NCBI GenBank assembly: GCA_041645325.1
Contig: JBAZQI010000003.1
Coordinates: forward strand, 1 to 56,581
Reading direction: 5' to 3'
DNA: 56,581 bases
Source of the DNA: an archaeon
GTDB lineage: Archaea; Iainarchaeota; Iainarchaeia; Iainarchaeales; GCA-2688035
Part shown: positions 1-56,581 of the stretch, one piece after another
Position numbering within the stretch: the first letter of the stretch is position 1
How the letters are laid out: each line of letters begins with the position of its first letter
Program-made: the position numbers and the translations under genes
Notes under the pieces: model-generated
What the model was told of the DNA's origin: nothing
The model's database searches: none
Seen by the model: the letters and a program-made list of their open reading frames with translations, nothing else

Positions 1-231
1 TTAAAAACAAAAGAGGGTAGTTTTGCCTTTTGTTTAAAAGTATGGCTTGATTGGGTAATCTTCATTTGGATTCCGTTGCCTGGCAATGGTGTCTGGGCAG
101 GCGCGCTTGCGGCTTATTTGCCTGGAATGCGCTTCAGACATTTTGCAATAGCTTGCACAATAGGCGTGCTGATAGCAGTCACAATTGTGGTCCTTGTTGT
201 GCTTGGCTTCTTGAACGGCATTGCGATTTGA
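1..231 (+). CDS. Window-truncated 3' fragment of a small integral membrane protein resembling the COG2426 / small-multidrug-export family
   Basis: Frame 1 is open from base 1 to TGA at 229-231 and reads ...WLDWVIFIWIPLPGNGVWAGALAAYLPGMRFRHFAIACTIGVLIAVTIVVLVVLGFLNGIAI. It is absent from the ORF track because it has no start codon in the window. The PLPG-x-G-x-W-x-GAL motif plus a terminal TM helix matches my recollection of that family. Confidence 0.4.
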   Translation, partial: LKTKEGSFAFCLKVWLDWVIFIWIPLPGNGVWAGALAAYLPGMRFRHFAIACTIGVLIAVTIVVLVVLGFLNGIAI

Positions 232-268
232 TTTTGGCAAGGGCAAGTATGGCCTGGCGTATTGTTTT

Positions 269-481
269 TCACAGCCATTTTTGTTTTTTCTTTTTTTCCC
301 GTTCGAATTTTTGGATTTCTTTTTCCCAGTAGTGGAAGAATTCCCTGCTTTTTGCCGTTTGCTGTTTTTCTTTGTGTTCTGCTATGCGTTTGTTTAAGGA
401 ATCTACCGAAGGTAGTTTCCCAAAGCTTTTTTGCAGTGGCAAAAAAGGTTTTATTGATTTCTTGTATTTGTCTTTGCCCAT
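269..481 (-). CDS. Hypothetical small lysine-rich protein (70 aa), possibly translationally coupled to the upstream NTase gene
   Basis: Its ATG at 479-481 abuts the TAA stop (482-484) of the upstream gene. The sequence is charged and helical-looking (MGKDKYKKSIKPF...EREKKKKQKWL). It overlaps the box+hairpin repeat at 406-447, which argues against coding. Confidence 0.3.
   Translation of the reverse strand: MGKDKYKKSIKPFLPLQKSFGKLPSVDSLNKRIAEHKEKQQTAKSREFFHYWEKEIQKFEREKKKKQKWL
406..447 (+). repeat. Copy A (most diverged) of a recurring box+hairpin intergenic element
   Basis: CCGAAGGTAGTTTCCCAAAGCTT is followed by the hairpin CTTTTTTGC-AGTG-GCAAAAAAG and a T-rich tail. Compare 30814-30890 and 32044-32087. 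It could double as a terminator for the + strand gene ending at 231. Confidence 0.45.
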
Positions 482-1294
482 TTAGCCTTTCACCGTTTTT
501 TCGGTTTTGATGAATTCTTTTTTTGCTGTTTCGAACAGTTTTTCTGCGTCTGCCAGCCTTATTTTTATGCCTGTTTTTTTGTTGTCTCTTTCAGCCCTGT
601 AAACTGTTTCCAGGTCTTTTATTGTTTTTTCGCTGAAGCCATTGGCTTTGAGGCGGCTTTCCAGCTTTTGGTTTGAATACGGCTGTTTTTTTGCCAGGCT
701 TTGCGCAGCCAGCAGGCCCCTGATTCTGAGTATTAGCGAATAAATGACTGCATTTGAGTCCAGGTATTCAAGGCCCTGTTTTTTGCCTGCTTGCAGCAGC
801 TCTTGCACGTTTTTGAAAGCCCCGATGGTACTCTCCAGGAGTTGCCTGCAATCCGGTTTGCTTTGCCCTTGTTTCAGCTCTTTTAGCAGGCTTTCGTTCA
901 GGATTGGCTTGGCTTCGCTTAGCAACTGGCGCAGGAAAAGCGTTGGGTCGCTCTTCATTTCTTCAGCGAATTCCTCCCTGGTTTTGACCAGGAAGTCGAA
1001 CCGCCCTTTTTTTTCCAGGCCAATTTTTTTGTCAGCAATAACAAGCACGTCAATGTCCGAATCTTCCGTCTGCTCATTTCTCACAAAGCTTCCGAACAGG
1101 AAAACCCCTTCAATGCCGCCCAAATGCGGTTTCAGGATTTCCATTGCCCCTCCAATTATGTCCACCGGCTTTTCTTCCAAAACAACCAGCACTTTTTCGC
1201 CAATCCACTTTTTCGGGGTGTAGACAATGCTGCCGTTTCCAAAGCGCACCACCTCTTTCTCCACTGCTTCCCGGACGTTCAAAGTGCGAAACAT
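482..1294 (-). CDS. Three-part protein: N-terminal AbrB/DUF2080-like segment, minimal nucleotidyltransferase (MNT-type) domain, C-terminal helical (HEPN-like?) region
   Basis: The N-terminus VEKEVVRFGNGSIVYTPKKWIGEKVLVV resembles the archaeal DUF2080 / SpoVT-AbrB-like half-domain. GVFLFGSFVRNEQTEDSDIDVLVIADK is the G-S...D-x-D polymerase-beta-type NTase signature. It has an ATG start. Confidence 0.75.
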   Translation of the reverse strand: MFRTLNVREAVEKEVVRFGNGSIVYTPKKWIGEKVLVVLEEKPVDIIGGAMEILKPHLGGIEGVFLFGSFVRNEQTEDSDIDVLVIADKKIGLEKKGRFDFLVKTREEFAEEMKSDPTLFLRQLLSEAKPILNESLLKELKQGQSKPDCRQLLESTIGAFKNVQELLQAGKKQGLEYLDSNAVIYSLILRIRGLLAAQSLAKKQPYSNQKLESRLKANGFSEKTIKDLETVYRAERDNKKTGIKIRLADAEKLFETAKKEFIKTEKTVKG

Positions 1295-1313
1295 AGTATA
1301 TACAAGTATATAC
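1295..1313. promoter_or_regulatory. Tandem 9-nt direct repeat AGTATATAC-A-AGTATATAC abutting the NTase gene start
   Basis: Read directly from the sequence, immediately upstream (minus-strand sense) of the ATG at 1294. A TTTTTATTAA box lies further upstream. It may be an operator or promoter element. Confidence 0.25.
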
Positions 1314-1378
1314 CAAATAGTTAATAAAAAGTGGTTTTGGCCCTGCGGCTGCCGCCTGGTGCCCTTTGCCCCCTGTTT

Positions 1379-2182
1379 TTATTTCGGGAACAAGCAATCC
1401 TCGTGTTTCACAACCGCGTTGCCGATGTGCTTTTGGCAGTGGCATTCTTCCAGGGCTATTGCAGGCACTGCCTTTATGAGAAGCTGTTTTACGTTTTCAA
1501 TGTTTTTTGCGAAGACCCGGAACACGGTTTTGATGTCCACCGAGTCCCCTTTTTTCCAGCAGTCGTAGTCCGTTGCCATTGCAATGCTTTGGTAGCACAT
1601 TCCTGCTTCGCGTGCCAGAACAACTTCGGGAACAGTGCTCATGTTTATCATATCGCCGCCGATTTTCCTGAACATGTGCGATTCGGCCCTTGTGCTGAAG
1701 CGCGGGCCTTCAATGGTAACAATCGTGCCCTTTTCGTGGTGCGGCAGCCTGAGCTTTTTTGCGGTTTCAATGAGCGTTTGCCTCATCTTCGGGCAGAAAG
1801 GGTCCGCCATCGGGATATGGCACACTTCCTCTTTGTCAAAAAAGGTTGAGCTTCTTTTGCTTGTCCAGTCAATGAACTGGTCGGGAAAAACAATGTGGCC
1901 TGGCATTATTTCTTCGCGCAGCGAGCCGCAGGCTGTTGTTGCAAGCAGGTGCTTTACTCCAAGCCCTTTCAACGCCCAGATGTTTGCCCTGAAGTTGACA
2001 TTGCTGGGCATTATCTGGTGTTTTCTCCCATGCCTTGCAAGGATTGCAACAGGCATGCCCCCGATTTTTCCAACGGTTATCGGCGAGCTTGGCTTGCCGT
2101 AAGGCGTCACAATTTCCTTTTCCTCTGCGCCCTTCAGGATTTTCGGGTCATCCAAGCCGGAACCGCCGATTATTCCAATCAT
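1379..2182 (-). CDS. mtnP: S-methyl-5'-thioadenosine phosphorylase (MTAP, PNP/UDP family)
   Basis: [13 protein letters not shown]...[46 protein letters not shown]...[17 protein letters not shown] is a typical MTAP sequence. There is a 4-nt overlap with apt upstream. Confidence 0.9.
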
Positions 2183-2721
2183 TTTTCCCCAACCTTTTCG
2201 CTGTCAAACTTCAAAAGCGTGTAAAGGTCATATCCCCTGACTTTTTGCCTGCCGTGCAAAAAAGTCAGCTCTATCAGGCAGGCAATGCCGTTTACTTTGC
2301 CGCCGAGCATTTCAACCAAATCAACGGCTGCTTTGAGCGTTCCACCTGTGGCACACAGGTCATCTGCTATCAGCACCGATTCGCCTTTTTTTATTGCATC
2401 CTTGTGCATTTCAAACCTGTCCTTCCCGTATTCCTTCTCGAACTCTTGGCTCACGGTTTCCGCAGGCAGCTTTCCCGGCTTTCGCAGCGGAACAAAGCCC
2501 GCGTGGAATTCGTATGCAAGCACGGCGCCAAGAATGAAGCCCCTGCTTTCCGCGCTCACAACCTTGTCAAAATGCAAATCCTTTTTCATGAAGTATTCCA
2601 CAAGCTCGTCAACGGCCTGCCTGAAAGCGGCAGAATCCTGAAAAAGGCTCATGACATCATAGAAAAGAATGCCTTTTTTCGGAAAATTGGGAACGGTCCT
2701 GATTTTCTTGCTCAAATCCAT
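2179..2721 (-). CDS. apt: Adenine phosphoribosyltransferase
   Basis: [17 protein letters not shown]... and the PRPP-binding loop [13 protein letters not shown] are present. The length of 180 aa is typical. Confidence 0.92.
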
Positions 2722-2725
2722 TCAA

Positions 2726-2923
2726 TCACTTCCTTTGCAATCTCTTCAGCTTCCACGGTGGAAGCGCAGCATCTTCTATGCCGCCGCCACCTTTCCCGTA
2801 AATGTCATTTGCGTTTTTGACATTGCCTTTTCTTTTGTCGCCGGCAGGCACGCCAATCGTTGCATGCGGCCAACCCATTTGCCTTCTTGCCCTGTCTTCC
2901 CTTCCTTTTGGCCTTCTTCTCAT
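2726..2923 (-). CDS. Hypothetical small basic protein (the first ATG gives 65 aa; the track ORF extends to a TTG at 2953)
   Basis: The stop lies 4 nt before the apt start, and a TATA-like ATTTAAAT box sits ~40 nt upstream of the ATG at 2923. There is no recognisable family (MRRRPKGREDRARRQMGWPHATIGVPAGDKRKG...). Confidence 0.25.
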   Translation of the reverse strand: MRRRPKGREDRARRQMGWPHATIGVPAGDKRKGNVKNANDIYGKGGGGIEDAALPPWKLKRLQRK

Positions 2924-2941
2924 GCAACCACTGCGGCAATC

Positions 2942-2976
2942 AAAATTATCCAAAAAAAGTAATTTAAATGGGTTGC
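2942..2976 (-). repeat. Promoter-like direct repeat, copy 1 (GCAACCCATTTAAATT + ~19 nt), downstream flank of the hicAB cassette
   Basis: The minus strand reads GCAACCCATTTAAATTACTTTTTTTGGATAAT. The first 16 nt are identical and the rest similar to 3549-3583. It contains the palindromic TATA-like ATTTAAAT. Confidence 0.5.
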
Positions 2977-3085
2977 TTGGATTGCCTGCTTATGCATTTG
3001 AATTGTGAAGGATTGGAAACAGCCACAAAGCAATTGCCGATTTGCTTTTTTGGCATAATTGAAGAAAATTCAAAATCAGTTTGTT

Positions 3086-3310
3086 CTACAGCAATTTTGC
3101 CAGTTCTTCCCTTGAGATTGCCAGGTCTTGCTTGAGTATTTTGTTCAATAGCCCTGGCGGCAATGGCTTGTTTGAATGAAATGGAATTGTCAGCTTTCTC
3201 CCGTCTGAATGTGAAAGCGTCTTATGCGAGCCCTTCTGCCGCACTTCCACAAAGCCAAGCTTAAGCGCAATTTTAATCAGGTCTTTGGGGTAAACAACCG
3301 GAAGCTTCAT
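3086..3310 (-). CDS. hicA: HicA-family mRNA interferase toxin
   Basis: LIKIALKLGFVEVRQKGSHKTLSHSDGRKLTIPFHSNKPLPPGLLNKILKQ is the YcfA/HicA fold signature (G-S-H). It is 74 aa and overlaps hicB by 4 nt. Confidence 0.85.
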   Translation of the reverse strand: MKLPVVYPKDLIKIALKLGFVEVRQKGSHKTLSHSDGRKLTIPFHSNKPLPPGLLNKILKQDLAISREELAKLL

Positions 3311-3546
3311 GAATATGCAACCGCTACTTTTACCATTCCCACTACTTTATTTTCCGCTCTCTTTTGCCCTTTTTCTTTCAAAGAACTCAAATGCAGTTCA
3401 ATTGCTTCCTTTATGCTCTTCAGCAAGCTTTCAATAGTGTCAGCGTAAGAATAGCACCCCGGCAGCGAAGGAACAGACGCATAAACCTGCCCTGTTTTGC
3501 CGTCCCTTTCAATTACAACATCAAAATCCATAAAACACTTCACCAA
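3307..3546 (-). CDS. hicB: HicB-family antitoxin (UPF0150-like). The real start is probably the ATG at 3531
   Basis: MDFDVVIERDGKTGQVYASVPSLPGCYSYADTIESLLKSIKEAIELHL matches the HicB N-terminal domain pattern. The track start at 3546 is TTG. Confidence 0.8.
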   Translation of the reverse strand: MVKCFMDFDVVIERDGKTGQVYASVPSLPGCYSYADTIESLLKSIKEAIELHLSSLKEKGQKRAENKVVGMVKVAVAYS

Positions 3547-3548
3547 GA

Positions 3549-3583
3549 GATATTATGCTGAAAAAGGAATTTAAATGGGTTGC
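3549..3583 (-). repeat. Promoter-like direct repeat, copy 2, upstream flank of the hicAB cassette
   Basis: The minus strand reads GCAACCCATTTAAATTCCTTTTTCAGCATAAT. The TATA-like box lies ~40 nt upstream of the hicB ATG (3531). Confidence 0.5.
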
Positions 3584-3621
3584 CTGTTTTAAAAATTTTG
3601 CAAAAAATCGGCAAAATTGAT

Positions 3622-4113
3622 TTAAGCGCCTTTTTTCTTGGGCCGCTTCTTTGGCTCTTTTCCCGGCCTTCTGCCTTTTTTTCCGCCAATCTTTCTTGAA
3701 AGCCTTTTGCGTGATTTAACCGCTTTTGCAGTTCCGTACCTTACAGGGCCTGTTCCGCGCGCACTAGTGTCGCCGGAACCGCTTTTCTTGCTCAAGCGCT
3801 TTAGCTGAAGCTTTTCACCCACAATTCTCTTGCCAACCTGGCCTTCCCTATAATCAACTCTTTCCGGAACCCAAATTCTGCCGCCCCATCTACTAGCTTC
3901 ATAATGTGCCGGAATTACAGTATTCATTTCTCCCAAAATTGGTTCTGTTTTTATGCCTCTGCCTTTTACAGTATACCGGCTTGCGCTTTTTGGCGTTACG
4001 CCTCTTGCCCTTCCGCCAAGAGCGTCAAAAACGCTTGGTCCCCAAGCAGCTTTTCTTGCTGCCCTTCTTTGTTTAACAGTGTTTCCGGGAAAGATTCTTT
4101 TGTATCTTCTCAT
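3622..4113 (-). CDS. Hypothetical, extremely basic protein (163 aa) with an R/K-rich, disordered-looking tail
   Basis: This is the only long ORF across the stretch. It has its own CATTTAAAC box ~25 nt upstream. There is no recognisable domain (…RIWVPERVDYREGQVGKRIVGEKLQL…KKGRRPGKEPKKRPKKKGA). Confidence 0.55.
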   Translation of the reverse strand: MRRYKRIFPGNTVKQRRAARKAAWGPSVFDALGGRARGVTPKSASRYTVKGRGIKTEPILGEMNTVIPAHYEASRWGGRIWVPERVDYREGQVGKRIVGEKLQLKRLSKKSGSGDTSARGTGPVRYGTAKAVKSRKRLSRKIGGKKGRRPGKEPKKRPKKKGA

Positions 4114-4200
4114 TTTTTCCGCCCTGAATTGTTTAAATGTATTGTAATATTCTATTTGAACTGATTAATTAATCTTCCTGCGAAGCTTGTTGCTGAGAGC

Positions 4201-4869
4201 TTATTTGAATATTTCTTCCATTACTATTTCTTTTCCCCTGGCGCCTTTGAGGATTCTTTTGGCAAAAACACGGTTGGCTTTTGCCGGATTCTCTTTCCAC
4301 ATTTCATAAAACTCTTGCACGACTTCAACAATTTCTTCTGCTGTTGGTTTTTTGCTTTTGCAGGCATAAGGCAAAGCAAGCAAGCCTGGGCCCATTTCGT
4401 CGTACATTTCCCTGAGCTTTGGAGGCAATCTCCTGTAGAATGGCCTGAAAACAGGCCTCATGCCAACAGGCTTTAATTTTCCGGCTGCAACCTGGTGCAA
4501 TTGCAATAGCTCGTCCAGATGCAATTTCCTGACCCACCTGCCGAATGCAGTATAATGCCCTGTTGGTTCCCTTCCATCTGTTTCATAATCGGCGTGAGCG
4601 CCCCTTTTCATTGTCCTGAATTTTGTGATAACAATTGCGTTTGGCTTTCCTTTTGGAAATGTTTCGCTTGTTGGTCCGCGCTTGCCGATTCTCACTTGCT
4701 TGTGCAAAATCCAGCCGTCTTTGAAAGCTGTGTTTAAGCCTTGCTGTTTTGGGCTTACATATCCTCTTGCAATTCGCCTGGCAAGGCTTTCTTTCCTGTT
4801 TTCCGGCTTTGGACCAAGCCCTTGGCGGACAGCGCGCCTCAGCCTCCTCGCAATGCTTTGCCTCGCCAT
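4201..4869 (-). CDS. Divergent small phosphoglycosyltransferase-like protein (bacterial sugar transferase / PglC-WbaP catalytic domain) lacking the N-terminal membrane helix
   Basis: VITKFRTM...AFGRWVRKLHLDELLQLHQVAAGKLKPVGMRPV parallels the family motifs KFRTM and LDELPQ-x-NVL-x-G-x-MS-x-VGPRP, and the D-E dyad is retained. The N-terminus is arginine-rich (MARQSIARRLRRAVRQ) with no hydrophobic segment. Confidence 0.7.
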   Translation of the reverse strand: MARQSIARRLRRAVRQGLGPKPENRKESLARRIARGYVSPKQQGLNTAFKDGWILHKQVRIGKRGPTSETFPKGKPNAIVITKFRTMKRGAHADYETDGREPTGHYTAFGRWVRKLHLDELLQLHQVAAGKLKPVGMRPVFRPFYRRLPPKLREMYDEMGPGLLALPYACKSKKPTAEEIVEVVQEFYEMWKENPAKANRVFAKRILKGARGKEIVMEEIFK

Positions 4870-4925
4870 TCTTCTTTACAGCCCCGGTGTTTCCCTTTTT
4901 TCAATCCACCCAACGATTTTTTTTT

Positions 4926-5669
4926 TCATTCGTGTGTGGTGAACCCTTTCCATTCTTTGATTGCCTTTTCGTACCTTTCAAATGTGTCTGTCTGGAGGAA
5001 CTGCCTTTTCTTCATTTCAACGCCGAAAAGCTTTCCTTCTTCGGCCAGCCTTGGGAACACTTCTTTTTCAATGCTGCAATTTTTCCCTCTTGGAATGCAA
5101 TCAAAAATTTTTGGGTCCAGAATGTAGGCGCCGGCGCTGATGAGCTTGAACCCTTCTTCCTCATCAGGCGGCTTTTCGCTGAACTCGGAAATGCGTTCGC
5201 CCTTGAGCTTCACCAGGCCGCCTGCCTTTGAGTACGCAACCGTTGAAAGCGCAAGCGTTGCAACCGCCCCGTTTTTTTCATGCGCCTTGTCCATTGCCGC
5301 AAAATCAATGTCCTTCAATTCATCGCCGTTCATCATAATGAACTTTTTTTCTCCCTTCAAATGCGCTTCGGCAATCTTAAGCGCGCCCGCAGTGCCCATG
5401 TATTCCTTTTCAACATTGTAATGCAGGAGCACGCCAAGCTTTTTCCCATTGCCGAATTTTTCCTCTATCTGCTCGTGCTTGAAGCCCACGGCAAAAGTAA
5501 TGTCCTGGACCCCGAATCTTTTTGCCAGTTCAATGTTCCACTGCAAACAAGGCTTTCCCTGCACAGGAAGAATAAGCTTGCTCAATTCAAGGGTAATGGG
5601 CCTTAAGCGGGTGCCAGGGCCGCCTGCAAGAATAAAAGCCTTTTTTATCCCCAAATCCCTTTCAGCCAT
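4926..5669 (-). CDS. Sugar-1-phosphate nucleotidyltransferase (mannose-1-P guanylyl / glucose-1-P thymidylyl-transferase-like)
   Basis: KAFILAGGPGTRLRPITLELSKLILPV is the G-x-G-T-R-L signature, and ...EKEYMGTAGALK is also present. The track ORF runs to 5741. I prefer the ATG at 5669 (MAERDLGIKKAF...), which is preceded by AAGGGG and an AT-rich box. Confidence 0.85.
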   Translation of the reverse strand: MAERDLGIKKAFILAGGPGTRLRPITLELSKLILPVQGKPCLQWNIELAKRFGVQDITFAVGFKHEQIEEKFGNGKKLGVLLHYNVEKEYMGTAGALKIAEAHLKGEKKFIMMNGDELKDIDFAAMDKAHEKNGAVATLALSTVAYSKAGGLVKLKGERISEFSEKPPDEEEGFKLISAGAYILDPKIFDCIPRGKNCSIEKEVFPRLAEEGKLFGVEMKKRQFLQTDTFERYEKAIKEWKGFTTHE

Positions 5670-5787
5670 AGGGACAAATAGCCCCTTAATGTAATTAAAG
5701 TTTATCTTTTTTTTATTAGGGCCATGCAATGCCTGCACCAAATGCTTTAAATTTAGTTAATGCGGTAATTGTTTCCGGTGTTTTGCA

Positions 5788-6645
5788 GTGCTTGGCTTGA
5801 GCAGCAGTTATTATGGCTTTCAGGGCAAAAAGGCCTATGATTCGGCAAAGCGCGTTTTTGATTTGGGCTTTGACGCCGTTGAATTGGGTGCGGGCCACAA
5901 TCCTGAGCCAAATGTTTGGGGTGCAATAAAGAAAATAAAGCGCGATTTTCCCGGCAAGCATTTCACCCTGCACGGCCTTTTTCCGCCGTTGAAAGAACGG
6001 CTTTGGTTCAACGCAAGCAACGGCCTTGACGCGCAGAACAAAAAAATCGTGCAAAACTTTTTCAAGGCTGCGCAGATTCTTGAAGCAAGCGTTGTTTCCA
6101 TCCATCCCGGCTTTTCGCAAAACCTTGAATGGCGCAAGGGCACAACGGAAATGTCATACCCGATTTTCAAGGGCGAAATCCAGCCGGAGAAATCATGGGC
6201 AGGCTTTCTTGAGGTTGCTGAAAAATGCGCCCTGCTTGCAAGGGAAACAGGCTGCGCTTTTGCAATAGAAAACGTTCCAAAAAACTCTTTTCCGCTTGTC
6301 TGGTCAAGAAAAGACTTTGACCGCGTCTTCGCGGACTACTCGGAAGCAATGCTGCTGCTTGACACAGGCCACGCGCTCTTCGAAGGCAGGCTGCAGGAAT
6401 TCCTTGAAGCATTTCCCGCAAAAATCGCACAGCTTCATTTGCATTTAAGCAGGCAAGGCGGCGGCGAAACTGGAACAGACGAGCATTTGCCAATAACCTC
6501 GGAACAACAGCTTGAGCCCCTCAGGGCAATAAAAAACCTGAAAAAAATCCCGATAATTTTCGAGCACGGAACAAACATAAGCGAAGAAGAAATAAAGGCG
6601 GAAAAAAAGATAACCGAAAAATTTTTGGGTTCCATTTGGGATTAG
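5788..6645 (+). CDS. Xylose-isomerase-like TIM-barrel protein (sugar phosphate isomerase/epimerase, AP_endonuc_2 superfamily)
   Basis: GFDAVELGAGH, VSIHPGF, AIENVP, LLDTGHA and LHLHLS follow the metal-ligand beta-strand-end pattern of this fold. It has a GTG start. Confidence 0.75.
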   Translation: MLGLSSSYYGFQGKKAYDSAKRVFDLGFDAVELGAGHNPEPNVWGAIKKIKRDFPGKHFTLHGLFPPLKERLWFNASNGLDAQNKKIVQNFFKAAQILEASVVSIHPGFSQNLEWRKGTTEMSYPIFKGEIQPEKSWAGFLEVAEKCALLARETGCAFAIENVPKNSFPLVWSRKDFDRVFADYSEAMLLLDTGHALFEGRLQEFLEAFPAKIAQLHLHLSRQGGGETGTDEHLPITSEQQLEPLRAIKNLKKIPIIFEHGTNISEEEIKAEKKITEKFLGSIWD

Positions 6646-6673
6646 AAAATTTTTATGCAGCCGTTTCCAGCCC

Positions 6674-7102
6674 TTATTTTTCAAGGAATTCTTTTGCCCT
6701 TATTATTTTTATTCCCCTGAATTCATGCAGGGAAAGCAGGTGACTGTCCCCCGTTATGACATATTTTGCCCTGCCTTCAAGCGCAACTTCAAGGAACTTG
6801 TTGTCCGCGGCATGTCCAGCCGCATGCACCTTTGTTTTTGCCGAAACCTGGATTGAGCGATTAAGGTACTGCCTTAGCACAAACTCGCGGCCTTTTTTTG
6901 CCGTCCTTGACATTATTTCTTCCCTGTACAGCACTTCCTTGAGTTCGCGTATTATTTCAGGGCTGGTATAATTTTCAATCCTGCCAAGAATAAGCAGTTC
7001 AAAAACCCTGGCAGGCGCGCCTTCCCTTGCAATAAGCGCTGACACTATAATATTGGTGTCCAGCACCACTGTTTTCTTACCTTGCCCTGTGAACGATTTC
7101 AT
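6674..7102 (-). CDS. vapC: PIN-domain toxin (VapC-like, PIN_3 type)
   Basis: KTVVLDTNIIVSALI...TSPEIIRELKEVL...DNKFLEVALEGRAKYVITGDSHLL contains the acidic residues of a PIN nuclease. It overlaps the upstream antitoxin gene. Confidence 0.85.
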   Translation of the reverse strand: MKSFTGQGKKTVVLDTNIIVSALIAREGAPARVFELLILGRIENYTSPEIIRELKEVLYREEIMSRTAKKGREFVLRQYLNRSIQVSAKTKVHAAGHAADNKFLEVALEGRAKYVITGDSHLLSLHEFRGIKIIRAKEFLEK

Positions 7103-7325
7103 TGGCCGTTGCCTCCGGCACCTTGCCTTTTACCCTTGCCCTGATTGCCCTGAATTCCCTTATGGCCTTTTCAGCGTCAATCTTCCGCAGTACGATTGTT
7201 TCCCTGTCAAGCGGAAAAACGGTAAAAAGCGTGTTCTCGCTGCTGCAGGTAAACTGCCTTGTTTCCTTGGGGATAATAACCTGCCCTTTGGTGGACATTT
7301 TGGTGGTTTCAACAACCTGTGCCAT
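7077..7325 (-). CDS. vapB: AbrB/SpoVT-family antitoxin (VapB-like)
   Basis: MSTKGQVIIPKETRQ is the swapped-hairpin motif. The ATG at 7325 is preceded by GGAGGTGA 7 nt upstream, so I prefer it to the track start at 7358. Confidence 0.8.
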   Translation of the reverse strand: MAQVVETTKMSTKGQVIIPKETRQFTCSSENTLFTVFPLDRETIVLRKIDAEKAIREFRAIRARVKGKVPEATANEIVHRAR

Positions 7326-7365
7326 CTGGTCACCTCCAAAAGAACAATGCGCAAACAAGTTAATA

Positions 7366-7392
7366 AGGATTTCTTACAAGTAAGAAAATCCT
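7366..7392. promoter_or_regulatory. Near-perfect palindrome AGGATTTCTTAC-AA-GTAAGAAAATCCT upstream of vapB; candidate operator
   Basis: Read from the sequence. It lies ~40-67 nt upstream of the vapB ATG on the minus strand. AbrB-type antitoxins usually autoregulate through palindromic operators. Confidence 0.4.
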
Positions 7393-7453
7393 ACTTTATG
7401 CCTTTGCTGTTCCCTTGCCTGAAAAGAGGTGTTGCTCCCGGGCTTTATAAAAT

Positions 7454-7598
7454 GCGCCTTTTCTTCGTTGAAAGGCGAAGCCGGAAAGCCCGGCTGCGCA
7501 AATTTCCAATTATAGCGAACTGATTATGTTTTGAACTTTTTAGGGCAGTTCGCTATACGCAAATGGCAAATAATTGTTCAAATACATAGGCCATTTGC
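7454..7598. other. Cluster of four consecutive stem-loops in the 310-nt vapB/ugd intergenic region
   Basis: The four are: CGCCTTT-N9-AAAGGCG (7454-7476); AGCCGG-N5-CCGGCT (7478-7494); a perfect 12-bp inverted repeat TATAGCGAACTG-N23-CAGTTCGCTATA (7511-7557); and a perfect 9-bp inverted repeat GCAAATGGC-N22-GCCATTTGC (7559-7598). A CTTTATAAAA box at ~7443-7452 could drive + strand transcription through them. Confidence 0.35.
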
Positions 7599-7671
7599 CA
7601 TAGGTACATCCCTCAAATAAATGCCTTTTTTAACAGTTCTTGTTTTTTGTCTTTCAGGGTAATGAAACTTG

Positions 7672-10359
7672 ATGAAGATTGCCGTTGTTGGAACCGGCTA
7701 TGTCGGGCTTGTTGCAGGCACCTGCTTTGCCGATATGGGCCATGAGGTCATTTGCGTTGACATTGAAGAGGAAAAAATAAGGATGCTTAACGAAGGCAAG
7801 GTGCCGATTTTCGAGCCTGGGCTTGAGGATTTGATTAAGAAAAACGCCAGGGCAAAAAGGCTTTCCTTTACCACTGATTTTGACGATGCTGTGAAAAAAA
7901 GCGACATTATCTTCATTGCTGTTGGAACGCCGCCGAAGCCGAATGGCGACGCAGATTTGAGCTATATTGAGAATGTGGCGAGGGGAATTGCGGCTGCCGC
8001 AAAAAAGCCCAAGATTGTTGTTGAAAAAAGCACTGTTCCTGTTCAGACCTGTGAGAGGATAATCCAGGTGCTGGACTGCAATGACGGTGATGGCAATGGC
8101 AAGTGCGTGAAGCACGTTGTGGTAAGCAACCCCGAGTTTTTAAGGGAAGGGAGCGCGGTAAAGGATTTTTTGTTCCCTGACCGGATTGTGATTGGCACAG
8201 AGGACGAGCACGCGCGCAAGGCAATGGAGGAATTGTATGCTCCTTTGAAGGCAAAAATCCTTTTTACCGACATCAAGAGCGCGGAAATAATAAAGCACGC
8301 AAGCAACAGTTTTCTTGCAGCGAAAATCAGCTTCATCAACGCGGTTGCCAGCATCTGCGAAAAAACAGGCGCGGACATCGGAAGGGTCGCCGAAGGCATG
8401 GGCTTGGACAAGCGCATTGGGGCAAGCTTCCTGAATGCGGGCATTGGTTATGGCGGCTTCTGCTTTTCCGGCAAAGAGCTTGTTTTTGCCGGGAATCCTT
8501 CTGTTCAGCCAACTGCTTTTGAAGATGCTTTCAATGGCTTTGACAGCAAAAAGGATTTCAGGTGCCTTGTTTTTAAGAATGGCGCTGTGGTTGAAGCGCC
8601 TTTGGTTGGCTTTTCCAAGAGGCACTTTAAAGGCGAAATGCTTTCGATTTCTACTGCAATGGGGCGAAGCATAGAAGTAACTGCAGAGCACCCTTTGCCT
8701 GTTGTGAAGGGCGGCAAAATGTTTGTGAAGGAAGCTAAAAGTGTTGAAATCGGAGACGAGCTGCCTTTCATTGCAAGCCTGCCTGAGAAGCCTGTTGAAA
8801 GAATTGATTTAATTGATGCTATTTCAGGGCACCCTGGGTTTTTTTCTTCGATTAAACTCAGGCCAAAAAGCAAAAAACTCATTGATTTGAAGGGCAGAAT
8901 TGCCCCTTTCCTGAAAGTTTCCCCCATGGTGAAGCACGATTATTTCAGAAAGAACTATTTGCGGCTTAAGGATTTCCTGCAATTGGAAGCAGCTGGTGCA
9001 ATGCCTTTGCCAAGGGAAGAATTCATGCTTTTCACTGCAAAGGGCAATACGACTTATTTTCCGGCGATCCTAAAACTTGATGAAAGCTTTTGGCGGTTCG
9101 TTGGCTACTATCTGGCTGAAGGCGATATTTTTTATGAAAAGTGCGAAAGGGGCACAAGAAGCAGAATAAAAATAACATTTAATTCAAAAGAGAGGGAATA
9201 CATTGAAGATGTTTCCGGAATTTTGTCTTCCCTTGGAATAAAGTTTTTGCTTGGCAACTATGGGAAAACCGCAAGGTTCACTGTCAGCTCAAAGGTCTTT
9301 TGCTTTCTTTTGGATTCTGTTTTGAAATGCGGCAGGACAAGCTATGACGCAAATGTTCCTTCAATGGCTTTCCTGCAAAGCAAAGAAAACAAAAAAAGCC
9401 TGCTGCAGGGGCTGTTCAGGGGAGATGCTTACCCTTATTTCCACAAGCATGCAGAAGCCATTACAATAGAGTATGGCACTGTGAGCGAAAAGCTTGCAAA
9501 TTCAGTCATTGTTTTGCTGCAGTCTCTTGGCGTAGTGGCAAGCCGCAAAACACAGTTGATGAAAAAATCAACGGTTCCGGCGCATATTGTAAGGGTTTCC
9601 TGCAATAGCCAGGTAAGGAAGCTGTGCTTTTTTGACTCAGGCACGAACAAAAAAATTATTGCAAAGCTGTCTAAAAGCAGGAAAAAAATAAGGCCGATCG
9701 GGTTTAGGGAATACAAAGGCTTTTTTGGCTTAAAGGTCAAAAAAATCGAAAAGCGATTGGTGGAAAAAGATGTTTACTCTTTGCAGTTGCTTAAAGAACC
9801 GCACTTGTTTGTTTCCTCATACGGCTTGATTGCACACAACTGTTTTCCAAAGGACGTTGAGGCATTCATCAGGATTTCTGAAAAAAACGGCTATGATTTC
9901 AAGCTTTTGAAGGAAGTGCAGGCAGTCAACAATTTCCAGAAGCAAAACTTTGTGAAAAGGGTTGAGGATGCCCTTTGGAATCTGAATGGCAAGACAATCG
10001 GCGTGCTTGGGCTTGCGTTCAAGCCAAATACAGACGACATGCGCTTTGCGCCGAGCATTGACATAATCAACGCTTTGCTCAAGGAGGGTGCAAAGGTAAA
10101 GGCGTTTGACCCTGAGGCAATGGAAAGGGCAAAGGCAATTCTTGGCGGCAAAATAGAGTACTGCGAGGACATGTATGCCGTTGCACAGGGCGCTGACGCG
10201 CTTTTGTTCCTCACGGAATGGGATTGCTTCAAAAAGATTGATTTGGCAAAAGCCAAAAAGCTCCTGAAGCAGCCGTTTTTATTCGACGGCAGGAACATGT
10301 TTGACCCAAAGGAAATGCGTTCCCTTGGTTTCAAGTACGAAAGCATTGGAAGGTTGTAA
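7672..10359 (+). CDS. ugd: UDP-glucose 6-dehydrogenase interrupted by a 460-aa intein (mature extein ~435 aa)
   Basis: The N-terminal Rossmann motif MKIAVVGTGYVGLV and EFLREGSAVKDF are present. GIGYGGF | intein | CFPKDVEAF reconstitutes the catalytic GG-x-CFPKD motif. The C-terminal part has GLAFKPNTDDMR. The ATG at 7672 lies one codon inside the track TTG start. Confidence 0.92.
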   Translation: MKIAVVGTGYVGLVAGTCFADMGHEVICVDIEEEKIRMLNEGKVPIFEPGLEDLIKKNARAKRLSFTTDFDDAVKKSDIIFIAVGTPPKPNGDADLSYIENVARGIAAAAKKPKIVVEKSTVPVQTCERIIQVLDCNDGDGNGKCVKHVVVSNPEFLREGSAVKDFLFPDRIVIGTEDEHARKAMEELYAPLKAKILFTDIKSAEIIKHASNSFLAAKISFINAVASICEKTGADIGRVAEGMGLDKRIGASFLNAGIGYGGFCFSGKELVFAGNPSVQPTAFEDAFNGFDSKKDFRCLVFKNGAVVEAPLVGFSKRHFKGEMLSISTAMGRSIEVTAEHPLPVVKGGKMFVKEAKSVEIGDELPFIASLPEKPVERIDLIDAISGHPGFFSSIKLRPKSKKLIDLKGRIAPFLKVSPMVKHDYFRKNYLRLKDFLQLEAAGAMPLPREEFMLFTAKGNTTYFPAILKLDESFWRFVGYYLAEGDIFYEKCERGTRSRIKITFNSKEREYIEDVSGILSSLGIKFLLGNYGKTARFTVSSKVFCFLLDSVLKCGRTSYDANVPSMAFLQSKENKKSLLQGLFRGDAYPYFHKHAEAITIEYGTVSEKLANSVIVLLQSLGVVASRKTQLMKKSTVPAHIVRVSCNSQVRKLCFFDSGTNKKIIAKLSKSRKKIRPIGFREYKGFFGLKVKKIEKRLVEKDVYSLQLLKEPHLFVSSYGLIAHNCFPKDVEAFIRISEKNGYDFKLLKEVQAVNNFQKQNFVKRVEDALWNLNGKTIGVLGLAFKPNTDDMRFAPSIDIINALLKEGAKVKAFDPEAMERAKAILGGKIEYCEDMYAVAQGADALLFLTEWDCFKKIDLAKAKKLLKQPFLFDGRNMFDPKEMRSLGFKYESIGRL
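8461..9840 (+). mobile_element. Full-size intein with a LAGLIDADG homing-endonuclease domain, inserted immediately before the catalytic Cys of ugd
   Basis: It starts with Cys (CFSGKELVF), has block B VTAEHPL, two LAGLIDADG-type motifs (VGYYLAEGD and LLQGLFRGDAY), and ends ...GLIAHN followed by the +1 Cys (9841-9843). Its 1380 nt are in frame. Confidence 0.88.
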
Positions 10360-11094
10360 ATGCAGGTGATTATTCCGGCTGCGGGATACGCCACCAGGCT
10401 TTATCCACTTACGTTGGACAAGCCAAAGGCATTGCTTAAAGTAAAGGGAAAGCCGATTCTTGGGCACATAATAAAACGAATTGAGGAATTGCCGGGTGTT
10501 GAGGGAATTTTCATTGCAAGCAATGCAAAGTACTACCCGAATTTTGAAAAATGGCTCAGGGGATTCAAAAGCAAAATTCCGATAAGGCTTTTGAATGATG
10601 GCACGAAAAGCAATGAGGACCGGCTTGGCCAGATTGGGGACATCCAATTGGCAATTGACAAGTTCGGCCTGAAGCAGGACCTGCTGATGGTTTCAGGCGA
10701 CAACCTGTTCAACTTCAGCCTGCTTCCAGTGCACGGCTTTTTCGCGAAAAAGCGCGCAATTGTGAACGCGCTTTGGGACAGCAAAAGCATTGAAACCGCG
10801 AAGCAGCAGGGAATTGCGGTTGTCGATGAAGGCGGAAAATTTGTTGAGTTCCAGGAAAAAGACGAAAACCCGAAGAGCACGCTCACCTCGCTTGGAATAT
10901 ACTTTTTCCCGAAAGAGCAGGTAAGGCTTTTCAGGCAATTTATTGAAGGCGGCAACAACGTGGACAAAATGGGCTATTTCATGATTTGGCTCATAGAAAA
11001 CAGCGCAGTCTACGGCTTTACCTACAGGGAAAAATGGTTTGACATAGGGTGGCACTCGTCATTGAAGCAGGCAAGGAAAGAATTTGAGCCCTGA
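10360..11094 (+). CDS. Sugar-1-phosphate nucleotidyltransferase (NTP_transferase family)
   Basis: MQVIIPAAGYATRLYPLTLDKPKALLKV is present. The ATG directly follows the ugd TAA stop. Confidence 0.85.
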   Translation: MQVIIPAAGYATRLYPLTLDKPKALLKVKGKPILGHIIKRIEELPGVEGIFIASNAKYYPNFEKWLRGFKSKIPIRLLNDGTKSNEDRLGQIGDIQLAIDKFGLKQDLLMVSGDNLFNFSLLPVHGFFAKKRAIVNALWDSKSIETAKQQGIAVVDEGGKFVEFQEKDENPKSTLTSLGIYFFPKEQVRLFRQFIEGGNNVDKMGYFMIWLIENSAVYGFTYREKWFDIGWHSSLKQARKEFEP

Positions 11095-11150
11095 GCCTTT
11101 AGCAGATGCTTTAAATAGTTTTTATTGCCAAATTTATCAGGTGTTCCGGA

Positions 11151-12092
11151 TTGAAAACTGCGGTGGTAACAGGTGGTGCCGGCTTCATCGGAAGCCATTT
11201 GTGTGAAGCCTTGCTTGAAAAAAAAATGAGGGTGATATGCGTTGACAATTTTGCCACCGGTGCAAGGGAAAACATTGCGCACCTGAAGCGGAATCCGGAT
11301 TTTTCGCTTTTGGAGCAGGACATCACAATTCCATTTGAAATTGAGGGCCGGGTTGATTTTGTTTTTAACCTTGCAAGCCCTGCTTCTCCCAAGGATTTTG
11401 CAAAAATGCCGGTGGAAATAATGCTCGTAAATTCCATCGGGACAAAAAACATGCTTGGCATTGCGCTTGCAAAAAAGGCGCGCTTTTTGGAGGCCTCAAC
11501 AAGCGAGGTCTACGGGCAGCCGTTGGAGCACCCGCAAAAGGAAACCTATTGGGGCAATGTGAATTCAATTGGGATGCGAAGCTGTTATGATGAGGGAAAG
11601 CGCTTCAGCGAAGCCCTTGCAATGGCATTTGCAAGAAATAAGGGTGTGGATGTGAGGATTGCGCGCATTTTCAACACTTATGGCCCAAGGATGCGATTGG
11701 ATGACGGCAGGGTAACGCCGAATTTCATCACGCAGGCACTTGCAGAAAAGCCGCTCACTGTTTACGGCGATGGCAAGCAGACAAGGTCTTTTTGCTTTGT
11801 AAGCGATTTGGTTGCAGGGCTGATGAAACTCATGGAATCAAATTATTCAGGGCCTGTTAACATTGGGAACCCGCAAGAAATAACTGTCAAGCAGTTTGCC
11901 GAAGCGGTTTTGAGGATTTCAAAAAGCAAGAGCGTGCTTTCCTTCAAAAAGCTTCCACAGGATGACCCTGAACGGAGAAAGCCGGACATTTCCCTTGCAA
12001 AAAAAGAGCTGGGCTGGGAGCCAAAAGTTTCTTTGGAAGAAGGGCTGTGCAAGACAGTCGAGTTCTTTAAGGCGAGGCTGGTTTTTTCATGA
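11151..12092 (+). CDS. uxs: UDP-glucuronate decarboxylase (UDP-xylose synthase), extended SDR
   Basis: [39 protein letters not shown] and [10 protein letters not shown] form the characteristic UXS motif set. It has a TTG start with AGGTG upstream and a TTTAAATAG box ~30 nt further up. Confidence 0.9.
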
Positions 12093-13369
12093 AGGCTGTT
12101 GCAATAATCGGATTGGGCTATGTCGGCTTGCCGCTTGCCTGCATTTGCGCAGGGAAGGGCTACAAGGTTATGGGCTTTGACCTTGATGCCGAAAAGGTTG
12201 CTTTGATAAACGCGGGAAAGAGCCCGATAAAGGATGCCTTTGTGGAAAAGCGGCTCGGGGCATTGAAAGGCAAAATCAGGGCTTCAACCGTTGCAAAAGA
12301 GGCGCTTGAGAAGGCGGATGTTGCCATTATTTGCGTTCCAACGCCTGCAATAAATGACAAGCCAGACCTTTCTTTTGTGAAAAGCGCTTGCGAGTCCCTT
12401 GCGCCTTTTGTTTCAAAAAAAGAGCTTGTGATTCTGGAATCAACCGTTTATCCAGGCACTGTGGAAGAAATAGTGAAGCCAATCCTTGAAAAGGGCTCCG
12501 GCCTTGAAGCCGAAAAAGATTTCTTTTTGGGGCATTGCCCTGAGCGCATTGACCCCGGCAACAAAAAATTCACCATAGAAAACATTCCGAGGGTAATTGC
12601 CTGCCTTTCTGTGCCGGGTACGGAAAAGGCAAAAAAATTCTACGAGAGCATTATTGACGCAAAGGTGACCGTGCTTGGCAGCGTCAAGGCGGCGGAAGCC
12701 GTGAAGGTTGTTGAAAACACTTTTCGGGACATAAACATTGCCTATGTGAACGAGCTTGCAAAGAGCTTTGACAGCATGGGCATTGACTTTTCAGAGGTGA
12801 TAAAGGGCGCGAGCACAAAGCCGTTTGGCTTCATGCCTTTTTACCCCGGGCCAGGCGTTGGAGGCCATTGCATTGCACAGGACCCTTATTATCTCATTGC
12901 AAGGTCAGAGAGCTTCGGCTTTGAGCCGAAGTTTTTGAAGCTTGCAAGGCAGATAAACGAAAGCATGCCATCTTACACGGTTTCGCTTGTTGAATCAATG
13001 CTTGGCAAAAGCGGCATTCAGGCCAGGGGAGCCAAGATTGCCCTGCTGGGCCTTTCTTACAAGCCTGATATTGATGATTCAAGGGAAAGCCCTGCATTGA
13101 AGATTCTTGCGCTGCTGAAGGAAAGGGGCGCCGACGTAAGGGCATTTGACCCTTTTGTGAAAAAGAAAAGCAATGCCGCTTCTTTGGAAGAGGCAATTAA
13201 AGGCTGTGATTGCGTTGTGCTTGCAACCCACCACGGGCAATTTATTGAAAAGCTTTCGCCCCCAATGCTCAAAAAATTGGGCGTTAAAATCGTGGTTGAC
13301 GCAAGGAATGTTTTGGACAAGGAAGGCATTTTGAAACAGGGCATTGCCTACAAGGGCATTGGAAGGTGA
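12089..13369 (+). CDS. Nucleotide-sugar 6-dehydrogenase, UDP-GlcNAc/ManNAc-dehydrogenase-like (UDPG_MGDP_dh family)
   Basis: AIIGLGYVGLPLA, the catalytic-Cys motif GPGVGGHCIAQDPYYL and GLSYKPDIDDSRESP are present. It overlaps uxs by 4 nt. Confidence 0.88.
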   Translation: MKAVAIIGLGYVGLPLACICAGKGYKVMGFDLDAEKVALINAGKSPIKDAFVEKRLGALKGKIRASTVAKEALEKADVAIICVPTPAINDKPDLSFVKSACESLAPFVSKKELVILESTVYPGTVEEIVKPILEKGSGLEAEKDFFLGHCPERIDPGNKKFTIENIPRVIACLSVPGTEKAKKFYESIIDAKVTVLGSVKAAEAVKVVENTFRDINIAYVNELAKSFDSMGIDFSEVIKGASTKPFGFMPFYPGPGVGGHCIAQDPYYLIARSESFGFEPKFLKLARQINESMPSYTVSLVESMLGKSGIQARGAKIALLGLSYKPDIDDSRESPALKILALLKERGADVRAFDPFVKKKSNAASLEEAIKGCDCVVLATHHGQFIEKLSPPMLKKLGVKIVVDARNVLDKEGILKQGIAYKGIGR

Positions 13370-13398
13370 TTTGCCTTGCTTGGGGCAAAGCCCTGTTG

Positions 13399-13941
13399 TC
13401 ATTCCACAATCCACTTTTCTTTAACCAGTTTTTTGTACAGCTTTTCAGCGGACTCTTGCACCGATTCCTTGTCTGTTTCAAGCACCAGGTCCGGTTTTTT
13501 TGGTTCCTCGTAAGGCAGGTTTATTCCGAGGAAAGTTTCAAAGCCTGGTTTTTTTGCCTTTGCGTCCTTGTAATGGCCTTTTACATCCCTCTGCTCGCAT
13601 ACCTCCAAGGGGCATTTTACGAAAATTTCCAAAAAATTCCGGATACTGCTTTTTGCATAATCCCTGATTTCCTGCATGGGAGAGGCAACGCAGGCAATGT
13701 TCAGAACACCATTGCTTGAAATAAGCTCGCAGATGTCAGCAACCCTTTTGATGTGCTTATTCCTGTCTTCCCTTGAAAAGCCAAGGTCCGCAGAAATTTT
13801 TTTCCTTACTGCATCGCCATCCAAAACAACAAGCTTCACCCCGTTTTTCCTCAGCTTTTCCGCAAGCGCATTCGCAATAGTAGTCTTGCCGCTGCAATGC
13901 AAGCCAGTGAACCAGACTGTACCGCCTTTTGCTTGCATCAA
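13399..13941 (-). CDS. cysC: Adenylylsulfate (APS) kinase
   Basis: The P-loop VWFTGLHCSGKTTIA, LDGDAVRK and GFSREDRNKHIKRV are present. It overlaps sat by 4 nt. Confidence 0.92.
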   Translation of the reverse strand: MMQAKGGTVWFTGLHCSGKTTIANALAEKLRKNGVKLVVLDGDAVRKKISADLGFSREDRNKHIKRVADICELISSNGVLNIACVASPMQEIRDYAKSSIRNFLEIFVKCPLEVCEQRDVKGHYKDAKAKKPGFETFLGINLPYEEPKKPDLVLETDKESVQESAEKLYKKLVKEKWIVE

Positions 13942-15092
13942 ATCAAATCCTCCTTGCTTAAAACACCTGCAACCTCCGGCCTTATAAGGCCAGGGCTCAT
14001 TGGCTTGCCTTCCATCAAAAGGTTTCTCACTGTTGTGCCGCTGATTTTCTGGAAATGTTCCTTTTCTTCCTCTGGAACTGCCCCTTCTTCCAAGACAATG
14101 TCTTTTTCCTTGTGAAAGTAGTAAACCGTGTCAATTGAAATTGGCTCAATGCCAACGCTTTCAGCCATTGTTTCAAGCATCCTGCAGGCTTCATCTATTT
14201 TGTAAAAGTCTTTGCCGAAAGCGCTTTTGACGCCTGCGTGGTCCCTGCCTACGATGAAGTGCGTGCACCCGAAGTTTTTCCTGACAATTGCATGGAATAT
14301 CACGTCCTTTGGGCCGGCGTAAAACATTGTTGTTGAAAGGGTTGAAAGCAAGACCCTATTTTTCGGGTAATAGTTTTCTATAAGCTGTTTGTAGGCCCTG
14401 ACTATTGCCTCCGGGCTGAAGTCACCGGGCTTTCTCCAGCCAATGATTGGCTGAATCATCAGGCCATCGCATATTTCAAGCGCCCGCCTTTGAAGGTTTT
14501 CATGGCCCCTGTGCGGAACATTTCTTGTATGGAAAGCCGCAATTGTTTCCCAGCCCTTTTTCTTGAATATTTCCCTTGTTTGCTTTGGCGTAAAATGGCA
14601 GTCGCTTGGCTCATGTTCAAAGCTGCTAATCTGCGTTATTTTTCCGCCAACAAAAAAGTCATCCAGAGAGCACAATTTGCTTACTCCTGGGTGGCTCAAG
14701 TCAGTTGTGCCAAAAATTTTTTTTGCGATTTGCTTTTTGTCAAATTTGAAAGTTTCTTCGACGTCCATTATCGCCTGCAGCTTCCCATCGAAAAACAGTC
14801 CTGCCCTTTCCGCTTTTAGGCCTTTAAGCTCAAGCGCTTTCTCTTTCGGCACTGAAAGCAATATGGGAACTGACCAAGGCAGGCCGTTAGGCAGCTGCGT
14901 TTTTTCTGTGCATGAAAAAAGCTCTTCTTGGCGCATGAATCCCTCCAGAGGAGAAAACGCACCGGTTGCAATCAGTTCTATGTTCAGCAGAATGTCCCTG
15001 TCTGTGTCAATTCTTGCCTGAAACTCCGGCACCCTGCCATTGTGCAGTGCCCTGTCGACAAGTTTTCCGCCATACGGTTTGTTTATAGCCAT
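13938..15092 (-). CDS. sat: Sulfate adenylyltransferase (ATP sulfurylase)
   Basis: AFHTRNVPHRGHE and HFIVGRDHAGV are the ATP-sulfurylase signature motifs. An N-terminal PUA-like region is present. Confidence 0.92.
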   Translation of the reverse strand: MAINKPYGGKLVDRALHNGRVPEFQARIDTDRDILLNIELIATGAFSPLEGFMRQEELFSCTEKTQLPNGLPWSVPILLSVPKEKALELKGLKAERAGLFFDGKLQAIMDVEETFKFDKKQIAKKIFGTTDLSHPGVSKLCSLDDFFVGGKITQISSFEHEPSDCHFTPKQTREIFKKKGWETIAAFHTRNVPHRGHENLQRRALEICDGLMIQPIIGWRKPGDFSPEAIVRAYKQLIENYYPKNRVLLSTLSTTMFYAGPKDVIFHAIVRKNFGCTHFIVGRDHAGVKSAFGKDFYKIDEACRMLETMAESVGIEPISIDTVYYFHKEKDIVLEEGAVPEEEKEHFQKISGTTVRNLLMEGKPMSPGLIRPEVAGVLSKEDLI

Positions 15093-15095
15093 CGC

Positions 15096-16796
15096 TTATC
15101 TTCCTTTTTGGCTCTTTTCCAGGTAGTCAAGGAACTCGCTTACCCTGTGCACTTCCAGAAGGTTTGTTTTCTTGACGCCGCTGTTGAAAACAGAGCCTGT
15201 AATCACAACCACTGACCTTTTTCCGATATATCCCTTCTGCATTGCCTTGAGTATTGCCTCTTTTTTATGTTCATTGGAGATATCATCAAGGCCTTTGCTT
15301 ATCAAAAGCGGGCAAACACCCCAAAGGATGTTAAGCTGCCTGAAAATTTTCTCGTTGGAAGTTGCGGCAATTATTTTTGGCAAAGGCATGTGGCTTGCAA
15401 TCATTCTTGCAGAGTATCCCCCGGATGTTAGGACAATGGTGGCATCAATCTCAAGCATTTTCTCCAGCTCGTAAATCGCTTTACCAATGGCATTGGTCAG
15501 ATTAACATCCCTCAAAGAGCCGTTCTCAATGGGCTTGATGTCGCCCTCCATTGCCTTGATTACTTTTGACATTGTTTCAACCGCTTCCAGCGGATATCTT
15601 CCAATTGCCGTTTCAGCCGAAAGCATTAGGCAGGAAGCGCCGTCCAAGACAGCGTTTGCAATGTCAGAAATTTCCGCCTTTGAAGCCTGATTGCTTTCAA
15701 TCATTGATTCGAGCATGTGGGTAGCGATTATCACCGGCTTTCCAACCCTATTGCATTCAAGAACGATTTTTTTCTGCATTTTTGGAACAAGCTCATAGGC
15801 TGTTTCGCTGCCCAAGTCGCCCCTGTCAATCATTATGCCATAAGCTTCCTTTATTATTTCCTTGTAGTTTGCTATTGCTTCTTTTGTTTCAATCTTTGCA
15901 ATAACTTTTGTCTTTGCGCTTATCACTTGGTTCAGGTTGCCATAGCCAAGCACCTCGTTCAAGGATTTAACATCCTCGGCTGTCCTGACAAAAGAATAGC
16001 CAACGAATTCCAAGTCGTTTTTTGCAGCAAACTCAGCCCACTTTCTGTCAACAGCTGAAATGCCACCATGCCCGAACTTTGTATCCGGGCAGTTGACGCC
16101 CTTGTTTTTTGCAATTGTGCCCTTTCCCGCAGACCTGCAAACAATTTCATTTTGGGAAACCTTTTCCGCAACAAGGCACAGCTTTCCGTCATCAATGAAG
16201 ATCTTGTCCCCTTTTTTGACAGAAGCAAAGAACTGCTCGTTTGGCAGGGGAATTCCTTTGCCTGGGCTTTCGGCGCTTTTCACAAATACGACTTTTTGCC
16301 CTTTTGCTACGTTGACTGGCGCCTCAATGGCAGTAAGCCTGATTTTTGGGCCTGGAATGTCCAAAAGAATCGGAACCTCCTTTGAAACAGACCTTATCAG
16401 GTTAACGAGCTTTAGTGCTGAGTCCTCAGTGCAGTGGGAAGCATTAAGCCGTGCGGCATCCATTCCTTTCTCAATAAGTCTTGCAATGGTTTTCCTGTCA
16501 GCCGAAGCCGGCCCGATTGTGCACAGTATCTTGGTTTTTTTGAAGCTTGAATCGGCAATTGTTTTCTCAAGTTCAGCCAGGGCAGAAAGCGCTTTGGGGC
16601 TGTTTTTAAAACAGTAAAGCAACTGGTTTTCATGGCTGGCTGATCCGACCAGCTTTTGCTTTTCAAATTCCTTCAGTATCTTGAAGGCGCTGCCCACGCT
16701 TATGCCAAGAAGCCTTGCTATCTGGTTGACGTTAAAGCTCTTGTCTGCGTTTTCAGAAAGGAGTTCAAGAACCCTAAAAGCATTTCTCCCGGCCAT
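15096..16796 (-). CDS. pyk: Pyruvate kinase with an extra ~85-aa N-terminal winged-helix-turn-helix domain
   Basis: Residues 1-~60 (AFRVLELLSENADKSFNVNQIARLLGISVGSAFKILKEFEKQKLV) look like a MarR/TrmB/IclR-type wHTH. PK motifs follow: TKILCTIGPAS, RLNASHC, DIPGPKIR, AKIETKEA, MIDRGDLGSE, THMLESM and LMLSAETAIGRYP. The stop lies 3 nt from the sat start. Confidence 0.88.
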   Translation of the reverse strand: MAGRNAFRVLELLSENADKSFNVNQIARLLGISVGSAFKILKEFEKQKLVGSASHENQLLYCFKNSPKALSALAELEKTIADSSFKKTKILCTIGPASADRKTIARLIEKGMDAARLNASHCTEDSALKLVNLIRSVSKEVPILLDIPGPKIRLTAIEAPVNVAKGQKVVFVKSAESPGKGIPLPNEQFFASVKKGDKIFIDDGKLCLVAEKVSQNEIVCRSAGKGTIAKNKGVNCPDTKFGHGGISAVDRKWAEFAAKNDLEFVGYSFVRTAEDVKSLNEVLGYGNLNQVISAKTKVIAKIETKEAIANYKEIIKEAYGIMIDRGDLGSETAYELVPKMQKKIVLECNRVGKPVIIATHMLESMIESNQASKAEISDIANAVLDGASCLMLSAETAIGRYPLEAVETMSKVIKAMEGDIKPIENGSLRDVNLTNAIGKAIYELEKMLEIDATIVLTSGGYSARMIASHMPLPKIIAATSNEKIFRQLNILWGVCPLLISKGLDDISNEHKKEAILKAMQKGYIGKRSVVVITGSVFNSGVKKTNLLEVHRVSEFLDYLEKSQKGR

Positions 16797-16810
16797 CTTT
16801 TCACCAAAAA

Positions 16811-16842
16811 AGTGAATAATATTTTAACAATAGTGAATAATA
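16811..16842. promoter_or_regulatory. Phased direct repeat AGTGAATAATA-N10-AGTGAATAATA over the HTH-pyk promoter; candidate operator
   Basis: There are two identical 11-mers, 21 nt start to start, lying ~15-45 nt upstream of the pyk ATG and interleaved with AT-rich TATA-like sequence and a GGTGA SD. Confidence 0.35.
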
Positions 16843-16952
16843 CTGGTGTGGTTGTATTTAAAAAGGTTTTCAGCAAGCGGCTGGCATGCTGAACAAATGA
16901 ATAATTAACACGCGGCTTGACTGCTTTTCTGCTTCAAGCACATGCCGCCATT

Positions 16953-17678
16953 TCATGCCTTGTTTTTTTCCGCTAGTTTTTTTGTGAGCGCGTAGAAGTC
17001 GAAAACCATTTTTATCCACACTCCGGTCCAAACAACTGTGAATATTAATAGCAGGGGGAATATTTGGTTTGTCAGGGCACCTACAGTAATCAGCGCCATG
17101 CTCAGGCCCCTGTTCCCTATTCTTCTTTTGCTGCTGATGCCAACCGTTGGCTTCAGGTCGCTTTTTTCCACATATCTTGCCCTTGTTGAAACCATATATG
17201 AAACCATTGCAAAGCTTATGACTGCCGGAATCCCTGCAATCAGAAAAGCAGCGTCATTCAGCAAGAAGTATTGGCCTATTGCTGCGGCTCCCATAAAGGC
17301 GGCGGTTGAATAAAAGTCAACCGTTGGATCAAGCCATGCCCCAAATGGGCTTCCTGTTTTGTTGATTCTTGCTATTTCGCCGTCAACGCAGTCAAGGATG
17401 AATGAAACCTGCAGCAGCAGCACGCCTGCGACAAGGTAAGGGTATTGCCCAAAAAGGAACAGCCCTGCGCCCACTAAGGCAACAGCAAATGCAGCAAGCG
17501 TGATTTGCCATGGGAGAATGCCTTTTTTGTAAAGTCGCATTGTTATTCTTGTGCTGAGCTTTCTGTAATTTCCCATTATGATGCAGTCGCTTTCCTTAAA
17601 GCAAACCGCCTGCAGTTCTTTTAATGAAAGTTCGTTGGCCTTGCTTTTCATTTCCTTTCCATTGTTTTTCCGCGCCAT
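16953..17678 (-). CDS. CDP-alcohol phosphatidyltransferase family membrane protein
   Basis: LDCVDGEIARINKTGSPFGAWLDPTVD fits D-x2-D-G-x2-A-R...G-x3-D-x3-D. Multiple TM helices are present. Confidence 0.8.
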   Translation of the reverse strand: MARKNNGKEMKSKANELSLKELQAVCFKESDCIIMGNYRKLSTRITMRLYKKGILPWQITLAAFAVALVGAGLFLFGQYPYLVAGVLLLQVSFILDCVDGEIARINKTGSPFGAWLDPTVDFYSTAAFMGAAAIGQYFLLNDAAFLIAGIPAVISFAMVSYMVSTRARYVEKSDLKPTVGISSKRRIGNRGLSMALITVGALTNQIFPLLLIFTVVWTGVWIKMVFDFYALTKKLAEKNKA

Positions 17679-17772
17679 AATAATCTTTCTTTTTTTAAGC
17701 CACTTTTAAGTTTGCCTTCACGCTTTTCAGCGCCCGACAATGTTCGTTCCGCCTGCAGAAGAAATCTTATAA

Positions 17773-19137
17773 TCAAATGATATTAATATATGCGTTATTG
17801 CTTTGTTCCCCTTTGTACTGCTTTTTTTTGAACATTTCCAATGCCTTGCCAATTGATTTTTTTAGCGTAAATTTGATTCCCGCACGGCCAATCTTGCCAT
17901 GCCCGGGTTCAAAATTATTATTTGCCTTTTTCATTTCAATTTCTTTAATTGAATAACTTGCCTCTTCCATACCTGCAATTGCTTCCTTTCCTTTAAACAA
18001 AATTCTGACGGAGAAATCTTTGTTCTTATTGCCTGTTTTAATGAAAACTTTTTCGCCGTCAAAGAATGCGTCAAAATCAGTTTTTTCCCTTTTAAGCCAC
18101 CATTGTGAAAACTCTTCCACGTTGGTCATCCAAACATTGCATTTTTCCGCGTATTCGAACATTTGCGAAACAACCCGGGGAAAGCGGGCAATTGCTTTGA
18201 ATGGATGCCCATAAAAGAAACAAGGAACGTTATTGCCCAGGTTTCTGTCAAAAGCCGCCTTGAAATAATCCAACATTTGCTTTTCGTTGAAATCCCTTGT
18301 CTTCAGTATTTCAATGCAGATTGGGTGGATGCCAATAAGCAATGTCTTTCCCTTCAGGTGAAATGGAAGGCAGTCATATCCCGCCCCAAATCCAACAGCA
18401 TATTCATAACCGCAGGAAACAAGTGCTGATATCATGTGTTCATTCAACAGGCCGTTTGGAGCGCAGAATCCCTTTGGCCGCAGGCCATTTGCCTTAAAGA
18501 ATCTGTCGGAAGCAATTACGTTTTCATAATCTTTTTCGGAACCAAAGAACTCATGCCTGAAATTGTGGTTGCCCACAATTTCATCGCTGAGCAGGCTTAA
18601 TATGGTTTTATCCGCTTTAATTGCTTCGCAATTGACAAACCAAACTGCCCTTTTGTGCTTTAAAACATCAATGGCTTTTTTGGTATCCGGCCGGCAGTCA
18701 AAATCAACATCAACATGGAAGCCGAATGCACTGCCGAACTTTTTGGGATAAAACCATTTATGGACAAAGGGCAATCCCCTGCTTTCAAATTTTTCCGTTA
18801 ATAGCCTGATAAAATCAAATGTATTTTTGCCTTTATGGCAGAAAGAAACAACTTCCGGAACACCGGTTTTTCCTCCGATAAAACCTTTTTCAATGGCCTT
18901 GTAATCGTGCAAATTGCCGGCATTGCAATCATGCAAAACCGAACCGCCTCCGGCAGCAAACTTTTCAATAAGCTTGTTTTCCTGTGGGGCAAGTTCTCTT
19001 GCAATAACCATGACGGAAAAATCTTCCAAGGAGAATGGCTTGTTGAAATCAACAATTTTATACGGCGAACCTATTTGTTCCAGCAGTTCCTGGGCTTCGG
19101 TTCCTTTCCCAACCAATCCGATGCACAACGGCTTCAT
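17773..19137 (-). CDS. Polysaccharide-deacetylase-like (NodB-fold?) protein with an uncharacterised N-terminal domain
   Basis: AFGFHVDVDFD...VGNHNFRH...FCAPNG resembles the metal-binding motifs of CE4-like deacetylases. I prefer the ATG at 19137 (MKPLCIGLVGKG), which leaves a 26-nt gap to the upstream gene. The track start at 19245 would overlap that gene by 82 nt. Confidence 0.55.
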   Translation of the reverse strand: MKPLCIGLVGKGTEAQELLEQIGSPYKIVDFNKPFSLEDFSVMVIARELAPQENKLIEKFAAGGGSVLHDCNAGNLHDYKAIEKGFIGGKTGVPEVVSFCHKGKNTFDFIRLLTEKFESRGLPFVHKWFYPKKFGSAFGFHVDVDFDCRPDTKKAIDVLKHKRAVWFVNCEAIKADKTILSLLSDEIVGNHNFRHEFFGSEKDYENVIASDRFFKANGLRPKGFCAPNGLLNEHMISALVSCGYEYAVGFGAGYDCLPFHLKGKTLLIGIHPICIEILKTRDFNEKQMLDYFKAAFDRNLGNNVPCFFYGHPFKAIARFPRVVSQMFEYAEKCNVWMTNVEEFSQWWLKREKTDFDAFFDGEKVFIKTGNKNKDFSVRILFKGKEAIAGMEEASYSIKEIEMKKANNNFEPGHGKIGRAGIKFTLKKSIGKALEMFKKKQYKGEQSNNAYINII

Positions 19138-19163
19138 ATAATTATCCTTCAAACAAACTTTTT

Positions 19164-20072
19164 CTATCCAGCCTTTTTTTGCTCTTGCTCTTCCTTGCTG
19201 ATTGCATAAATAGTTTCTCCCTTTTCCGCCAGGCTTCGCAGGCACCTGAAGACCCCGTTAACTGGCAAGGAACAGCAATATCCCCTGCCAATAAATGTTT
19301 CGCTTATTATCCCCTCTTCCCTGAAATGATTCTTTATCCTCTTTATTATTGCCGGATTTTTGTCAATGCAATAATTGTGGAATTCCGGGTCGTGCGCTTT
19401 TGTTTCAATCTCGCGTGTTTTTCCCTGGTTGTCAATGCTTTTGACGCTGTAAGCCTTTGGCAAGTAAATCGGCAAAGGAAACTCTTTCATTGAGTCTTCC
19501 ACGGCGTGATAGAAACTTATTGTATCAATATCAACGCCGAGGCAGACAATCTTTGCATCCAAAGACAACAGCTTGTAAAACGGGCTGTGCTCATCGAAAG
19601 GGGTTTTTGATTCCAACGTATCTTTTATAAGGTACTTGGCGTGCTTTCCGCATACCGCAACAGAATGTGTGGGATGCAGGCTCCTTTCAACGCCGTCAAA
19701 TTTTCTAAAACATTCTGTTATTGTGCCGACAACCGATTTACTTTTTTCTGCGTCAAAAGGCTGTATATCGTGCAGGTTAAATCCATGGAAGGTCGGCATC
19801 AAAACCGTGCCTTCTTCACCAACCTGTTCAAGAATGGATTCTATTACGGTTTTTGCCCCGCCTTCAACAAAGCCGAAAGAACTCAATGAACTGTGGACTT
19901 CAACAGCATCCCCTTTTTTTATTCCGAGTTCTTCAAGGCCTTTCAGGAACATTTCTTTGGTAACTATCTTTTTTGTAAGGTAATTGCCGTAAGCTTTTAG
20001 CCTTTTGGGCAGCCGCATTATTTTTTTTCCAATGGGCTTTGCCTGGCGCGGTATAAGCTTTTTAATATTCAT
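19164..20072 (-). CDS. AAC(3)-family (aminoglycoside 3-N-acetyltransferase fold) acyltransferase
   Basis: KGDAVEVHSSLSSFGFVEGGAKTVIESILEQVGEEGTVLMPTF matches the HSS-x-S-x-G...GG...G-x-GT-x-x-MPT pattern of Antibiotic_NAT proteins. The start is uncertain (20099, 20072 or 20018). Confidence 0.72.
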   Translation of the reverse strand: MNIKKLIPRQAKPIGKKIMRLPKRLKAYGNYLTKKIVTKEMFLKGLEELGIKKGDAVEVHSSLSSFGFVEGGAKTVIESILEQVGEEGTVLMPTFHGFNLHDIQPFDAEKSKSVVGTITECFRKFDGVERSLHPTHSVAVCGKHAKYLIKDTLESKTPFDEHSPFYKLLSLDAKIVCLGVDIDTISFYHAVEDSMKEFPLPIYLPKAYSVKSIDNQGKTREIETKAHDPEFHNYCIDKNPAIIKRIKNHFREEGIISETFIGRGYCCSLPVNGVFRCLRSLAEKGETIYAISKEEQEQKKAG

Positions 20073-20832
20073 AAAATCCGCGCCCTGTTTTTCTTCCAAG
20101 CTTTTTTTCCTTTACAAGCTTACTGATAACATTCGGCGGCTTAAATTTCTTGTCATTGGTCTGCTTGTACAAGCTAACCATGATATCGTATACTGTATCC
20201 AATCCAATTAAATCCATTAAAGCAAAAGGGCCCAAAGGATGGTTAAGGCCGCACTTAACGGCCAAATCCATGTCAAAGCAACTTATCTTTTTTTCTTCGG
20301 ACATGTTTATTGAGTCAACCAAGAAAGGGAAAAGCAGGGCATTGACAATAAACCCTGGCGAATCATTCAGCACCACTGTTTTCTTGCCTGCTGTTTCAAC
20401 AATGCCTTTTGCAAAAGATACTGTTTCAGCGCCTGTTTCCTTTCCTTTGACTATCTCAACAAGCGGCATCTTGTGGGCCGGGTTGAAAAAATGCACTCCA
20501 AGAAAATTCTTTTTATTTGAAACAAAGCCTGAAAGCAGGTCTATTGACATTGAAGAAGTATTTGAGGCTACAATGGCATCAGCTTTGCCGTACTTTGATA
20601 TGCTTTCCAAGGCTTTTTTCTTTGCATTAACCTCTTCAAAAACAGTTTCTATAATAAAATCGCATTCAGCCAATCTGCCAAAGTCCATAGTAAAAGCAAT
20701 TCCGTTTTCTATTTCATCGCTCTTGTCTACGCAATCCACCAACAGAACATTAAAATTATTGCCAGCAAACAGTTTTGCTATGCTTTTGCCCATGGTTCCT
20801 GCGCCAACAATGCCAATATTCCTATTATCCAT
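20062..20832 (-). CDS. hbd: 3-hydroxyacyl-CoA (3-hydroxybutyryl-CoA) dehydrogenase
   Basis: IGIVGAGTMGKSIA, FFNPAHKMPLVEIV, NDSPGFIVNALLFPF and HPLGPFALMDLIGLD form the canonical 3HCDH N- and C-terminal domain motifs. Confidence 0.88.
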   Translation of the reverse strand: MDNRNIGIVGAGTMGKSIAKLFAGNNFNVLLVDCVDKSDEIENGIAFTMDFGRLAECDFIIETVFEEVNAKKKALESISKYGKADAIVASNTSSMSIDLLSGFVSNKKNFLGVHFFNPAHKMPLVEIVKGKETGAETVSFAKGIVETAGKKTVVLNDSPGFIVNALLFPFLVDSINMSEEKKISCFDMDLAVKCGLNHPLGPFALMDLIGLDTVYDIMVSLYKQTNDKKFKPPNVISKLVKEKKLGRKTGRGFYEY

Positions 20833-20988
20833 TTTTCCGCCCGGCTTTTCACTATAGTTTTAATTCGAAGTAATGCATAAAAACCTTGTTTTGCGGCCCG
20901 ATTGCTTTTGTTCTATTTTTGTACTATAATTTTTTTTTTAAACCATTTGCCGTTGATTTAGAATCGGATGCCTGAAAAAACCGGGAAA

Positions 20989-21009
20989 GGCAGTTTTTTT
21001 CTTGCTGCC
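20989..21009 (-). terminator. Hairpin plus T-run downstream of the methyltransferase gene
   Basis: The minus strand reads GGCAG-CAAGAAAAAAA-CTGCC followed by TTTCCCGGTTTTTT. Confidence 0.4.
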
Positions 21010-21021
21010 TCAAACGGCTTT

Positions 21022-21687
21022 TCACTTGTTGATACGCGCAGTCTTAGGCTTTAAAATAAATAAATGGGACGAAAAAAGGGGCTTATACTCTATAATATCA
21101 AAATCTTCAACCAACTCAAATGCTTTCTTTTTAGAAAACTCAACATGGGTCTGCCTTCCAATAGTCTGCCTATGCTTCCACAATCCGGCCTTCTCGGAAA
21201 AATGGACAATCCTCCAAAACAAAGAATCTGAATTCGGAACAGTCAAAACAATCCTGCCATCGGGCTTCAGATACTTGGCGGCATTCAGCAGGCCTTCCCT
21301 CGGGTCGGAGAGGTGCTCAAAGACCTCCACGGAAAGGATAAAATCAAAACTTTCTTTTGGATAAGGCAAAACATCCAAAGCTGACAAGACCTTTGAATCT
21401 ATTTTCACGCCGTACCCTGAAGAAAACCGCTCCAGCTCCTTGATGTAATCGGGATTGATGTCAAAAGCCGAAACAATGCCTCCGGCCAAAGCCATGCCGA
21501 CGCTCATTGCTCCCTGGCCGCAGCCGACATCCAAACAATGGTCTCCTTTCTTAATGTCAATGTGCCGCCAGACCTCTTCGGTGCGCTTGTTCATTTCAAA
21601 CTTGCTTAAAAAACTATACTTCTTCGTAGCTCTTTCACGATTGTCGCAACTGTGTTTCCAAATAGGCCTTATATCAACACCGTTCAT
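21022..21687 (-). CDS. Class I SAM-dependent methyltransferase
   Basis: Motif I is HCLDVGCGQGAMS, followed by VSAFDINP. AAGGAG lies 8 nt upstream of the ATG. Confidence 0.8.
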   Translation of the reverse strand: MNGVDIRPIWKHSCDNRERATKKYSFLSKFEMNKRTEEVWRHIDIKKGDHCLDVGCGQGAMSVGMALAGGIVSAFDINPDYIKELERFSSGYGVKIDSKVLSALDVLPYPKESFDFILSVEVFEHLSDPREGLLNAAKYLKPDGRIVLTVPNSDSLFWRIVHFSEKAGLWKHRQTIGRQTHVEFSKKKAFELVEDFDIIEYKPLFSSHLFILKPKTARINK

Positions 21688-21815
21688 TTAAACAACTCCT
21701 TTTTTCCCCATCCTTTTTTCCCGGCAGCATTAGTTCGTCTGCCGTTCCAAGATGTTTGCCTCACCGTTGTGCAGAACTAATATCGTGCCTACAATTCTTG
21801 CATTTCATCTTTTCA

Positions 21816-22505
21816 TCAACCTATTTTTTTGATTGCAATTAAATTAATAAAATTGCCCTTTCTGTTGAAAACACAAAAGTAATCATCGCCAATTAGCTTG
21901 ATAAGGTCTTTCTCTGAATACCTTACAGCCCTCTTAATGTAAATGTGTTCAAGCCTCTGAGCAGCAACTCTATCCGAATAACCCACGGCTCTTAGCAAAG
22001 CAAGATTAACTTTAAATGGTATAAATCTAAGAAAACGCCGCAATAAAACTTCAGCCAAACTAAAAAACACCCCCCTCTTGCCATAAACCCCGATATAAAG
22101 CATTTTACTTGCAACCCGCTTTAACTCAGGCAAGGTTTTGGAATCATCAACATGATGCAAAACGCCTGCGCAAACAACCGCATCAAATTCTCGGTCCTTG
22201 AAACTAAGTGGTTCTTCAAGGTTTGCTTTGTAAATAATGGTTGATTTTAACAAGCCATCTTTTTTAGTGGCACAAATGCTTTCGATGAACAAGTCAATAG
22301 CAGTTACATTAAATCCTGCTTCTTCCAAAACTATTGCGCCAGCCCCCCATCCACAACCAGCATCAAGCACTTTCTTAACGCCGTACTTTTTAGCAAAAAA
22401 AAGAAAGTCTTGCAAATACCTTTCCTTCATCATTGCAACTAAGTTCACTTTATCTTGTGGCTTATATAATCGCCATTTTTTAGAAAATAATTCTTCATTC
22501 TTCAT
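21816..22505 (-). CDS. Class I SAM-dependent methyltransferase
   Basis: VLDAGCGWGAGAIVLEEAGFNVTAIDL (motifs I/II) and FDAVVCAGVLHHV are present. Confidence 0.8.
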   Translation of the reverse strand: MKNEELFSKKWRLYKPQDKVNLVAMMKERYLQDFLFFAKKYGVKKVLDAGCGWGAGAIVLEEAGFNVTAIDLFIESICATKKDGLLKSTIIYKANLEEPLSFKDREFDAVVCAGVLHHVDDSKTLPELKRVASKMLYIGVYGKRGVFFSLAEVLLRRFLRFIPFKVNLALLRAVGYSDRVAAQRLEHIYIKRAVRYSEKDLIKLIGDDYFCVFNRKGNFINLIAIKKIG

Positions 22506-22532
22506 TCTTCTTCTGCCTCTTTTTTTGCTTAT

Positions 22533-24233
22533 TTATTTGCCTAAAATAAAATTTCCAATTACCAAACAATCAACTCTTTTATCTTTGAACGCATTTATTG
22601 CATCTACTGGTGAACATACAATCGGTTCTTCATGTGCATTAAAAGAAGTGTTTACAAACAGGGGCAAGCCACTGGCATCCTGATAAGCTTTTAATGTCTG
22701 ATAATAAAGTTTGTTTGATTCTTTGCAAACAACTTGCGGCCTTGCAGTTCCATCGACATGAACAACAGCCCCTGCCATTTTTTGCTTTTCTTTTGGAACA
22801 TCGAAAGTAATCGTCATAAACTTTGAAGGATACTTTGCATTTTCATAACCTGTAAAATAGTTCTTGGCTTCTTCTTCTAAAATTGAAGGGGCAAAAGGCA
22901 TAAACTCGGTTCTTGAAAGCCGCTTATTCAAACTGTCATTAATGCCCTTATCAGTCGGCTTTGCAACAATGCTTCTGTTGCCCAGGGCACGCGGGCCGTA
23001 TTCCATTCTTCCCTGGAACAAGCCGACAATCTTTCCTTCATCAATTCTGGCGGCAACCTCTGTGGGAATGTCATTGTAGTCTTTTGCGTTGAGTCCATTG
23101 TCAGTGATAGCCTGCTGGATTTCTTCATTGTTGAATTCCGGCCCAAAGTAAACGTCATTTAAGGCAAAGGGCTTGATGTTGGCTTGGTTTAGTGCTGCGC
23201 CAAGTGCAGTGCCGCCATCGCCCATATGTGGATGCACAAATATGCTTTCAACATTTGGCAAAGCCAAAAGCCTTTGGTTTAGTTTAACATTTGCAAACAC
23301 GCCTCCGGCCAAAACAACATTAGAAATGCCCGTCTTGTCAACCCAATATGAAACATACTTTGACAAAACATTTTCCAAATGAATTTGAACACTTGCAGCT
23401 AAATTCGCCTTATTAAAATTTCCAAGTTCTTTCTTAATCTTATTCAAAGCAGCATCATGTTTTGCTTTTAAATAATTAACAGTTCTGCCATTATTGTAAT
23501 TAATCCAATTCTCGAAATTTGGCAAGTATTCTGGTTTTCCAAAAGCGGCCAAACCAGTAATTTTTCCCTCATGCTTGTTTGAAGTAAAACCGCATAACTC
23601 TGTGACATAAGAGTAATATTTTCCAACACTATTGTAACTGCCTAACTCACTCAATCTTTCCATGTGACCATTTTCAGCAACAGAAATAGTTGAACACAAA
23701 GCATCGCCAGCAGCATCATAAGTGACAACTAAAGCCTTATTCAAACCGCCGGTAAAGTAAGCACAGGCGGCATGGCATTGATGATGCTCCACAAATTCAA
23801 CATCGCAATCAAAACCATGTCCCTTCAACCAAGCTTTCAACTTCTTATTGCGCTTCCAATACCATTGACCATACAAATTTTCGCCAAACTTTTGGATTCC
23901 AATGAAATAGTCTTTATTAAACAAATCTCCCAACAAAAAGGCGGCAGAACCAAGAAATTGCCTTGGCCCCATTATTACATTCATTGTCTGTACTTGCTTT
24001 AATGAAATTGGTTTTGGAAACCAGGGGGCATGCCAATTCGCAACAGCAATCAAATCAATATCCTTTGGCTCAAGTTTAGCCTGCTTCAAAACGCAATCAA
24101 TAGACTGTAGAGGAAGTCCTCGCACAAGTTTTATGCGATTAAGCCTTTCCTCATTCACAGCCGCAACAATCTTCCCATCCTTTACAACAGCAACTCCGCA
24201 ATCATGCCCATCACTCAACCCCAATACGTTCAT
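22533..24233 (-). CDS. Carbamoyltransferase, NodU/CmcH family
   Basis: MNVLGLSDGHDCGVAVVKDGKIVAAVNEERLNRIK is the ASKHA-type N-terminus typical of the family. ...HHQCHAACAY... is present, and the C-terminal YrdC-like part has NTSFNAHEEPIV. Confidence 0.9.
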   Translation of the reverse strand: MNVLGLSDGHDCGVAVVKDGKIVAAVNEERLNRIKLVRGLPLQSIDCVLKQAKLEPKDIDLIAVANWHAPWFPKPISLKQVQTMNVIMGPRQFLGSAAFLLGDLFNKDYFIGIQKFGENLYGQWYWKRNKKLKAWLKGHGFDCDVEFVEHHQCHAACAYFTGGLNKALVVTYDAAGDALCSTISVAENGHMERLSELGSYNSVGKYYSYVTELCGFTSNKHEGKITGLAAFGKPEYLPNFENWINYNNGRTVNYLKAKHDAALNKIKKELGNFNKANLAASVQIHLENVLSKYVSYWVDKTGISNVVLAGGVFANVKLNQRLLALPNVESIFVHPHMGDGGTALGAALNQANIKPFALNDVYFGPEFNNEEIQQAITDNGLNAKDYNDIPTEVAARIDEGKIVGLFQGRMEYGPRALGNRSIVAKPTDKGINDSLNKRLSRTEFMPFAPSILEEEAKNYFTGYENAKYPSKFMTITFDVPKEKQKMAGAVVHVDGTARPQVVCKESNKLYYQTLKAYQDASGLPLFVNTSFNAHEEPIVCSPVDAINAFKDKRVDCLVIGNFILGK

Positions 24234-25432
24234 TTCAAAGTCTCCTTATACTTCTTAACCATTTTTTTAACAAATATATCATAACTCAAATCATTTTTTA
24301 CTGTTTCTATACCGGCTTTTGAAAGGGTTGAAGCCAAATCCTTGTCCGACAAAATTCTGCAAACAGCCTTTGCCAAAGCGCTTGAATCCTTTTGCGGGAC
24401 AAGCAAACCATTAATGCCGTTTTTAACAACGTCGGGAATCCCGCCAACATTACAGGAAACAACAGGAACCCCGCAAGCCATTGCTTCTCCAATTACAAGC
24501 CCTTGACCCCCCTCTGTTTCTCCTTTGCTGTCAACAATCGCAGGCAAACAAAAAACATCAGCGCCGGCATAATAACTTGGCAAATCCGGAATAGGGATGC
24601 GCCCAGCCAAATAAACACTCTTGCTCAAACCTAATTCATCAACAACAGATTTGATTTTAAATTCTTCGGGTCCGCCGCCGCCAATAACAAGCAAAGCATT
24701 AGGGCATTTTTTAAGAATTTCAGGCATTGCTTTAACAAGATAAACATGGCCTTTCCTTTCAACAAGGCGACCCATTACAAAAATAACAGGGCGTTTTAAA
24801 AAATTCCGCCCAACAACTTTCTCATTATACCGTTTAGTATTAACCCCCCCACAAAACAAAACATCATGCTCTCTCGCCCCGATGCCAACAGCAGCGTCAT
24901 GGGTAGCAACACTATTAGAAGTCAACAATTTTGCAAACTTTGTTGGAAAACTTGCCAAAAAAGGCAAGCCAATCTTTTTAGACAGGTAAATCTCTGCTCC
25001 AAACAAATGCAAAGCAAAACAAAAATTGCAAAAATGCAAAGCAATCAATGCGGCCCATCCTTGGGGAAAAGCCCACAAAACCTGAACAACATCAGGCTCA
25101 AATTCCCTCACTGCTTTTCTTAAAGCAAAAGCATTCGACAAAATATACGGAACAAACTGTGCCTTTGCCAGCAAACTTCCCTTAATATTCTGCGCAATTC
25201 CACAGCCATAAGCAATCTTTTGCATTGAAACCGGCCACCAATACTGGAATCTGCGAATTTTCACGCCATCAATTTCATGCTCTTTGCACGCATTGCTGCA
25301 ATGGGCAGCCAAAACCATTACTTTATGTCCATTTCTTTCAAAAGCAGTTGCAACCTCGTAAACAAAATCAAGCTGCTCATCTTTCTTAGACTTCAAGAAA
25401 GTTGAAGTAACAAACAAAACCTTCAAATACAT
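24230..25432 (-). CDS. Glycosyltransferase family 4 (GT-B, Glycos_transf_1)
   Basis: GRLVERKGHVYLV...ETEGGQGLVIGEAMACGVPVVSCNVGGIPDVV is the E-x7-E region. It overlaps the carbamoyltransferase gene by 4 nt. Confidence 0.88.
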   Translation of the reverse strand: MYLKVLFVTSTFLKSKKDEQLDFVYEVATAFERNGHKVMVLAAHCSNACKEHEIDGVKIRRFQYWWPVSMQKIAYGCGIAQNIKGSLLAKAQFVPYILSNAFALRKAVREFEPDVVQVLWAFPQGWAALIALHFCNFCFALHLFGAEIYLSKKIGLPFLASFPTKFAKLLTSNSVATHDAAVGIGAREHDVLFCGGVNTKRYNEKVVGRNFLKRPVIFVMGRLVERKGHVYLVKAMPEILKKCPNALLVIGGGGPEEFKIKSVVDELGLSKSVYLAGRIPIPDLPSYYAGADVFCLPAIVDSKGETEGGQGLVIGEAMACGVPVVSCNVGGIPDVVKNGINGLLVPQKDSSALAKAVCRILSDKDLASTLSKAGIETVKNDLSYDIFVKKMVKKYKETLK

Positions 25433-25733
25433 TCCTCCAAAAACTCCAACTTGCTAACCAAACTCTTCAGATTGCGCGAATATAATAACTAACCTTGCTT
25501 GGCATCACAATGGATGCATTATCCAAGACCGAAACAGAACTATACTTTGAATTCATCATAAAAAGCAATCAAACTGCTTTCATCAAGCTCTTGCAAAATC
25601 TCAGATTTCCCTGTGGGTAGGCCGCCGTTGCCTTGCATCTGGCGCCGGCCATTGATAAAAGACATTTCTCTTTGCTAGGCTTTAAAAAGTTTATGCACCT
25701 CTTTTTTTAGAACTGATTCCAGGGGCTTTTGCT

Positions 25734-26414
25734 GTGAAGGCGGTAAAAAAATTTGCGGGAAATTTTCTGAGGGATTACTACTGGCGGAAGCGCAGGATTC
25801 TTTTCATACCCTACGGCAATGACGAAAGCGTGGAAAGCTTTGCAAAGCTTTTTGACAAGGTTTCCGGCGAGGTTGAGCTTCTTCAGGCAAGGGCGGAAGC
25901 GTTTTTGCTTTACTCCTGCGCCTTGAAAACTAACAAGCTTAAGGGGGACATTGCCGAAGTCGGGGTTTACCAGGGCGGTTCGGCAAGGCTTATTTGTGAA
26001 GTGAAAGGCAAAAGAAAGCTTTTCCTTTTTGACACCTGGGAAGGCCTGCCTTATGACGACGAATATGACGCCAATATGAAAAAGGGGTGCTATAAGGCGG
26101 AATTTGAGGCTGCCAAAAGCTATCTCAAAGGATTTGACGGCGTTTCGTTCCACAGGGGCGTCTTTCCCGGCACTTCAGGCGTTATCAAAGACAAAAAGTT
26201 TTCGCTTGTTTCGCTTGACCTTGACCTTTACAAGGCCACAAAGGAATCCCTTGAATTCTTTTACCCAAGAATGGTCAAGGGCGGGGTAATAATCAGCCAC
26301 AACTACAAGGACCTTTCAGGGGTGAAAAAGGCCTTTGACTCTTTTTTCAGGGACAAGCCTGAACTTGTGCTTGGCCTGAACAACTCGCAGGTTCTTGTCC
26401 AAAAAACCTGCTGA
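25734..26414 (+). CDS. TylF/macrocin-O-methyltransferase-like SAM methyltransferase
   Basis: GDIAEVGVYQGGSARL...FDTWEGLP...LVSLDLDLYKATKESLEFFYPRMVKGGVIISHNY fits the TylF family pattern. It has a GTG start. Confidence 0.8.
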   Translation: MKAVKKFAGNFLRDYYWRKRRILFIPYGNDESVESFAKLFDKVSGEVELLQARAEAFLLYSCALKTNKLKGDIAEVGVYQGGSARLICEVKGKRKLFLFDTWEGLPYDDEYDANMKKGCYKAEFEAAKSYLKGFDGVSFHRGVFPGTSGVIKDKKFSLVSLDLDLYKATKESLEFFYPRMVKGGVIISHNYKDLSGVKKAFDSFFRDKPELVLGLNNSQVLVQKTC

Positions 26415-26508
26415 AAGCCGTCAGATTCAATTCATTTTTTCGTGCAAAGCCGTCTGCTGCAAAGCATTTATAGTAGTTTTCCTGTCTTTTTAATGCTGGT
26501 CTTGAATC

Positions 26509-27930
26509 ATGACGTCCATTGAAAAGGGGACCTTTTACCTGTTTGGCTCAAGGTTTATCTTTTTCCTCTCGGGCTATGTTTTGCTGTTTGTCCTGGGCAG
26601 GTTTTTGCTTGACCCGGTGGAGTTCGGGATTTTCGGAGTGGTGTTCTCGATTGTCTCTCTCGCCAACACGGTCCTGCTTTATGGGATACAGCAGGCTGTT
26701 TCAAAGTTTGTTTCTGAAACCCCTTCAAAAGCAAAGGTGATTTTGCGCCAGGCATTAAAGCTTCAGTTTTTCTTTTCAATAGCGGTTTTCCTCAGCCTCT
26801 TTCTCTCCGCTGATTTTCTTGCATTTGTCCTGAACGACCCGAGCATTGGTCCATACCTGCGCATTGCTGCCTTTATTCCCCTGTTCCAGCCATTCTTTTC
26901 CGCAATACTTGGCTACCTTAACGGCCTAAAAAAGTTCAAGGAACAGGCAATTTTCACAAACTTTTACAGGATTCTGCACGCTGCCTTTCCAATAGCGCTT
27001 GCCTTAATCGGCTTTTCCCTTTTTGGAGTCTTTGCAGGCCTTGCTTTGTCCTCACTTGCCGCCCTTATAATGGGCCTTATTTTCATTGGTTCTGGAAAGC
27101 CCGGGTTTTTTTCAAAGAAAAAACTGCTTTTCTTTGCCGCCCCAATAATTATTTACCTCTTGCAGCAGAACGCCTTCCTAAGCATTGACCTACTGTTCCT
27201 GAAAGCGCTTGCAGGCCAGAACAGCAGCCTTTTGGCAGGCTATTACACCGTAGCCCAAACCCTTGCAAGGCTTCCATTTGAGCTTGCCGTAACCCTTTCC
27301 ATTGTACTTTTCCCCCTGGTCTCTGAAACAGTTTACTCCCGGAAAAAGGAAAAATCCGCTTTTTACATCAGGAACGCCTACAGATATTCCTTTCTTGCCG
27401 TTGCGCCTTTTGCGGCAATGTTTTTCTACACGTCCGCGGAATTGATTGCGCTGGTTTACGGCTCAGCTTACATCGCAGGCTCCGCAGCTTTAAGCATTCT
27501 TTCAGTTGCCTTTGTGTTCATGACAATTTTTGTGATTTCGGAAACAATAATTACGGCAAAAGGAAACCCAAAGGCAGCGGTTGGCCTTGCTTTCCTTGCC
27601 CTGATTGCCGATGCGTTGCTTTTGTATTTCCTTATTCCGCTGAACGGGCTTGAGGGTGCGGCAACGGCCTCTCTTTTTTCAATGCTTTTCGGGGCCCTCA
27701 TTTCAACAGCGTTTGTTTTCATCCACTTCCGCCGCTTCCCATGCAAAAGCATTGCAAAAATATGCATTGCATGCATTCCGGTAATCCTGATTTCGTTTTT
27801 TGTCCATGCCTCGGGCTTTTTCCTGATCGTAGAGTATGCCCTGCTTTCCCTGGTCTTCCTTGCAGCCCTGTTCCTGCTTGGAGAAGTCAAAGAAACCGAC
27901 CTGCAAAGGGTTATAAAAATGGTTATCTAG
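26509..27930 (+). CDS. Wzx-type oligosaccharide flippase (MOP superfamily polysaccharide biosynthesis protein)
   Basis: This 473-aa polytopic membrane protein has an N-terminus (FGSRFIFFLSGYVLLFVLGRFLLDPVEFGIFGV) and helix count typical of Wzx/RfbX. Confidence 0.8.
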   Translation: MTSIEKGTFYLFGSRFIFFLSGYVLLFVLGRFLLDPVEFGIFGVVFSIVSLANTVLLYGIQQAVSKFVSETPSKAKVILRQALKLQFFFSIAVFLSLFLSADFLAFVLNDPSIGPYLRIAAFIPLFQPFFSAILGYLNGLKKFKEQAIFTNFYRILHAAFPIALALIGFSLFGVFAGLALSSLAALIMGLIFIGSGKPGFFSKKKLLFFAAPIIIYLLQQNAFLSIDLLFLKALAGQNSSLLAGYYTVAQTLARLPFELAVTLSIVLFPLVSETVYSRKKEKSAFYIRNAYRYSFLAVAPFAAMFFYTSAELIALVYGSAYIAGSAALSILSVAFVFMTIFVISETIITAKGNPKAAVGLAFLALIADALLLYFLIPLNGLEGAATASLFSMLFGALISTAFVFIHFRRFPCKSIAKICIACIPVILISFFVHASGFFLIVEYALLSLVFLAALFLLGEVKETDLQRVIKMVI

Positions 27931-27969
27931 CCAAGGCAGGCAATCCAAACAATGCTTCCTGCACCTGCT

Positions 27970-29382
27970 TCACTTCATGTACTGCAGCAGGCTCCACCCG
28001 CTTCTAAAGCTTGACTTTAGCAAATTCCAGTTTGTGAGCCTCTGCTTTAAAGCCTTGAGCATGTAACTTGGCCTCAGGTAGTATTCCTTGTATGCCTGCT
28101 TGAGCCAGTACTGCATGTCCTGCATGCTGAGGCCGGGGTATTCAAAAATCGGCCTGATTTTTCCCTCGCAGTCAAGGTAGTCTGCCCAGTTTTTGAACCT
28201 GAGGTAACCTTTGCTTTTGAGAAACTCGTAGAATTCTGTTCCGGGGTATGGCTGGGCAACGCTGAACTGCACAAAATCAATGTTAAGCTGTTTTGCAAAC
28301 TCTATGGTTTTCTTGATGCTTTCAACTGTTTCGCCAGGCATTCCAAAAACAAATGTTCCATGCACCTGTATGCCTGCATCCTCAAATAATTTTGCGGCTT
28401 TTTTTGCCTGTTCTGTTGTGGCCCTCGGCCCCTTTTTCATGTTTTTCAGCTGTTCGTCACAGCCTGATTCAAAGCCAACCTTTACCAAAAAACATCCGGC
28501 TTTTTTCATTGCCTCCGCAATCTCCTTGTCAACGGAGTCAACCCTGCTGTAGGCGGCCCAGGGAAGGTTAATTTTTTCCTTAACCATCAAGCCGCACAAT
28601 TCAAGCAGGTATTTTTTGTTGACATTGAGGGTGTCATCGTTGAATAATACGCTTTTGAACTTGAAATTTTCTTTAAGGTGCTTGAGTTCTGCGACAACGT
28701 TTTCAGGAGACCTCATCCTGTAGCCCCTGCCATACATCAGCTGGGGCCCTGCGCAATAAATGCATTGGTGCGGGCAGCCCCTTCCGGCAAGCACAAAAGT
28801 GAAGGGATTCTTGTACAATGCAGAGTAATATTTTTCGTTTGGCAGCAGTTCCCTTGCCGGAAACGGAAGCTTATCAAGGTCCTGAATCAGCGGCCTTGCC
28901 TTGTTATGTATAATCTTTTTGCCTTTCTTGAACGAAATGCCTTCAATTTCCTCAAGCCTGGCTCCTTCGGCCAAATCCCTTATGGTGTAATCGTATTCGC
29001 CCCTTGCCACAATATCAAAGCCCTTGTCCAAGGTGTCTTCGGGAACAGCTGTTGCATGCACTCCGACAGCAATTGTTTTTGCGCCTGTTTTTGCCGCGAT
29101 TTTTTTTGCAATGCCCGCATCGCTTTCAACAGAGGCAGTTGAGGTAAGCATTACCACATACTCTGGTTCAAAGCCTGAAATTCTTTCAATTGTGGCTTCT
29201 TCGCCGATTTCAAGGGCTGGCGCGTCGATTAGGTCAACCTCGTGCCCGTTTCTTTGGCAGACTGCTGCGGCATAGCCCAGCATTATCGGCGGATGCAGGG
29301 CTTTTTGGGGCGAGACTGCCTGAAACCTGACTTCCCTGTTGTACGTCCCCCTGAACGGTGGGTTCAAAAATACGATATTCAT
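27970..29382 (-). CDS. Cobalamin-binding (class B) radical SAM enzyme
   Basis: An N-terminal B12-type Rossmann domain (LGYAAAVCQRNGHEVDLIDA) and the radical SAM cluster motif GRGCPHQCIYC are present. It is a paralog of 51606-53090. Confidence 0.88.
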   Translation of the reverse strand: MNIVFLNPPFRGTYNREVRFQAVSPQKALHPPIMLGYAAAVCQRNGHEVDLIDAPALEIGEEATIERISGFEPEYVVMLTSTASVESDAGIAKKIAAKTGAKTIAVGVHATAVPEDTLDKGFDIVARGEYDYTIRDLAEGARLEEIEGISFKKGKKIIHNKARPLIQDLDKLPFPARELLPNEKYYSALYKNPFTFVLAGRGCPHQCIYCAGPQLMYGRGYRMRSPENVVAELKHLKENFKFKSVLFNDDTLNVNKKYLLELCGLMVKEKINLPWAAYSRVDSVDKEIAEAMKKAGCFLVKVGFESGCDEQLKNMKKGPRATTEQAKKAAKLFEDAGIQVHGTFVFGMPGETVESIKKTIEFAKQLNIDFVQFSVAQPYPGTEFYEFLKSKGYLRFKNWADYLDCEGKIRPIFEYPGLSMQDMQYWLKQAYKEYYLRPSYMLKALKQRLTNWNLLKSSFRSGWSLLQYMK

Positions 29383-29502
29383 GCCTTCACCAAAACACGG
29401 TTTATAAGTAATAGCAACAAGGTTTTCTTTTTTAACTTAACCAATTTGGTACAATCTTTGGGATTAAATCAAATTAAAACACTTGGGGCTTAAATTGTTT
29501 TT

Positions 29503-30795
29503 ATGGCAAAGCATTCGATAACCCTGGTTAACCCTGCTTTCGGCGTTTATGTTGCGCATCCCAGCCCGCCGCTTGGACTAGCCTATCTCAAGGCCGCTCT
29601 TGAAAAGAACGGAATACCTGCTGTGCTTGTTGATGAAACAGCAGGAATGTCAATAACGCCTGAATCAATTGAAACGGAGTGGGTCGGCATTTCGGTTTTT
29701 ACGCCAACAGCCAAGATGGCTTACGAAATGGCCGATGCATTCAGGGCAATCGGGAAAAAGGTTGTGCTTGGCGGCCCGCATGTTTCAATACTGCCAAAAG
29801 AGGCGCTGAGGCATGCCGACAAGGTTATTGTCGGCGAGGGCGAAAAAAGCATTCTTGAGATTTTTTCGTCAAAGAAAAAGGTAATAAGCAGCCTGCTCAT
29901 AAAAGACATTGATTCAATTCTTTTTCCGGACTGGCACGGCCTTCCTTTGGAAAAGTACACGGCGCCTACAAGAAAGCACGCCTATCTCAAGGTCATGACT
30001 TCAAGGGGCTGCCCCTGGGGCTGTGTCTACTGCTTTAAGGGCGTTTTTGGCCGCTGTTACAGGATGAGATCGTTCCAAAACGTGGTTGATGAGGTTGAGG
30101 CATTGCAAGCCGAGTATGGCACAAGGGAAATTGCTTTCATTGATGACAATTTTTCGCAAAACAGGGAAAGGACAGTTGACATCTGCCGGGAAATCCTGCA
30201 AAGGCGGATAAAGATTGACTGGGCCTGCCCGAATGGCGTGAGGGTTGACACAATGGATTTGCCTTTGCTTAAGCTCATGAAAAAGGCGGGCTGTTACCAG
30301 CTTTCTTTCGGCGTTGAGTCTGGAAACCAGGAAGTGCTTGACAAAATCGGAAAAGGCATTAAATTGGAGCAGGTTGAAAATGCAGTGGGGTGGGCGAAGG
30401 AAGCTGGCATTGAAACAATCGGCTTTTTTATGATAGGCCTGCCTTTTGACAATGAGAAAACAATGCAGCAGACAATTGATTTTGCAAAAAAATTGCCGTT
30501 GGACCTTGTGCAGTTCACGGTAACAGTTCCATACCCCGGAACAGAGCTTTACGGCATGGTTGAAAAAAAAGGCAGGTTTTTGGTAGAGGACTGGAGCGCT
30601 TTCGGCAGCTATTCCGGAAAAGCCTATTACGAGTTCGGGGCCCTTGACAAGGACTTGGTCGAAAGAATGTACAAGAAGGCCTACAAGGAGGTTTACTTCA
30701 GGCCCGGTTATGCCCTGAAAAGGGTTGCAAAGAATCCAAAGCTTTTGCTCTCAGGCGTGAAATACTTCTCGGCAATGTTCGGGAAAAAGAATTGA
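29503..30795 (+). CDS. Cobalamin-binding (class B) radical SAM enzyme
   Basis: LGLAYLKAALEKNGIPAVLVDE is the B12 domain and SRGCPWGCVYC is the C-x3-C-x2-C motif. It is divergent from 27970-29382. Confidence 0.88.
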   Translation: MAKHSITLVNPAFGVYVAHPSPPLGLAYLKAALEKNGIPAVLVDETAGMSITPESIETEWVGISVFTPTAKMAYEMADAFRAIGKKVVLGGPHVSILPKEALRHADKVIVGEGEKSILEIFSSKKKVISSLLIKDIDSILFPDWHGLPLEKYTAPTRKHAYLKVMTSRGCPWGCVYCFKGVFGRCYRMRSFQNVVDEVEALQAEYGTREIAFIDDNFSQNRERTVDICREILQRRIKIDWACPNGVRVDTMDLPLLKLMKKAGCYQLSFGVESGNQEVLDKIGKGIKLEQVENAVGWAKEAGIETIGFFMIGLPFDNEKTMQQTIDFAKKLPLDLVQFTVTVPYPGTELYGMVEKKGRFLVEDWSAFGSYSGKAYYEFGALDKDLVERMYKKAYKEVYFRPGYALKRVAKNPKLLLSGVKYFSAMFGKKN

Positions 30796-30813
30796 CCTTG
30801 TTTGAAATATTTT

Positions 30814-30890
30814 GCGAAGGCAGTTTTTCCCAAGGCTTTTCTGAACCCGTAGGGTTCAGAAACCGTAAGAGATGCTTTAGTAGCATCTCT
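30814..30890 (+). repeat. Copy B of the box+hairpin element, with two hairpins, between convergent genes
   Basis: GCGAAGGCAGTTTTTCCCAAGGCTT is followed by CTGAACCC-GTA-GGGTTCAG (30841-30859) and then AGAGATGCT-TTAGT-AGCATCTCT (30868-30890) with a T-run. Confidence 0.5.
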
Positions 30891-30930
30891 AAGGTTTTGT
30901 ATCAGCAAAAAGGCTTAATGTTCAGGAAAA

Positions 30931-31908
30931 CTAGCTGATGTCATTTTTTTCCGTTTCCTTTTTTTTAATCCTATAAAGGATTTCTTCCTGAATCCTTTTC
31001 TGCCTGTCAATGAGGTCTGCAAGCAGGGCAAGGACAAGCAGCAGCAATCCCACGACAATCAGCAGGACATCAAGGTTGACAAGCCAAGCAGGCACTGCCG
31101 GATTTTGGGGAAATTGTGATTCCATCCAAAGGTAGAATGCTTGGATTACCCCAAAGCCTGCCATTAAGATTCCGATGCTTCCAAAGAACTGCAGGGGCTT
31201 GTAGTCGCGCAGTGTCCTTATGATGATCATCATGGCCCTGATGCCGTAAATGTACCAGTGCTTTACTACCCTGCTTTTTCCTTTGCGTTCGCCTTCGACT
31301 TTGCAGGCAACCTCTTCAATTCTCATGCCTTTTTGCGACAAGTCCATCAAAACCTCTTGGGTGTACGTAAACCTTGCAAACAGGTTTGTCCTCAGCGCGG
31401 CTTCCCTGCTGTAAGCCCTGAAGCCGCACTGCGTATCGGTAAAACTGCTTCCTGTGAACAGGTTTATTATTTTGGTAAACAGCCTGTTTCCAAACCTTTT
31501 AACAGAAGGCATTTTCGGCTCAAGCTTTTTGTCCAAAAACCTGCTGCAGGTGACAACGTCTGCTTTGCCCTGCAGTATTGGCTTCACGAGCTTTGGAATG
31601 TCTTTCGGGTTGAATTGGCCGTCTGCGTCAATGTTGACGATAATGCCTGCGCCCATTTTCAGGGCTGTGTCAAGCCCTGTTTGGAATGCCATCCCAAGCC
31701 CCTTGTTTCCCTTGTGTGAAACGATTTTGTCAGCGCCTGCGTTTTTGGCTTTTTGAACTGTTTTGTCAGTGCTGCCGTCGTCCACAATAAGCACGAGCGT
31801 TTTTTCAATGCCTTGTATTTTTCTTGGAATGGCGTTTATTACAGCGGCAATTGTCTTTTCCTCATTGAAGGCCGGAATCAGCACGACAAGCTTTTGCGTT
31901 TCCTTCAT
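30931..31908 (-). CDS. GT2 glycosyltransferase, polyprenyl-phosphate-sugar synthase-like (DPM1/GtrB-like) with C-terminal TM helices
   Basis: VVLIPAFNEEKTIAAVI...LVLIVDDGSTDKT...NIDADGQF are present, with a hydrophobic C-terminal ~90 aa. Confidence 0.88.
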   Translation of the reverse strand: MKETQKLVVLIPAFNEEKTIAAVINAIPRKIQGIEKTLVLIVDDGSTDKTVQKAKNAGADKIVSHKGNKGLGMAFQTGLDTALKMGAGIIVNIDADGQFNPKDIPKLVKPILQGKADVVTCSRFLDKKLEPKMPSVKRFGNRLFTKIINLFTGSSFTDTQCGFRAYSREAALRTNLFARFTYTQEVLMDLSQKGMRIEEVACKVEGERKGKSRVVKHWYIYGIRAMMIIIRTLRDYKPLQFFGSIGILMAGFGVIQAFYLWMESQFPQNPAVPAWLVNLDVLLIVVGLLLLVLALLADLIDRQKRIQEEILYRIKKKETEKNDIS

Positions 31909-32043
31909 ATTTAACCAATTCTGCCTTTTAACTCTTTTAAAACCGTTATTTTTTGATTAACGTACTATACTATTATGGTTTTCTTTAAATACCCTTTCGG
32001 ATTAACTCTAGTAAATGCCATCCGGTTTTTTTCAGGGCTTTTT

Positions 32044-32087
32044 CCGAAGGAAGTTTTTCCCAAGGCTTCGAGTGCCCTGCAGGGTAC
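32044..32087 (+). repeat. Copy C of the box+hairpin element, in a divergent promoter region
   Basis: CCGAAGGAAGTTTTTCCCAAGGCTT is followed by an imperfect hairpin around the palindrome CCCTGCAGGG. Confidence 0.45.
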
Positions 32088-32113
32088 GAGGCAAGAAAAG
32101 CTTTTGCTTTTCT

Positions 32114-33670
32114 ATGTTTTCCATCGGGAAAAAAGGCTTTTTTGGGCAAAGCCTTGAGGCAAAAATATTTGCTGCCATAATAGTTTTGGCTCTTTTTGCA
32201 AGGATTTTTGTGCTTTTTGCATTGCCTGACACTGCCCTGACAGACAGCATGTACCATTTGTCCATTACCAAATACATCGTGGAAAATCACGCCCTGCCTT
32301 TTTATGGAATACCGGAAGCAGGCGTGGTTGGCATGCCTGTTCCGTTGTTCCATATTTTAACAGCCGGCTTTTTCGTACTTTTCCAGTTGCCTGTTACCCT
32401 TGCCTTTGCAAAAGTGTTTCCGGCCATTTTCTCTTTCCTGCAGCTGCTGCTTTCTTTTTTGATTCTCAGGAAATTGTTTCCAAAAAACTGGGTTTTTGGT
32501 TTTGCGTTTGTGGCAATCAGCCCTTTATTGGTTATCTTTGGCGCGGTCAATTATCTGGAAACCCTTGCATCGGTAACAGTGCTGTTATGCTTTTTTGTCT
32601 ACTGGTGCTATGTTGAAACAGGCCGCAAAATTTTCCTTGTGGCAATGCCGCTTGCGCTCATGCTTCTTGCAATTTCCAAGGAAAATGCCACTGTTTTGGT
32701 TCCTGTGTTTTTTGTTTTTTTCCTGTATGAAATAATCAGGAAAATGCCTTCAAAAGGCTTGGGGCGCATTGCCTGGACTGCCGGCTTTGCAATTGCCTCT
32801 GTCCTTCTTTGCTCTGCATGGTTTGCCGTGAACTTTGCGGCAACAGGCAGCCTTGGCTCGGCTTTTGCCGCCGGCGCAGGCAGCATGGCTGCTGTACTGC
32901 AGGTTCCTGTCGGCTTTGAATCAATTTTCTTTTACCCGCTTAATTTCAATTCGGGCTTTTGGTTTTTCCTGCCGCAGGGCTTTGAATCAGCGCCTTTTGG
33001 AATTTCACAGGAACTGGCTTTTGCGGCCTTTACTTTGGTGAGTTTTCCTGTCCTGATGCTGGTTTTTTTTGGCCTTGCAAAAGGCCTTCTTGCCGGGAAA
33101 GAGCCGCGTTTCAAGGCTTTTCTTTTGCTTGGACTTTGCCTTGCCGTATCACTTGGAGTATTATTTTTGAGGGGCCAAAGGTTTGTGCATGGCAGGATGC
33201 TTTTGCCTGTGCTGCCCCTGCTAGGCATCGCCTTTTCCTGCGCGTTTGCGGAAATCAAAAGCGCCAATTGGAAAAGATTTTTGGCAGCCGTCTTCATGCT
33301 TTTTGCATTGTACTCTGCGGCCTTTTCAAGCCTTTATGCAATGCATTTCAACGAGGATTACAACAGCCATGCCCCCTTATACCAATTTGTCAAAGAGCTG
33401 CCGGAAGGCAGCATTGTGGCAATCCACGCAAACAAGGTAAGGCAGATTGAGTCCATTTCAGGCAAAGAAACTGTTCCCTACCCTAAATTTGCCGGGCTTG
33501 AGCCAAACCAGCTTTATTCAAAGCTTGTTGAGCTGAATGTTACGCATTTGGCGGAAACCTGCTACAAAAACCCCTGGGACAAGGTCATTTTGGATGAGCT
33601 TGAAAGCCAGGGCCTTATAGCAATTGTTTTTTCCGACAGCTGCTCAACTTTATATGACGTGAAAAGGTGA
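32114..33670 (+). CDS. Polytopic GT-C-like glycosyltransferase (ArnT/PMT, GT39/GT83-like) with a C-terminal soluble domain
   Basis: It has roughly 12 predicted TM helices, a first loop LPDTALTDSMYHLSITKYIVENHALPFYG, and a ~110-aa hydrophilic C-terminus. I prefer the ATG at 32114; the track ORF begins at 32015, inside the repeat element. Confidence 0.62.
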   Translation: MFSIGKKGFFGQSLEAKIFAAIIVLALFARIFVLFALPDTALTDSMYHLSITKYIVENHALPFYGIPEAGVVGMPVPLFHILTAGFFVLFQLPVTLAFAKVFPAIFSFLQLLLSFLILRKLFPKNWVFGFAFVAISPLLVIFGAVNYLETLASVTVLLCFFVYWCYVETGRKIFLVAMPLALMLLAISKENATVLVPVFFVFFLYEIIRKMPSKGLGRIAWTAGFAIASVLLCSAWFAVNFAATGSLGSAFAAGAGSMAAVLQVPVGFESIFFYPLNFNSGFWFFLPQGFESAPFGISQELAFAAFTLVSFPVLMLVFFGLAKGLLAGKEPRFKAFLLLGLCLAVSLGVLFLRGQRFVHGRMLLPVLPLLGIAFSCAFAEIKSANWKRFLAAVFMLFALYSAAFSSLYAMHFNEDYNSHAPLYQFVKELPEGSIVAIHANKVRQIESISGKETVPYPKFAGLEPNQLYSKLVELNVTHLAETCYKNPWDKVILDELESQGLIAIVFSDSCSTLYDVKR

Positions 33671-33676
33671 TTTTTT

Positions 33677-35248
33677 TTGGGAAAAGAGCTTTCTTTGATT
33701 GCAAGGGGCGCAGGGTTTTATTTTGCCGGCTTTGCCATTAGCAAGGTTTTGGCCTACATTTACAGGGTCCTGGTGGCAAGGACCCTAGGCCCTGCGGATT
33801 TCGGAATCTTTTCACTCGGCGTGGCTGTTCTTGGGATCGTGCTCGTTTTTGCCGCGCTTGGACTTTACCAGGGCATTCTTCATTTTGTGGCAGTGTACGA
33901 CAGCACAGGCGAGCCTGCAAAGGTAAGGGGAACAATCCTTTTTGGATTGAAGTTGCAGCTTGTTTCTTCCATTATTTTTGCGCTGGCAATGTTTTTGTCA
34001 GCGGATTTTGTCGCGGTTTATTTTTTCCACGAGCCCTCAGCCGCGCTCGTCATAAAGATTCTTTCCGTTGCCCTGCCGTTTTACGTGCTCACATCCAATT
34101 TGATGATTCTTGCACAGGCTTTCAAAAAAATCGAGTACAAGATTCTTTTAAGGAACGTGATTGAGAACATTATAAAGATTGCCATTACCGCCGCACTCAT
34201 TTTCTTCGGCTTCGGCCTGTTCGGCATAACAGCAGGCCTTGCCCTGAGCATTACCGCGACTTTCTTCATTTCGCTTTACCTTGTTCACAAAAAGGTTTTT
34301 CCGCTGTTCAAGCGCGGCGAAAAGCCGGTGTATTCCGCCAGGCAGATTTTTTCCTACAGCTGGCCGCTCCTGGCCGTGGGCTTTTTCAGTTTATTGCTTT
34401 CCTCCACAGACACGATAATGCTCGGCAATCTTTCTGAAGCCTATGATGTGGGCATTTATAACGTCGCACAGCCCACAGCAAACCTGCTTCTTATAGCGTC
34501 TTTCGCTTTCGGGTCCTTGTTTTTGCCGGTCATTACAGGGCTTTGGGCGCAGAAAAAAGTGGCGGAGTTTGCCACGACCTTTAAGGTTGTCACAAGATGG
34601 ACTGTTGCAACCGCTTTTCCCTGCCTGCTTTTTACCCTGCTGTTTGCCTCGGAAATCCTCGGCGTCATGTTTGGCAATGTTTATGCGGAGGGCGCAGGCG
34701 CCCTGATGATTTTGTCCCTGGGTGTCTTTTCAATGTCTTTGGGCGGTTCAACCTCCTCAATTCTCGAAAGCATCAGGAAAACAAAGCTGGTTTTCCTGAA
34801 TTCTGTTTTCTGCGGCCTGCTTAATGTCGCATTAAACGCATGGCTTATCCCGGTTTTTCAGCCAAGCGGAGACGCAATAATCGGCGCCGCTATCGGAACC
34901 GCGATTTCTTATTCATTGTGGAACCTGCTCGCCCTTGCAGAGGTTTACGCCCTGATAAAGATTCACCCCTATAACAGGGCATACATTTCGCCTATTGTTG
35001 CGTCCTTTATTTCCATTGCGGTGTTTTTTGCGCTTAAAGCCGCAATTCCCCCAATCCAGTCCTTTTCTTTCCCGATAAACTTTGTGGCATTGTCCGCCTT
35101 CGGCTGCTTTTTCCTCGCATTATACGGCCTTCTTTTTGTTGTGCTGCGCGGAATCCAGGCCGAAGACCTTGCTGTGTTAAAGAGCCTTGAAAACAAAACC
35201 GGGTTCAGGGTGAAGTTTGCAAGGGATTTCGTAAAAAGGTTCAGTTGA
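33677..35248 (+). CDS. Wzx-type oligosaccharide flippase (second copy)
   Basis: ARGAGFYFAGFAISKVLAYIYRVLVARTLGPADFGIFSLGVAV is present. The 523-aa protein is polytopic and has a TTG start. Confidence 0.82.
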   Translation: MGKELSLIARGAGFYFAGFAISKVLAYIYRVLVARTLGPADFGIFSLGVAVLGIVLVFAALGLYQGILHFVAVYDSTGEPAKVRGTILFGLKLQLVSSIIFALAMFLSADFVAVYFFHEPSAALVIKILSVALPFYVLTSNLMILAQAFKKIEYKILLRNVIENIIKIAITAALIFFGFGLFGITAGLALSITATFFISLYLVHKKVFPLFKRGEKPVYSARQIFSYSWPLLAVGFFSLLLSSTDTIMLGNLSEAYDVGIYNVAQPTANLLLIASFAFGSLFLPVITGLWAQKKVAEFATTFKVVTRWTVATAFPCLLFTLLFASEILGVMFGNVYAEGAGALMILSLGVFSMSLGGSTSSILESIRKTKLVFLNSVFCGLLNVALNAWLIPVFQPSGDAIIGAAIGTAISYSLWNLLALAEVYALIKIHPYNRAYISPIVASFISIAVFFALKAAIPPIQSFSFPINFVALSAFGCFFLALYGLLFVVLRGIQAEDLAVLKSLENKTGFRVKFARDFVKRFS

Positions 35249-35306
35249 TTTGCCGGCCAAAATCAGGGAAGCGGTTTTTTTGTCTGGCCAAGCATCAAAT
35301 CTTAGT

Positions 35307-36338
35307 TTAAATAATCCCTGCTTCCTTCAAAAGCAGCCTGAGTTCCTCCCTGCTGAGGGCCTTTGCATTTTTTGAATCAATGTTGCAGGTTTTGCCATAC
35401 TGGCTCTCTGTCTTTTTTTCCTGAATTGTGCCGACAAGGTCGGGCAAAGAATGAATCTTGAACATCAGCTCCTCTTCCTCCATGTTGCCGCATTCGTCCT
35501 GCGTCATCAATTCCTCAAACAGCTTTTCTCCGCAGCGCCTTCCGATTATTTTCCGCTTAATCTGCTCTGGCTTGAATCCATATGCCGGTGCAAGCTCTTC
35601 AATCATCACTTCCGCAAGGTCCTCAATCCTCATCACCGGCATTTTAAGGATATAAATGTCCCCGGCTTTTGCCTCGGTCGTTGCCTTCAGCACAAGGTCA
35701 ACTGCCTTCGAAATGCTCATGACAAAGCGCGTCATGTCAGTATCGGTTATGGTTACAGGGCCGCCTGCCTTTATCTGCTTCTTCATCAGCGGGATGACAG
35801 AGCCGTTGGAGTCAAGCACGTTTCCAAACCGGACACAGGAAAACACGGTCCTCTTTTTGCCCTTGTAGCTGTTTGCATTAATCGTCAGCCTTTCAGCAAG
35901 CAGCTTGGTTGCGCCCATGACATTCACGGGATTTACCGCCTTGTCAGTGCTGATTGTAATCATCTTTTCCACTTCTGCGTGCAAAGCAGCCTCAATCACG
36001 TTCTGCGTGCCGAAAACATTTGTCTTCGCCGCCTCAAAGGGATTGTATTCGCACAATGGCACATGCTTCAAAGCGGCTGCGTGGAAGATGATATCAATGT
36101 CTTCCACAGCCATCATCATTCTTTCCCTGTCCCTGATGTCGCCAATCAGAAACCCCACGTTCATGGGGGAGCCGAGCTCGTGCTTTAGCTCAAACTGCCT
36201 GTTTTCGTTTATATCAAGGCTTCTTACGCTTTTTGGCCTGAACTTGAGGATGCTTCTCAGGATTTCGCTTCCGATTGAACCGGCGCCTCCTGTAATCAGG
36301 ACCTTCTTTCCCTCAAAAAAGTTTTTGCGTGAAGCCAT
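35307..36338 (-). CDS. pseB: UDP-GlcNAc 4,6-dehydratase, PseB/FlaA1/CapD-like (Polysacc_synt_2)
   Basis: KKVLITGGAGSIGSEILRSIL is present. It is a soluble ~340-aa short form and the last gene of the nonulosonic acid operon. Confidence 0.82.
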   Translation of the reverse strand: MASRKNFFEGKKVLITGGAGSIGSEILRSILKFRPKSVRSLDINENRQFELKHELGSPMNVGFLIGDIRDRERMMMAVEDIDIIFHAAALKHVPLCEYNPFEAAKTNVFGTQNVIEAALHAEVEKMITISTDKAVNPVNVMGATKLLAERLTINANSYKGKKRTVFSCVRFGNVLDSNGSVIPLMKKQIKAGGPVTITDTDMTRFVMSISKAVDLVLKATTEAKAGDIYILKMPVMRIEDLAEVMIEELAPAYGFKPEQIKRKIIGRRCGEKLFEELMTQDECGNMEEEELMFKIHSLPDLVGTIQEKKTESQYGKTCNIDSKNAKALSREELRLLLKEAGII

Positions 36339-36344
36339 GCTAAT

Positions 36345-37475
36345 CTAGCTCTCCCTGAAAAAACTTTTAATACTATCCACTACAAAATCAATCTCTTTTT
36401 CCTTAATTCCTGGCCAAAAAGGGAGGGAAAGCGCCCTTTTCGACAGCCGCTCTGTAACAGGCAGCATTCCTTCTCCTGTTCCAAGCCTTCTTCTGTACAC
36501 TGCTTTCAAGTGCACCGGCCAAAAGTAAACCTTTGACATAATGCCCTGCTTTGCCAGGTGCTGCTGCAGGGAATCCCTGCTTTTTTCTTCCACAAAAACC
36601 GGGTACATCTGGTAGACCGGCCTGCTTGCCGGCAATTCCTTAAGCGTTTCAATTTTCTCAACCTCTGAAAGGGCTTTGGCGTAGTAAGCAGCCGCCTTGG
36701 CCCTCATTTCAATCATCTTCTCTGCTTTTGCAAGCTGGCTATTGGCAAGGGCAGCCAAGGCGCTGGGCATCCTGTAATTGTATCCAATCTCTGCATAGTC
36801 CTCCTGCCCTGTGCTTGAAAAGTAATCCTCGCTGCTCCTGCCGTGTGACCTTAAAAGCTTCAGCTTGCCGGCAAGCTCTTTGTCATCCGTTACAATCGCC
36901 CCGCCTTCACCCGCAGCAACAAGCTTGTTCTGGCAAAAGCTGTACATGCCGGCTTTTCCAAAACAACCCGCCATTTTTCCGCCAATCCTCGCGCCCAGCG
37001 ATTCCGCCGCGTCCTCCACCAATGCAATGCCTTTCTCTTCGGCTATCTCCGCAAGCCGTTCAATGTCCCTTGCCGCAAAGCCTGCATAATGGGTCGGCAG
37101 AATCGCGGCTGTTTTTCCGGTTATCCTTTTTTCCACGTCATTTGCTTCCAGTGCACAGGTATCGGCTTCGATATCGGCAAACACAGGCTTGCCGCCGGCC
37201 AGCAGCACAGCATTAACGCTTGAAATAAACGTAAAACTCGGCACAATCACTTCTTTGCCATTTACGCCCAACGCAAGAAGCGCGGCATGCAATGCGCTTG
37301 TCCCGCTGTTGAAGGCAACAGCATGGTTCCTGCCGCAATACTCCTTCAGGCTTTCTTCAAAGCAGGCTATCTCAGGCCCCTCCGCCCAAAAGCTTCCCCT
37401 GCTTATGACTGAGCCAACGGCCTTGAGGTCGGCCTTGTCCCAGCTGATTCTGAACAGAGGAATTTTCCAGTCCAA
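36345..37475 (-). CDS. pseC: DegT/DnrJ/EryC1-family PLP-dependent sugar aminotransferase (PseC-like)
   Basis: VIVPSFTFISSVNAVLLAGGKPVFADIE...SFCQNKLVAAGEGGAIV carries the lysine in the expected context. Confidence 0.88.
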   Translation of the reverse strand: MDWKIPLFRISWDKADLKAVGSVISRGSFWAEGPEIACFEESLKEYCGRNHAVAFNSGTSALHAALLALGVNGKEVIVPSFTFISSVNAVLLAGGKPVFADIEADTCALEANDVEKRITGKTAAILPTHYAGFAARDIERLAEIAEEKGIALVEDAAESLGARIGGKMAGCFGKAGMYSFCQNKLVAAGEGGAIVTDDKELAGKLKLLRSHGRSSEDYFSSTGQEDYAEIGYNYRMPSALAALANSQLAKAEKMIEMRAKAAAYYAKALSEVEKIETLKELPASRPVYQMYPVFVEEKSRDSLQQHLAKQGIMSKVYFWPVHLKAVYRRRLGTGEGMLPVTERLSKRALSLPFWPGIKEKEIDFVVDSIKSFFRES

Positions 37476-37480
37476 TCAAA

Positions 37481-37885
37481 TCACTTCTCCAGCTTTTTCA
37501 CAACCCTTGCAGGGATTCCAAACGCGACCACGCCAGCCGGCACATCCTTGTTCACAAAACTGTGCACCCCTATTACGCTGTTTTTCCCGATTGTCACGCC
37601 TGGCATTATCACAGTGTGGCTTCCGACCCTGCAGCCCTCTTCCAGCACAACCTTTCCTTTCTTGCCGTCAATTGTTGACTCGCTGTAAATGCTGCAATGT
37701 GACCCGATTTGCACGTTGTCGCCGATTTCAACGCCGTGCTTTGCATGGATATAAGTAAAAGCTCCGATGTCTGTCCTGTTCCCAAGCTTCAAACCCTCTT
37801 TGTGCTGAACCATCCAATTGTACTTTGTCAGCTTCCCTTCCTCAATTTTTGGGAATTCCCATTCTTTGAATCTTTCTCCGACCAT
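37481..37885 (-). CDS. Small left-handed beta-helix (hexapeptide repeat) acetyltransferase
   Basis: Hexapeptide repeats run IGDNVQIGSHCSIY...VLEEGCRVGSHTVIMPGVTIGKNSVIG. It is 134 aa. Confidence 0.8.
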   Translation of the reverse strand: MVGERFKEWEFPKIEEGKLTKYNWMVQHKEGLKLGNRTDIGAFTYIHAKHGVEIGDNVQIGSHCSIYSESTIDGKKGKVVLEEGCRVGSHTVIMPGVTIGKNSVIGVHSFVNKDVPAGVVAFGIPARVVKKLEK

Positions 37886-37898
37886 TTTCTCACCTTGC

Positions 37899-39707
37899 CT
37901 AAATGTCTTCCGCTAGTTTTTCAATAATATGCTTTGCCCTTTCAAGGCCTTTTCCGTCCACAAAAAGCCTGCCATTCCTGCCCAAACTTTTTCTCAGTTC
38001 AAAGTTTGCCGCAAGCTTTTCAACGGCTTTTGAAATTTGCCCTGTGCTTGTTTCTTTAAACAATCCCAGATTGATAACGGCTTTTGCTTTTTCAAAAGCG
38101 TTTGCAATTCCAAGCTGGTGGCCGTAAACGCTTTCAGCCGCTGCCACAACGGTTGGAACGCCCAAAGAACAGAGCTCGTACAAGGAAATTCCTGCAGCAG
38201 AAACAGCCATGTCCGATTCCTGCATCAGTTCAAACATTTTTTGCACAGGAATGTTTTTTTCTATTCGCACTTCTTTGGAGCTTGCCTTGGCCAATTCCCT
38301 CAGCTCTTTTTCGTTGGCATAAATCGGCCCGATAACCGCCGTGGCCTTAAAATTTCCAGGCACTTTGCCCAATGCCTTTACAACCGATGCCGTTGCATTT
38401 TCCTTGTCTGCTCCGCCCATTGTGACAAGAACTTTTTTGACATTTTCAGAAATCAACACCCTGTCTGCTCCGGCAAACTGTTTTGCAAGAATGATATATT
38501 TTGGCCCACTAAAATAAGATGTTTTGCCATTGCTTTCCTCTTCATTGTTTTTTTTAGGGAAAACGTTTGCGTTAATCACTGCGTCAGCGCCGTCCAATTG
38601 CAATGCTTTTGGATAGTTGGCTATTACAACTGTTCTTTTTGCTATCTTTGACACCCCTTTGATAAATCGATCGTTCAAAATCTTGTATTCCACAATAAAC
38701 AGGATGTTATTTTCTTTTGCAAAGCTTTCAAGCAACTGGCAGCTTCCCCTTATTTCTGAATCCAGGCCTTTCCATGCAGGATGCACCACAACATTGTACC
38801 CTCTTTTTTTAATCAGTTCAACGCCTTGCTTATTGTCTTCTGTAATAAAGGCTATCGCATATTTTTCCTTCAGCGAATCCGCAAGGTTAAGGCTTCTGGT
38901 AATGCATCCAATGCCAATTTTTGGATTGCTGTCTGCCCTTATCACAATCATTGTTTTCCTCATTTTTTTCACAGCCTCTTCTATATGCCGGTTGATGCCC
39001 GCAATTTCCGGGTGCCGGTCCAGGAAGTAGATTGCTTCTTCTGAGGAAATAATCCTGTCTGGCCTGTACAATTCCTTAAAAACAGCCCTGACCATGGCAA
39101 GGTCTTCTTTTGTGTCAACAGTCAGCTTTATCTCCGGCCTGACCAGCCCTTTCGGCGCACTTACCTCTTCCACCTTGAATAAAGGCCTGTATCTCCTGAT
39201 GAACAGCGTTACGTGCTCTTTTTCGTCCGCCTGCTTTGTGTTCTCAGCAACCTTTTTCAATGCGTTTGTTGAAACAATTTCAACCCCTGTTCCAAGCGCA
39301 TAACCGTTTTTTACTCCGGTAATGCTGTTGTTAAAGGTGTAATCTGCTTTCTTTTCCAAATGCCTTTTAATCGCCTTTTCCATCCCTTCTACCGAAATAA
39401 GCGGCTGGTCTGCCCCAACCCTTGCAATGACATCAACGTTAAATTTTTCCGCAGCTCCAAGAAACCTTTCCAAAACGTTTTCTTCACTTCCGGCAAAGCT
39501 TTTCACGCCATTTTTTTCCGCAATCTCTTTTAAGCAACGGTTTTCTTCCTTGTCCGGAACTGCAATAATCACCTGATTAATCGCATTGCATGCCTTCAGC
39601 CTTGCTATAACCTGCTCCAGCATGGTCTTGTCTTCGATTTTTTCAAGAACCTTGTTTTTCAGGCGGGTGCTTCCAACCCTTGCCTGCACAATCGCAGCAA
39701 CCTTCAT
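37899..39707 (-). CDS. Fusion of a SpsF/PseF-type cytidylyltransferase (N-terminal ~250 aa) with a PseG-like UDP-sugar hydrolase (GT28-C-like, C-terminal ~350 aa)
   Basis: The N-terminus AAIVQARVGSTRLKNKVL is the COG1861 cytidylyltransferase signature. From MIVIRADSNPKIGIGCITRSLNLADSLKEK onward plus VLVTMGGADKEN...AVSAAGISLYELCSLGVPTVV follows the PseG pattern. Confidence 0.8.
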   Translation of the reverse strand: MKVAAIVQARVGSTRLKNKVLEKIEDKTMLEQVIARLKACNAINQVIIAVPDKEENRCLKEIAEKNGVKSFAGSEENVLERFLGAAEKFNVDVIARVGADQPLISVEGMEKAIKRHLEKKADYTFNNSITGVKNGYALGTGVEIVSTNALKKVAENTKQADEKEHVTLFIRRYRPLFKVEEVSAPKGLVRPEIKLTVDTKEDLAMVRAVFKELYRPDRIISSEEAIYFLDRHPEIAGINRHIEEAVKKMRKTMIVIRADSNPKIGIGCITRSLNLADSLKEKYAIAFITEDNKQGVELIKKRGYNVVVHPAWKGLDSEIRGSCQLLESFAKENNILFIVEYKILNDRFIKGVSKIAKRTVVIANYPKALQLDGADAVINANVFPKKNNEEESNGKTSYFSGPKYIILAKQFAGADRVLISENVKKVLVTMGGADKENATASVVKALGKVPGNFKATAVIGPIYANEKELRELAKASSKEVRIEKNIPVQKMFELMQESDMAVSAAGISLYELCSLGVPTVVAAAESVYGHQLGIANAFEKAKAVINLGLFKETSTGQISKAVEKLAANFELRKSLGRNGRLFVDGKGLERAKHIIEKLAEDI

Positions 39708-39714
39708 AGAAAAT

Positions 39715-40764
39715 TTACTCCAAGTCTTCCAAAGAAATCAGTTCGTCTTCTTTTATGCCTTTTTTTGCCTTTTTTCCAACAACCTCAGGCAATCGCTTGC
39801 TTGGCAGGCCAGTTCCCGGCCTTTTGATTGCAAGCATTTTTTCCTGCAAAACCGTGCCTTTTGCTATGTCCTGGTTTGCTGTAATGCTTCTCCTCATGGC
39901 CTTTTTGAGCTCTTCCTCGCCATTCGTCGGCTTCTTTTCCCCTGTTCCCAAAGCCTTTTCCGCAAGCCTTATATCTTCCACTATTTTCTTCAATTCTTCC
40001 GGGTTTGCCGATGCCTTGTGGTCAAATCCCCACATATCCTTGTCCAGGGTAAAATGCTTTTCAAACAGCTTTGCCCCGGCTGCAACCGCAACCGGCGCGA
40101 TGAATGTGCCGGCGCTGTGGTCGCTGAAGCCGGCAGGAACGCCAAACTCTTTTTCCATCGCCTCAATCGCCCTCAGGTTGCTTTCCTCCACTTTTGCAGG
40201 ATACTGTGCCAGGCAGTGGAGCAATGCAATTTCTTTTGCGCCGTTTTGTTTCAGAACATTTACTGCCTCTTTTACTTCCTTCAAGTCGCTCATTCCTGTT
40301 GACAGGATTAGCGGCTTGCCTGTCTTGGCAAACCTTCTGAGCAAAGGAATGTTTGTGATGTCGCAGGAAGCAATTTTTAATGCCTTGACCCCGATGCTTT
40401 CCAAGAATTCAATGCTTTCGGCATCGCATGCCGATGCAAAAAGCGTTATGCCTTTTTTCTTTGCATAATCAAAGGCTTCCCTGCACATCTCCTGCGTAAA
40501 CTCAACCTTTTTGATTGCGTCAAATACCGAGCTGTCTTCTCCTCCTTCCAGCCTGATGTGCTGCCCTTCTACGACCTTTTTTGACAAAAGCTTGCCTGTC
40601 TTAAACATCTGGAATTTTACCGAGTCAGCGCCTGCTTCCACTGCAACGTCAATAAGCCGTTTTGCCAAATCAAGCCTGCCATTGTGGTTAATGCCTGCTT
40701 CTGCTATCACATAGCACGGCTGCCCCTGCCCTATTTCCCTGCTTCCAATCCTGATATTTTGCAT
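39715..40764 (-). CDS. pseI: Nonulosonic acid synthase (PseI/NeuB family) with a C-terminal SAF domain
   Basis: CYVIAEAGINHNGRLDLAKRLIDVAVEAGADSVKFQ, FSDHS and the C-terminal SAF-type IAKGTVLQEKMLAIKRPGTG are present. Confidence 0.9.
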   Translation of the reverse strand: MQNIRIGSREIGQGQPCYVIAEAGINHNGRLDLAKRLIDVAVEAGADSVKFQMFKTGKLLSKKVVEGQHIRLEGGEDSSVFDAIKKVEFTQEMCREAFDYAKKKGITLFASACDAESIEFLESIGVKALKIASCDITNIPLLRRFAKTGKPLILSTGMSDLKEVKEAVNVLKQNGAKEIALLHCLAQYPAKVEESNLRAIEAMEKEFGVPAGFSDHSAGTFIAPVAVAAGAKLFEKHFTLDKDMWGFDHKASANPEELKKIVEDIRLAEKALGTGEKKPTNGEEELKKAMRRSITANQDIAKGTVLQEKMLAIKRPGTGLPSKRLPEVVGKKAKKGIKEDELISLEDLE

Positions 40765-40862
40765 AGTTTCCCCTAAATGATTTTCCGAAAAGAAAAGCTG
40801 TCTCTTATTTATCTGCCTCTTTTTAGTTTAAAATGCGCTTGGTTCAATTGTCGAATCTGGCT

Positions 40863-42635
40863 CTATTCATTTTCAGGCTTGGCATTTTCCGAGACAATTC
40901 TCTTGACAAGCAAGGCAATCCTTTCAGCGGCCTTGCCGTCCTGCCTGAAGGCAAAGTTGTAAAGAAAGTCTTTTTTTGGCAGGCTTGTTCCCGCAAGCGC
41001 TTTTTCAAAGCCCGCCTGTGTTCCAACAATCGGAAGCCCGCTGCCTTTCAGATAGATTGCCCCATAGTCATGTTTTTTTGTCATTACGATAACCGGTTTT
41101 CCAAGGGCAACTGCCTCTATTCCGACCGTTGAGGCGTGCACAACAACAAGTGCCGAAGCGTTCATGAGCTCATACAGGTCTTCGGCCTGCAGCACTATCG
41201 CGCTTTTGCCAAACTTTTCGGCCATCCTGAAATACTTTCCCTTGGCTTCGCTTGGATGCACCTTTACCGCAAATTTGCAGTCCGGATATTTTTTCAGCGC
41301 CCTGAATGCCCTGTCAAGCATCCTGGACTGCATGTAAGGGTCTGAAGACAGTATCAGCGTGACAAGCGTTTCGTTTTCTTCCACGCCGATTTTTTTCCTG
41401 AATTCCGCAGGCTTAAACCGCCTGCTTTTCAGGGAATCAAATTTCGGCGTGCCGGTGACCTCAATCATATTGCCCGAAATTCCTTTCTTCTCCATCTCCC
41501 TTTTGAAAAACGGCCCCCAAACAGCAATCCTGTCCACAAACATCGGCACGAATCCTGTTATCCAGGCCCTGTCATTCCTCTCTTTTTGTTTTTCAGTGGT
41601 AAAAATCCCGTGCTGTGCAACAAGGCTTGGAATGCCCTGCTCTTTTGCAATCAGGGCGCAAATCCTTTCAAAGACCTCCATGTCTGTCCACAAAAGCAGG
41701 GCATTTGGCTTCCGCTTTGCGAAAAGCGCCCTGATTTCGCTGATGAGGAACGCAAACTCCGGCCACTCCCTGTCCACAAACCTCCTTATCCCGGCATTGA
41801 AGATTTCATCCAATGGCATGCCCTCAAAGGCCATGTTTTCCGCAAAGCCCCTGCTGGACTCAAATTTTTTCACGGCATCTGCAAAATAGGCCGGCATCCT
41901 GTTTCTTGCCTTCAGGAAGCCGAGCATGTTTTTCGGGTTCAGCATCCTTTTCAGCAGGAAAAGGTCAAGCGAGTAAACGGAAAGCCCGTTTTTTTTGAGG
42001 GCGGCCTCGACATTTGGCAGGTAAGTGCCCCTGCTTTTCACAAAAACAAGCCTGCCTTTCCCCTGGCTTTTTGCAAGTCCTGAAAAGATTTCCCTGGTTT
42101 TTTTCAGCAGTTCAAAAAATTTTATCGTTGAAACATTGGGCCACCTGTTCAGGGCTGGTTCAGGTTCAAGGTCCAGGAATTCGGCCTTTTTTATTCCCGC
42201 TTTTTTTGCCGCCGCCCTGACAACCCTTCCGGCCATGCAATTTCTTCCCGCAATCACAATGTCCGGCTTTTCTTTTTGCACCGCGTTTGAAACTGCCGTA
42301 AGGTGCCTCAATGCATCGTTGAAAAGGCCCTTTATGGCTGAAAAAGAAATAATGCCAAGCGATATGCCTTCAAACTCAATCGCCTTTTCAAAGTCTTTGT
42401 CAAACTTGTACCAGCCCTGGATAAGGTCAATTGCGCTGTTGTTCGCCCTTCTAAGGTCCTGTTTGCTTATGTAATCCCAGTATTCTTTCACAATTAAGCC
42501 GCGTTCCCTTTTCCCAGCTTCAAGCTCGCCGAGGCTTAAAATCACGCAGCCTTTTTTACCGCCCCTTTTTTCAATTGCCTCAAGCAAAGGCTTGATTTCC
42601 CTTTCACTTGAGTAAACCGCCAGACACTTCGCCAA
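40863..42635 (-). CDS. Large GT-B-fold transferase of uncertain specificity (TagF / KpsS / sialyltransferase-like C-terminal domain)
   Basis: VTGTPKFDSL...CKFAVKVHPSE...LYELMNASALVVVHASTVGIEAVALGKPVIVM has the layout of a CMP/CDP-donor GT-B domain with an H-P motif. It is the first gene upstream of pseI. Confidence 0.55.
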   Translation of the reverse strand: MAKCLAVYSSEREIKPLLEAIEKRGGKKGCVILSLGELEAGKRERGLIVKEYWDYISKQDLRRANNSAIDLIQGWYKFDKDFEKAIEFEGISLGIISFSAIKGLFNDALRHLTAVSNAVQKEKPDIVIAGRNCMAGRVVRAAAKKAGIKKAEFLDLEPEPALNRWPNVSTIKFFELLKKTREIFSGLAKSQGKGRLVFVKSRGTYLPNVEAALKKNGLSVYSLDLFLLKRMLNPKNMLGFLKARNRMPAYFADAVKKFESSRGFAENMAFEGMPLDEIFNAGIRRFVDREWPEFAFLISEIRALFAKRKPNALLLWTDMEVFERICALIAKEQGIPSLVAQHGIFTTEKQKERNDRAWITGFVPMFVDRIAVWGPFFKREMEKKGISGNMIEVTGTPKFDSLKSRRFKPAEFRKKIGVEENETLVTLILSSDPYMQSRMLDRAFRALKKYPDCKFAVKVHPSEAKGKYFRMAEKFGKSAIVLQAEDLYELMNASALVVVHASTVGIEAVALGKPVIVMTKKHDYGAIYLKGSGLPIVGTQAGFEKALAGTSLPKKDFLYNFAFRQDGKAAERIALLVKRIVSENAKPENE

Positions 42636-42674
42636 AACAACACTTCCCCTATCGGCTTTCCCCTTTCGCCAGGT

Positions 42675-43592
42675 TCAGGCTTTCAAATCGCCTTTCTTTA
42701 TCCTTTTTCTTTTCTCCATTATTTCGCCAAGATTTTTCAGGTCAATGGCATAGGCTTCCAGGAGCCAGTGGATGCGCATTGTGGCAATGCCCTTTGCAAC
42801 CCTTCCAAGCTCGAACGGAACTGCCTTGGCCAGCATTGCCGGCGGGAAATGCAAAAGCATGTACCTTACCCTGTTCTTGTTTATTGAAACAAAAGTCCTT
42901 TTGCCAGGCTGCTTTTTCATTATGCCGCCCTCAAAATGAATTATCTTGCTTTTCGGCGTAAACACCACCCTGAAGCCGGCTTTCCTCGCCCTTGCACAAA
43001 AGTCTGTTTCCTCAAAATAAATCGGGTTGAACCCTTCGTCCAAACCGCCGATTTTTTCCAGCACTGCCCTTTTGAAGAACAGGGCTGCGCCCCCTACCTG
43101 TTCCGCATCCCTTTCCTTTTCTGAGTAATCAAAATTTCTTGCGGTTCCACTGTCGTCAACATAGCCCCCGCCGTAGGCAACACCAGGATTATAGGCCAGT
43201 TCAATGTTCGGACCCACAACCCCTATCTTTGGGTCTTCCTCGGCTGTTTTTACAAGCTCAGAGAGCCAGTTTTTTGTCAAGGTTGTGTCATTGTTCAAAA
43301 GCAAAAGGTAATCGCCTTCGGCTATTTTTAACCCCTGGTTGTTCCCGCCGCTGAATCCCCTGTTGCCCGCATTCAAAATAAGCTTGCCAATGGCTTTTTT
43401 CGCGTGCATTTTTTTCAGTTCCTGAACCTCCTTTGCATCGCTTCCATTGTCAACCACGATTATTTCATAATCCTGGCCAGAGGTATTGCTTTTGATCGAA
43501 GCCAGGCATTTTTTTGTAAACCCAAGGCCGTTCCAGTTGAGGATTATTATCGAAACCATCTTTCGCTTCATTGCATCTTTTTTTGCCTTCAC
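42675..43592 (-). CDS. GT2 glycosyltransferase (rhamnosyltransferase-like)
   Basis: VSIIILNWNGLGFTKKCLASI...YEIIVVDNGSDA...NNDT...EETDFCARARKAGF are present. Confidence 0.88.
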   Translation of the reverse strand: MKAKKDAMKRKMVSIIILNWNGLGFTKKCLASIKSNTSGQDYEIIVVDNGSDAKEVQELKKMHAKKAIGKLILNAGNRGFSGGNNQGLKIAEGDYLLLLNNDTTLTKNWLSELVKTAEEDPKIGVVGPNIELAYNPGVAYGGGYVDDSGTARNFDYSEKERDAEQVGGAALFFKRAVLEKIGGLDEGFNPIYFEETDFCARARKAGFRVVFTPKSKIIHFEGGIMKKQPGKRTFVSINKNRVRYMLLHFPPAMLAKAVPFELGRVAKGIATMRIHWLLEAYAIDLKNLGEIMEKRKRIKKGDLKA

Positions 43593-44635
43593 TGCCCAGC
43601 ACCCCCAAACGCTTTCCGGTAAGCCTCTGCGGTTTCCAAAGCGGTTTTTTCCCAGAGGAAATTTTTTTCTATATGGCTTTTCAGCCCGGCTAGTTTTGCT
43701 TTTTGCATTGATTCCAAAATCTTTTCCCTAATGTCCTGAATGCTGGCCGGGTTTATGTATAAGGCAAAGCCGGCAAAATATTCCTTTGCGCAGCCCTCCC
43801 TTGTGACAACAATGTTTGCACCGGCAAGCCCCGCCTCAAGTGCTGCAAGCCCCGGCGTCTCATACCAGCTTGGCAACACAAAGGTTCTGCATGCGGCATA
43901 AGCGGATTCAAGCATTTCAGAGCCATGGTCAAGCGCAGGCAGGAACACGGTGTTTTTGCCTGCCTCTTTGCATGCCTTATAGTAAGCCTCGCTTCCCTGT
44001 TTCGGGTTTCCGATTACAACCAGCCTGCCTGTTTCATCAATTGCCTTTATGAGCGAAAGCAAATTTTTCCTTTCCTCTATCCTGCCAGCGTACAGCACAA
44101 AATCCTTCAGCCCGTATTTTTTTTCAAACATCCCTGAGTTTGCTTTTGCAAACCTCTTCTCAACCCCATTAGGGATAATTGAAATCCTTTCTGGCCTTAC
44201 ATTGAAAGTTTTTTCAAGCATCATGGCTTCGGCAATGCTGCTTGGCGCAACAACGTCCGCCATTGCAAGCATTTTTTTTACAGCGGAAAGGCCTGCAAAA
44301 TCAAGCCTGTTGATGAGTTCAACAGCCAAAAGCCTGAGCCTGCTTTTCAATGGCCTGTCCCAAAGCATTGCATGCCTCAGGCTTGGCCAGTAAACAGTTG
44401 AGATTGCAATTTTCAGCCCAGCCTCTTTTGCTTTTTTTATGTTTGAAAAGCAGTCCCTGTGCAGGCTGAAATTATGGAATAGGTCAAAGCCAGCAAACTC
44501 CTGCCTGCCGTCAAAAAGCATGGTTTCAAAGCCAAGTGCCTCAACATACTGCCTGCTTTTCATGAGAAGAATCTCGCCGCCGCCCTTGTTTTCAAAAGCG
44601 TTCGGCGAAGTCCCGAAAAGAATCCTTTTTTTCAA
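43589..44635 (-). CDS. GT4 glycosyltransferase
   Basis: YAGRIEERKNLLSLI...LPSWYETPGLAALEAGLAGANIVVT is present. It has 4-nt overlaps on both sides. Confidence 0.85.
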   Translation of the reverse strand: MKKRILFGTSPNAFENKGGGEILLMKSRQYVEALGFETMLFDGRQEFAGFDLFHNFSLHRDCFSNIKKAKEAGLKIAISTVYWPSLRHAMLWDRPLKSRLRLLAVELINRLDFAGLSAVKKMLAMADVVAPSSIAEAMMLEKTFNVRPERISIIPNGVEKRFAKANSGMFEKKYGLKDFVLYAGRIEERKNLLSLIKAIDETGRLVVIGNPKQGSEAYYKACKEAGKNTVFLPALDHGSEMLESAYAACRTFVLPSWYETPGLAALEAGLAGANIVVTREGCAKEYFAGFALYINPASIQDIREKILESMQKAKLAGLKSHIEKNFLWEKTALETAEAYRKAFGGAGQ

Positions 44636-45765
44636 TCATCACACCCTTTTTCCAGAATTTCCATGATTTTTTTGCTGGCATTGCCGTCCCCAAAGGGCTG
44701 TTTCCAATTCTTCCCGCCGGCAAGCATCCTGCCAGCATGCTCAACAATGCTGCCTTCCCGCCAACCGGCAATGACATTTGCCCCTATGCTGACCGTTTCA
44801 GGCCTTTCTGTGTTCTCCCTGAGCGTTACGCATTTTGTCCCAAAAATGCAGCTTTCTTCCTGCACCCCGCCGCTGTCGGTAAGGGCAATGGCAGCGTTTT
44901 TTTCAAGCGACAAAAATTCAAAAAAGCCAAGCGGCTCCACAGCCCTGATTCCTTCAGGCACAGGAATGCCGAAATGCCCGAGCATTTTTTTTGCCCTCGG
45001 GTGCATTGGCCACAGGGCTTCAAGCCCTGATTTTTTGCAGAAGGCTGAAACACCGCTAAGAATGGACTGCAGCTTTTCCCTGACATCCACGTTTTCCTGC
45101 CTGTGCAGGGTAAGCAGCGCAAAGTTTTTTTCCTCAAGCCCAAGCCGTTCCAGAGAATTTGCCTTTTCAATATCAGGTCCAACCATCTTAAGGGCATCTA
45201 CAATGGTGTTTCCTGTCACAAAAATCTTTTTTTCAGAAAGCCCTTCTTTCAGTGCATTTTGCTTTGCGTTCTCCGTCGGCGCAAAAAGATAATTGGAAAC
45301 ATGGTCGGCTATAACCCTGTTCATTTCTTCAGGCATTGTCTTGTCATAAGACCTTAGGCAGGCCTCAACATGGCCGAATTTCGGCGAAAAGTCAACAAGC
45401 TGCTTTACGGTGCCTATTTTTGCCGTAACAAGCGCGGTTGCAAGCACGGTGTTTGTGTCACCCTCGGCAACAACATTTGAGGGCTTTTCTTTCAGTATAA
45501 TCTGCTCTATTTCTTCCATCATTTTGCCCGTGTGCTGGCCCTGCATGTAAGGCGCCTTGCTTTTCACGGCAAGCCTGTAATCAGGCTTTTCCAGGCCAAG
45601 CTGCTCGAAGAAAACGCTGTCCATTTCATAGGAATAATGCTGGCCGCTGTGCACGGTGAAAAAAGGAATGCCCTTTTTTTGGCATTGCTTGATCACGGGG
45701 GCCAGCTTTATTATTTCAGGCCTTGTCCCAAAAACAATCGCAGTTTTTCCTTCCATAAAAACCAC
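44632..45765 (-). CDS. wecB: UDP-N-acetylglucosamine 2-epimerase (non-hydrolysing)
   Basis: IVFGTRPEIIKLAPVI, HSGQHYSYEMD, HVEACLRS and ALTDSGGVQEE are present. Confidence 0.92.
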   Translation of the reverse strand: MVFMEGKTAIVFGTRPEIIKLAPVIKQCQKKGIPFFTVHSGQHYSYEMDSVFFEQLGLEKPDYRLAVKSKAPYMQGQHTGKMMEEIEQIILKEKPSNVVAEGDTNTVLATALVTAKIGTVKQLVDFSPKFGHVEACLRSYDKTMPEEMNRVIADHVSNYLFAPTENAKQNALKEGLSEKKIFVTGNTIVDALKMVGPDIEKANSLERLGLEEKNFALLTLHRQENVDVREKLQSILSGVSAFCKKSGLEALWPMHPRAKKMLGHFGIPVPEGIRAVEPLGFFEFLSLEKNAAIALTDSGGVQEESCIFGTKCVTLRENTERPETVSIGANVIAGWREGSIVEHAGRMLAGGKNWKQPFGDGNASKKIMEILEKGCDD

Positions 45766-46881
45766 TCAAATCAAGGTTTCAAAATCAATGCGCTTTGCCT
45801 CATGCCATTGCAATGCCTGCAATGCAAACATTGTGCACCAGGCATTTGTGCAGTTTTTTTCCGCAAGGTCCAGTTCGTTGCCGTACAAAAATCCGCCGCT
45901 TTCATGCTGAAACTCCATCAGTCTGTTCCGCAGCCTTGAAAGGCTTTCTTTTGAAACATTTTCAAGCCTGCCCATTGCCTTCAGCGCAGACGCAAGCCTC
46001 AGCACCTGGGCCAACACATCGCTTCTCTGGCTTTGGTTCCATTTCCCGCAAAAAAACGCGTTTATGCCGCCATTTTCCTGCTGGTTTGCCATTGCCCATG
46101 CAGTTGCCTTCTCGGCAGCGTTCACAAAGCGCTCTTCCCTGAGGAATTTTCCGGCAAACAACAATCCTTCGGCGGAATAGCAATGCGGATGCATGTGCGT
46201 GCTCTTGTCAAAAGAATTGGTCTCAAAATTCCCCTCAGGCAGCTGCTTCTTCAGGGCAAATTCGCACAATTCCTTTGCCGCCTTTTCAAATTTTTCTTCG
46301 CCGGTTATTTTGAAAAGTCCAAACAGGCCGATTGCAACCTTTGCATGATAGCTTCCAGGCTGATTGCTCCACTTGTTGCCCTCATCCAGCACCTTTCCTG
46401 TTTTTGCGCTGTAAACAGCGCACATTTTTCCGCCTTCCATCATTTTTCCAGCCAAAAAATTTCCAACCTTCACAGTCATCCTGAGCGTTTCAGGATTTTT
46501 TTTCGCATTGTACTTGTTCACAAGCCCGTTCAGCACCATTCCAGCGTCAAACGCAAAACAATTGCCGCCTTCGAAAGAAAACTCCTTGTCTGCCTGCTCC
46601 CAAGGCCTGTAGCTTCTCGCAAGCACAGCGCCCTCTTTGGTAATCGCCCTGCTGCCAAGCCATCCTTCCGCCTTTTCCACCTTTTCAAAAAGCCCAGGGC
46701 TTTTTTTCAGGCTGTTGAGAAAAACAAGCGTTGTAATGCCATAGCCTGTTATTTCGCTGTATTCAAAGGAGTTCTTGCCGCTGCCAAGGTCATGCCATGC
46801 GCTGATTGCGCCGTTGCTTTCCTGGATGCCTGAATCAAGAATCCATTCCATGGCCTTATTAAAGCAGTTTTTTTCCCGCAT
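45766..46881 (-). CDS. Hypothetical protein that looks like an alpha/alpha-toroid (six-hairpin) fold; function unknown
   Basis: Repeated helical-hairpin motifs are present (SEITGYGITTLVFL, GGNCFAFDAGMVLNGL, SYHAKVAIGLFGL, HPHCYSAEGLLFAG, SDVLAQVLRLA, NAWCTMFALQAL). The ATG at 46881 leaves an 11-nt gap to the upstream gene, and the stop abuts the wecB start. Confidence 0.5.
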   Translation of the reverse strand: MREKNCFNKAMEWILDSGIQESNGAISAWHDLGSGKNSFEYSEITGYGITTLVFLNSLKKSPGLFEKVEKAEGWLGSRAITKEGAVLARSYRPWEQADKEFSFEGGNCFAFDAGMVLNGLVNKYNAKKNPETLRMTVKVGNFLAGKMMEGGKMCAVYSAKTGKVLDEGNKWSNQPGSYHAKVAIGLFGLFKITGEEKFEKAAKELCEFALKKQLPEGNFETNSFDKSTHMHPHCYSAEGLLFAGKFLREERFVNAAEKATAWAMANQQENGGINAFFCGKWNQSQRSDVLAQVLRLASALKAMGRLENVSKESLSRLRNRLMEFQHESGGFLYGNELDLAEKNCTNAWCTMFALQALQWHEAKRIDFETLI

Positions 46882-46892
46882 AAAAATCGCCT

Positions 46893-47486
46893 TTATTCCT
46901 GCATTATTTGCCCATATGTTTTCAGCGGAACAACCAGCATTTCCCCGCATTTTTCGCACCGCAGCACTGCCTTTTCATTTTCCTTTTTCATTATCCGCAT
47001 TTTTTCCCCGCATTTGCATGCAAAGCCATGCAGTTTTGCCGGATTGCCGTAAACAATGCCATGCCTTGGCACTTCCTTTGTGACGATGCTTCCCGCCCCA
47101 ACAACGGCAAACTCGCCGATGTTCACCTCAGGCAGGATTACGCTGTTTGCCCCTATGGAAACATTGTCGCCGATTTTCCATTCATAGCCGCTGAATTTCC
47201 TTTCGGTATTGTGCTTTGGGTTTTTGTCATTTGCCAGCACTGCCCCGGGCCCGATAAAGACATTGTTGCCAACCTCGCATCCCCTGAAAACCTGGGCCTT
47301 GTTCATAAGCTTTACATTGTCCCCGATTTTTGCTTCCCTGTCCACAAAACTGCCGTTTCCAAGCACGCAGTTTTTTCCGACAATGGCGTTTTTTCCAACC
47401 TGGACAAACGCCCAGATTCTTGTGCCCTCGCCTATTCGGCTGCCCTGGTCAATTATTGCTGTCCTGTCAATCTCTGCTTTTCCCAT
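46893..47486 (-). CDS. LbH N-acetyltransferase, WbpD/WlbB-like, with a C-terminal CxCG...CxxCG zinc-ribbon-like tail
   Basis: Hexapeptide repeats (IGEGTRIWAFVQVGKNAIVGKNCVLGNGSFV...) are followed by GNPAKLHGFACKCGEKM...LRCEKCGEML. GAAGGA lies 9 nt upstream of the ATG. Confidence 0.82.
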   Translation of the reverse strand: MGKAEIDRTAIIDQGSRIGEGTRIWAFVQVGKNAIVGKNCVLGNGSFVDREAKIGDNVKLMNKAQVFRGCEVGNNVFIGPGAVLANDKNPKHNTERKFSGYEWKIGDNVSIGANSVILPEVNIGEFAVVGAGSIVTKEVPRHGIVYGNPAKLHGFACKCGEKMRIMKKENEKAVLRCEKCGEMLVVPLKTYGQIMQE

Positions 47487-48439
47487 TCGATATTCCTTCT
47501 CAATCCTTCTTCAAGGCTGACCTTTGGCTCCCAGCCAAATAGCTTTTTTGCAAGGCCGTAATCGCAGATAAGCCTGTTCACTTCGGCCGCCCTTTCCTTG
47601 ATGTGCACTATCTCCGAGCTGCTTCCGCTCAGTTCCCTAATCAGCCTGCTTGTTTCATTGATTGTGTAGTCTTTTCCGTTTCCAAAATTGACAGCCTTGC
47701 CCACTGCCTCTTTCCTGCTGCCCATCAGCATAAAGCCCTCAACAGTGTCGCTGACATAGGTAAAGTCCCTGCTTTGGGTGCCGTCGCCATAAATTGTCAA
47801 GGGCTTGTTTTGCAATGCAAGCTGTATGAACTTTGGAATGACATCATAGGTGTGCCTTGGCCCGTATGTGTTGAACGGCCTGATTATCGCTATCGGCAGG
47901 CCATAGGTTTTCCAATAGCTGTAGCAGTACCTGTCGGCAGCCGCCTTTGAGGCAGCGTAAGGCGAAGTCGGATTAAGCGGATGGTCCTCATTAATCTTAT
48001 CCTTCAAAGCACTCCCATAAACTTCGCTGCTGCTTGTGCAGACAATCTGCTCTATCCCTTTCAGGTCCCTCGCTGCGTGCAAAACATTAAGGGTTCCAAT
48101 AAGGTTTGTTTTAAGGGTTTCAAGCGGATGGTCAAAAGAAAAAGGCACATAGGCCTCTGCAGCCAAATGGAATATAATTTCGGGGCCGTTTTCCTTAATC
48201 TGTTCCTTGCAGTCCTCGCTTCCAATGTTTCCCTTTATCACGGCAGAAAGCCTGTCCTGCACGCCCTCAAGGTTCCCAAGCCTGTTTTTCCTGAAAGTGT
48301 TCTGGCTGTCCCCCTTGATAAAAATGCTTGTTTCAGCCCCTTTTTCCAAAAGCGCCTCGGTCAGGTGCGAACCGATAAAGCCGTCAGCCCCTGTGACAAG
48401 CACTTTTTTTCCTTTCCAAAAATTCTTTTTGTCCGCCAT
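47453..48439 (-). CDS. NAD-dependent nucleotide-sugar epimerase/dehydratase (extended SDR)
   Basis: KKVLVTGADGFIGSHLTEALL, SSSEVYG and PYAASKAAAD (Y-x3-K) are present. Its own TTATAAAA box and GAGGGG SD lie upstream. Confidence 0.88.
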   Translation of the reverse strand: MADKKNFWKGKKVLVTGADGFIGSHLTEALLEKGAETSIFIKGDSQNTFRKNRLGNLEGVQDRLSAVIKGNIGSEDCKEQIKENGPEIIFHLAAEAYVPFSFDHPLETLKTNLIGTLNVLHAARDLKGIEQIVCTSSSEVYGSALKDKINEDHPLNPTSPYAASKAAADRYCYSYWKTYGLPIAIIRPFNTYGPRHTYDVIPKFIQLALQNKPLTIYGDGTQSRDFTYVSDTVEGFMLMGSRKEAVGKAVNFGNGKDYTINETSRLIRELSGSSSEIVHIKERAAEVNRLICDYGLAKKLFGWEPKVSLEEGLRRNIEWEKQRLTGQQ

Positions 48440-48571
48440 TTTCAGCCCCTCTTTTTGCCAAATAGATTGATTTTATAAGTGTTTTTAAGCCTCACCAATC
48501 AGGCTTTGTACCAATCAAAATGGCAATGGCCTTGAGTTGCGGCCTTGCGCCAAAAACAAGTGCAATGCCAA

Positions 48572-49672
48572 TCAATTGCCGTATGCCTTTTCAAACTTTT
48601 TCAGGCTGTTTTTCCAGCAAAATTTCCGCGAAAAGGCCCTTGCCGCCCTTCCCATTGCCTGCCTTTCCGCCTTTTTAAGGCCAAGCGCCTCTCCCAGTTT
48701 TTTCGCCGCCCTTTCCCTGCTTGAAAAATCCGCAATAAACCCTGTTTCGCCCTCAGTTACAAACTCCCTGAAAGCAGGAATGCCATTTAGAATCGGAATA
48801 AGGCCTGCAGCCATTGCCTCCACCGCACTTATTCCAAAGCCCTCGTATTCCGAAGCAGAAACAAAAAATTCCGACCCTGCATACAGCTCCAAAAGCTCTT
48901 TTTCCGAAACAGCGCCCAAAACTTCTGCCATGCCTTCAAGCCCTTTTTTCAAGATCATTTCCCGCAATTCCTCTTTTGTCATGTCAAAAGGGCTGCCTGC
49001 AATCTTCAGGGAAAAATCCCGCCTGCTTTTCTTCAATTCTGAAAACGCGTCCAAAAGATTTTCAAGCCCCTTGTTTTTGCTCAGCCTGCCGACAAAAAGA
49101 AAGCTGTTCGGCACGGCTTTTCTTGGAATTGCCGAAAGCATTTCAACAGGCACAGGGTTTTCAATCAAAACAATCTTTTTTTCAGGAACAATCCTTCTAA
49201 ATGTTTCAAAATCCTGCCTGCTTACGGCAATCACCCTGTCAAAAGCCCTGAGCGCAAGCCTGCACCAGATGTTAAAATAAATTTTTTTAAGCAATGAATA
49301 GTTTTTTGTGTGAAAAATTCCGCCATGCGTTGAAAGCACAAGCCTTTTCCTGTGAAACAGCTTAAACAATGCAAAAAAATCGGAGAAAAAACCAATGCCG
49401 TGCACGTGAACAACATCAAAGCCCCTTGTTTTGCTGATTGCGCCGGGGGCAATCCTGTAAAAGCCCAAATCCAAAAAGCCAAGCCTTTCAACCCTCACCC
49501 TGTTTTTTGTTCCGCTTTTCGGAAGCCTTTCTCCGCTGTTCGGGCACCTGTCAAGGCACACGACCTTAGTTTCAATCCCATCAGCAAGCAGGTGCTCGCA
49601 CAACTGCATAACATGGGTTTCAACGCCGCCTGTGCAGGGCCAAAACCTATGGCTTAAATGCACAACCTTCAT
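48572..49672 (-). CDS. GT4 glycosyltransferase
   Basis: MKVVHLSHRFWPCTGGVETHV...VGRLSKNKGLENLL...FVSASEYEGFGISAVEAMAAGLIPI is present. Confidence 0.88.
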   Translation of the reverse strand: MKVVHLSHRFWPCTGGVETHVMQLCEHLLADGIETKVVCLDRCPNSGERLPKSGTKNRVRVERLGFLDLGFYRIAPGAISKTRGFDVVHVHGIGFFSDFFALFKLFHRKRLVLSTHGGIFHTKNYSLLKKIYFNIWCRLALRAFDRVIAVSRQDFETFRRIVPEKKIVLIENPVPVEMLSAIPRKAVPNSFLFVGRLSKNKGLENLLDAFSELKKSRRDFSLKIAGSPFDMTKEELREMILKKGLEGMAEVLGAVSEKELLELYAGSEFFVSASEYEGFGISAVEAMAAGLIPILNGIPAFREFVTEGETGFIADFSSRERAAKKLGEALGLKKAERQAMGRAARAFSRKFCWKNSLKKFEKAYGN

Positions 49673-50646
49673 TTGCCAAGCGCCTCCCTTGCGATTCCGG
49701 CGGCAAGGCCAAATGCAAACATTGCAGTCCTAAGTAATATCACAAAAGGCGAAACAATTGCAACAGCCTTGTCTTTTGAAAAAGCCCAGACTGCAAAAGG
49801 CAATGCCGTAAGGAAAAGCAGCAAAGCATTCAAGCCAAGCAAGAACGCAAGCCCTGGCCAAACAATTGCTGCAACTGCTGCAGGAAACAGCAGGTAAAAC
49901 AGCATTGCCTGAACCTTCACCATCTGGCTTGTGTAGCTGTCCTTCACCATCTTGCCCCTGTGCCTTTTGTAAACCTTTGTCCTCCAGAACGCCCTGTAAT
50001 ACTTGACCTTCAGGTATTTCCAAAGGCTTGTGGGGTGCGTGTGGTAAACGATTGCATTTGGGTTGAATATCATTTGGTGGCCTGCTTCGTGCACCCTGAA
50101 GCTGAAATCCGTGTCCTCGCCGCTTGCCATCGGGTAGCTTGTGTCAAAGCCTTTGAGCTTTTCAAAAATGCTTTTCCTGTAAGCGGCGCTGTAGCTTCCT
50201 ATAAAATCAATGGATTTTTGCCTTCGCATCTTTTCATACCTTTGCTCTATTTCCAGCTGGATCAGCCTTGCCACAAGCTCTTTTTGCCTGCATTTATACC
50301 GGCCTTGCACTCCCGCAACCATTTTGTCCGCAAACGGCTTCAGCATTTCTTCAAGCCAGTTTGGTTCGGCAATGCAATCAGAATCAGTGAAAACCACTAT
50401 TTCGCCTTTTGCGCTTTTTGCGCCGTTGTTCCGCGCAACCGCAGGCCCGGCATTTTTTTCCGTCAAAACCCTTGTTCCCCTGAAGCTTTCCGCAATTTCC
50501 CCTGTCTTGTCCCTGCTTCCGTCATCCACAACAATGGTTTCATAGCCCTTGAAGGACTGCCTTGACAATGACTCAAGGCATTTTCCGATTGTTTTTTCCG
50601 CATTGAAAGCAGGAACCACAATGCTTGCGATTGGCTTTGCCATCAA
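49669..50646 (-). CDS. GT2 glycosyltransferase with C-terminal TM helices
   Basis: ASIVVPAFNAEKTIGKCLESL...ETIVVDDGSRDKT...FTDSDC...GEDTDFSFR are present, with a hydrophobic tail. Confidence 0.88.
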   Translation of the reverse strand: MMAKPIASIVVPAFNAEKTIGKCLESLSRQSFKGYETIVVDDGSRDKTGEIAESFRGTRVLTEKNAGPAVARNNGAKSAKGEIVVFTDSDCIAEPNWLEEMLKPFADKMVAGVQGRYKCRQKELVARLIQLEIEQRYEKMRRQKSIDFIGSYSAAYRKSIFEKLKGFDTSYPMASGEDTDFSFRVHEAGHQMIFNPNAIVYHTHPTSLWKYLKVKYYRAFWRTKVYKRHRGKMVKDSYTSQMVKVQAMLFYLLFPAAVAAIVWPGLAFLLGLNALLLFLTALPFAVWAFSKDKAVAIVSPFVILLRTAMFAFGLAAGIAREALGK

Positions 50647-50670
50647 AAAACCCCTAAAAATGCAAAATGG

Positions 50671-51609
50671 TCATGCCCTTTTTTCCACGAACAGGTGGTA
50701 AACGCCGTGATGGAACCTTTCCTCTGCAATCATTTCATCAATGCTCTTGTCAAACTCGCCTTGTTCCGGCAGGATTTCCTTTGAAACGATTTTTCCGGCA
50801 AACTTGAATGCATCCGGCGACTCCATGACCACCCTGCAATGCCTGAAGCCGCTTTCCTTCATAATCCTGAACAACTCAATCGTCTTTTCCCTGCCCATGA
50901 AATCAGCGTGAATTTCTATGAAGAACTGCATGTTCCTGTCCTTTTTCATCGTTTGGCCCATGCCCCGCAGTATTTCATACTCATAGCCTTCAACATCCAT
51001 CCTGACAATGTCCGGAAGCCTCTTGCCTTCAAGGAAAGAATCAAGGGAAGCAACCTCAACCGAAAGGGTTTCACCGCTCTGGTCAAGGCCAGGGTTCTTG
51101 CAGAATGTTGAAAGGTTGGATTGCCTTGAAACAAAAATGTCCTGCCGCCCGTTCTTGTCGCCAACAGCCAGCTGAAAAACCTCCATGTTGCCATAACCGT
51201 TTGCTTCAATGTTTTTCTTCAGCAATTCAATGTTCTGCGGAATCGGCTCTATTGCATAAACCTTTCCCTTTTTGCCGACAGCCTTTGCCTCCATGAGCGC
51301 ATAATAGCCGATGTTTGCGCCGGCATCAACAATCACCATATCTTCCCGCAGCCTCTTTTGAAACTCGTCCGTTGCATTGTTCTCGCGCTTTCCCCTCAAA
51401 TAAAGGTCGGAAGAAAGGCCCTTGTCCCTGATGTTCAAAAACATCCTGCTTCCCTGGATTTCCTTTAGCACAAAATCCTGCCTGTGCCTCACCCTTGCAA
51501 AAGCCATCCTTGCCCTCGTAACCCTGCGGTCAGCCCGAATAAGCACAATCTTTACGCAGCGCTGCAAAAAAATCAGCGGATTGTCCTGCGAAAGCCTTGC
51601 CCAATTCAT
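50671..51609 (-). CDS. FkbM-family SAM methyltransferase
   Basis: VIVDAGANIGYYALMEAKAVGKKGKVYAIEPIPQNIELLKKNIEANG...LAVGDKNG fits the Methyltransf_21 pattern. It overlaps the upstream radical SAM gene by 4 nt. Confidence 0.85.
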   Translation of the reverse strand: MNWARLSQDNPLIFLQRCVKIVLIRADRRVTRARMAFARVRHRQDFVLKEIQGSRMFLNIRDKGLSSDLYLRGKRENNATDEFQKRLREDMVIVDAGANIGYYALMEAKAVGKKGKVYAIEPIPQNIELLKKNIEANGYGNMEVFQLAVGDKNGRQDIFVSRQSNLSTFCKNPGLDQSGETLSVEVASLDSFLEGKRLPDIVRMDVEGYEYEILRGMGQTMKKDRNMQFFIEIHADFMGREKTIELFRIMKESGFRHCRVVMESPDAFKFAGKIVSKEILPEQGEFDKSIDEMIAEERFHHGVYHLFVEKRA

Positions 51610-53090
51610 TTTCTTTCATCTCCCACTGCTTTTTGAAGCTTTCCTTTTTTTGATTTTGCAACATACTTAATAAATGCCTTTCCGCCCTTCCAAAGCCTCG
51701 GAAATTCAGAGGGCTGTGCAACAACCTGCAAAGCCTTTCCGGCAATATAGCCAGGCCTGAAATAAAATTCCTTTCTTGCCCTGTCACACCATTCAACTAT
51801 TTCCTTATTTGACAAGCCCGGCATTGAAACCATGCAATTGTGCCACCCGTTTTCGTCAACCCAATCAGAAAAATCCCCGGAAACAAGCCAGCCCTTCTCC
51901 CTGAAAAAATCATAAGAGGCTGTTCCAGGATAAACCATTATCGGAAAAAACTGCGCAGAATCAGGGTTAAGCCTTTTGGCAAGCCTGATGGTTGCCATAA
52001 TGGTTTCGGCATTATCGCCCTGGTTGCCAACCATAAAACAGCCGTGCACAAGAATTCCCGCCTTATTTGCATCCCTCACAAATTGCTCCATTGCCGGAAC
52101 AACAGTGCCCTTTGAAACATTGTTCAAAACCTGCTGGCTCCCTGACTCAAAGCCAACGCACAAAAGCCTGCACCCGGCTTTTTTCATAAGCTTCAATGTT
52201 TCCAAAGGGACATCGGCCCTTGCATTGCAGCTCCACTTTACCTTTATCCCTTCCATTATCTTTGCCCTGCAGAACTCATCAACGCGCCCCCGGTCTGCCG
52301 TAAAAGTGTCATCCTCAAAAAAAACCTCCTTGGCATCAGGAAAGCTTTTCTCAATGAATTTCAATTCCCCAATGACATTTGCAATGCCCCTTTTCCTATA
52401 AGGCCCTGTGTTGAGATTCTGCACCCAGTTGCAAAATTTGCATTTGTAGGGGCAGCCCCTTCCCGCAACAATCGCAATCTCAGGATAAAGGTTTGCGCTG
52501 TAAAAATAATCCCTGTAATTCAAATGCTTTTTGTAAACAGAACTCACAAAAGGCAATTCGTCCAAATCCAAAATCTTTTCCCTCAGGTCATTCAAAACAG
52601 CCTTTCCGCCTTTCCTAAAAGCAATGCCCTTCACTTTCCCAAGAGCCGGCTTTTTCTTTCCAAGCTCTTCCGCAAGCTCCCTCAGCGTGTAATCGTATTC
52701 CTGCACGCACACCGCATCAACAGCCTTTGACATCCTCAGGGTTTCCTTTGGCAGCGCGCTCACATGCGTTCCAACAAGCACGCCAAAGCAATCATGCGCT
52801 TTTTTTATTTCTTCAAGCACCTCAACGTCATTCTTTATGCTGGCCGTGCTGGTATCCAGGACAGCCATATCCGGCTTAAAATCCTTCACAATGCCAAGCA
52901 CCTGCTCCCTTGAAAGCGGCACGGCAGGCGCATCCACAAGCTTCACTTCATGCCCTGCCTTTTCCAAAACCCCTGTGGCATAAGCAAGCCAGATTGGGTA
53001 ATAAATTGTGCCCCCTTTGGTTACGCACGGGCTTCTGCTGCTCCTGCTGTACTTTGGAAAAAACGGCGGGTTCAGCATCAAAATTCGCAT
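51606..53090 (-). CDS. Cobalamin-binding (class B) radical SAM enzyme (third copy)
   Basis: MRILMLNPPFFPK...LAYATGVLEKAGHEVKLVDAPAV is the B12 domain and GRGCPYKCKFC is the cluster motif. The N-terminus parallels 27970-29382. Confidence 0.88.
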   Translation of the reverse strand: MRILMLNPPFFPKYSRSSRSPCVTKGGTIYYPIWLAYATGVLEKAGHEVKLVDAPAVPLSREQVLGIVKDFKPDMAVLDTSTASIKNDVEVLEEIKKAHDCFGVLVGTHVSALPKETLRMSKAVDAVCVQEYDYTLRELAEELGKKKPALGKVKGIAFRKGGKAVLNDLREKILDLDELPFVSSVYKKHLNYRDYFYSANLYPEIAIVAGRGCPYKCKFCNWVQNLNTGPYRKRGIANVIGELKFIEKSFPDAKEVFFEDDTFTADRGRVDEFCRAKIMEGIKVKWSCNARADVPLETLKLMKKAGCRLLCVGFESGSQQVLNNVSKGTVVPAMEQFVRDANKAGILVHGCFMVGNQGDNAETIMATIRLAKRLNPDSAQFFPIMVYPGTASYDFFREKGWLVSGDFSDWVDENGWHNCMVSMPGLSNKEIVEWCDRARKEFYFRPGYIAGKALQVVAQPSEFPRLWKGGKAFIKYVAKSKKGKLQKAVGDERK

Positions 53091-53096
53091 TGCATT

Positions 53097-53834
53097 TCAC
53101 TTTTCTTTTTCGCTCAGCTTTTTTGTTTCAAGGTTCGCATGCAGCAAATCCTCAAAATCGCCGGCATCAAGCCATTTTCCCTTCAAAAACTCTGCCCTCA
53201 GCGAATTTTTCTCCAAGTAATGCCTTTGCACATCGGTTATTTCCGTTTCGCCCCTTTTTGACGGCCTGAGCTTCCTGATTACGTCAAAAACATTCGGGCT
53301 CAAAAAGTAAATGCCAACAATTATGTTGCTGCTGGGAGGCTCGCTTGGCTTTTCAATCACTTTCACAACCTTGTTCCCTTCAACAACCGCAACGCCGCTT
53401 TTTTTCGCCTCTTCCATTGTGCCCCTGTAAAGCAAAATCTGCATTTCTTCCTTGTTCCGCACAAACTCGTCCGCAAACAGCCTGAGGGATTCAAACACAA
53501 TGTTGTCGCCATTGATTGAAATGAATTTGTCTTCGCCGACAAAATCCTCGGCCAAAGAAATCGCGCTCGGGATTCCGCCTGCCTCATCCTGCACCCTGTA
53601 CGTAAACTTCACGCCAAAATCCTTGCCGCTGCCAAGATGCGCAAAAAGGTCGCCTGCATGGTAAGTTCCGGTTATCACAAGAATGTCCTTCACGCCTGCA
53701 CTCTTGAGCATTTCAATCGGGTAATAAATCATCGGCTTGTTGTAAACCGGAAGAAGATGCTTGTTGCAAACTTTGGTGAGGGGAAACAAACGACTTCCAG
53801 TTCCCCCTGCAAGAATTACTCCACGAAGCGCCAT
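53097..53834 (-). CDS. rfbA: Glucose-1-phosphate thymidylyltransferase-like (short form)
   Basis: GVILAGGTGSRLFPLTKVCNKHLLPVYNKPMIYYPI is present. The ATG at 53834 is preceded by GGAGGT 8 nt upstream, whereas the track start at 53849 is GTG. Confidence 0.88.
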   Translation of the reverse strand: MALRGVILAGGTGSRLFPLTKVCNKHLLPVYNKPMIYYPIEMLKSAGVKDILVITGTYHAGDLFAHLGSGKDFGVKFTYRVQDEAGGIPSAISLAEDFVGEDKFISINGDNIVFESLRLFADEFVRNKEEMQILLYRGTMEEAKKSGVAVVEGNKVVKVIEKPSEPPSSNIIVGIYFLSPNVFDVIRKLRPSKRGETEITDVQRHYLEKNSLRAEFLKGKWLDAGDFEDLLHANLETKKLSEKEK

Positions 53835-53836
53835 TT

Positions 53837-54127
53837 TCAAAACCTCCACTGGCTAAATCTTTCGTCTAAATATTCTTTTAAAATAAGTAAAAATGATAAT
53901 ACTGAATAAGGCGCAATTTCTTTAGCAAAAAGATATCCTGTCAGAACATAAGAATAAATAAGAACAAAGCCTAGACCTGTAACTGCATTAATTGGTTCTA
54001 TACTGCATAAAATTGGAATGCCTCCCAGCAAAAAGCTAATCAATATGCTCGTAATGTATGGATTTCTAGCCATAAATATCTTGGATTGCACGCCGCTCCA
54101 TTCTTCTTCAATAAATTCTTTTATCAT
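53837..54127 (-). CDS. Hypothetical small membrane protein (96 aa, ~3 TM) in an AT-rich islet
   Basis: Hydrophobic segments include ITSILISFLLGGIPILC, GLGFVLIYSYVLTGYLF and YSVLSFLLIL. No family is recognised. Confidence 0.45.
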   Translation of the reverse strand: MIKEFIEEEWSGVQSKIFMARNPYITSILISFLLGGIPILCSIEPINAVTGLGFVLIYSYVLTGYLFAKEIAPYSVLSFLLILKEYLDERFSQWRF

Positions 54128-54296
54128 CTTTTTTCACCAACTGCTTCCGCCATTGTACCGCACTGTTTTGATATATTTAAATTTGTTTGCAATGTATTAT
54201 TTTGTATGAGCAGAAATACTAAGATAAGGGCATTTGTGGAATCTGTTAAGGAAGCCAAAAAAGACCCTTCTTTCAGGAAATTCATCCGGCAATTCA

Positions 54297-54809
54297 TTAA
54301 GTATCACACGACGTAACTATTTTTTTGAAGTTCTTATAGTCAAAGAATGTTGGTGTTCTGATTAGGTGTTTTCCATTTACCACTTGGTAGCTGTCTACAG
54401 CTTTCTTTGAAAGCATTGTTTTGTTGTCTTCGCTCACTACCATGTCAAGGTTCTTTAACGCGGCTGAAGCGACAATAAGAAAATCGTTTTTTATTTTTTG
54501 CCAGCTTTGAACCCCCTTGTTTCCCTTGAACTCTTTGAAGTATTCTTTAGCCAGTTCTTCGGTTTGTTTGGTTACTGGAATTACATGTTTTCCGGCAATC
54601 AAGTCAAAGTTGTTCAATAGCAGCATCCTATAACCCTGCATTGTTTCTGTTTTTTTCTCTTTTGGGGTATCCCTTAACTCCTTTCTAATCACGGTATTTC
54701 CATAGACTACAATCCTATTGCAGCTTGTGATTCTTTGAACCAAATCCAGGTCAAACTCGATTACATAACCGTAAATGTTTGTATCCAACAAAACCCTTAA
54801 TCTGCCCAT
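54297..54809 (-). CDS. PIN-like domain protein, orphan (no adjacent antitoxin seen)
   Basis: MGRLRVLLDTNIYGYVI...FLIVASAALKNLDMVVSEDNK has Asp/Glu at PIN-like positions. The start at 54809 leaves 2 nt to the rfbB stop and has GGTGGA upstream. Confidence 0.55.
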   Translation of the reverse strand: MGRLRVLLDTNIYGYVIEFDLDLVQRITSCNRIVVYGNTVIRKELRDTPKEKKTETMQGYRMLLLNNFDLIAGKHVIPVTKQTEELAKEYFKEFKGNKGVQSWQKIKNDFLIVASAALKNLDMVVSEDNKTMLSKKAVDSYQVVNGKHLIRTPTFFDYKNFKKIVTSCDT

Positions 54810-54811
54810 TT

Positions 54812-55771
54812 TCATTCCACCAATTGCTTCCACCATTTTTCATTCTGCTTGTACCATTGCACAGTTTCGTGCAATCCTTTCCTGAAATCGGTTTTTGGCT
54901 TCCAGCCAAGCTCTTTTTCAATCTTGCTGCAGTCAAGGCTGTATCTCAAGTCATGTCCAAGCCTGTCAGGCACGCGCTCAATCATTTCTTCTCCTTTTCC
55001 AAGCTCTTTGAGAATAATTTTTGTGAGCTCAATGTTCTGCAGCTCGTTGCCGCCGCCGATATTGTAAATTTCCCCGGCTTTTCCTTTTTCAAGCACCGCC
55101 TCAATGCCATTGCAATTGTCCAAAACAAAAAGCCAATCCCTTACATTCTTGCCCTCCCCATAAAGAGGCACTTTTTTTCCGCGCATCAGGTTTGTTATGA
55201 ACAGCGGAACAACCTTTTCCGGAAACTGGTACATTCCATAATTGTTGCTGCTTCTGGTGACAAGCACAGGCAGGCCGTACGTTGTATAATAGCCCATTGC
55301 AAGCAATTCGCCGCCTGCCTTTGCGGCACTGTAAGGGTTCCTTGGATTCAACATGTCGGTTTCCTTAAAGCTGCCGTTTGCAATCTGGCCATAAACCTCG
55401 TCTGTTGAAATCTGCAAAAAGCGCTTCACGTTTTGCTTCCGCGCTTCCTCGCAGAGCACTTTTACTCCCAAAAAATTGGTTTTTGCAAAAGCATCCGCAT
55501 TCTCAATAGAGCGGTCAACATGGCTCTCCGCGGCAAAATTAACCACAGCCTCGCAGCCTTGCATTGCCCTTTCCACATCTTTGGGAGCGCAAATGTCCCC
55601 TTTCACAAATTTGTAATTGCCCCCACCCTCCAAATCCTGCAGGTTCTCCCTTCTTCCGGCATAAGTCAGCTTGTCAAGGTTCACAATCTCATCGCCCGGC
55701 TTTTTCTCCAAATGCCTTCTGATGTAATTGCTTCCAATGAAACCGCAGCCGCCAGTAACAAGAATCTTCAC
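54812..55771 (-). CDS. rfbB: dTDP-glucose 4,6-dehydratase
   Basis: MKILVTGGCGFIGSNYIRR, AAESHVDRS, STDEVYG, PYSAAKAGGE and NYGMYQFPEK are present. Confidence 0.92.
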   Translation of the reverse strand: MKILVTGGCGFIGSNYIRRHLEKKPGDEIVNLDKLTYAGRRENLQDLEGGGNYKFVKGDICAPKDVERAMQGCEAVVNFAAESHVDRSIENADAFAKTNFLGVKVLCEEARKQNVKRFLQISTDEVYGQIANGSFKETDMLNPRNPYSAAKAGGELLAMGYYTTYGLPVLVTRSSNNYGMYQFPEKVVPLFITNLMRGKKVPLYGEGKNVRDWLFVLDNCNGIEAVLEKGKAGEIYNIGGGNELQNIELTKIILKELGKGEEMIERVPDRLGHDLRYSLDCSKIEKELGWKPKTDFRKGLHETVQWYKQNEKWWKQLVE

Positions 55772-55883
55772 AAAATCACCAAAAAGCCCGCCATATATAT
55801 TATATAATATAATCTTTATCCCCGCGAATTCTTAAATAGGATTTGGTGCATTCCTCAAACGGCAAAAAAACACGGCATTGCCC

Positions 55884-56441
55884 TCATTTTGCCTTTTTTC
55901 CCACAATTGAAAAGTAGGCCGTGCCCAGGTGCCTTGGGAAAAGATAGTCTATGGATTGCCGCCAAAAAAGCTTTTTTTCAACAATCTCAAGGCCAAGCAT
56001 TTTGAACATTGTTTCAATGTGGCCTGGCTGGAACATCATTTTGTGCTGGACAGCAAGCTCTTGGCTTTCCTTGAACCATAACAATGCATGGTAGTTTCCA
56101 AAAGGCCTGCCCTTTTTGTGGTAGCGCCAGTAATCCGCATTGTCGGCAATTACCTGCACAAAGCCATTTGGCTTTGCGTAAATTGCGCAATTGCGCAAAA
56201 ACTGCATTGGGTTTCCCATATGGTCCAAAACGCTTGCGCTGTAAACCAAGTCAAAAGCGTTCCGGAATTTTTCCGGAAGCGGATTTTCAAGGTCCCATGC
56301 CAAATCAGCGCAATCTGTTTTAAAATAGTCCACGCCAAACGCGCCTTCAATCTTGTTGTTCCCGCACCCCAGGTCAAGCTTTTTTCCCGAGATTTCGAAA
56401 ACAGGCACTTCTATGTTACGCGACTCGTTTATCCCATGCAT
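55884..56441 (-). CDS. Class I SAM-dependent methyltransferase (Methyltransf_11-like)
   Basis: KKLDLGCGNNKIEGAFGVD...FDLVYSASVLDHM is present. The track start at 56462 is TTG. The ATG at 56441 sits ~25-30 nt downstream of a TTTAAA box, consistent with a short or absent leader. Confidence 0.75.
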   Translation of the reverse strand: MHGINESRNIEVPVFEISGKKLDLGCGNNKIEGAFGVDYFKTDCADLAWDLENPLPEKFRNAFDLVYSASVLDHMGNPMQFLRNCAIYAKPNGFVQVIADNADYWRYHKKGRPFGNYHALLWFKESQELAVQHKMMFQPGHIETMFKMLGLEIVEKKLFWRQSIDYLFPRHLGTAYFSIVGKKAK

Positions 56442-56465
56442 CTTTAAACCATACGGACGCAAAAA

Positions 56466-56474
56466 GATTTAAAC
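56466..56474. promoter_or_regulatory. Shared TATA-like box (GATTTAAAC) between divergent genes
   Basis: It lies ~25-35 nt from both the minus-strand ATG (56441) and the plus-strand ATG (56506). Confidence 0.3.
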
Positions 56475-56505
56475 TGTATTCCCTTATGTTTTGTGTGATT
56501 CAAAA

Positions 56506-56581
56506 ATGGCCTCTTCTTCCGCCAGCAAAAAACCGGTATCCAAATCAATTTCCGTTTTCTTTCCGGCTTACAATGACGAAG
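56506..56581 (+). CDS. 5' fragment (window-truncated) of a probable GT2 glycosyltransferase
   Basis: The ATG at 56506 opens MASSSASKKPVSKSISVFFPAYNDE..., and the [IV]-x-[IV]-P-A-Y-N-[ED]-E start is typical of GT2 enzymes. Confidence 0.45.
   Translation, partial: MASSSASKKPVSKSISVFFPAYNDE

Follow-up and report, generated by a model that had tools for sequence, protein, structure and literature searches.

A phosphoglycosyltransferase-like catalytic domain without a membrane helix in an uncharacterised archaeal clade

The window, the whole stretch of 56,581 nucleotides analysed here, carries on its reverse strand a gene (4201..4869) for a phosphoglycosyltransferase (PGT)-like protein of 222 residues, with a pI of 10.5 and a single PF02397 (Bac_transf) domain. 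Directly upstream on the same strand is a sugar-1-phosphate nucleotidyltransferase gene (4926..5741, reverse strand; PF00483, E = 7e-33), whose likely start is at position 5669. The gap between the two is 56 nt, as an earlier note on this DNA had estimated; the SD that the note had assigned to the PGT-like gene is weaker than stated, being only a GGGG about 13–16 nt upstream. TATA-like elements occur 25–45 nt upstream of the first genes in the window. One lies upstream of 5669 and none lies between the nucleotidyltransferase and the PGT-like gene. The two genes are probably co-transcribed, the first supplying an NDP-sugar, and their adjacency is kept in L001 and L009, making three loci with the window. 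Downstream of the PGT-like gene, 87 nt away and on the same strand, is an open reading frame (3622..4113, reverse strand) for a hyper-basic protein of 163 residues (pI 11.7, 29% Lys plus Arg). Scans with PHROG and PADLOC gave no match for either of these two proteins or for a small Arg-rich ORF.

The PF02397 profile matches the PGT-like protein with E = 4.5e-14 and 52.8 bits, above the gathering cutoff of 27. The match covers residues 52–183, corresponding to profile positions 33–153 of 179. Comparison of the helix-less family, to which this protein belongs, with canonical PGTs by hhalign gave a probability of 99.9 and an E-value of 1.6e-34, with only the columns of the re-entrant membrane helix (RMH) unmatched. 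The catalytic core, residues 48–215 (4225..4728, reverse strand), is the unit kept across the helix-less family. An AlphaFold2 (AF2) model of the protein has a pLDDT of 80.3 and a pTM of 0.69, with the core mostly at 85–98, and its significant Foldseek matches are PglC and WbaP only. PglC of Campylobacter (PDB 5W7L, 8E37, 8G1N), also a PF02397 protein of about 200 residues, is the best structural match (8G1N/8E37, probability 1.0, TM 0.5–0.59); the TM values are moderate partly because the helix is missing and the N-terminus is floppy. The large monoPGT WbaP of Salmonella (8T53) shares the catalytic core and, of the solved structures, is the one that the helix-less family profile matches best (E about 3e-22), but the window protein lacks its RMH, its regulatory domain and its four additional TM helices. 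The predicted fold of the soluble domain is PglC-like alpha/beta. These matches bear out the PGT-like catalytic domain claimed in the earlier note, and we conclude with high confidence, as regards identity and architecture, that the gene encodes the catalytic domain of a monotopic PGT that lacks the RMH and belongs to an uncharacterised clade.

The residues matching the set on which PglC relies in its first half-reaction are Lys83 (Lys59 in PglC), Arg114 (Arg88), Asp119–Glu120 (Asp93–Glu94) and Arg138–Pro139, the Arg being that of the PRP motif (Arg112). Lys83 opens the KFRTM motif at residues 83–87 (4609..4623, reverse strand), reported earlier as exact and indeed present. Asp119–Glu120 (4510..4515, reverse strand) corresponds to the Asp–Glu pair named as the catalytic dyad of PglC (PMC10186338). 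The dyad is genuine in phmmer alignments to PglC and WbaP, in a 29-sequence alignment that took in 16 canonical PGTs, and in hhalign. In a set of 23 helix-less members that share a mean column identity of only 31%, R60, G62, K83, R85, T86, G110, R114, D119, E120, Q123, G136 and R138 are invariant or near-invariant, with D119 in the near-invariant group and E120 strictly invariant. Across the helix-less and canonical members of the 29-sequence alignment, K83, R114 and R138–P139 are invariant. The protein is probably catalytically competent.

Other positions depart from the family. The PRP nucleotide motif reads MRP, and most helix-less members have I, V or M in place of its first Pro. Arg145 of PglC contacts UndP (PMC10519829; PMC10186338), and its loss lowers activity 100–200-fold. 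The Arg145 column, the canonical G-R seven residues after PGxTG, holds Ser172 in the window protein and is variable in the clade, where the neighbouring position is often Lys or Arg (K171 here). The window protein also deviates at sites that both helix-bearing and helix-less classes conserve: DPR has become TGH, ELPQ has become ELLQ with loss of Pro122, and Asn126 is Gln. Within the replaced region, an E-x-Y-x-T-x-x-G motif is conserved in the subclade. The C-terminal helices of the helix-less clade are re-modelled into a polar/aromatic motif, F-Y-x-M-W-K-K-N. The C-terminal third was said earlier to depart from the family; it is divergent, but it still aligns position for position with canonical PGTs in hhalign.

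The RMH with its Ser–Pro kink has been assigned to the minimal catalytic domain of all monoPGT members, where it shapes the UndP site (PMC10519829). In PglC it comprises residues 1–36, with the kink at Ser23–Pro24. The window protein lacks it, as the PF02397 match begins at profile position 33, leaving the RMH part (positions 1–32) unmatched, and the canonical N-terminal columns likewise stay unaligned to the helix-less family in hhalign. The peak 19-residue Kyte–Doolittle mean over the whole protein is 0.2, compared with 2.3–3.3 for canonical PGT matches. A hidden helix or alternative start was considered and rejected: the nucleotidyltransferase ends at 4926, so the 56-nt gap has no space for one, and the orthologues are also helix-less. 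The lack of an N-terminal helix, as described in the earlier note, therefore stands, and re-annotation brought no hydrophobic helix to light.

Residues 1–47 (MARQSIARRLRRAVRQG..., 4729..4869, reverse strand) instead form an Arg-rich extension. AF2 predicts helices at residues 2–15 and 25–34 with low-to-moderate pLDDT, and hydrophobicity is near zero (H about 0.1). The extension had been read as an Arg-rich, possibly amphipathic replacement for the helix. The segment exists, but its hydrophobic moment is modest (0.32–0.39) and it is kept in only about six close relatives (including P0003, P0004, P0005, P0007 and L009). It is replaced in P0002 and missing from most of the helix-less family, most of whose members begin directly at the catalytic core. 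In the L001 orthologue, a duplicated 5′ end of APRT has taken the place of the N-terminus. As judged from this distribution among the sequences, the Arg-rich N-terminus is a trait of a narrow subclade and does not stand in for the membrane helix in the family at large.

Loss of the helix extends well beyond the window. Searches yielded about 30 representative clusters of short (160–215 aa) helix-less homologues, with 24 representative clusters at E ≤ 1e-10, and ahead of the KxR(T/S)M motif 72 of the best 150 matches show no hydrophobic helix. The orthologues and about 70 representative homologues are helix-less alike, with a Met start just before the core. The tree separates a clade of 54 sequences, all helix-bearing, from two clades of 32 and 17 that contain helix-less sequences only. 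A search of a genome collection with a narrower alignment returned four family loci and five canonical PGTs, and two metagenome scans added one more short family contig (L021), the rest being canonical PGTs. Other lineages also have helix-less proteins, among them the Tara archaeal protein P0159 and longer proteins of 340–385 aa with an unannotated N-terminal domain of about 210 aa; a Pfam search of the fused domains of the longer proteins matched no family. Helix-less Bac_transf proteins of other lineages resemble the window protein in a Pfam start at profile positions ~33–36, in the retained catalytic residues and in a related C-terminal motif. They differ in forming separate clades with other N-terminal appendages, and are also uncharacterised.

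The named homologues are from Diapherotrites and Ca. ainarchaeum (Diapherotrites/Iainarchaeum, DPANN), and genome loci of the family are labelled archaeon or ainarchaeum. These loci contain archaeal genes, including CDC48, Rpb7, Spt4, S24e and an archaeal SAM synthetase, and every clade member with taxonomic evidence is archaeal. The TATA-like elements ahead of first genes in the window also speak for an archaeal origin. The window protein fits the SmPGT definition in size and domain content (150–250 aa, single PF02397; PMC11626204). Small PGTs have been described as exclusively bacterial (PMC11626204), which fails here, as the named relatives and contexts are archaeal. A literature search for helix-less or archaeal Bac_transf proteins found no paper. 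At the level of sequence, the family is a coherent clade of 160–220-aa proteins that keep the catalytic residues without the helix, contradicting the published view that all monoPGTs carry an RMH.

The PGT-like gene lies at the edge of a glycan island of more than 60 kb. The window and 10 kb beyond it contain two Wzx-like flippases, at least nine GT2/GT4 genes, a PMT_2-type GT-C, genes for nonulosonic acid and PAPS, and a 12-TM protein that matches no family. Within this roughly 67 kb, neither a PF00953 gene nor a second Bac_transf gene was found. Beyond the close relatives, family genes occur among housekeeping genes (SAM synthetase/Memo, CDC48, GTPase, DNA ligase, APRT/MTAP) and not in glycan clusters, and the contexts examined share no neighbour gene common to the whole helix-less clade.

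The protein most likely acts as a phosphosugar transferase, either soluble or peripheral to the membrane, that receives its substrate from the nucleotidyltransferase encoded upstream. It would bind the NDP-sugar made by its co-transcribed neighbour, release NMP and form an Asp119–phosphosugar intermediate, as in the monoPGT ping-pong mechanism, and would then hand the sugar-1-phosphate to a phosphate-bearing acceptor. Our best guess for this acceptor is the headgroup of dolichyl or polyprenyl phosphate at the membrane surface. Electrostatic attraction may bring the very basic protein to it as a peripheral enzyme, with the Arg-rich N-terminus assisting in this subclade. The outcome would be a glycan primed for the adjacent island, with its Wzx-type flippases and GT-C enzymes. 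The proposed overall reaction (NDP-sugar + polyprenyl-P → polyprenyl-PP-sugar + NMP) is that of the AglH/WecA/MraY-type polytopic PGTs (PF00953), the known initiators of archaeal N-glycosylation, but those enzymes have an unrelated fold, 10–11 TM helices and no covalent intermediate. If dolichyl phosphate is still used, the minimal PGT would be redefined, and a membrane enzyme known to be difficult would have a model that is soluble by nature and simple to purify.

The lipid acceptor is tentative, at a little under an even chance in our estimate, and as the weakest step it sets the same strength for our best explanation as a whole. Several features count against this explanation: the RMH, described as shaping the UndP site, is missing, the Arg145 column is unconserved, and contexts outside the close relatives are housekeeping ones. 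The TGH, ELLQ and Gln126 substitutions of the window copy and its 55% identity to the L009 orthologue also weigh on that side. Archaea can also start N-glycans through GT2 Dol-P glycosyltransferases, so the glycan island is not strictly in need of a PGT.

It is possible, though on balance unlikely, that the protein is a soluble PGT-fold enzyme acting on a non-lipid acceptor. A soluble or macromolecular nucleophile would then resolve the Asp–phosphosugar intermediate; it could be a phosphate monoester, another nucleotide, the side chain of a protein, the end of a nucleic acid, or water, the last amounting to NDP-sugar hydrolysis. The RMH, and with it any hydrophobic segment, is lost across the whole clade, and the changes at the UndP-contacting Arg145 equivalent, at the first Pro of PRP and in the C-terminal helices, together with the mostly housekeeping contexts, are consistent with such an activity. 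However, neither conserved neighbours nor domain fusions point to a candidate acceptor, and both in the window and in the two relatives closest to it the gene adjoins a sugar-nucleotide/glycan island. The very basic surface suits anionic membranes as well as nucleic acids. Extended to the whole helix-less clade, as a soluble PGT-fold branch with a non-lipid sugar-1-phosphate acceptor and a housekeeping role in genome-reduced DPANN archaea, the proposal is doubtful. Were another acceptor used, the PGT fold would gain a new reaction and DPANN archaea a core function so far unrecognised.

A catalytically impaired or decaying copy, in a subclade that is drifting or now serves non-enzymatically, for instance in binding sugar nucleotides or in regulation, is improbable. 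The gene is only 55% identical to its L009 orthologue, whereas neighbouring genes are mostly 78–85% identical, and the loss of DPR, Pro122 and Asn126, all conserved in both classes, together with the overwritten N-terminus in L001, would fit decay. Yet every relative carries the ORF intact, K83, R85, R114, D119, E120 and R138 are invariant or near-invariant, and the replaced region carries its own subclade motif. The codon-usage score is also typical for genes of the window.

The earlier note had paired the PGT-like protein with the hyper-basic 163-residue protein and was right about the extreme basicity and lack of a recognisable domain in the latter. Pfam and NCBIfam, like the two scans above, gave no match for ORF 3622–4113, and no homologue was found among 5.8 billion proteins. 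A purely chance ORF in purine-rich DNA was rejected: its stop-free stretch of 180 codons exceeded that in all 2000 dinucleotide shuffles (0/2000; mean 77, maximum 172). A TATA-like element of its own, CATTTAAAC, lies at −25, and the ORF is probably a real gene. Single-sequence AF2 gave a low-confidence model, mostly without regular secondary structure (pLDDT 50, pTM 0.16). The ORF and HicAB lie within a 1.5-kb insertion missing from three syntenic relatives, L001, L002 and L009, in which the PGT-like gene is followed directly by APRT; the spacer between these two genes is 93 nt in L001, 125 nt in L009 and 147 nt in L002, but 1479 nt in the window. A functional pair is thus very improbable: the genes are adjacent on the same strand and both products are very basic, but a survey of the other contexts found no comparable neighbour. 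The ORF is a lineage-specific orphan unrelated to the PGT-like gene and not a conserved partner.

Least probable of all, to the point of being negligible, is that the gene is an artefact of annotation or assembly, or a pseudogene left by truncation of a normal membrane-anchored PGT. Nothing speaks for this beyond the missing helix itself: only 56 nt precede the gene before the stop of its neighbour, with neither an exon-like helix-coding segment nor a frameshifted helix upstream, an identical copy is present in two independent assemblies, and the homologues, which the earlier note had allowed might be normally anchored, are themselves equally helix-less.

The 222-aa protein encoded at 4201–4869 on the minus strand matches the monotopic phosphoglycosyl transferase (monoPGT) domain Bac_transf (PF02397; E 4.5e-14, 52.8 bits against a gathering cutoff of 27; Pfam). 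The match covers residues 52–183 and profile positions 33–153 of 179, therefore the profile stretch that carries the re-entrant membrane helix (RMH) has no counterpart in this protein. The KFRTM motif lies at residues 83–87 and the Asp-Glu pair at residues 119–120. NCBIfam gave only sub-threshold partial matches, to the C-terminal domains of WbaP-, WcaJ- and EpsB-type enzymes. In 19-residue Kyte-Doolittle windows the maximum mean is 0.2, compared with 2.3–3.3 just before the domain in canonical PGTs from the same search, and a simple TM scan found no TM segments. The stop codon of the upstream nucleotidyltransferase lies 56 nt before the PGT-like ATG, leaving no room for a hidden helix 5′ of the gene. 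These data show that the protein is without any membrane-inserting segment, and confirm the proposal of the earlier note that a PGT-type catalytic domain is encoded here without its helix.

In a phmmer search of PDB sequences, the protein aligned with WbaP of Salmonella (8T53) and PglC of Campylobacter concisus (8E37/8G1N). Once the 4-residue shift in PDB chain numbering is taken into account, K83, R114, D119–E120 and R138 correspond in this alignment to PglC Lys59, Arg88, Asp93–Glu94 and Arg112. The Asp-Glu dyad and Arg88 of PglC have been named previously (PMC10186338, PMC10519829). When 13 helix-less sequences were aligned with 16 canonical helix-bearing ones, K83, R85, R114, D119, E120, G136 and R138 were invariant. 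Comparing the helix-less family profile with a canonical profile, hhalign returned a probability of 99.9 (E 1.6e-34) over query columns 39–202 and template columns 59–214 of 247; the canonical N-terminal (RMH) columns alone are unmatched. The dyad alignment is thus genuine. The alignment also reaches the C-terminus, therefore the C-terminal third, which had been described as departing from the family, is divergent in sequence yet positionally homologous. An AlphaFold2 model built on this alignment (mean pLDDT 80.3, pTM 0.69) is confident for a core at residues ~52–210, with the N-terminal 50 residues poorly defined. The only significant Foldseek matches to this model in the PDB are PGTs: PglC 8G1N/8E37 (E ~5e-5, probability 1.0, TM 0.47–0.59) and WbaP 8T53 (E 3e-3). 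Together, these comparisons show a PGT homologue of PglC-like fold that keeps the PglC residues for nucleotide sugar and Mg2+ binding and for the covalent intermediate.

The window protein belongs to an uncharacterised clade of monoPGT catalytic domains that lack the signature membrane helix. Apart from the protein itself, a word-indexed search found a single relative, 49% identical; an exhaustive HMMER search of 1.84 billion representatives gave 286 matches at E ≤ 1e-3, 24 of them at E ≤ 1e-10. The best ~30 are short (136–285 aa, most 160–215 aa), with a Met start a few residues ahead of a conserved F-H-x-Q-x-R-V-G-K hairpin. Among the best 150 of the 286 matches, a hydrophobic helix upstream of KxR(T/S)M is absent in 72 and present in 60, while 20 are motif-less or fragments. 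A neighbour-joining tree of 135 core domains places the helix-bearing sequences in one pure clade of 54 and the helix-less sequences in two pure clades, of 32 and 17, and some small groups. The clade of 32 holds the window protein and all Diapherotrites/ainarchaeum sequences; that of 17 includes a Tara Oceans archaeal protein. Within the limits of a simple tree method and query-biased sampling, this pattern fits old, separate helix-less lineages, not sporadic truncation. Longer helix-less proteins (290–500 aa) match Bac_transf from profile position 23–39, mostly 32–36, and their N-terminal domains have no Pfam match. Across 23 helix-less members (mean column identity 31%), G62, K83, R85, E120, Q123 and R138 are invariant, and R60, T86, G110, L113, R114, D119, P122, G136, Y156 and G160 are at least 90% conserved. 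The architecture is thus shown to be conserved clade-wide.

A broken or truncated copy of an ordinary PGT is very unlikely, since helix-less homologues are numerous and fall in clades of their own. One further search hit, P0008, is a 3274-aa protein in which 53 separate stretches match query residues 94–119; it is probably a repetitive protein giving a compositional or repeat match.

Every member of the helix-less clade for which there is taxonomic evidence is archaeal. In the annotated collection, a profile search picked up entries named 'sugar transferase': P0154 (169 aa) and P0155 (173 aa) from Candidatus Diapherotrites archaeon, and P0156 (176 aa) from Candidatus ainarchaeum sp. Family loci from a genome-collection scan are labelled archaeon, Ca. 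ainarchaeum or uncultured archaeon, with one labelled Chloroflexi (L009). Gene contexts are archaeal too: CDC48 and type-IV-pilin-like genes occur in L010 and L012, and L018 contains Rpb7, Spt4, S24e, S27 and an archaeal SAM synthetase. In the window, the first gene of an apparent operon often has TTTAAA or TTTATA 25–45 nt upstream of its start, which fits archaeal promoters. L009 is a MAG contig (JAFCCG010000002.1) labelled 'Chloroflexi bacterium'. It is syntenic with the window at mostly 78–85% protein identity, and the relatives of the window are archaeal, so this contig is probably misbinned. The RMH has been described as included in all monoPGT superfamily members (PMC10519829) and the small monoPGT family as exclusively bacterial (PMC11626204); a helix-less archaeal clade contradicts both general statements. 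Our literature search found no paper on archaeal or helix-less monoPGT members.

A glycan-biosynthesis island of more than 60 kb, spanning window positions 4900–56581 and at least 10 kb beyond, ends with the PGT-like gene. The upstream neighbour of this gene on the minus strand is a sugar-1-phosphate nucleotidyltransferase (PF00483, E 7e-33). A TATA-like element precedes the nucleotidyltransferase and none lies between the two genes, which suggests that they share one transcript. Their adjacency is kept in the syntenic loci L001 (with a PIN gene inserted) and L009; more distant relatives stand alone among housekeeping genes, with no shared neighbour. The island further encodes three NTP_transferase-family nucleotidyltransferases, a CMP-sugar (CTP_transf_3) cytidylyltransferase, two UDP-glucose dehydrogenases, a UXS-like epimerase, ATP sulfurylase and APS kinase (PAPS synthesis), a CDP-alcohol phosphatidyltransferase, a carbamoyltransferase, several methyltransferases, three B12-radical-SAM enzymes and many GT2 and GT4 glycosyltransferases. 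It also contains two Wzx-like flippases, a 12-TM protein without family match, and a nonulosonic-acid module (NeuB, CMP-transferase, DegT, PseB-like enzyme, 2-epimerase). The region of at least 10 kb beyond the window adds more glycosyltransferases, a PMT_2-type GT-C and an LPG_synthase_TM protein. No PF00953 (AglH/WecA-type) gene or second Bac_transf gene was found in ~67 kb.

A UDP-glucose 6-dehydrogenase at 7669–10359 (+) is interrupted by a ~450-aa intein with LAGLIDADG-type matches; its L009 orthologue (82–84% identical) is without the intein, and the two extein parts are contiguous. Flanked by a GT2 gene and a Wzx-like flippase gene, the 12-TM protein at 32015–33670 (+; 551 aa, ~12 predicted TM segments, no Pfam match) may act as a glycosyltransferase of GT-C type or as a polymerase. 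A pyruvate kinase at 15096–16796 (−) carries an N-terminal MarR/IclR-type helix-turn-helix (residues 4–50), an unusual fusion.

By analogy with the ping-pong mechanism of monoPGTs (PMC10519829), the protein would bind an NDP-sugar supplied by the upstream nucleotidyltransferase, form an Asp119–phosphosugar intermediate with release of NMP, and pass sugar-1-phosphate on to a phosphate-bearing acceptor. Flippases and GT-C enzymes require lipid-linked intermediates. Their presence, the glycan-island setting and the lack of another PGT nearby lead us to favour, tentatively, dolichyl or polyprenyl phosphate, to which the protein would gain access at the membrane surface. A non-lipid acceptor seems less likely. 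In its favour are the total loss of the RMH, the housekeeping contexts of relatives, a PRP nucleotide motif that reads (I/V/M)RP in the majority of helix-less members, and a PglC Arg145 equivalent that is not conserved (Ser172 here, with Lys171 adjacent); R145A/Q costs PglC 100–200-fold in activity (PMC10519829).

The Arg-rich N-terminus had been considered a stand-in for the helix. Residues 1–47 are charged and present no more than a thin hydrophobic face (hydrophobic moment 0.32–0.39, mean hydrophobicity ~0.1), and AlphaFold2 predicts two short helices there with low to moderate confidence. An (S/P)-(I/L)-x-R-R-(I/L)-R-R-x-(V/I)-R-K-H-x-G-P-K-Q-like motif is common to the homologues P0003, P0004, P0005 and P0007 and the L009 orthologue, and is therefore constrained within a narrow subclade. 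Most helix-less members have no N-terminal extension at all. The N-terminus of the L001 orthologue has been overwritten by a second copy of the opening 16 codons of APRT, the adjacent gene: L001 1595–1642 and 2267–2314 are identical in DNA through ~48 nt from the ATG, and the Arg-rich segment is replaced (chimeric N-terminus versus APRT start, MDLRTKIRTVPHFPKK). The segment thus cannot be a general replacement for the membrane helix, but may add electrostatic affinity for anionic surfaces in the window's lineage.

The window copy has diverged in sequence. The D-P-R-x-T motif, otherwise kept in both helix-bearing and helix-less PGT domains, is replaced by E-x-Y-x-T in the window protein and its closest relatives (TGHYT, residues 103–107, in the window). 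In the window copy Leu also replaces Pro122 (ELLQ versus ELPQ) and Gln replaces Asn126, and the subclade has an 11–12-residue insertion in the hairpin before KFRTM. Identity to the L009 orthologue is only 55%, compared with 78–85% for four flanking genes and 59% for a fifth, an AP_endonuc_2-family protein. The motif replacement, low identity and insertion indicate fast evolution, which could reflect changed donor specificity, common among glycan-priming enzymes, or relaxed constraint. We consider it improbable that the copy is impaired or decaying.

Downstream, the basic ORF (3622–4113, −, 163 aa; pI 11.7, 29% K+R, 6% D+E) has no family match in Pfam, NCBIfam, PHROG or PADLOC, and no homologue except itself among 5.8 billion clustered proteins. 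Single-sequence AF2 gave no fold (pLDDT 50, pTM 0.16). It is probably a real gene: none of 2000 dinucleotide-preserving shuffles (mean 77, maximum 172) reached its run of 180 codons without a stop, its codons score in frame much like those of adjacent genes, and a CATTTAAAC element of its own lies 25 nt before the ATG. In L001, L002 and L009, APRT directly follows the PGT-like gene after spacers of 93, 147 and 125 nt, respectively; this comparison tells decisively against the earlier suggestion of a two-protein system, which is not supported. The window spacer (2722–4200, 1479 nt) is instead occupied by the basic ORF, the gene pair HicB/HicA and a small Arg-rich ORF. HicAB is bracketed by a direct repeat of 35 nt (86% identical; 3552–3586 and 2945–2979, −), which corresponds to a TATA-containing stretch upstream of APRT in L001 and L009, as if the APRT promoter region had been duplicated when HicAB inserted. 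The basic ORF is a further lineage-specific addition. The small Arg/Lys/Gly-rich ORF (2726–2953, −; 65–75 aa, pI 10.7), putatively coding and without family match, sits between the downstream promoter copy and APRT.

Follow-up and report, generated by a model that had tools for sequence, protein, structure and literature searches.

A winged-helix–pyruvate kinase fusion at the head of a sat-cysC operon in DPANN archaea is a probable enzyme-repressor with candidate operators in its own promoter

In a 56,581-nt stretch of archaeal DNA (the window), a gene for a winged-helix-turn-helix (wHTH) domain fused to a pyruvate kinase (PK) was found at the head of an operon with sat and cysC, the genes of ATP sulfurylase and APS kinase. 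We consider it probable that this wHTH-PK is a bifunctional trigger enzyme, at once a competent PK and an autorepressor of the sat/cysC (PAPS) operon. New in this analysis is a conserved feature of wHTH-PK promoters, paired ATTCA[C/T]T sites that follow the TATA box; DNA binding, repression, catalysis, ligand gating and ATP recycling are activities that we infer for the protein. The initial annotation had noticed the fusion within a sat-cysC operon, and this observation was confirmed by the ORF, by the domain matches and by the recurrence of the operon in relatives (Table 1).

In the ORF listing of the window the fusion is a single ORF of 566 aa with an ATG start, and its full-length AF2 model reaches a pLDDT of 89.7. 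The PK-sat junction reads TAA-GCG-ATG, leaving the 3-nt gap that had been claimed, with both genes in the same frame. The claimed 4-nt overlap between sat and cysC holds if cysC starts at TTG; with the adjacent ATG start, the overlap is 1 nt (TGATG). The operon ends with cysC, because the gene after it is convergent. No Met precedes the TKILCTIGPAS motif, just as had been stated from the sequence. The N-terminal 85 residues are conserved as protein in more than 20 homologues (35-45% identity), and the extension is therefore translated; the same conservation rules out a gene-calling artefact as the source of the fusion.

Table 1. Features of the wHTH-PK operon and its promoter (positions in the window)
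Feature	Position	Strand	Evidence or remark
wHTH-pyruvate kinase gene	15096..16796	-	operon gene 1; ORF, Pfam and NCBIfam matches, AF2 model
winged-helix core, residues 1-66	16599..16796	-	MarR_2, AF2, Foldseek, family invariants
connecting helix, residues 67-85	16542..16598	-	helix 67-83 in both AF2 models
PK A (barrel) domain with inserted B (lid) domain, residues 86-406	15579..16541	-	PF00224, catalytic residues, alignment to S. aureus PK 3t05
PK B (lid) domain, ~residues 154-247	16056..16337	-	present in AF2 model
PK C-terminal (allosteric/effector) domain, residues 435-550	15147..15494	-	PF02887
sat, ATP sulfurylase (PUA_2 + ATP-sulfurylase)	13938..15092	-	ORF, Pfam, NCBIfam
cysC, APS kinase	13399..13941	-	overlaps sat stop; ORF, Pfam, NCBIfam
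CDP-alcohol phosphatidyltransferase-family gene	16953..17678	-	PF01066 and archaetidylinositol-phosphate-synthase-like matches
archaeal TATA-like box TTTAAATA	16855..16862	-	equivalent TTTATATA/TTTATAAA box at same place in homologous loci
distal candidate operator ATTATTCACT	16832..16841	-	13 nt downstream of TATA box; conserved across loci
proximal candidate operator ATTATTCACT	16811..16820	-	21 nt from distal site
third candidate site ATTATTCATT, 1 mismatch	16896..16905	-	upstream of TATA box
Shine-Dalgarno-like GGTGA	16801..16805	-	4 nt (AAAG, 16797-16800) before ATG; read from sequence

The first 85 residues had been read as a wHTH, and profile, model and fold comparison all bore this out. 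Pfam MarR_2 matched residues 4-50 with 28.3 bits, marginally above its gathering score of 27; HTH_IclR (21.9 against a cut-off of 22) and several further wHTH models stayed under their cut-offs. An AF2 model of the isolated N-terminus gave a pLDDT of 91, and a Foldseek search with the 80-residue N-terminal domain returned MarR, ArsR/SmtB and PadR regulators as best matches (TM 0.64-0.76), namely ZitR, AdcR, MepR and MarR of the MarR family, together with AntR, SmtB, CzrA and HlyU (ArsR/SmtB, PadR). The secondary structure comprises H1 (residues 4-15), H2 (23-30), the recognition helix H3 (34-46) and a wing hairpin (50-63). N5, N24, I32, S33, G35 and Y61 are invariant across the PK fusions, and the recognition-helix residues N24, Q25, I32, S33, G35, S36, I40 and K42 are invariant or nearly so. 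The wHTH core is shared with the MarR family, with ZitR, AdcR, MepR and MarR closest in structure, whereas the dimerisation helices of the ~140-residue MarR fold are absent: only H1-H3, the wing and one more helix (residues 1-83) precede the PK. Lacking both N- and C-terminal dimerisation helices, the domain is therefore MarR-like in fold and not a member of the MarR family. The connecting helix is a possible dimerisation element.

The rest of the protein scored as a PK, with 418.2 bits for NCBIfam TIGR01064 pyruv_kin (cut-off 306.4), 291.9 bits for the PK barrel of Pfam PF00224 over residues 86-406 (E 7.7e-87; gathering 30) and 76.7 bits for PK_C of PF02887 over residues 435-550 (E 2e-21; gathering 28). 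Each catalytic motif on which the claim of an intact PK had been based was present. The catalytic residues are R116/N118/S120, D146, K151, R153, K232, K301/E303, G326/D327, T359 and S393/E395; R116, N118, S120, D146, R153 and K232 correspond to rabbit R72, N74, S76, D112, R119 and K206, and K301, E303, D327, T359, S393 and E395 to rabbit K269, E271, D295, T327, S361 and E363. In rabbit-muscle numbering, all 19 full-length wHTH-PKs keep R72, N74, D112, R119, K206, K269, E271, G294, D295, T327, S361 and E363, as well as the lid domain. Position 76 is Ser in 17 of these proteins and Ala in P0011 and P0020, as in some canonical PKs. At positions 113, 114 and 117 the fusions carry I/L/M113-P114-K117, with Lys117 shared with those bacterial PKs in the alignment that read L113-Q114-K117. 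Canonical K+-independent PKs thus have in common with the wHTH-PK the A, B and C domains, the catalytic residues, a Lys at the position of rabbit Glu117 and a hydrophobic residue 113; the wHTH-PK differs by its 85-residue N-terminal wHTH and helix, by Pro for Gln/Lys at 114 and by forming a separate clade. On this residue pattern, the protein is apparently a catalytically competent PK of the K+-independent type. In the C-domain, the phosphate-loop motif TSGGYSAR is conserved family-wide, lid-less paralogues included, with T457, G459, G460, A463 and R464 as conserved loop residues.

Relatives were also sought by scanning metagenome contigs with the wHTH alone; a scan of genome contigs with a 120-residue N-terminal alignment returned mostly canonical PKs (KKTKI motif), the informative loci being L008, L009, L041 and L079. 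The wHTH-PK fusion is a small monophyletic clade of Woesearchaeota/Nanoarchaeota (DPANN) and accounts for only ~5 of 1.84 billion cluster representatives. Within this clade the linkage with sat-cysC is genuine and conserved. Checking of homologue neighbourhoods showed that sat is the next gene in 12/12 full-length loci with downstream sequence, and cysC comes after sat wherever the contig continues. The initial annotation had regarded PK as an unusual companion of sulfate-activation genes; this is correct in general, but within the wHTH-PK clade sat adjacency is the rule. The same fusion and gene order occur on independent contigs with a protein identity of just 39-51%, so that the architecture goes far beyond chance. 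One contig carries a wHTH-PK-sat triple fusion in a single 935-aa ORF. A recently spread mobile element, considered for these loci, is excluded by the 39-51% identity. Databases label the homologues simply 'pyruvate kinase', and in the literature we found no description of a wHTH-PK fusion or of a natural PK-sat-cysC operon.

The window surrounding the operon is a large glycan-biosynthesis island. A 156-nt promoter region separates the operon from the CDP-alcohol phosphatidyltransferase-family gene, which recurs near the wHTH-PK module in loci L001, L003, L004, L005 and L168. Pfam scans of ~46 window ORFs gave no match to a sulfotransferase, which would consume PAPS, or to a PAP phosphatase. 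The glycan-sulfation role put forward in the initial annotation is a suggestion from the island context, none of the scanned window ORFs matching a sulfotransferase family. The PHP and inositol-phosphatase proteins encoded near the module in relatives, used as tblastn queries, gave no match in the window, nor did tRNA and Rfam scans of it.

The promoter region holds candidate sites for the predicted DNA binding. With at most one mismatch, ATTATTCACT has just three matches in the 56.6-kb window, all of them within 16811-16905, in one intergenic region, and the distal candidate operator covers the expected transcription start. In wHTH-PK genes a TATA box is followed by ATTCA[C/T]T sites, usually in two copies 20-21 nt apart, a spacing shared by 13 distinct relatives; an additional site further upstream is common among relatives. 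The 90-nt regions upstream of wHTH-PK genes, 21 after removal of redundancy, hold 32 ATTCA[CT]T sites. Their density of 16.9 per kb is a 33-fold enrichment over the surrounding DNA (0.51 per kb over 653 kb), and 2000 composition-preserving shuffles gave a mean of 1.7 sites and never more than 7. For canonical PK genes lacking a wHTH, 46 in all, the upstream density is 0.9 sites per kb, none having two, and site pairs are almost confined to the wHTH-PK promoter. No site is present in 4 of the 21 upstream regions; L094 lacks one because its start was mis-called, and a palindrome sits just upstream. In deeper branches the same half-site is found as the palindrome TGAAT-N4-ATTCA, and rearrangement of this kind is typical of real binding sites. 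That ATTCA[C/T]T is a general promoter or initiator element was considered and rejected: the motif is at 1 of ~50 window promoters, is as rare as 0.5 per kb in background DNA and is lacking from canonical PK genes.

The same wHTH occurs in 63 wHTH-nucleotidyltransferase genes (37-55% identity over ~60 residues), which have the wHTH alone in common with the wHTH-PK and are otherwise unrelated to it. Directly after the TATA box, 53 of 56 of these genes carry the motif, in most cases laid out as ATTCAT-N6-TGAAT-N4-ATTCACT. At its own promoter the wHTH-PK gene has, computationally, conserved, enriched and position-fixed candidate sites that track the wHTH across two architectures. These DPANN wHTH-MNT genes (toxin-antitoxin-like, beside HEPN genes) share both the wHTH subfamily and the TATA-then-ATTCA[C/T]T layout with the wHTH-PK. 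They differ in their C-terminal partner, a minimal nucleotidyltransferase where the wHTH-PK has PK, and in their sites, a palindrome plus one extra copy instead of two direct repeats 21 nt apart. With a PK as its C-terminal part and sat, not HEPN, as its next gene, the wHTH-PK shares only the module with this family. From these comparisons, the wHTH and its operator cassette were most likely captured from a DPANN wHTH-nucleotidyltransferase (antitoxin-like) gene. Sites and wHTH may then be a mere joint inheritance from the ancestral cassette; the persistence and rearrangement of the motif across deep divergence nevertheless argue for selection.

We propose the following mechanism. The N-terminal wHTH would bind the promoter of its own gene at the ATTCA[C/T]T sites. 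The two main sites follow the TATA box at distances of 13 and 34 nt and lie over the expected transcription start and early transcript; bound protein would block RNA polymerase and so repress the wHTH-PK / ATP sulfurylase / APS kinase operon. The PK oligomer could offer several wHTH domains to repeats two helical turns apart, and the conformation of the PK body, as imposed by PEP, by adenine nucleotides or by an effector bound to the C-domain site that has been retained, may set the affinity for DNA, such that expression of the ATP-costly PAPS pathway would track energy or precursor supply. As an enzyme, the wHTH-PK would turn the ADP released by APS kinase, with PEP, back to ATP beside the ATP-consuming enzymes. 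The initial annotation had offered a transcription factor that still works as an enzyme and a dedicated ATP-regenerating partner as two possible readings; most likely both hold and they are not alternatives. The former has gained strong indirect support from the conserved site pair after the TATA box and from the motif before unrelated genes with the same wHTH. The latter fits the invariant synteny, the natural wHTH-PK-sat fusion and in-vitro practice, except for the proposed pull on ATP sulfurylase: PK takes away ADP, the product of APS kinase, and not PPi, and therefore cannot alone pull or relieve the unfavourable ATP-sulfurylase step.

Other explanations give weight to one half of the protein. 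The PK body could be a ligand-sensing and oligomerising scaffold of a pure regulator, its turnover having no physiological role in the operon. A derived subclade fits this idea, having lost the lid domain with the metal and catalytic residues and kept the wHTH, the operator pair, the C-domain effector loop and its place at the head of a related operon; what is conserved throughout is thus the regulatory half. However, this lid-less clade is monophyletic and arose once, coincident with the replacement of sat. Moreover, retention of the lid and the catalytic residues by every full-length member, with Ala at S76 in two, despite 39-51% identity would scarcely be expected unless catalysis were under selection, and we regard a pure regulator as unlikely. 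For the proposed dual role the same monophyly is a drawback, since it reduces the link between active PK and sat to one evolutionary event. Conversely, the protein could be an enzyme only, with a wHTH that mediates protein-protein contacts or is a relic, and another factor, such as a paralogous wHTH-nucleotidyltransferase protein, could bind the motif instead of the PK fusion. Such genes are common in the same metagenomes, their recognition helix is nearly the same as that of the wHTH-PK, and their products are expected to recognise the same motif. Yet the recognition-helix residues are (near-)invariant across the PK fusions themselves, the sites co-occur with the wHTH in two architectures and wHTH-less PK genes have no site pairs; autoregulation by the encoded wHTH is the simpler reading, making an enzyme-only role quite unlikely.

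The reaction itself might differ, PEP or a nucleotide being used with another acceptor or NDP specific to a sulfur or glycan pathway. The clade is clearly set apart from canonical PKs (bit-score gap 421 to 314), has its own substitutions (DRGDLG for ARGDLG and DGAS for DGTD), and among the loci found is never in a glycolytic context. Still, we give a different chemistry only a slim chance, as the protein scores above the TIGR01064 equivalog cut-off, the residues binding PEP, metal and nucleotide are all canonical and nothing points to any particular alternative substrate. The plain database label would agree with an ordinary housekeeping PK whose N-terminal extension and neighbours are accidental, or with an error of assembly or gene calling; this is hardly credible, given that more than 20 independent contigs of differing sample origin show the fusion, the gene order and the promoter sites, and that the extension, conserved at the protein level, adopts a wHTH fold in the model.

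Enzyme-repressors are known in bacteria, where BirA, NadR and PutA each catalyse a reaction and repress genes tied to it. Like them, the wHTH-PK joins an enzyme and a DNA-binding domain in one polypeptide; unlike it, they are bacterial, have no PK domain and use other DNA-binding folds in other contexts, the predicted target of the wHTH-PK being a sulfate-activation operon. Closer in kind is RbkR, an archaeal wHTH-riboflavin kinase fusion in which substrate and product of the kinase tune DNA binding; its operators were first found by comparative genomics, and it regulates itself and the pathway of its own substrate (PMC5397151). Both are archaeal single polypeptides with a wHTH and a small-molecule kinase. 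RbkR, however, has a CTP-dependent riboflavin kinase in place of a large three-domain PK, belongs to another wHTH lineage with another motif and is experimentally validated, whereas the wHTH-PK is known from sequence and models; the wHTH-PK enzyme is, besides, an ATP generator of central metabolism and not a member of the regulated pathway. On the enzymatic side, PK and PEP are needed for efficient in-vitro PAPS synthesis, in which PK removes ADP and restores ATP (PMC9885120). That cascade combines the same three activities as the wHTH-PK operon, ATP sulfurylase, APS kinase and PK, but as an engineered mixture; in the archaea the combination is naturally encoded, by an operon and on one contig by a fusion. 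The operon would be the natural counterpart of the cascade that biotechnologists assemble for PAPS, and the fused wHTH-PK-sat variants might channel nucleotides.

Few DPANN archaea are cultivated, and very little is therefore known of their gene regulation. The wHTH-PK gives a concrete predicted pairing of regulator, operator and target operon in this group. If our proposal is true, this would be the first PK shown as a sequence-specific DNA-binding protein in prokaryotes. It would point to surface-glycan or lipid sulfation as a regulated and energetically budgeted trait in ultrasmall archaea, and the relatives suggest an evolutionary series from an antitoxin-type wHTH cassette through an enzyme-repressor fusion to a pseudoenzyme regulator.

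A more elaborate version of the proposal is possible, and we put it forward tentatively. In it, a glycolytic enzyme would serve directly as a sequence-specific repressor in archaea, the allosteric state of the PK oligomer would be read out as the spacing or orientation of four wHTHs on sites 21 nt apart, the C-domain pocket may sense APS, PAPS or PAP, the cassette would come from a toxin-antitoxin system and one lineage would have decayed to a pseudo-kinase transcription factor. The effector pocket would be a retained one of the AMP/sugar-phosphate type, and the pseudo-kinase lineage would control a sat-less, sulfation-related module of unknown enzymes. In the lid-less loci, sat is replaced by proteins of 356 and 362 aa, which are paralogues with 38% identity. 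The 362-aa protein and the 212-aa protein that comes after the two had no Pfam or NCBIfam match, and the 356-aa protein gave a weak hint of a nucleotidyltransferase.

The open reading frame that the initial annotation had read as a winged helix fused to a pyruvate kinase (wHTH-PK; 566 aa, starting with ATG) is such a fusion, and Pfam profile searches of the N-terminus and of the remainder placed the two halves as listed in the table. The NCBIfam pyruvate-kinase equivalog TIGR01064 scored 418 bits (cut-off 306); at the N-terminus, MarR_2 was marginally over its gathering score (28.3 bits versus 27) and HTH_IclR marginally under its cut-off (21.9 versus 22). Among solved structures, ordinary bacterial PKs come closest, aligning across residues 85-554; a handful of eukaryotic PK alignments extend back to residue 51, and in the structure-database search no PDB chain covered residues 1-50. 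An AlphaFold2 model of the full protein, built on a 51-sequence alignment, consisted of a winged helix, a long helix and the PK barrel (mean pLDDT 89.7, with residues 10-70 at 94-97), and the first 80 residues modelled alone gave the same fold (pLDDT 91). The best PDB matches of this 80-residue domain were DNA-binding repressors throughout (TM 0.64-0.76), namely ZitR, AdcR, MepR, SmtB, CzrA, HlyU and PadR-like proteins. The predicted fold, as initially claimed, is that of a real, translated winged helix; true MarR proteins have flanking dimerisation helices, whereas this domain is modelled without them, making it MarR-like in fold and not a MarR-family member. The wHTH is kept at the protein level in every homologue compared (N5, N24, I32, S33, G35 and Y61 invariant; Q25, S36, I40 and K42 near-invariant), which rules out an internal translation start and agrees with the extension forming one polypeptide with the PK.

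The PK motifs had been described as intact, and this held when canonical residues (rabbit-muscle numbering) were transferred by alignment to 19 full-length family members: R72, N74, D112, R119, K206, K269, E271, G294, D295, T327, S361 and E363 were kept in 19/19 and S76 in 17/19, the other two carrying Ala, as some canonical PKs do. The wHTH-PKs contain the motif D-[I/L/M]-P-G-x-K-[I/V]-R, with Lys at the Glu117 position and a hydrophobic residue at the Thr113 position of K+-dependent enzymes, a pattern that L-Q-K bacterial PKs of the same alignment share and that is the signature of K+-independent PKs. Judged by its conserved residues, the PK part looks catalytically competent.

Only GCG lies between the PK stop and the ATG of sat (ATP sulfurylase), the 3-nt gap noted initially, and both genes are in one frame. 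The 4-nt overlap reported between sat and cysC (APS kinase) stands if cysC starts with TTG and becomes 1 nt with the adjacent ATG. Since the gene after cysC is convergent, the operon comprises three genes.

Full-length fusions (558-573 aa) numbered about 20 in a word-index search, and shorter relatives about 45; hosts, where named, are Woesearchaeota or Nanoarchaeota, and the label is solely 'pyruvate kinase'. An exhaustive HMMER search of 1.84 billion 50%-identity representatives found about 5 from the fusion clade, bit scores falling from 421 to 314 ahead of the first canonical PK. The fusion clade, monophyletic and beside archaeal canonical PKs in a rough neighbour-joining tree without bootstrap, is small and confined to DPANN archaea. 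The occurrence of the window's protein on further contigs (one among the matches listed, plus two similar) excludes a one-off assembly artefact. Literature searches found no published description of the fusion or of a PK-sat-cysC operon.

Upstream of the wHTH-PK homologues lies an archaeal TATA box (TTTATATA or TTTATAAA; TTTAAATA in the window), and copies of a candidate operator motif, ATTCA[C/T]T, follow it within 5-15 nt. A 10-mer search of both strands of the window (56.6 kb, at most 1 mismatch) gave 3 matches, all within one 156-nt spacer. Across 21 non-redundant upstream regions there were 32 sites (16.9/kb versus 0.51/kb in 653 kb of flanking DNA), whereas shuffled controls (n=2000) averaged 1.7 and never exceeded 7. 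Site pairs at most 45 nt apart are nearly exclusive to the wHTH-PK promoter, with a spacing of 20-21 nt in 13 distinct relatives and the window, and in the deeper branches (loci L003, L005, L094, L095 and L135) the half-site recurs in palindromic form, TGAAT-N4-ATTCA. As a control, 46 canonical PK genes without wHTH had 0.93 sites/kb upstream, and none of their upstream regions held two sites. The predicted operator is unusually clear and ready for testing.

Features of the wHTH-PK gene, its promoter, its lid-less relatives and the surrounding island
Feature	Position	Strand	Basis or remark
wHTH-PK gene	15096-16796	(-)	
wHTH matches, several families	residues 4-50		Pfam
PK barrel	residues 86-406		Pfam, E 7.7e-87
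PK_C	residues 435-550		Pfam
H1	residues 4-15		AlphaFold2
H2	residues 23-30		AlphaFold2
H3	residues 34-46		AlphaFold2
Beta-hairpin wing	residues 50-63		AlphaFold2
Long helix running into PK barrel	residues 67-83		AlphaFold2
GGTGA ribosome-binding site	16801-16805	(-)	upstream sequence
Perfect ATTATTCACT copies	16832-16841, 16811-16820	(-)	candidate operator sites
ATTATTCACT copy with 1 mismatch	16896-16905	(-)	candidate operator site
TATA box	16855-16862	(-)	upstream sequence
Loci headed by lid-less relatives	L006 8431-11230; L007 6812-9594		also L091, L098
UDP-glucose/GDP-mannose dehydrogenase	7669-10359	(+)	split by intein with LAGLIDADG homing-endonuclease domain
Second dehydrogenase paralogue	12089-13369		uninterrupted
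Polysaccharide-deacetylase homologue, 490 aa	17773-19245		weak
Carbamoyltransferase	22533-24233		
B12-binding radical-SAM enzymes	27970-29382 (-), 29503-30795 (+), 51606-53090 (-)		
551-aa protein	32015-33670		without family match
Nonulosonic-acid module	35307-40764	(-)	

Used alone as the query against metagenomes, the wHTH gave 80 loci; with the loci from the other searches, these included 63 fusions to a minimal nucleotidyltransferase (wHTH-MNT, roughly 194-203 aa), and 23 PK fusions fell in the same wHTH protein set. The motif sits right behind the TATA box in 53 of 56 non-redundant nucleotidyltransferase genes, and the usual wHTH-MNT promoter, near-invariant in most members, reads TTTATATA-ATTCAT-N6-TGAAT-N4-ATTCACT. 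PK fusions and wHTH-MNT genes have solely the wHTH (37-55% identity) and the like-placed cis-element in common; the motif follows the wHTH domain rather than the enzyme. In comparative genomics such a pairing is the classic sign of a DNA-binding domain that regulates its own gene, and the operators of archaeal RbkR were defined by the same logic (PMC5397151). The comparison also suggests that the PK fusion arose when a PK acquired the cassette of a wHTH-MNT-type gene, comprising its promoter, operator and wHTH. The wHTH-MNT family is abundant in DPANN (L079 6001-7048, L041 6001-7054 and most of loci L096-L167); the two of its loci that were examined closely have a small gene next downstream, a toxin-antitoxin-like layout resembling a HEPN-MNT pair.

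The initial annotation had proposed examining whether homologues also adjoin sat and cysC. In every full-length locus having downstream sequence (the window, L001, L003, L004, L005, L008, L094, L095, L099, L100, L105 and L135), sat directly follows wHTH-PK, and cysC follows sat wherever the contig extends far enough. Next after cysC there is commonly a PHP-family gene, a candidate PAP phosphatase by its top NCBIfam matches, RNase RNM (E 1.8e-50) and, at E 2.4e-48, 3',5'-nucleoside bisphosphate phosphatase, both under cut-off. L003 has an upstream inositol-monophosphatase-family gene in its stead. A CDP-alcohol phosphatidyltransferase-family gene also recurs near the module. On one contig (L168 1306-5191) the wHTH-PK and sat frames are fused into a single 935-aa ORF, with the operator pair upstream as elsewhere and a 358-aa NT5C-type nucleotidase-APS kinase fusion as the next gene. 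A single stop-codon loss would suffice for such a fusion, because the window's PK and sat share a frame 3 nt apart; this Rosetta-stone arrangement, from a single contig, supports a putative physical and functional PK-ATP sulfurylase link. The distant relative L005 (1-5200 and 10152-12729) has two sulfatase-family genes near its wHTH-PK/sat/cysC/PHP module, together with a 369-aa TPP enzyme adjoining an Fe-alcohol dehydrogenase and a RuBisCO large-subunit-like gene.

In relatives of roughly 455-475 aa, wHTH, operator pair and C-domain are all retained and the entire lid domain is missing, R119 and K206 included; D295 is lost in all of them, and N74, K269, E271, T327 or E363 variously. The regulatory half thus outlasts the loss of catalysis. 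These lid-less relatives make up a single subclade, which the same rough tree places as sister to the subgroup of the window. In place of sat their loci carry two paralogues of 356 and 362 aa, which are 38% identical and contain a GS...SDIDI nucleotidyltransferase-like motif, and a protein of roughly 210 aa; PHP and cysC genes follow. Neither the 362-aa nor the roughly 210-aa protein matched any Pfam or NCBIfam family, and the 356-aa protein gave at most a weak, sub-threshold NTP_transf_2 match; an HLHIK stretch in the roughly 210-aa protein is reminiscent of HIT proteins. The set may make APS, or some related activated nucleotide, by another route. The association of sat with an intact PK counts as a single evolutionary event and is not to be over-read.

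Two readings had been offered initially, a metabolite-gated transcription factor that is still an enzyme and an ATP-regenerating partner of sat and cysC; both are plausible and mutually compatible. The predicted transcription-factor role has strong comparative support. In archaea the transcription start usually lies some 25 nt past the TATA box, so the distal site would lie over the start point and the proximal one over the early transcript. Many archaeal repressors act by blocking polymerase recruitment, and a protein on the candidate sites would do likewise; we infer that wHTH-PK auto-represses its three-gene operon. PKs form oligomers, and on activation their subunits rotate as rigid bodies; such rotations would reposition the N-terminal wHTH domains relative to each other, so that binding of PEP, a nucleotide or an effector could plausibly alter DNA affinity. 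The pseudoenzymes, too, conserve the effector-loop motif T-S-G-G-Y-S-A-R, which fits a retained ligand pocket; a nucleotide of the pathway that resembles AMP (APS, PAPS or PAP) is an attractive but wholly speculative candidate ligand. The ATP-regenerating role is plausible from gene context: the enzyme would convert ADP from APS kinase to ATP, leaving PPi, and in-vitro PAPS synthesis nearly fails without a PK and PEP module (PMC9885120). wHTH-PK is a putative addition to the bifunctional enzyme-repressors.

The operon lies in a large glycan-biosynthesis island with many glycosyltransferases, nucleotide-sugar enzymes, a NeuB/CMP-sugar module, flippases, methyltransferases, a carbamoyltransferase and three B12-radical-SAM enzymes. 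Scans of the window detected neither a sulfotransferase family nor a recognisable PAP phosphatase, although in relatives a PHP-type candidate for the latter directly follows cysC. The radical-SAM trio, several SAM methyltransferases and the carbamoyltransferase suggest heavily decorated sugars. The nonulosonic-acid module encodes a Polysacc_synt_2 dehydratase, a DegT aminotransferase, a CTP_transf_3 cytidylyltransferase fusion and a NeuB synthase; PEP is a substrate both of NeuB and of the PK encoded 20 kb away.

Follow-up and report, generated by a model that had tools for sequence, protein, structure and literature searches.

A candidate N-acyl-exchange cassette with an AAC(3)-fold acyltransferase, a NodB-like protein and a short Hbd in a glycan gene region of an archaeon

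The stretch of archaeal DNA analysed here, hereafter the window (56,581 nt of contig JBAZQI010000003.1), consists over its whole length of glycan genes and forms a large sugar-coat region. Within it, three consecutive genes encode an Hbd-like short 3-hydroxyacyl-CoA dehydrogenase, an acyltransferase of the AAC(3)/Antibiotic_NAT fold and a NodB/CE4-like protein (table 1). The ORF positions confirm the order, minus-strand coordinates and spacing given in a preliminary description of this DNA. The ATG of the AAC(3)-like gene falls inside the hbd reading frame, creating an 11-nt overlap, and exactly 26 nt separate the AAC(3)-like stop codon from the NodB-like start. A signal peptide is absent from all three proteins.

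Table 1. Genes of the trio and adjoining features, in coordinates of the window
Feature	Position	Strand	Remarks
Hbd-like short 3-hydroxyacyl-CoA dehydrogenase	20062..20832	minus	256 aa; proposed (S)-3-hydroxybutyryl-CoA supplier
AAC(3)/Antibiotic_NAT-fold acyltransferase	19164..20072	minus	302 aa from ATG (MNIKK); proposed N-acyltransferase
NodB/CE4-like putative de-N-acetylase	17773..19137	minus	454 aa
AT-rich intergenic region upstream of hbd, 189 nt	20833..21021	minus	sequence read only
CDP-alcohol phosphatidyltransferase family protein (context)	16953..17678	minus	PF01066 at 4.6e-12; 94 nt downstream of the trio
GT4 glycosyltransferase, NodU-like carbamoyltransferase and two class I methyltransferases (context)	21022..25432	minus	upstream of the trio; Pfam and NCBIfam

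In the intergenic region upstream of hbd, the end of the neighbouring methyltransferase gene is followed at once by a hairpin and a T-run, and TATA-like AT-rich boxes stand ahead of the hbd ATG. From this reading by eye, transcription of the trio as a unit of its own probably begins here. A scan of positions 16800-21900 for sigma-70 promoters and terminators gave no signal exceeding shuffled expectation, and Rfam and tRNA scans of the whole window were empty. NodU-like, NodS-like and NodPQ-like (ATP sulfurylase/APS kinase) genes surround the trio, the NodU and NodS matches lying below their family cut-offs. The amino-sugar genes of the window include a DegT aminotransferase (36345-37475), and a hexapeptide acetyltransferase (46893-47486) sits with nonulosonic-acid and epimerase genes. 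As nonulosonic-acid genes are found 15 kb from the trio, a link between the two is possible. The UDP-glucose dehydrogenase of the window bears an intein. Together with the Diapherotrites and Micrarchaeota relatives and the weak archaetidylinositol-phosphate synthase match described below, this intein may point to a DPANN-type archaeon.

No thiolase, crotonase, acyl-CoA dehydrogenase or PHA synthase was found among the scanned ORFs of the window. The absence of thiolase and crotonase genes, and the setting amid glycan genes, which had been reported for the trio, hold for the entire 56 kb. The preliminary description had also allowed for hbd belonging to a butyrate/PHB pathway elsewhere on the contig; the window holds no butyrate/PHB genes. 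Nor does it encode a source of acetoacetyl-CoA.

The Hbd-like protein has both domains of its family, 3HCDH_N (PF02737, 4e-43) and 3HCDH (PF00725, 2e-28). H114, E126, S93 and N164 are invariant in the Hbd alignment. By the roles known in the HAD family, we take the first two to be the catalytic His-Glu pair and the last two the substrate-binding Ser and Asn. The best NCBIfam match is 3-hydroxybutyryl-CoA dehydrogenase, whose cut-off of 408 bits the protein misses with a score of 229, and alignment with canonical Hbd proteins reveals that about 26 residues are missing after beta-2 of the Rossmann domain. Because of this score and this deletion, the term "canonical" formerly applied to the protein overstates the case.

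Its best homologues are 42-47% identical, and two of the closest lie in glycan clusters beside hexapeptide acyltransferases. In Vibrio atypicus (P0157, locus L092), the hbd gene overlaps that of a 310-aa hexapeptide acyltransferase in an O-antigen/CPS cluster. In a Micrarchaeota genome (P0185, locus L093), it overlaps a PF01522 deacetylase gene, and genes for an AglB-like protein and a hexapeptide acyltransferase lie nearby. Both loci show translational coupling of a short Hbd of the same subgroup with glycan-tailoring genes, the deacetylase gene in the case of L093, whereas the acyltransferase of both loci is a left-handed beta-helix protein and not of the AAC(3) fold. Since L092 and L093 are uncharacterised, they are parallels and not proofs. 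By analogy, such Hbd relatives would be employed by glycan clusters, in support of the best reading of the trio given below.

The AAC(3)-like protein matches PF02522, as the preliminary description had proposed, over profile positions 2-229 of 232 (3.2e-47, 161.5 bits for a gathering score of 25), and no other Pfam family at E <= 0.01. An AF2 model with a pLDDT of 87.2 was submitted to Foldseek. The nearest solved structures are BA2930, FrbF and YokD (E ~1e-21), and the matches include AAC(3)-III, -IV and -VI; over all six, E runs from 1e-19 to 1e-22 and the target TM-score from 0.73 to 0.83. A profile search also retrieved BA2930, FrbF and YokD, at E 1e-38 to 1e-43. H189 and E192 are invariant across 19 relatives, and the H-x-x-E motif of the family profile aligns with the H-L-S-E segment of BA2930, whose His183 is a catalytic-type histidine and for which structures of H183 mutants are on record. 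BA2930, FrbF and YokD share the Antibiotic_NAT fold with the AAC(3)-like protein at 21-27% identity. They lack its basic, amphipathic N-terminal extension, a helical segment some 37 residues long, and no NodB-like partner is reported for them in the literature and structure records found. FrbF, which belongs to the FR-900098 pathway, is titled in the PDB as an N-acetyltransferase for phosphonate biosynthesis, which places the Antibiotic_NAT fold in biosynthesis besides resistance. The use of this fold in glycan tailoring would be noteworthy, as had been suggested, but the fold was already known to serve purposes other than resistance.

A true resistance function for the ORF, as an aminoglycoside 3-N-acetyltransferase gene placed in a glycan region by chance, is extremely unlikely, even though the PF02522 and fold matches and the conserved His/Glu pair are what such an enzyme would display. 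All NCBIfam equivalog scores are far below their cut-offs (AAC_3, 106 vs 270; AAC_3_IV, 81 vs 420; AAC_3_II, 67 vs 480), and identity to the solved AAC(3) enzymes is 18-27%. Translational coupling to hbd, a clade marked by a conserved NodB-like partner and the lack of a visible mobile-element context in the ORFs scanned also speak against resistance. The ORF is unfit to be counted as a resistance gene given its distance from the AAC_3 cut-off, and the warning issued earlier to that effect was justified.

The closest homologue of the AAC(3)-like protein, P0002 (loci L001 and L002), is 64% identical. Its flanks have 34% GC and contain numerous tiny lysine-rich ORFs. An alternative genetic code at these loci was rejected, all three kinds of stop codon being frequent. 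No hbd or NodB homologue was detected around P0002 by tblastn, and these flanks do not bear on function.

The NodB-like protein itself scores 20.6 bits with PF01522, under the threshold of 23.1, which its homologues P0241 (23.2), P0243 (24.9) and P0244 (28.5) and the partner in L003 (35.8) all pass. The profile of the NodB-like family matches solved CE4 deacetylases at E = 2e-7, with alignment of the H-x3-H motif, corresponding to HSxxH of these enzymes, and of the xPxG motif. D143-x-D145, H191-x3-H195, P227-x-G229, H271 and H311 are invariant. Judged from these motifs, the protein appears to possess the Asp and His-His metal-binding motifs and a catalytic-type His. Its N-terminal alpha/beta domain is reduced and is complemented by a beta domain at the C-terminal side, and a basic C-terminus is found in the family. 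By BLASTP, it matches the deacetylases encoded next to AAC(3)-like genes in L003 and L004 at 2e-18. An AF2 model built from a 5-sequence alignment had a pLDDT of 55 and was left out of the fold search.

The preliminary description stated that its reading would be refuted if the pairing of hbd with the AAC(3)-like gene were not conserved, and a survey of neighbourhoods showed that this is largely so. What is conserved as a core is the AAC(3)-like/NodB-like pair. None of 80 AAC(3)-like relatives in GTDB has a 3HCDH gene within 10 kb, and among 80 metagenome loci only two (L097 and L105) have one near. A widespread hbd/AAC(3) unit was abandoned on account of the 0/80 GTDB count. By comparison, the AAC(3)-like/NodB-like pair is present in all nine contexts examined for NodB-like relatives (the window, L003, L004, L012, L013, L094, L095, L096 and L097), and also in L099. 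The AAC(3)-like proteins with a NodB-like partner form one clade in an NJ tree. The pair adjoins AglB in DPANN archaea, and Wzy and GT4 genes in Saganbacteria/Margulisbacteria. The full trio recurs only in L097, a related metagenome contig, in the same gene order and with identities of 73%, 71% and 47-68%.

The slot held by hbd in the window seems to recur as that of a 3-hydroxyacyl-CoA supplier which, judging by gene content, would be filled elsewhere by an SDR ketoreductase, a MaoC hydratase, or a crotonase plus Hbd. In L096, the NodB-like and AAC(3)-like genes are followed by an SDR/KR gene, and a MaoC gene is also present. A MaoC gene overlaps the AAC(3)-like gene in L125, L142 and L176, and in L105 the order is AAC(3)-like, crotonase, 3HCDH. 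SDR genes adjoin the AAC(3)-like gene in L103, L106, L116 and L118 and in a subset of a Bacteroidota operon; as enzymes of this kind abound and many have sugar substrates, their adjacency is weak evidence. Altogether, 15 genes forming 3-hydroxyacyl-CoA lie within 1.5 kb of AAC(3)-like genes and five at 3-10 kb (binomial p = 2e-5, not corrected for phylogeny), distributed over 7 of 33 sequence clusters. No supplier gene was seen in the Saganbacteria/Margulisbacteria loci L003, L004, L012, L013 and L099, or in the Diapherotrites-type L094 and L095, whose contigs end inside the AAC(3)-like gene.

We propose, with a probability of roughly 0.58, that the trio is a glycan-tailoring cassette that exchanges the N-acyl group of a 2-acetamido sugar by de-N-acetylation and N-(3-hydroxybutanoyl) re-acylation. 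The NodB/CE4-like protein would strip the N-acetyl group from a GlcNAc-type residue, probably while that residue is still bound to a lipid or nucleotide and faces the cytoplasm, since the trio proteins have no signal peptides and the acyl donor would be a CoA thioester. The short Hbd would convert acetoacetyl-CoA to (S)-3-hydroxybutyryl-CoA. The AAC(3)-fold enzyme would then, via its conserved His/Glu site, place the acyl group onto the freed amine to give an N-(3-hydroxybutanoyl) hexosamine, probably as the (S) isomer. We infer the acceptor sugar, the acyl donor, the step order, the stereochemistry and the cellular target, which may be an archaeal N-glycan or a surface polysaccharide. The earlier interpretation is partly supported: its three-step logic stands as the best-supported reading, while hbd does not qualify as the conserved partner, and the emphasis moves to the AAC(3)-like/NodB-like pair.

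The transferase might instead simply N-acetylate an amino sugar that arises from other genes of the region, such as the product of the DegT aminotransferase among the nonulosonic-acid genes. The NodB-like protein would then deacetylate another residue, leaving free GlcN, and hbd would be a passenger or serve some other purpose. To our knowledge, the characterised members of the Antibiotic_NAT family use acetyl-CoA. Solved relatives (BA2930, FrbF and the AAC(3) enzymes) were named N-acetyltransferases by their depositors, and BA2930 was crystallised with AcCoA. The Saganbacteria-type loci with a pair and no acyl-supply gene agree with this alternative, as does a window with DegT and no GNAT PseH-type gene among the ORFs scanned. 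Conversely, the transferase start codon is overlapped by hbd, which is retained in L097; genes forming 3-hydroxyacyl-CoA are enriched beside AAC(3)-like genes; and the nonulosonic-acid and epimerase genes already have their hexapeptide acetyltransferase. Moreover, L003 contains no sugar aminotransferase in the +/-8 kb shown, so that the deacetylase product would be the sole available amine there. We consider plain N-acetylation unlikely.

The target of the trio could also be a glycolipid or small glycoside and not a polymeric glycan, in which case a GT4 enzyme would glycosylate an alcohol or lipid head group with GlcNAc before de-N-acetylation and N-acylation. The logic would be that of mycothiol and bacillithiol synthesis (MshA/MshB, BshA/BshB) or of GlcN-(archaetidyl)inositol/GPI synthesis. 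The downstream CDP-alcohol phosphatidyltransferase has a weak match to archaetidylinositol-phosphate synthase (NCBIfam, 70 bits vs a cut-off of 180), and the upstream GT4 has sub-threshold matches to BshA, MshA and GlcNAc-phosphatidylglycerol synthase. The basic regions of the transferase N-terminus and of the deacetylase C-terminus point the same way. However, every GT4 match is generic and far under its cut-off, and three tailoring genes and the 189-nt gap part this GT4 from the trio. Relatives of the pair are located beside AglB/Alg13/Alg14/AglH, or Wzy and GT4 genes (L003), which indicates lipid-linked oligosaccharide or polysaccharide assembly. A glycolipid target is accordingly improbable in our judgement.

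3-Hydroxybutanoyltransferases of the FdhC/QdhC type have GNAT or hexapeptide folds and are not known to have the AAC(3) fold. They are encoded in O-antigen and capsule clusters of E. coli O103, Acinetobacter and Hafnia, and Acinetobacter K loci carry modules for 3-hydroxybutanoyl sugars (lgaH/I, psaG/H and qhbC); glycans are known to contain amino sugars with an N-(3-hydroxybutanoyl) group, GlcN(3Hb) among them (PMC4869667, PMC9676051). The trio shares with the FdhC/QdhC-type pathways its location inside a glycan cluster and the proposed product class. In these pathways, the amine comes from an aminotransferase acting on a dTDP- or UDP-sugar, whereas in the trio it would come from the deacetylase. 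The trio contains no aminotransferase, and PF02522 is the sole Pfam match of its transferase at E <= 0.01. The resemblance is in outcome only. The two papers make no mention of a dedicated Hbd gene in the FdhC/QdhC, lgaH/I, psaG/H or qhbC modules.

De-N-acetylation of GlcNAc followed by N-acylation with a longer acyl group is the principle of NodB/NodA in Nod factor and LpxC/LpxD in lipid A synthesis. However, NodA and LpxD are unrelated to the trio acyltransferase and use an acyl-ACP donor, where that of the trio is presumably a short 3-hydroxyacyl-CoA. Unlike in the Nod system, no NodC (chitin-oligosaccharide synthase) was identified around the trio. Literature searches on PF02522, Antibiotic_NAT or AAC(3) proteins in glycan clusters, and on hbd genes in O-antigen clusters, returned nothing relevant.

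A broader view can be put forward tentatively. The AAC(3)-like/NodB-like pair may be an unrecognised and widespread N-acyl-exchange module, distributed in DPANN archaea and Saganbacteria/Margulisbacteria and remodelled in Bacteroidota. Its substrate would be lipid-linked GlcNAc and, where AglB is adjacent, would include the archaeal N-glycan core. The AAC(3) fold of resistance enzymes might then descend from, or run parallel to, ancient glycan N-acyltransferases with 3-hydroxyacyl-CoA donors, and interchangeable suppliers (Hbd, ketoreductase, MaoC or crotonase) might set the acyl stereochemistry.

If the proposed function is true, AAC(3) would be a third fold, besides GNAT and the left-handed beta-helix, for the non-acetyl N-acylation of amino sugars, and the supplier gene attached to the module would explain whether the 3-hydroxybutanoyl group is (S) or (R). 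It predicts a HexN(3-hydroxybutanoyl) residue of 247.106 Da (HexNAc + 44.026) in poorly known lineages, among them DPANN relatives in which the pair stands beside N-glycosylation core genes. The many environmental genes annotated as "AAC(3) family N-acetyltransferase", which resistome surveys count as resistance determinants, would also gain a physiological role.

The hbd-like, AAC(3)-like, and NodB-like genes are a real, tightly coupled gene set (table). Three ORFs, an overlap of the first with the start of the second, and a 26-nt spacing had been proposed in the preliminary description and all were borne out, with the ORFs on the minus strand at the limits given there: the ATG of the AAC(3)-like gene sits 11 nt within the hbd frame and the NodB-like gene starts 26 nt past the AAC(3)-like stop codon. 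The trio is bounded by an AT-rich gap of 189 nt upstream and a gap of 94 nt downstream. The first gene had been described as a canonical 3-hydroxybutyryl-CoA dehydrogenase. The best NCBIfam models for its product are 3-hydroxybutyryl-CoA dehydrogenases, all scoring far under their curated cut-offs (e.g., 229 vs. 408 bits), and alignment with its relatives reveals that 26 residues are missing behind the second Rossmann strand, with H114, E126, S93, and N164 conserved throughout. The protein is thus short and divergent for an Hbd, not canonical. By what is established for this family, H114 and E126 form the catalytic His-Glu pair, and S93 and N164 are the substrate-binding Ser and Asn. No close homolog of this Hbd was found in the search. 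The public annotation of the contig seems to call only an 80-aa fragment of the hbd gene (P0246).

Features of the glycan region, with the Hbd-like, AAC(3)-like, and NodB-like genes
Feature	Position	Strand	Description
UDP-glucose/GDP-mannose dehydrogenase	7669-10359	+	896 aa; split by an intein (Pfam Intein_splicing, LAGLIDADG_3)
NodPQ-like PAPS synthesis genes (ATP sulfurylase, APS kinase)	13399-15092	-	
ATP sulfurylase, APS kinase, pyruvate kinase	13399-16796	-	pyruvate kinase directly upstream, 566 aa, N-terminal MarR-type HTH
NodB-like gene	19137-17773	-	454 aa; PF01522 at 20.6 bits, just under the threshold of 23.1
AAC(3)-like gene	20072-19164	-	302 aa from the ATG of MNIKK; PF02522 at 3.2e-47
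hbd-like gene	20832-20062	-	256 aa; both 3-hydroxyacyl-CoA dehydrogenase Pfam domains (4e-43 and 2e-28)
NodU-like carbamoyltransferase, two methyltransferases	21022-24233	-	methyltransferases with weak NodS matches
B12-binding radical SAM protein	27970-29382	-	
B12-binding radical SAM protein	29503-30795	+	
Nonulosonic-acid set	35307-40764	-	PseB-like dehydratase, DegT aminotransferase, fusion protein, NeuB
NeuC/LegG-like 2-epimerase	44632-45765		
Hexapeptide acetyltransferase	46893-47486		
B12-binding radical SAM protein	51606-53090	-	

The profile search confirmed that the second ORF belongs to PF02522. Its AlphaFold2 model is confident (pLDDT 87), and by Foldseek it falls clearly within the AAC(3) fold, nearest to the solved proteins BA2930, FrbF, and YokD (E ~1e-21, 21-27% identity), in agreement with a profile search with the family. 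H189 and E192 are invariant among relatives, and the conserved H-x-x-E of the family profile aligns to the H-L-S-E segment of BA2930, whose His183 is the residue mutated in deposited structures. A true resistance function is highly improbable, as all NCBIfam resistance models score far under cut-off; the ORF was rightly not read as a resistance gene. In all close relatives, but in none of the solved enzymes, the N terminus is extended by a basic helical segment of ~37 residues, possibly a membrane-surface anchor. AAC(3)-like domains also occur fused to extra domains, in proteins of 480-600 aa (L118, 9056-10834; also L070, L075, L081, L088, L090, and L091). In L118, the N-terminal half gives weak GH130, GH32, and BNR-like beta-propeller matches, and an SDR gene lies 4 nt downstream. 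The closest database homolog of the AAC(3)-like protein (64% identity) is encoded on a marine-sediment contig of 34% GC (L001, 1-4559; also L002). On either side of its gene lie ORFs, ~16 in all, that run in one direction, encode 33-106 aa, and are rich in lysine and glutamate. No hbd or NodB homolog was found in the flanks of L001 and L002, and the L001 contig may be viral or some other mobile element.

The assignment of the third protein to the NodB homologs is supported by three lines of sequence comparison. Its homologs exceed the PF01522 threshold, a search with its family profile reaches CE4 deacetylases of known structure at 2e-7 and lines up the H-x3-H and xPxG motifs, and D143-x-D145, H191-x3-H195, H271, and H311 are invariant. 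Only four homologs were detectable in 5.8 billion sequences searched. All four (P0241-P0244, 518-522 aa) have ~75 N-terminal residues of an alpha/beta domain that are absent from the protein studied here.

We surveyed neighborhoods by exact look-ups and by scans of GTDB and of metagenomes, each scan covering 80 loci. The hbd/AAC(3) pairing, on whose conservation the original proposal counted, turned out to be rare: no 3HCDH homolog lies within 10 kb of AAC(3)-like relatives in the 80 GTDB loci. The full trio was seen in L097, a metagenome contig encoding the closest AAC(3)-like relative with readable flanks (71% identity), with identical order and overlap; compared with the trio of the window, identity there is 73% over the C-terminal 52 residues of Hbd and 47-68% for the NodB-like protein. 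The conserved core is the pair formed by the AAC(3)-like and NodB-like genes. All three NodB-like homologs examined adjoin an AAC(3)-like gene (L094, L095, and L096), and the shorter NodB-like proteins encoded beside the AAC(3)-like genes of Saganbacteria and Margulisbacteria (L003, L004, L012, L013, and L099) are homologous to the protein of the window (2e-18). The transferases with a NodB-like partner group as a single clade in a neighbor-joining tree. Genes of glycan assembly surround the pair. It adjoins genes for AglB/STT3, a GlcNAc-1-P transferase family protein, Alg14, and Alg13 in L094 and L095, one of which is from a Diapherotrites archaeon; in L003, a C-methyltransferase gene lies on one side of it and GT4/Wzy genes on the other, and no aminotransferase gene is seen in that neighborhood.

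A conserved operon was observed in Bacteroidota, in L007 (6658-11546) and ~45 other loci (e.g., L009, L019, L027, L047, and L071). It encodes, in order, a DUF7033 protein of ~435-450 aa with NodB-like "TFDID" and "HPS" motifs, the AAC(3)-like protein, a 328-aa protein with no Pfam match and deacetylase-like in appearance, and a protein of 304 aa that matches GNAT (Acetyltransf_6) weakly. An SDR gene is added in about a quarter of these loci, and RadC and UPRTase genes often adjoin. No published description of this operon was found in the literature searched.

Three independent observations point to a 3-hydroxyacyl-CoA as the acyl donor: the presence, beside other AAC(3)-like genes, of supplier genes for enzymes that form such thioesters, their enrichment there, and the contexts of Hbd relatives. 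The AAC(3)-like gene is directly followed by an SDR ketoreductase gene in L096, which also carries MaoC; its stop codon is overlapped by a MaoC hydratase gene in L125, L142, and L176; it adjoins crotonase and 3HCDH genes in L105 and SDR genes in L103, L106, L116, L118, and a subset of the Bacteroidota operon. Overall, 15 SDR, MaoC, crotonase, or 3HCDH genes lie within 1.5 kb of it (392.5 kb) versus five at 3-10 kb in the same loci (986.5 kb; binomial p = 2e-5, over 7 of 33 sequence clusters), a statistic that ignores phylogeny and in which SDRs are a weak marker. Both nearer relatives of the Hbd whose context could be read are in glycan clusters: the gene for P0157 of Vibrio atypicus overlaps that of a hexapeptide acyltransferase within an O-antigen/CPS cluster, and that for P0185 of a Micrarchaeota overlaps a PF01522 deacetylase gene, close to genes for an AglB-like protein and a hexapeptide acyltransferase. 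The same three-function cassette therefore occurs with another transferase fold. The principal competing explanation, that the AAC(3)-like protein plainly N-acetylates a different amine, draws on the name N-acetyltransferase given by depositors to its solved relatives and on pair loci that carry no supplier gene; we regard it as unlikely.

The whole 56-kb window is devoted to glycan biosynthesis, with two Wzx-type flippases, GT2 and GT4 transferases, TylF-, FkbM-, and class I methyltransferases, ATP sulfurylase, APS kinase, and UDP-glucose dehydrogenases. The preliminary description had placed hbd amid glycan genes with no thiolase or crotonase, and this holds: no thiolase, crotonase, acyl-CoA dehydrogenase, or PHA synthase gene was found across the window, which removes, for the window as opposed to the whole genome, the objection that hbd belongs to a butyrate/PHB pathway. 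The fusion protein of the nonulosonic-acid set (602 aa) joins a CMP-sugar cytidylyltransferase to a PseG/Epimerase_2-like domain, and no GNAT PseH-type gene was seen with the nonulosonic-acid genes of the window. The sugar made by this set is a conceivable target of the trio. That the trio acts on a glycolipid or a small glycoside appears improbable, more so than plain acetylation; a CDP-alcohol phosphatidyltransferase gene downstream of the trio and an upstream GT4 gene with sub-threshold BshA/MshA-like matches speak for it. Other features of the region include the LAGLIDADG homing-endonuclease domain carried by the dehydrogenase intein, three B12-binding radical SAM proteins that may be sugar C-methyltransferases, and a pyruvate kinase, oddly sited for a glycolytic enzyme, that may supply or consume PEP or have a regulatory role.

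We consider the original model, in which deacetylation, Hbd supply, and N-acylation by the AAC(3)-fold enzyme follow one another, to be the best explanation, with a probability of slightly under 0.6 and its emphasis moved from the hbd pairing to the conserved transferase/deacetylase pair with an interchangeable donor supplier. We infer its steps, substrates, and stereochemistry as follows. The NodB-like protein would de-N-acetylate a GlcNAc-type residue, Hbd would form (S)-3-hydroxybutyryl-CoA, and the AAC(3)-fold enzyme would N-acylate the freed amine. Lineages with SDR or MaoC suppliers would yield the (R) isomer, as follows from what is established about those families.

The logic parallels that of NodB/NodA and LpxC/LpxD. 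The NodU-, NodS-, and NodPQ-like genes flanking the NodB-like gene make the analogy with Nod-factor genes striking, but their matches are sub-threshold or generic; together they resemble a Nod-factor-style decoration toolkit, and no sulfotransferase or NodC homolog was identified in the window. FrbF shows that the AAC(3) fold already serves biosynthesis. In the full-text literature searched, no PF02522 protein is reported as an N-(3-hydroxybutanoyl) transferase or paired with a NodB-like deacetylase. Amino sugars with this N-acyl group are already known, as are transferases for it: FdhC and QdhC, and in Acinetobacter the modules lgaH/I, psaG/H, and qhbC (PMC4869667, PMC9676051). The trio would be another form of this glycan tailoring.

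Follow-up and report, generated by a model that had tools for sequence, protein, structure and literature searches.

Why would a region devoted to glycan assembly carry three radical SAM enzymes of the cobalamin type, and on what would they act? We addressed this question in a window of 56,581 nucleotides, by which we mean the whole stretch of DNA analysed, from an archaeon of the Iainarchaeia (Diapherotrites, DPANN). All three radical SAM ORFs lie in a 55-kb glycan-assembly region, at exactly the coordinates that had been predicted: rSAM-A (27970–29382, minus strand, 470 aa), the divergent rSAM-B (29503–30795, plus strand, 430 aa) and rSAM-C (51606–53090, minus strand, 494 aa, or 490 aa in the public gene call, which starts 4 codons later). 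A tblastn search found exactly these three paralogues in the window. Cofactor pathways are patchy in DPANN genomes (PMC8407392), and the uncertain cobalamin supply of such a host (80-kb contig) weighs against the model that we favour below.

Domain architecture and fold

All three proteins exceeded the Pfam gathering scores for the B12-binding domain (PF02310; 57.0, 55.0 and 58.5 bits for A, B and C, respectively, against 32.1) and for the radical SAM domain (PF04055; 85.7, 96.0 and 62.7 bits against 29.5). Each contains a single CxxxCxxC motif, located C-terminally to the B12 domain and invariant in 46 homologues: AGRGCPHQCIYC at C203 in A (C203/207/210), TSRGCPWGCVYC at C170 in B (C170/174/177) and AGRGCPYKCKFC at C213 in C. 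The original prediction had assigned a B12-binding N-terminal domain and this cluster to A and B, and both are present, with the motifs that it quoted. The class-B architecture, a B12 domain combined with a radical SAM domain, was thus seen at the profile level in A, B and C, and in A also at the level of the fold.

The AF2 model of rSAM-A, the one protein of the three that was modelled, had a pLDDT of 91.6 and aligned over its whole length to class-B structures. Its fold matches included TsrM, MgmA, OxsB, CysS and TokK (TM 0.65–0.74), and the top match was AprD4 (PDB 6FD2; TM 0.80/0.83 over 463 columns). AprD4 has a related N-terminal domain that does not bind cobalamin (PMC12931638); the closeness in fold between A and such a protein runs against our model. 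When the N-terminal domains of A and B were compared alone, the best match was 4Q37, an N-terminal fragment titled 'Radical SAM protein', which is counted among the B12-dependent radical SAM structures (PMC12931638).

Cobalamin-binding features were present in the N-terminal domains of all three proteins, as judged by PF02310. Five residues of this domain, S81, T82, S84, D88 and G107, are invariant, and we take the regions in which they lie to be cobalamin contacts, following the canonical B12-binding motifs. A, B and C are predicted to use cobalamin, and they are best modelled as soluble class-B-type radical SAM enzymes.

Relationship to HpnJ and other curated families

A, B and C all had HpnJ (TIGR03471) as their top-scoring NCBIfam model, which A (353.1 bits) and C (422.6 bits) matched over their full length and B (188.5 bits) in its C-terminal part only. 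In a neighbour-joining tree whose references were one HpnJ, one BchE and no methylases, A, C and HpnJ formed a clade (96% bootstrap) with the C family as the sister of HpnJ (96%); BchE and other B12-dependent radical SAM proteins, as well as rSAM-B, fell outside. The alignment of 16 sequences including HpnJ was full-length and collinear, with 44 invariant columns. Identity to annotated HpnJ was 32% for A, 35% for C and 28% for B; B was 33% identical to A and 28% to BchE, and it reached no NCBIfam cutoff. These comparisons divide the three copies into two sorts, with A and C resembling HpnJ and B standing apart.

None of the three is an HpnJ orthologue, since their TIGR03471 scores were below the equivalog cutoff of 577.6 and hopanoid genes (hpnI, hpnK, hpnH, shc) were found neither in the window nor in the orthologous loci, which held glycan genes only. 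BchE (TIGR02026), the name that some sources give to homologues, was likewise rejected (167, 132 and 148 bits against 481.35); identity to annotated BchE was 24–30%, and the locus contained no photosynthesis genes. Scores for the curated methylase families (PhpK, Sden_1168, HpnR, KedN5, TsrM-type, MgmA) were all far below the cutoffs, and the AprD4 family (NF033070) was rejected at 112, 99 and 65 bits against 500; the CxxxCxxC motif here also contrasts with the aligned CxxxCxxxC of AprD4.

To our knowledge, no sequence motif separates methylases from non-methylases. Methylases make up the majority of the class-B enzymes characterised so far, and HpnJ groups with two of them, Fom3 and MoeK5, in a network drawn at a stringent threshold (PMC9204698). 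However, B12-dependent radical SAM homologues at 31–34% identity methylate, cyclise or desaturate (bioRxiv 10.1101/2025.10.20.683597), so that chemistry is not readable from the 32–35% identity seen here. Among characterised proteins, A and C stand closest to HpnJ, which is presumed to be a non-methylase that contracts a ring, and this makes C-methylation only one among several live chemistries. The proposal that the locus makes C-methylated or otherwise radically modified sugars holds for its glycan context, and methylation itself is one candidate within it.

Gene partners in two glycan modules

A and B belong to module 1 (24.2–35.2 kb). As had been claimed, they are separated by a 120-nt AT-rich divergent region (29383–29502) with putative promoters; its GC content, 30% against 45.5% for the window, is the lowest among the 16 intergenic gaps longer than 60 nt. 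A TATA-like TTTATAA lies near A, and a block 5′ of B, TTTTTTAACTTAA(C/T)C.ATTTGGTACAAT (TTTTTTAACTTAACCAATTTGGTACAAT), is kept in the related locus L179 (81% protein identity). Another related locus, L180, also has a divergent A/B pair, with a gap of 115 nt.

The two flanking genes of the pair were also correctly described. Convergent with A is the second Wzx-type flippase gene of the module (26509–27930, plus strand; PF01943, PF13440). On the side of B lies a membrane-anchored GT2 of the polyprenyl-phosphate sugar synthase type (30931–31908, minus strand; PF00535) with two C-terminal hydrophobic segments. Its best NCBIfam models were AglJ (145 bits), PpgS, Dol-P-hexose transferase and ArnC, all below their cutoffs, and its PDB matches were ArnC and GtrB, both full-length, and the Dol-P-mannose synthase DPMS. 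Its orthologue stands directly 5′ of the A orthologue in L019 and L021, and beside B in L179 and L180. A GT4 glycosyltransferase is encoded at 24230–25432 (minus strand; PF00534, PF13692), and a GT4 gene directly follows the A orthologue on its 3′ side in L009, L011/L012, L019, L022 and L179.

The ORF that opens at 32015, with a probable start at 32114 (32114–33670, plus strand), encodes a 518-aa protein with about 12 transmembrane segments and a small C-terminal domain, which had no match of its own in Pfam or NCBIfam. A PMT_2 protein encoded at the corresponding place in L009 is a homologue (E 3e-19), and 19 of 50 homologues matched PMT_2, the others matching Glyco_transf_22, PMT or ALG3. 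A single Asp of the first external loop, within the motif LPxxAxxDxxxHL, is invariant. In a Foldseek search with its AF2 model (pLDDT 93.3), the top 42 PDB fold matches were all GT-C-fold membrane proteins, almost all of them glycosyltransferases (STT3, AglB, ArnT, PglB, ALG9/12, Aft, Pmt). The model thus shows a GT-C fold for this membrane protein, which belongs to a small, divergent family of 97 representatives. Next to it is a Wzx/MOP-type flippase gene (33677–35248, plus strand; PF01943, PF13440, MatE), which adjoins the GT-C orthologue in L019, L021, L179 and L180; module 1, with its GT2, divergent GT-C and Wzx flippase, is kept in the same four loci.

Module 2 (48.5–55.8 kb) has the gene order RmlB–RmlA–C–FkbM methyltransferase–GT2–GT4, all on the minus strand. 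The RmlB dTDP-glucose 4,6-dehydratase (54812–55771) scored 450.3 bits on TIGR01181 against a cutoff of 365.1, and the RmlA-like glucose-1-phosphate thymidylyltransferase (53097–53849; PF00483; 213 bits on TIGR01208, below the cutoff) is encoded directly 5′ of C, as it is in 11 of 23 Iainarchaeia-type loci. This position of RmlA would also suit an NDP-sugar substrate, which speaks against our model. On the other side, the gene for an FkbM-family SAM methyltransferase (50671–51609; TIGR01444, 110.8 bits against 37.7) overlaps the end of C by 4 nt. Natural single-ORF fusions of a C orthologue with the FkbM domain (P0243, 792 aa; P0244, 823 aa) tie C to a methylation pathway on the same substrate. 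The membrane-anchored GT2 partner of C (49669–50646; GT2 Pfam set) has two C-terminal hydrophobic segments and scored 29 bits on the HpnI model, whose cutoff is 310. An orthologue with at least 40% identity was found within 3 kb 3′ of the C orthologue in 18 of 18 Iainarchaeia-type loci, and a GT2_325-like gene was near the C orthologue in 25 of 40 bacterial loci. The GT4 gene comes last (48572–49672); the order C–GT2–GT4 recurs in L016, L018 and L099–L122.

The new point that emerges is one of synteny: HpnJ-like genes adjoin a membrane-anchored GT2 gene, just as hpnJ is followed, with a 4-bp overlap, by the GT2 gene hpnI. A co-oriented GT2 gene was directly adjacent in 22 of 44 sampled HpnJ-like loci and a GT4 gene in 3 of 44; in a bacterial-type group related to A (P0060), the GT2 precedes the radical SAM gene with a gap of 5 nt. 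The link extends to both domains of life and to all three subclades. That genes are neighbours ties them in function but says nothing of the sequence in which their reactions run.

The glycan-locus context of A, B and C is itself kept in relatives, bearing out the prediction of a glycan-assembly locus, and the comparisons showed neither tight clustering with a non-glycan function nor, in the sampled loci, a conserved neighbourhood of non-glycan genes. The idea that class-B enzymes are unusual in such loci did not hold, as C relatives occur in at least 593 GTDB species genomes and the sampled neighbourhoods are glycan loci. Such enzymes are common there, though undescribed. Their pairing with a membrane GT2 is very widespread yet uncharacterised, and HpnJ, alone among the relatives in having been studied, is presumed to alter a sugar bound to lipid in bacterial hopanoids.

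Proposed tailoring of lipid-bound sugars and comparison with known systems

The adjacent membrane GT2, GT-C and flippase point to a sugar bound to a lipid carrier as the substrate. We tentatively propose that A, B and C tailor sugars in surface-glycan assembly, each with a membrane-anchored GT2, and that the reaction of module 1 is C-methylation. In module 1, the GT2 of the ArnC/DPMS/AglJ type would put a hexose or N-acetylhexosamine on polyprenyl (dolichyl) phosphate at the cytoplasmic face. A, and B where present, would cleave SAM reductively, and the 5′-deoxyadenosyl radical would take a hydrogen from the lipid-bound sugar, altering its carbon skeleton. The GT4 may extend the tailored sugar, the Wzx flippase would flip the product, and the divergent GT-C would hand it to an acceptor outside the cell. 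Because a GT-C enzyme requires an intact anomeric phosphate linkage, the module 1 reaction should keep C1, and cobalamin-dependent C-methylation would be the most likely reaction; for the chemistry as such, our confidence in C-methylation is a little under even. In module 2, C would have the same kind of role in the dTDP-6-deoxyhexose branch (RmlA/RmlB), followed by the translationally coupled FkbM methyltransferase and then by GT2 and GT4. Tailoring of a lipid-bound sugar is known from ArnD and MoeK5. Sugar modification after lipid glycosylation has further precedents in HpnJ (PMC13459092) and Cds (PMC9092360).

Given that HpnJ, the closest characterised relative, lies within the 96% clade as the sister of the C family, A and C might instead carry out an HpnJ/Cds-type ring contraction on a lipid-bound sugar supplied by the adjacent GT2, an alternative that we regard as rather unlikely but worth keeping in view. 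Hydrogen abstraction at C5 is proposed to lead to a C5 ketone and a C1 radical and then to a C1–C5 bond, giving a five-membered carbocyclic cyclitol, ether- or phospho-linked to the lipid, as a stable glycolipid or lipoglycan anchor that the GT4 may extend. The pairing of a radical SAM gene with a membrane GT2 gene resembles hpnJ–hpnI, the accepted model for both HpnJ and Cds places contraction after the lipid has been glycosylated (PMC13459092, PMC9204698, PMC9092360), and caryose, a carbocyclic sugar of an LPS, offers a surface-glycan precedent (PMC9092360). The new tertiary hydroxyl would also be a target for the fused FkbM O-methyltransferase. However, ring contraction destroys the anomeric centre, so that a Dol-P-linked product would be no donor for the conserved GT-C, and it would be difficult to account for the combination of GT2, GT-C and flippase in module 1. 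Moreover, the HpnJ equivalog cutoff was missed, an HpnK-type deacetylase gene was not found adjacent, and ring contraction by HpnJ itself is presumed from genetics.

The tight RmlB–RmlA–C–FkbM array in the window, together with the recurrence of RmlA 5′ of C in Iainarchaeia-type loci, would fit enzymes that act on soluble NDP-sugars before glycosyl transfer, C using the dTDP-4-keto-6-deoxyhexose from RmlA/RmlB. The product would be a C-branched, deoxygenated or epimerised NDP-sugar taken by the neighbouring GT2 or GT4. C orthologues are also flanked by NUDIX and NTP-transferase genes, and Lawsonia-type loci often have a nucleotidyltransferase gene just 3′. We nonetheless consider this unlikely: linkage to RmlA/RmlB was absent (0/42) in bacterial loci with enough upstream sequence, the GT2 link, unlike RmlA/RmlB, covers both domains and all three subclades, and the sole characterised relative acts on a lipid-bound sugar. 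The NDP-sugar C-methylations known to us use ordinary SAM methyltransferases, which counts against it as well.

It is quite improbable that the N-terminal Rossmann domains work without cobalamin, making these proteins radical dehydratases, epimerases or oxidoreductases on sugars in the manner of AprD4, the apramycin 1,2-diol dehydratase. AprD4, a sugar-acting enzyme without cobalamin (PMC12931638), is the best PDB match by sequence (E 7e-30) as well as by fold, and cofactor supply in DPANN is doubtful (PMC8407392). Yet the sequence match is limited to the radical SAM core (residues 163–394), the AprD4 family model scored well under that of HpnJ, at 65–112 bits, far below its cutoff, and the cluster motif is a different one. 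A, B and C all exceed the B12-binding gathering score, and their invariant N-domain residues fall in regions that we presume to contact cobalamin. Modification of a lipid's isoprenoid portion, whether in the dolichol carrier or in an ether lipid of the membrane, rather than of a sugar, as by Grs, Gmm and Ted, is highly improbable: archaeal B12-dependent radical SAM enzymes are prominent as lipid-tail modifiers (bioRxiv 10.1101/2025.10.20.683597), a CDP-alcohol phosphatidyltransferase gene lies in the window (16953–17678) and adjoins the A orthologue in L180, and B scored 142 bits on the lipid-associated TIGR04072, but this missed the cutoff of 360, no sampled locus held lipid-core biosynthesis genes, the genes conserved beside the radical SAM genes encode GT2, GT4, methyltransferases, nucleotide-sugar enzymes and flippases, and the same families occur in bacteria without ether lipids.

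Radical tailoring of a lipid-bound sugar, our preferred reading, can be compared with several known systems. HpnJ, which genetic evidence connects with contraction of the ring of lipid-bound glucosamine in the hopanoid pathway, shares with A and C full-length collinear homology, the domain order, the single CxxxCxxC and the coupling to a membrane GT2. By contrast, it is bacterial and accompanied by hopanoid genes, whereas here the host is archaeal, the partner GT2s are not HpnI orthologues, and the flippase with GT-C or nucleotide-sugar genes in the modules indicates that a glycan is made and not the head group of a hopanoid. The uncharacterised LI_RS06575 of Lawsonia intracellularis plasmid-1 is 48% identical to C and is directly followed by a SAM methyltransferase gene, as C is by FkbM. 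Its neighbours encode GT2 proteins, GalE, a SIS-domain protein, a GHMP kinase, a HAD-family hydrolase and a DUF2142 protein; unlike C, it is bacterial and plasmid-borne, in a heptose-type pathway context rather than one with RmlA/RmlB.

MoeK5-type C-methyltransferases are class-B enzymes that methylate the first sugar on the lipid-phosphoglycerate of moenomycin, and thus share a lipid-phospho-linked sugar and a glycosyltransferase-rich cluster, which also holds a carbamoyltransferase. A probable MoeK5 homologue on pSCL4 of S. clavuligerus, which we take to be MoeK5 from the gene order, shares 32% identity with B, 29% with A and 32% with C, a similarity no higher than among paralogues generally; the moenomycin pathway differs in that it makes a secondary metabolite and has no flippase or GT-C. 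The same wiring as in module 1 is found in ArnC–ArnD–ArnE/F–ArnT, in GtrA/B/C-type branches and in mycobacterial PpgS/Rv3779: a polyprenyl-phosphate GT2, a flippase and a GT-C-fold transferase, with a tailoring step between. In module 1, radical SAM proteins take the place of a deformylase or deacetylase as the tailoring enzymes, together with a flippase of the Wzx/MOP type and a GT-C from a small, divergent family.

Three B12-domain radical SAM proteins and their family placement

The window contains exactly three genes of this kind, as judged by tblastn. Two of them form the divergent pair of the original prediction, rSAM-A (hereafter A; positions 27970–29382, minus strand, 470 aa) and rSAM-B (B; 29503–30795, plus strand, 430 aa), and the third copy that it mentioned is present as rSAM-C (C; 51606–53090, minus strand, 494 aa, or 490 aa in the public gene call). 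A, B and C all score above the Pfam gathering thresholds of the B12-binding (PF02310) and Radical_SAM (PF04055) domains, and each has one CxxxCxxC motif, in agreement with the cysteine clusters initially read from the sequence. The gap between A and B spans 120 nt and is AT-rich, as predicted (GC content of 30% vs 45.5% for the window); it is the most AT-rich among the 16 larger intergenic gaps of the window. The nearest named homologs of the three proteins come from Candidatus Iainarchaeum/Diapherotrites MAGs (DPANN archaea).

Some of the most demanding carbon chemistry known in biology is the work of class-B radical SAM enzymes, and nearly all of the studied cases that we know of belong to antibiotic, pigment, cofactor or membrane-lipid pathways. 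The top NCBIfam model for A, B and C was that of the hopanoid-pathway enzyme HpnJ (TIGR03471), which matched A (353 bits) and C (423 bits) over their full length and B (188 bits) in its C-terminal part only, all of these scores being lower than the model cutoff of 577.6 bits. The runner-up models (BchE, P-methyltransferases, ladderane-type, MgmA, AprD4 and HpnR) gave at most 167 bits. Annotated HpnJ (from a Paraburkholderia megaplasmid) is 35% identical to C, 32% to A and 28% to B; A is 37% identical to C and 33% to B, and the three proteins are 24–30% identical to annotated BchE. In a neighbor-joining tree (462 columns, 60 bootstraps), whose references were one HpnJ, one BchE and no methylases, HpnJ was sister to the C clade (96% support) and the A clade grouped with HpnJ and the C/Lawsonia clade (96% support), while B fell outside, among other DPANN and bacterial B12-radical SAM proteins. 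The phylogenetic placement envisaged at the outset was thus obtained with HpnJ for A and C, and elsewhere for B, on a tree free of methylase references. We class A and C as HpnJ-like, not HpnJ, and B as an unclassified class-B protein.

Three narrower assignments were rejected. Orthology to HpnJ was discarded on account of the scores under the cutoff and the absence of a hopanoid context. The homolog annotations “anaerobic Mg-protoporphyrin IX monomethyl ester cyclase” and “YgiQ” were considered over-annotation, the BchE model giving 132–167 bits vs 481. Membership in the AprD4 family was also dropped, AprD4 being kept as a reason for caution about cobalamin binding. In the plasmid collection, B had its best match in a locus of Streptomyces clavuligerus pSCL4 (L181; NZ_CP045850.1, 348188–367381) whose genes, for an epimerase, two AsnB-like amidotransferases and a B12-radical SAM protein, are arranged in a way reminiscent of the moenomycin cluster; it has no PLSDB annotation. 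Its B12-radical SAM protein, which we take to be a probable homolog of the methylase MoeK5, is 32% identical to B (205 bits), about as near as A is to B.

The AlphaFold model of A (pLDDT 91.6, pTM 0.90) had its best fold match in AprD4 (TM 0.80/0.83), followed by cobalamin-bound TsrM, MgmA, OxsB, CysS and TokK. Taken alone, the N-domains of A and B both had as their top match an N-terminal fragment, 4Q37, which is titled “Radical SAM protein” and counted among the B12-dependent radical SAM structures (PMC12931638). Since AprD4 has a related N-domain yet does not bind cobalamin (PMC12931638), cobalamin binding by A, B and C is plausible, no more. According to a comparative study, only ~26.5% of Diapherotrites have cofactor/vitamin biosynthetic enzymes, from which an external supply was deduced (PMC8407392). 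For DPANN archaea, the proposed role of A, B and C would imply a need for cobalamin in constructing the cell surface, their interface with hosts.

Pairing with membrane glycosyltransferases

A and B lie in a region that we call module 1 (24.2–35.2 kb), with the order GT4(−), TylF(+), Wzx(+), A(−)/B(+), GT2(−)/518-aa membrane protein(+), Wzx(+). The GT2 (30931–31908, minus strand) matched ArnC and GtrB over its full length, and also Dol-P-mannose synthase, AglJ and PpgS; it ends in two C-terminal hydrophobic segments. The 518-aa membrane protein (32114–33670, plus strand; within a 551-aa ORF) had no Pfam or NCBIfam match even at E = 1; its homolog at the equivalent position in a relative is a PMT_2 protein. 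A PMT_2 match was found in 19 of its 50 homologs, and others matched Glyco_transf_22, PMT or ALG3; the family has one invariant Asp, in the first loop. Its AF2 model (pLDDT 93.3) matched GT-C-fold membrane proteins in each of its 42 top-ranked hits, nearly all of them glycosyltransferases (STT3, AglB, ArnT, PglB, ALG9/12, Aft and Pmt). We refer to this protein as GT-C.

The conserved neighborhoods that had been looked for were found, as relatives among the Iainarchaeia keep the GT2, GT-C and flippase surroundings. In one homologous locus (L180), A(−) and B(+) diverge across a 115-nt gap and are followed by GT2, a methyltransferase, a 560-aa protein and Wzx; in another (L179), B, GT2, a 513-aa protein and Wzx stand together, with A at a distance of 3.3 kb; two more (L019 and L021) read Wzx(−), GT-C(−)/GT2(+), A(+), GT4 and lack a B ortholog. 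GT4 immediately follows the A ortholog in L009, L011, L019, L022 and L179. Because the block is kept across L180, L179, L019 and L021, A, GT2, GT-C and Wzx constitute the stable core, B being a variable extra. The divergent A/B pair highlighted originally is therefore real and recurs in L180, but it is one arrangement among several.

Some neighbors of A vary. A further radical SAM gene (463–475 aa) lies by the A orthologs of L011 (11571–12962), L179 (6728–8119) and L180 (5053–6480), and the window is without it; its product matches PF04055 only, with no B12-domain match, and is ~29% identical to A (in L011). A NodU/CmcH-type carbamoyltransferase gene in the window (22533–24233, minus strand) overlaps GT4 by 4 nt, and one lies between the A and B orthologs of L179 (8138–9877), a placement suggesting that O-carbamoylated sugars belong to the same glycan.

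C lies in module 2 (48.5–55.8 kb), which is ordered RmlB, PIN toxin–antitoxin pair, RmlA-like, C, FkbM methyltransferase, GT2, GT4. RmlB exceeds its model cutoff (TIGR01181, 450 bits), C and the FkbM gene have 4 nt in common, and the GT2 (49669–50646, minus strand) is membrane-anchored. Two homologous proteins (P0243 and P0244) are natural fusions of a C ortholog and the FkbM domain in a single ORF. We rejected the GT2 as an ortholog of HpnI, the GT2 neighbor of HpnJ, as the HpnI model gave 29 bits and BLASTP no match. Among the matches listed, as represented by 80 GTDB loci, all 18 Iainarchaeia-type loci have a GT2 ortholog (at least 40% identity) after C, and 25 of 40 bacterial loci have a related GT2 there; RmlA lies upstream of C in 11 of 23 archaeal-type vs 0 of 42 bacterial loci. 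The closest relative of C from a cultured organism is encoded on plasmid 1 of Lawsonia intracellularis (48% identity), where the locus comprises GT2/GalE/SIS/GHMP-kinase/HAD/DUF2142, with a methyltransferase after the radical SAM gene.

The window's order RmlB–RmlA–C–FkbM–GT2–GT4 recurs, at 74–88% protein identity, in L099 and L100 (labeled Chloroflexota) and L101 (labeled Thaumarchaeota), probably through mis-binning or else recent transfer. The PIN-domain ORF and its 96-aa partner (53837–54127 and 54297–54836, both minus strand) occupy the interval between RmlB and RmlA, which in relatives holds a NUDIX gene or nothing. A 397-aa protein (45766–46959, minus strand) recurs in the relatives' C module, where it is 73% identical in L018/L100, and has only faint alpha/alpha-toroid matches (prenyltransferase, GH88/GH127 and ulvan lyase N).

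The pairing extends beyond these modules. In a metagenome sample of 44 loci with both flanks present, a co-oriented GT2 directly adjoined the HpnJ-like gene in 22, vs GT4 in 3. A third subclade, represented by P0060 (43% identical to A), has GT2, a 5-nt gap, the radical SAM gene, a methyltransferase and a 606-aa protein without a Pfam match, and Paraburkholderia hpnJ and hpnI overlap by 4 bp. From these adjacency counts, the P0060 group and the hpnJ–hpnI overlap, we conclude that pairing of an HpnJ-like radical SAM protein with a membrane GT2 spans all subclades and both domains of life; HpnI/HpnJ is its only genetically studied case. At least two B12-radical SAM genes occur in 30 of 150 non-redundant loci; in 11, a B-like gene lies no more than 3 kb from the HpnJ-like one.

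A GTDB genome scan with the C-family alignment as the query, a sample therefore biased toward C relatives, found these in at least 593 species genomes; among the matches listed, the hosts are Fibrobacterota, Chitinispirillaceae, Omnitrophota, Desulfobacterales, Nitrospirota, Planctomycetota, Verrucomicrobiota and Aenigmatarchaeota. The view that such enzymes are unusual in cell-surface glycan loci was thus mistaken as to frequency but correct as to characterization. The literature searched described no O-antigen, capsule or archaeal glycan locus with a B12-radical SAM enzyme, an absence that is not proof, and no HpnJ homologs outside hopanoid clusters. The model names TIGR04295 “B12_rSAM_oligo” and TIGR04157 “glyco_rSAM_CFB” by themselves suggest that curators have already linked radical SAM proteins to oligosaccharides or glycosyltransferases; A, B and C are members of neither family. 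What is new is that a known enzyme class is linked, in a conserved but so far unstudied arrangement, to GT2, GT-C and flippase genes.

The surrounding glycan region

The window is part of a metagenomic contig of 80.6 kb (ERZ27249422 k141_1063715). The predicted glycan-assembly setting applies to nearly the entire window. Its genes include a Bac_transf-type initiating transferase, UDP-glucose dehydrogenases, PAPS synthesis genes, a CDP-alcohol phosphatidyltransferase, a carbamoyltransferase, several class I methyltransferases, a TylF-type methyltransferase, GT2 and GT4 transferases, two Wzx flippases, RmlA/RmlB and a nonulosonic-acid pathway (PseB-like, DegT, NeuB and CMP-sugar synthase). The tRNA and Rfam scans of the window were both negative.

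The nonulosonic-acid pathway (35307–42635, minus strand) looks complete, is of pseudaminic or legionaminic type, and includes a 602-aa CMP-sugar synthase fusion (CTP_transf_3 with Epimerase_2/Glyco_tran_28_C-like) and a 590-aa Epimerase_2/Capsule_synth-like protein. An 896-aa UDP-glucose/GDP-mannose dehydrogenase (7669–10359, plus strand) carries an apparent intein, with weak Intein_splicing and faint LAGLIDADG matches; its paralog (12089–13369) is of normal size, 426 aa. The run at 13399–16796 (minus strand) encodes APS kinase, ATP sulfurylase and a pyruvate-kinase-like protein of 566 aa that has a MarR-type winged-helix domain at its N terminus, and in the A-ortholog locus L011/L012, sulfatase, PAPS-reductase-like and CysN-like genes adjoin the radical SAM gene; these sulfation-type genes hint at sulfated glycans. 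At 17773–20832 (minus strand), a 490-aa protein whose sole match, a weak one, is to polysaccharide deacetylase is encoded together with an Antibiotic_NAT (aminoglycoside 3-N-acetyltransferase-like) protein and a 3-hydroxyacyl-CoA dehydrogenase, and these genes may serve N-acyl (hydroxybutyryl-type) decoration of amino sugars. The region has three small toxin–antitoxin-like pairs in total: besides that of module 2, a PIN_3 ORF (6674–7102) with an 82-aa partner (7077–7325), and a pair, HicA/HicB-like by eye, at 3086–3310 and 3307–3546, all on the minus strand.

Proposed substrate and chemistry of the radical SAM step

We propose that the radical SAM proteins would work on the membrane-bound product of the adjoining GT2. 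A lipid-bound sugar is accordingly the substrate that we favor, with fair confidence, and an NDP-sugar seems unlikely. C could act either on an NDP-6-deoxyhexose or on the GT2 product. The type of reaction is not readable from identities of 32–35%, because archaeal B12-radical SAM homologs that are 31–34% identical differ in catalyzing methylation, cyclization or desaturation (bioRxiv 10.1101/2025.10.20.683597). For module 1, ring contraction would remove the anomeric center and so make the product unusable as a GT-C donor; a reaction preserving C1 would therefore make better sense, the most probable one a priori in our analysis being C-methylation. Methylation of a lipid-phospho-linked first sugar has a precedent in MoeK5. 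For the radical SAM proteins in general, we regard C-methylation as a serious candidate at somewhat under even odds.

A rearrangement of the HpnJ type is a distinctly more tentative reading. Deletion of hpnJ abolishes the BHT cyclitol ether and leaves BHT-glucosamine, and HpnJ was proposed to contract a lipid-bound pyranose radically to a cyclopentitol, as for the calditol synthase Cds; neither enzyme has been reconstituted in vitro (PMC13459092; PMC9204698; PMC9092360). Reviews count HpnJ with the few non-methylating class-B enzymes, and at a stringent network threshold it shares one cluster with the methylases Fom3 and MoeK5 (PMC9204698). Dehydration, epimerization, oxidation or a cobalamin-independent reaction would take up the remaining probability. 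More speculatively, and doubtful in our estimate, the HpnJ-like protein and the membrane GT2 would form a general cross-domain machinery converting lipid-bound hexoses to ether-linked carbocyclic (calditol- or cyclitol-like) units; the surfaces of DPANN archaea and of anaerobic bacteria from hundreds of lineages (Fibrobacterota, Omnitrophota, Desulfobacterota, Nitrospirota and Lawsonia) would then bear unrecognized carbasugar glycolipids or glycans, with HpnI/HpnJ as just one specialized offshoot.

If these enzymes C-methylate or ring-contract carrier-bound sugars, many microbial surface glycans would include sugars, branched or carbocyclic, that escape standard analysis of glycans. The HpnJ-like family, large and uncharacterized, is wired to membrane glycosyltransferases within the surface-glycan loci of DPANN archaea and of numerous anaerobic bacteria, among them Lawsonia, a pathogen of pigs; if it performs such chemistry, its soluble homologs and natural fusions would offer a tractable route to reconstituting HpnJ-type reactions. 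In our preferred reading of module 1, polyprenyl phosphate would be loaded with a sugar, which would be tailored while on the carrier, flipped and then transferred by GT-C, a logic like that of ArnC–ArnD–ArnEF–ArnT or GtrABC.
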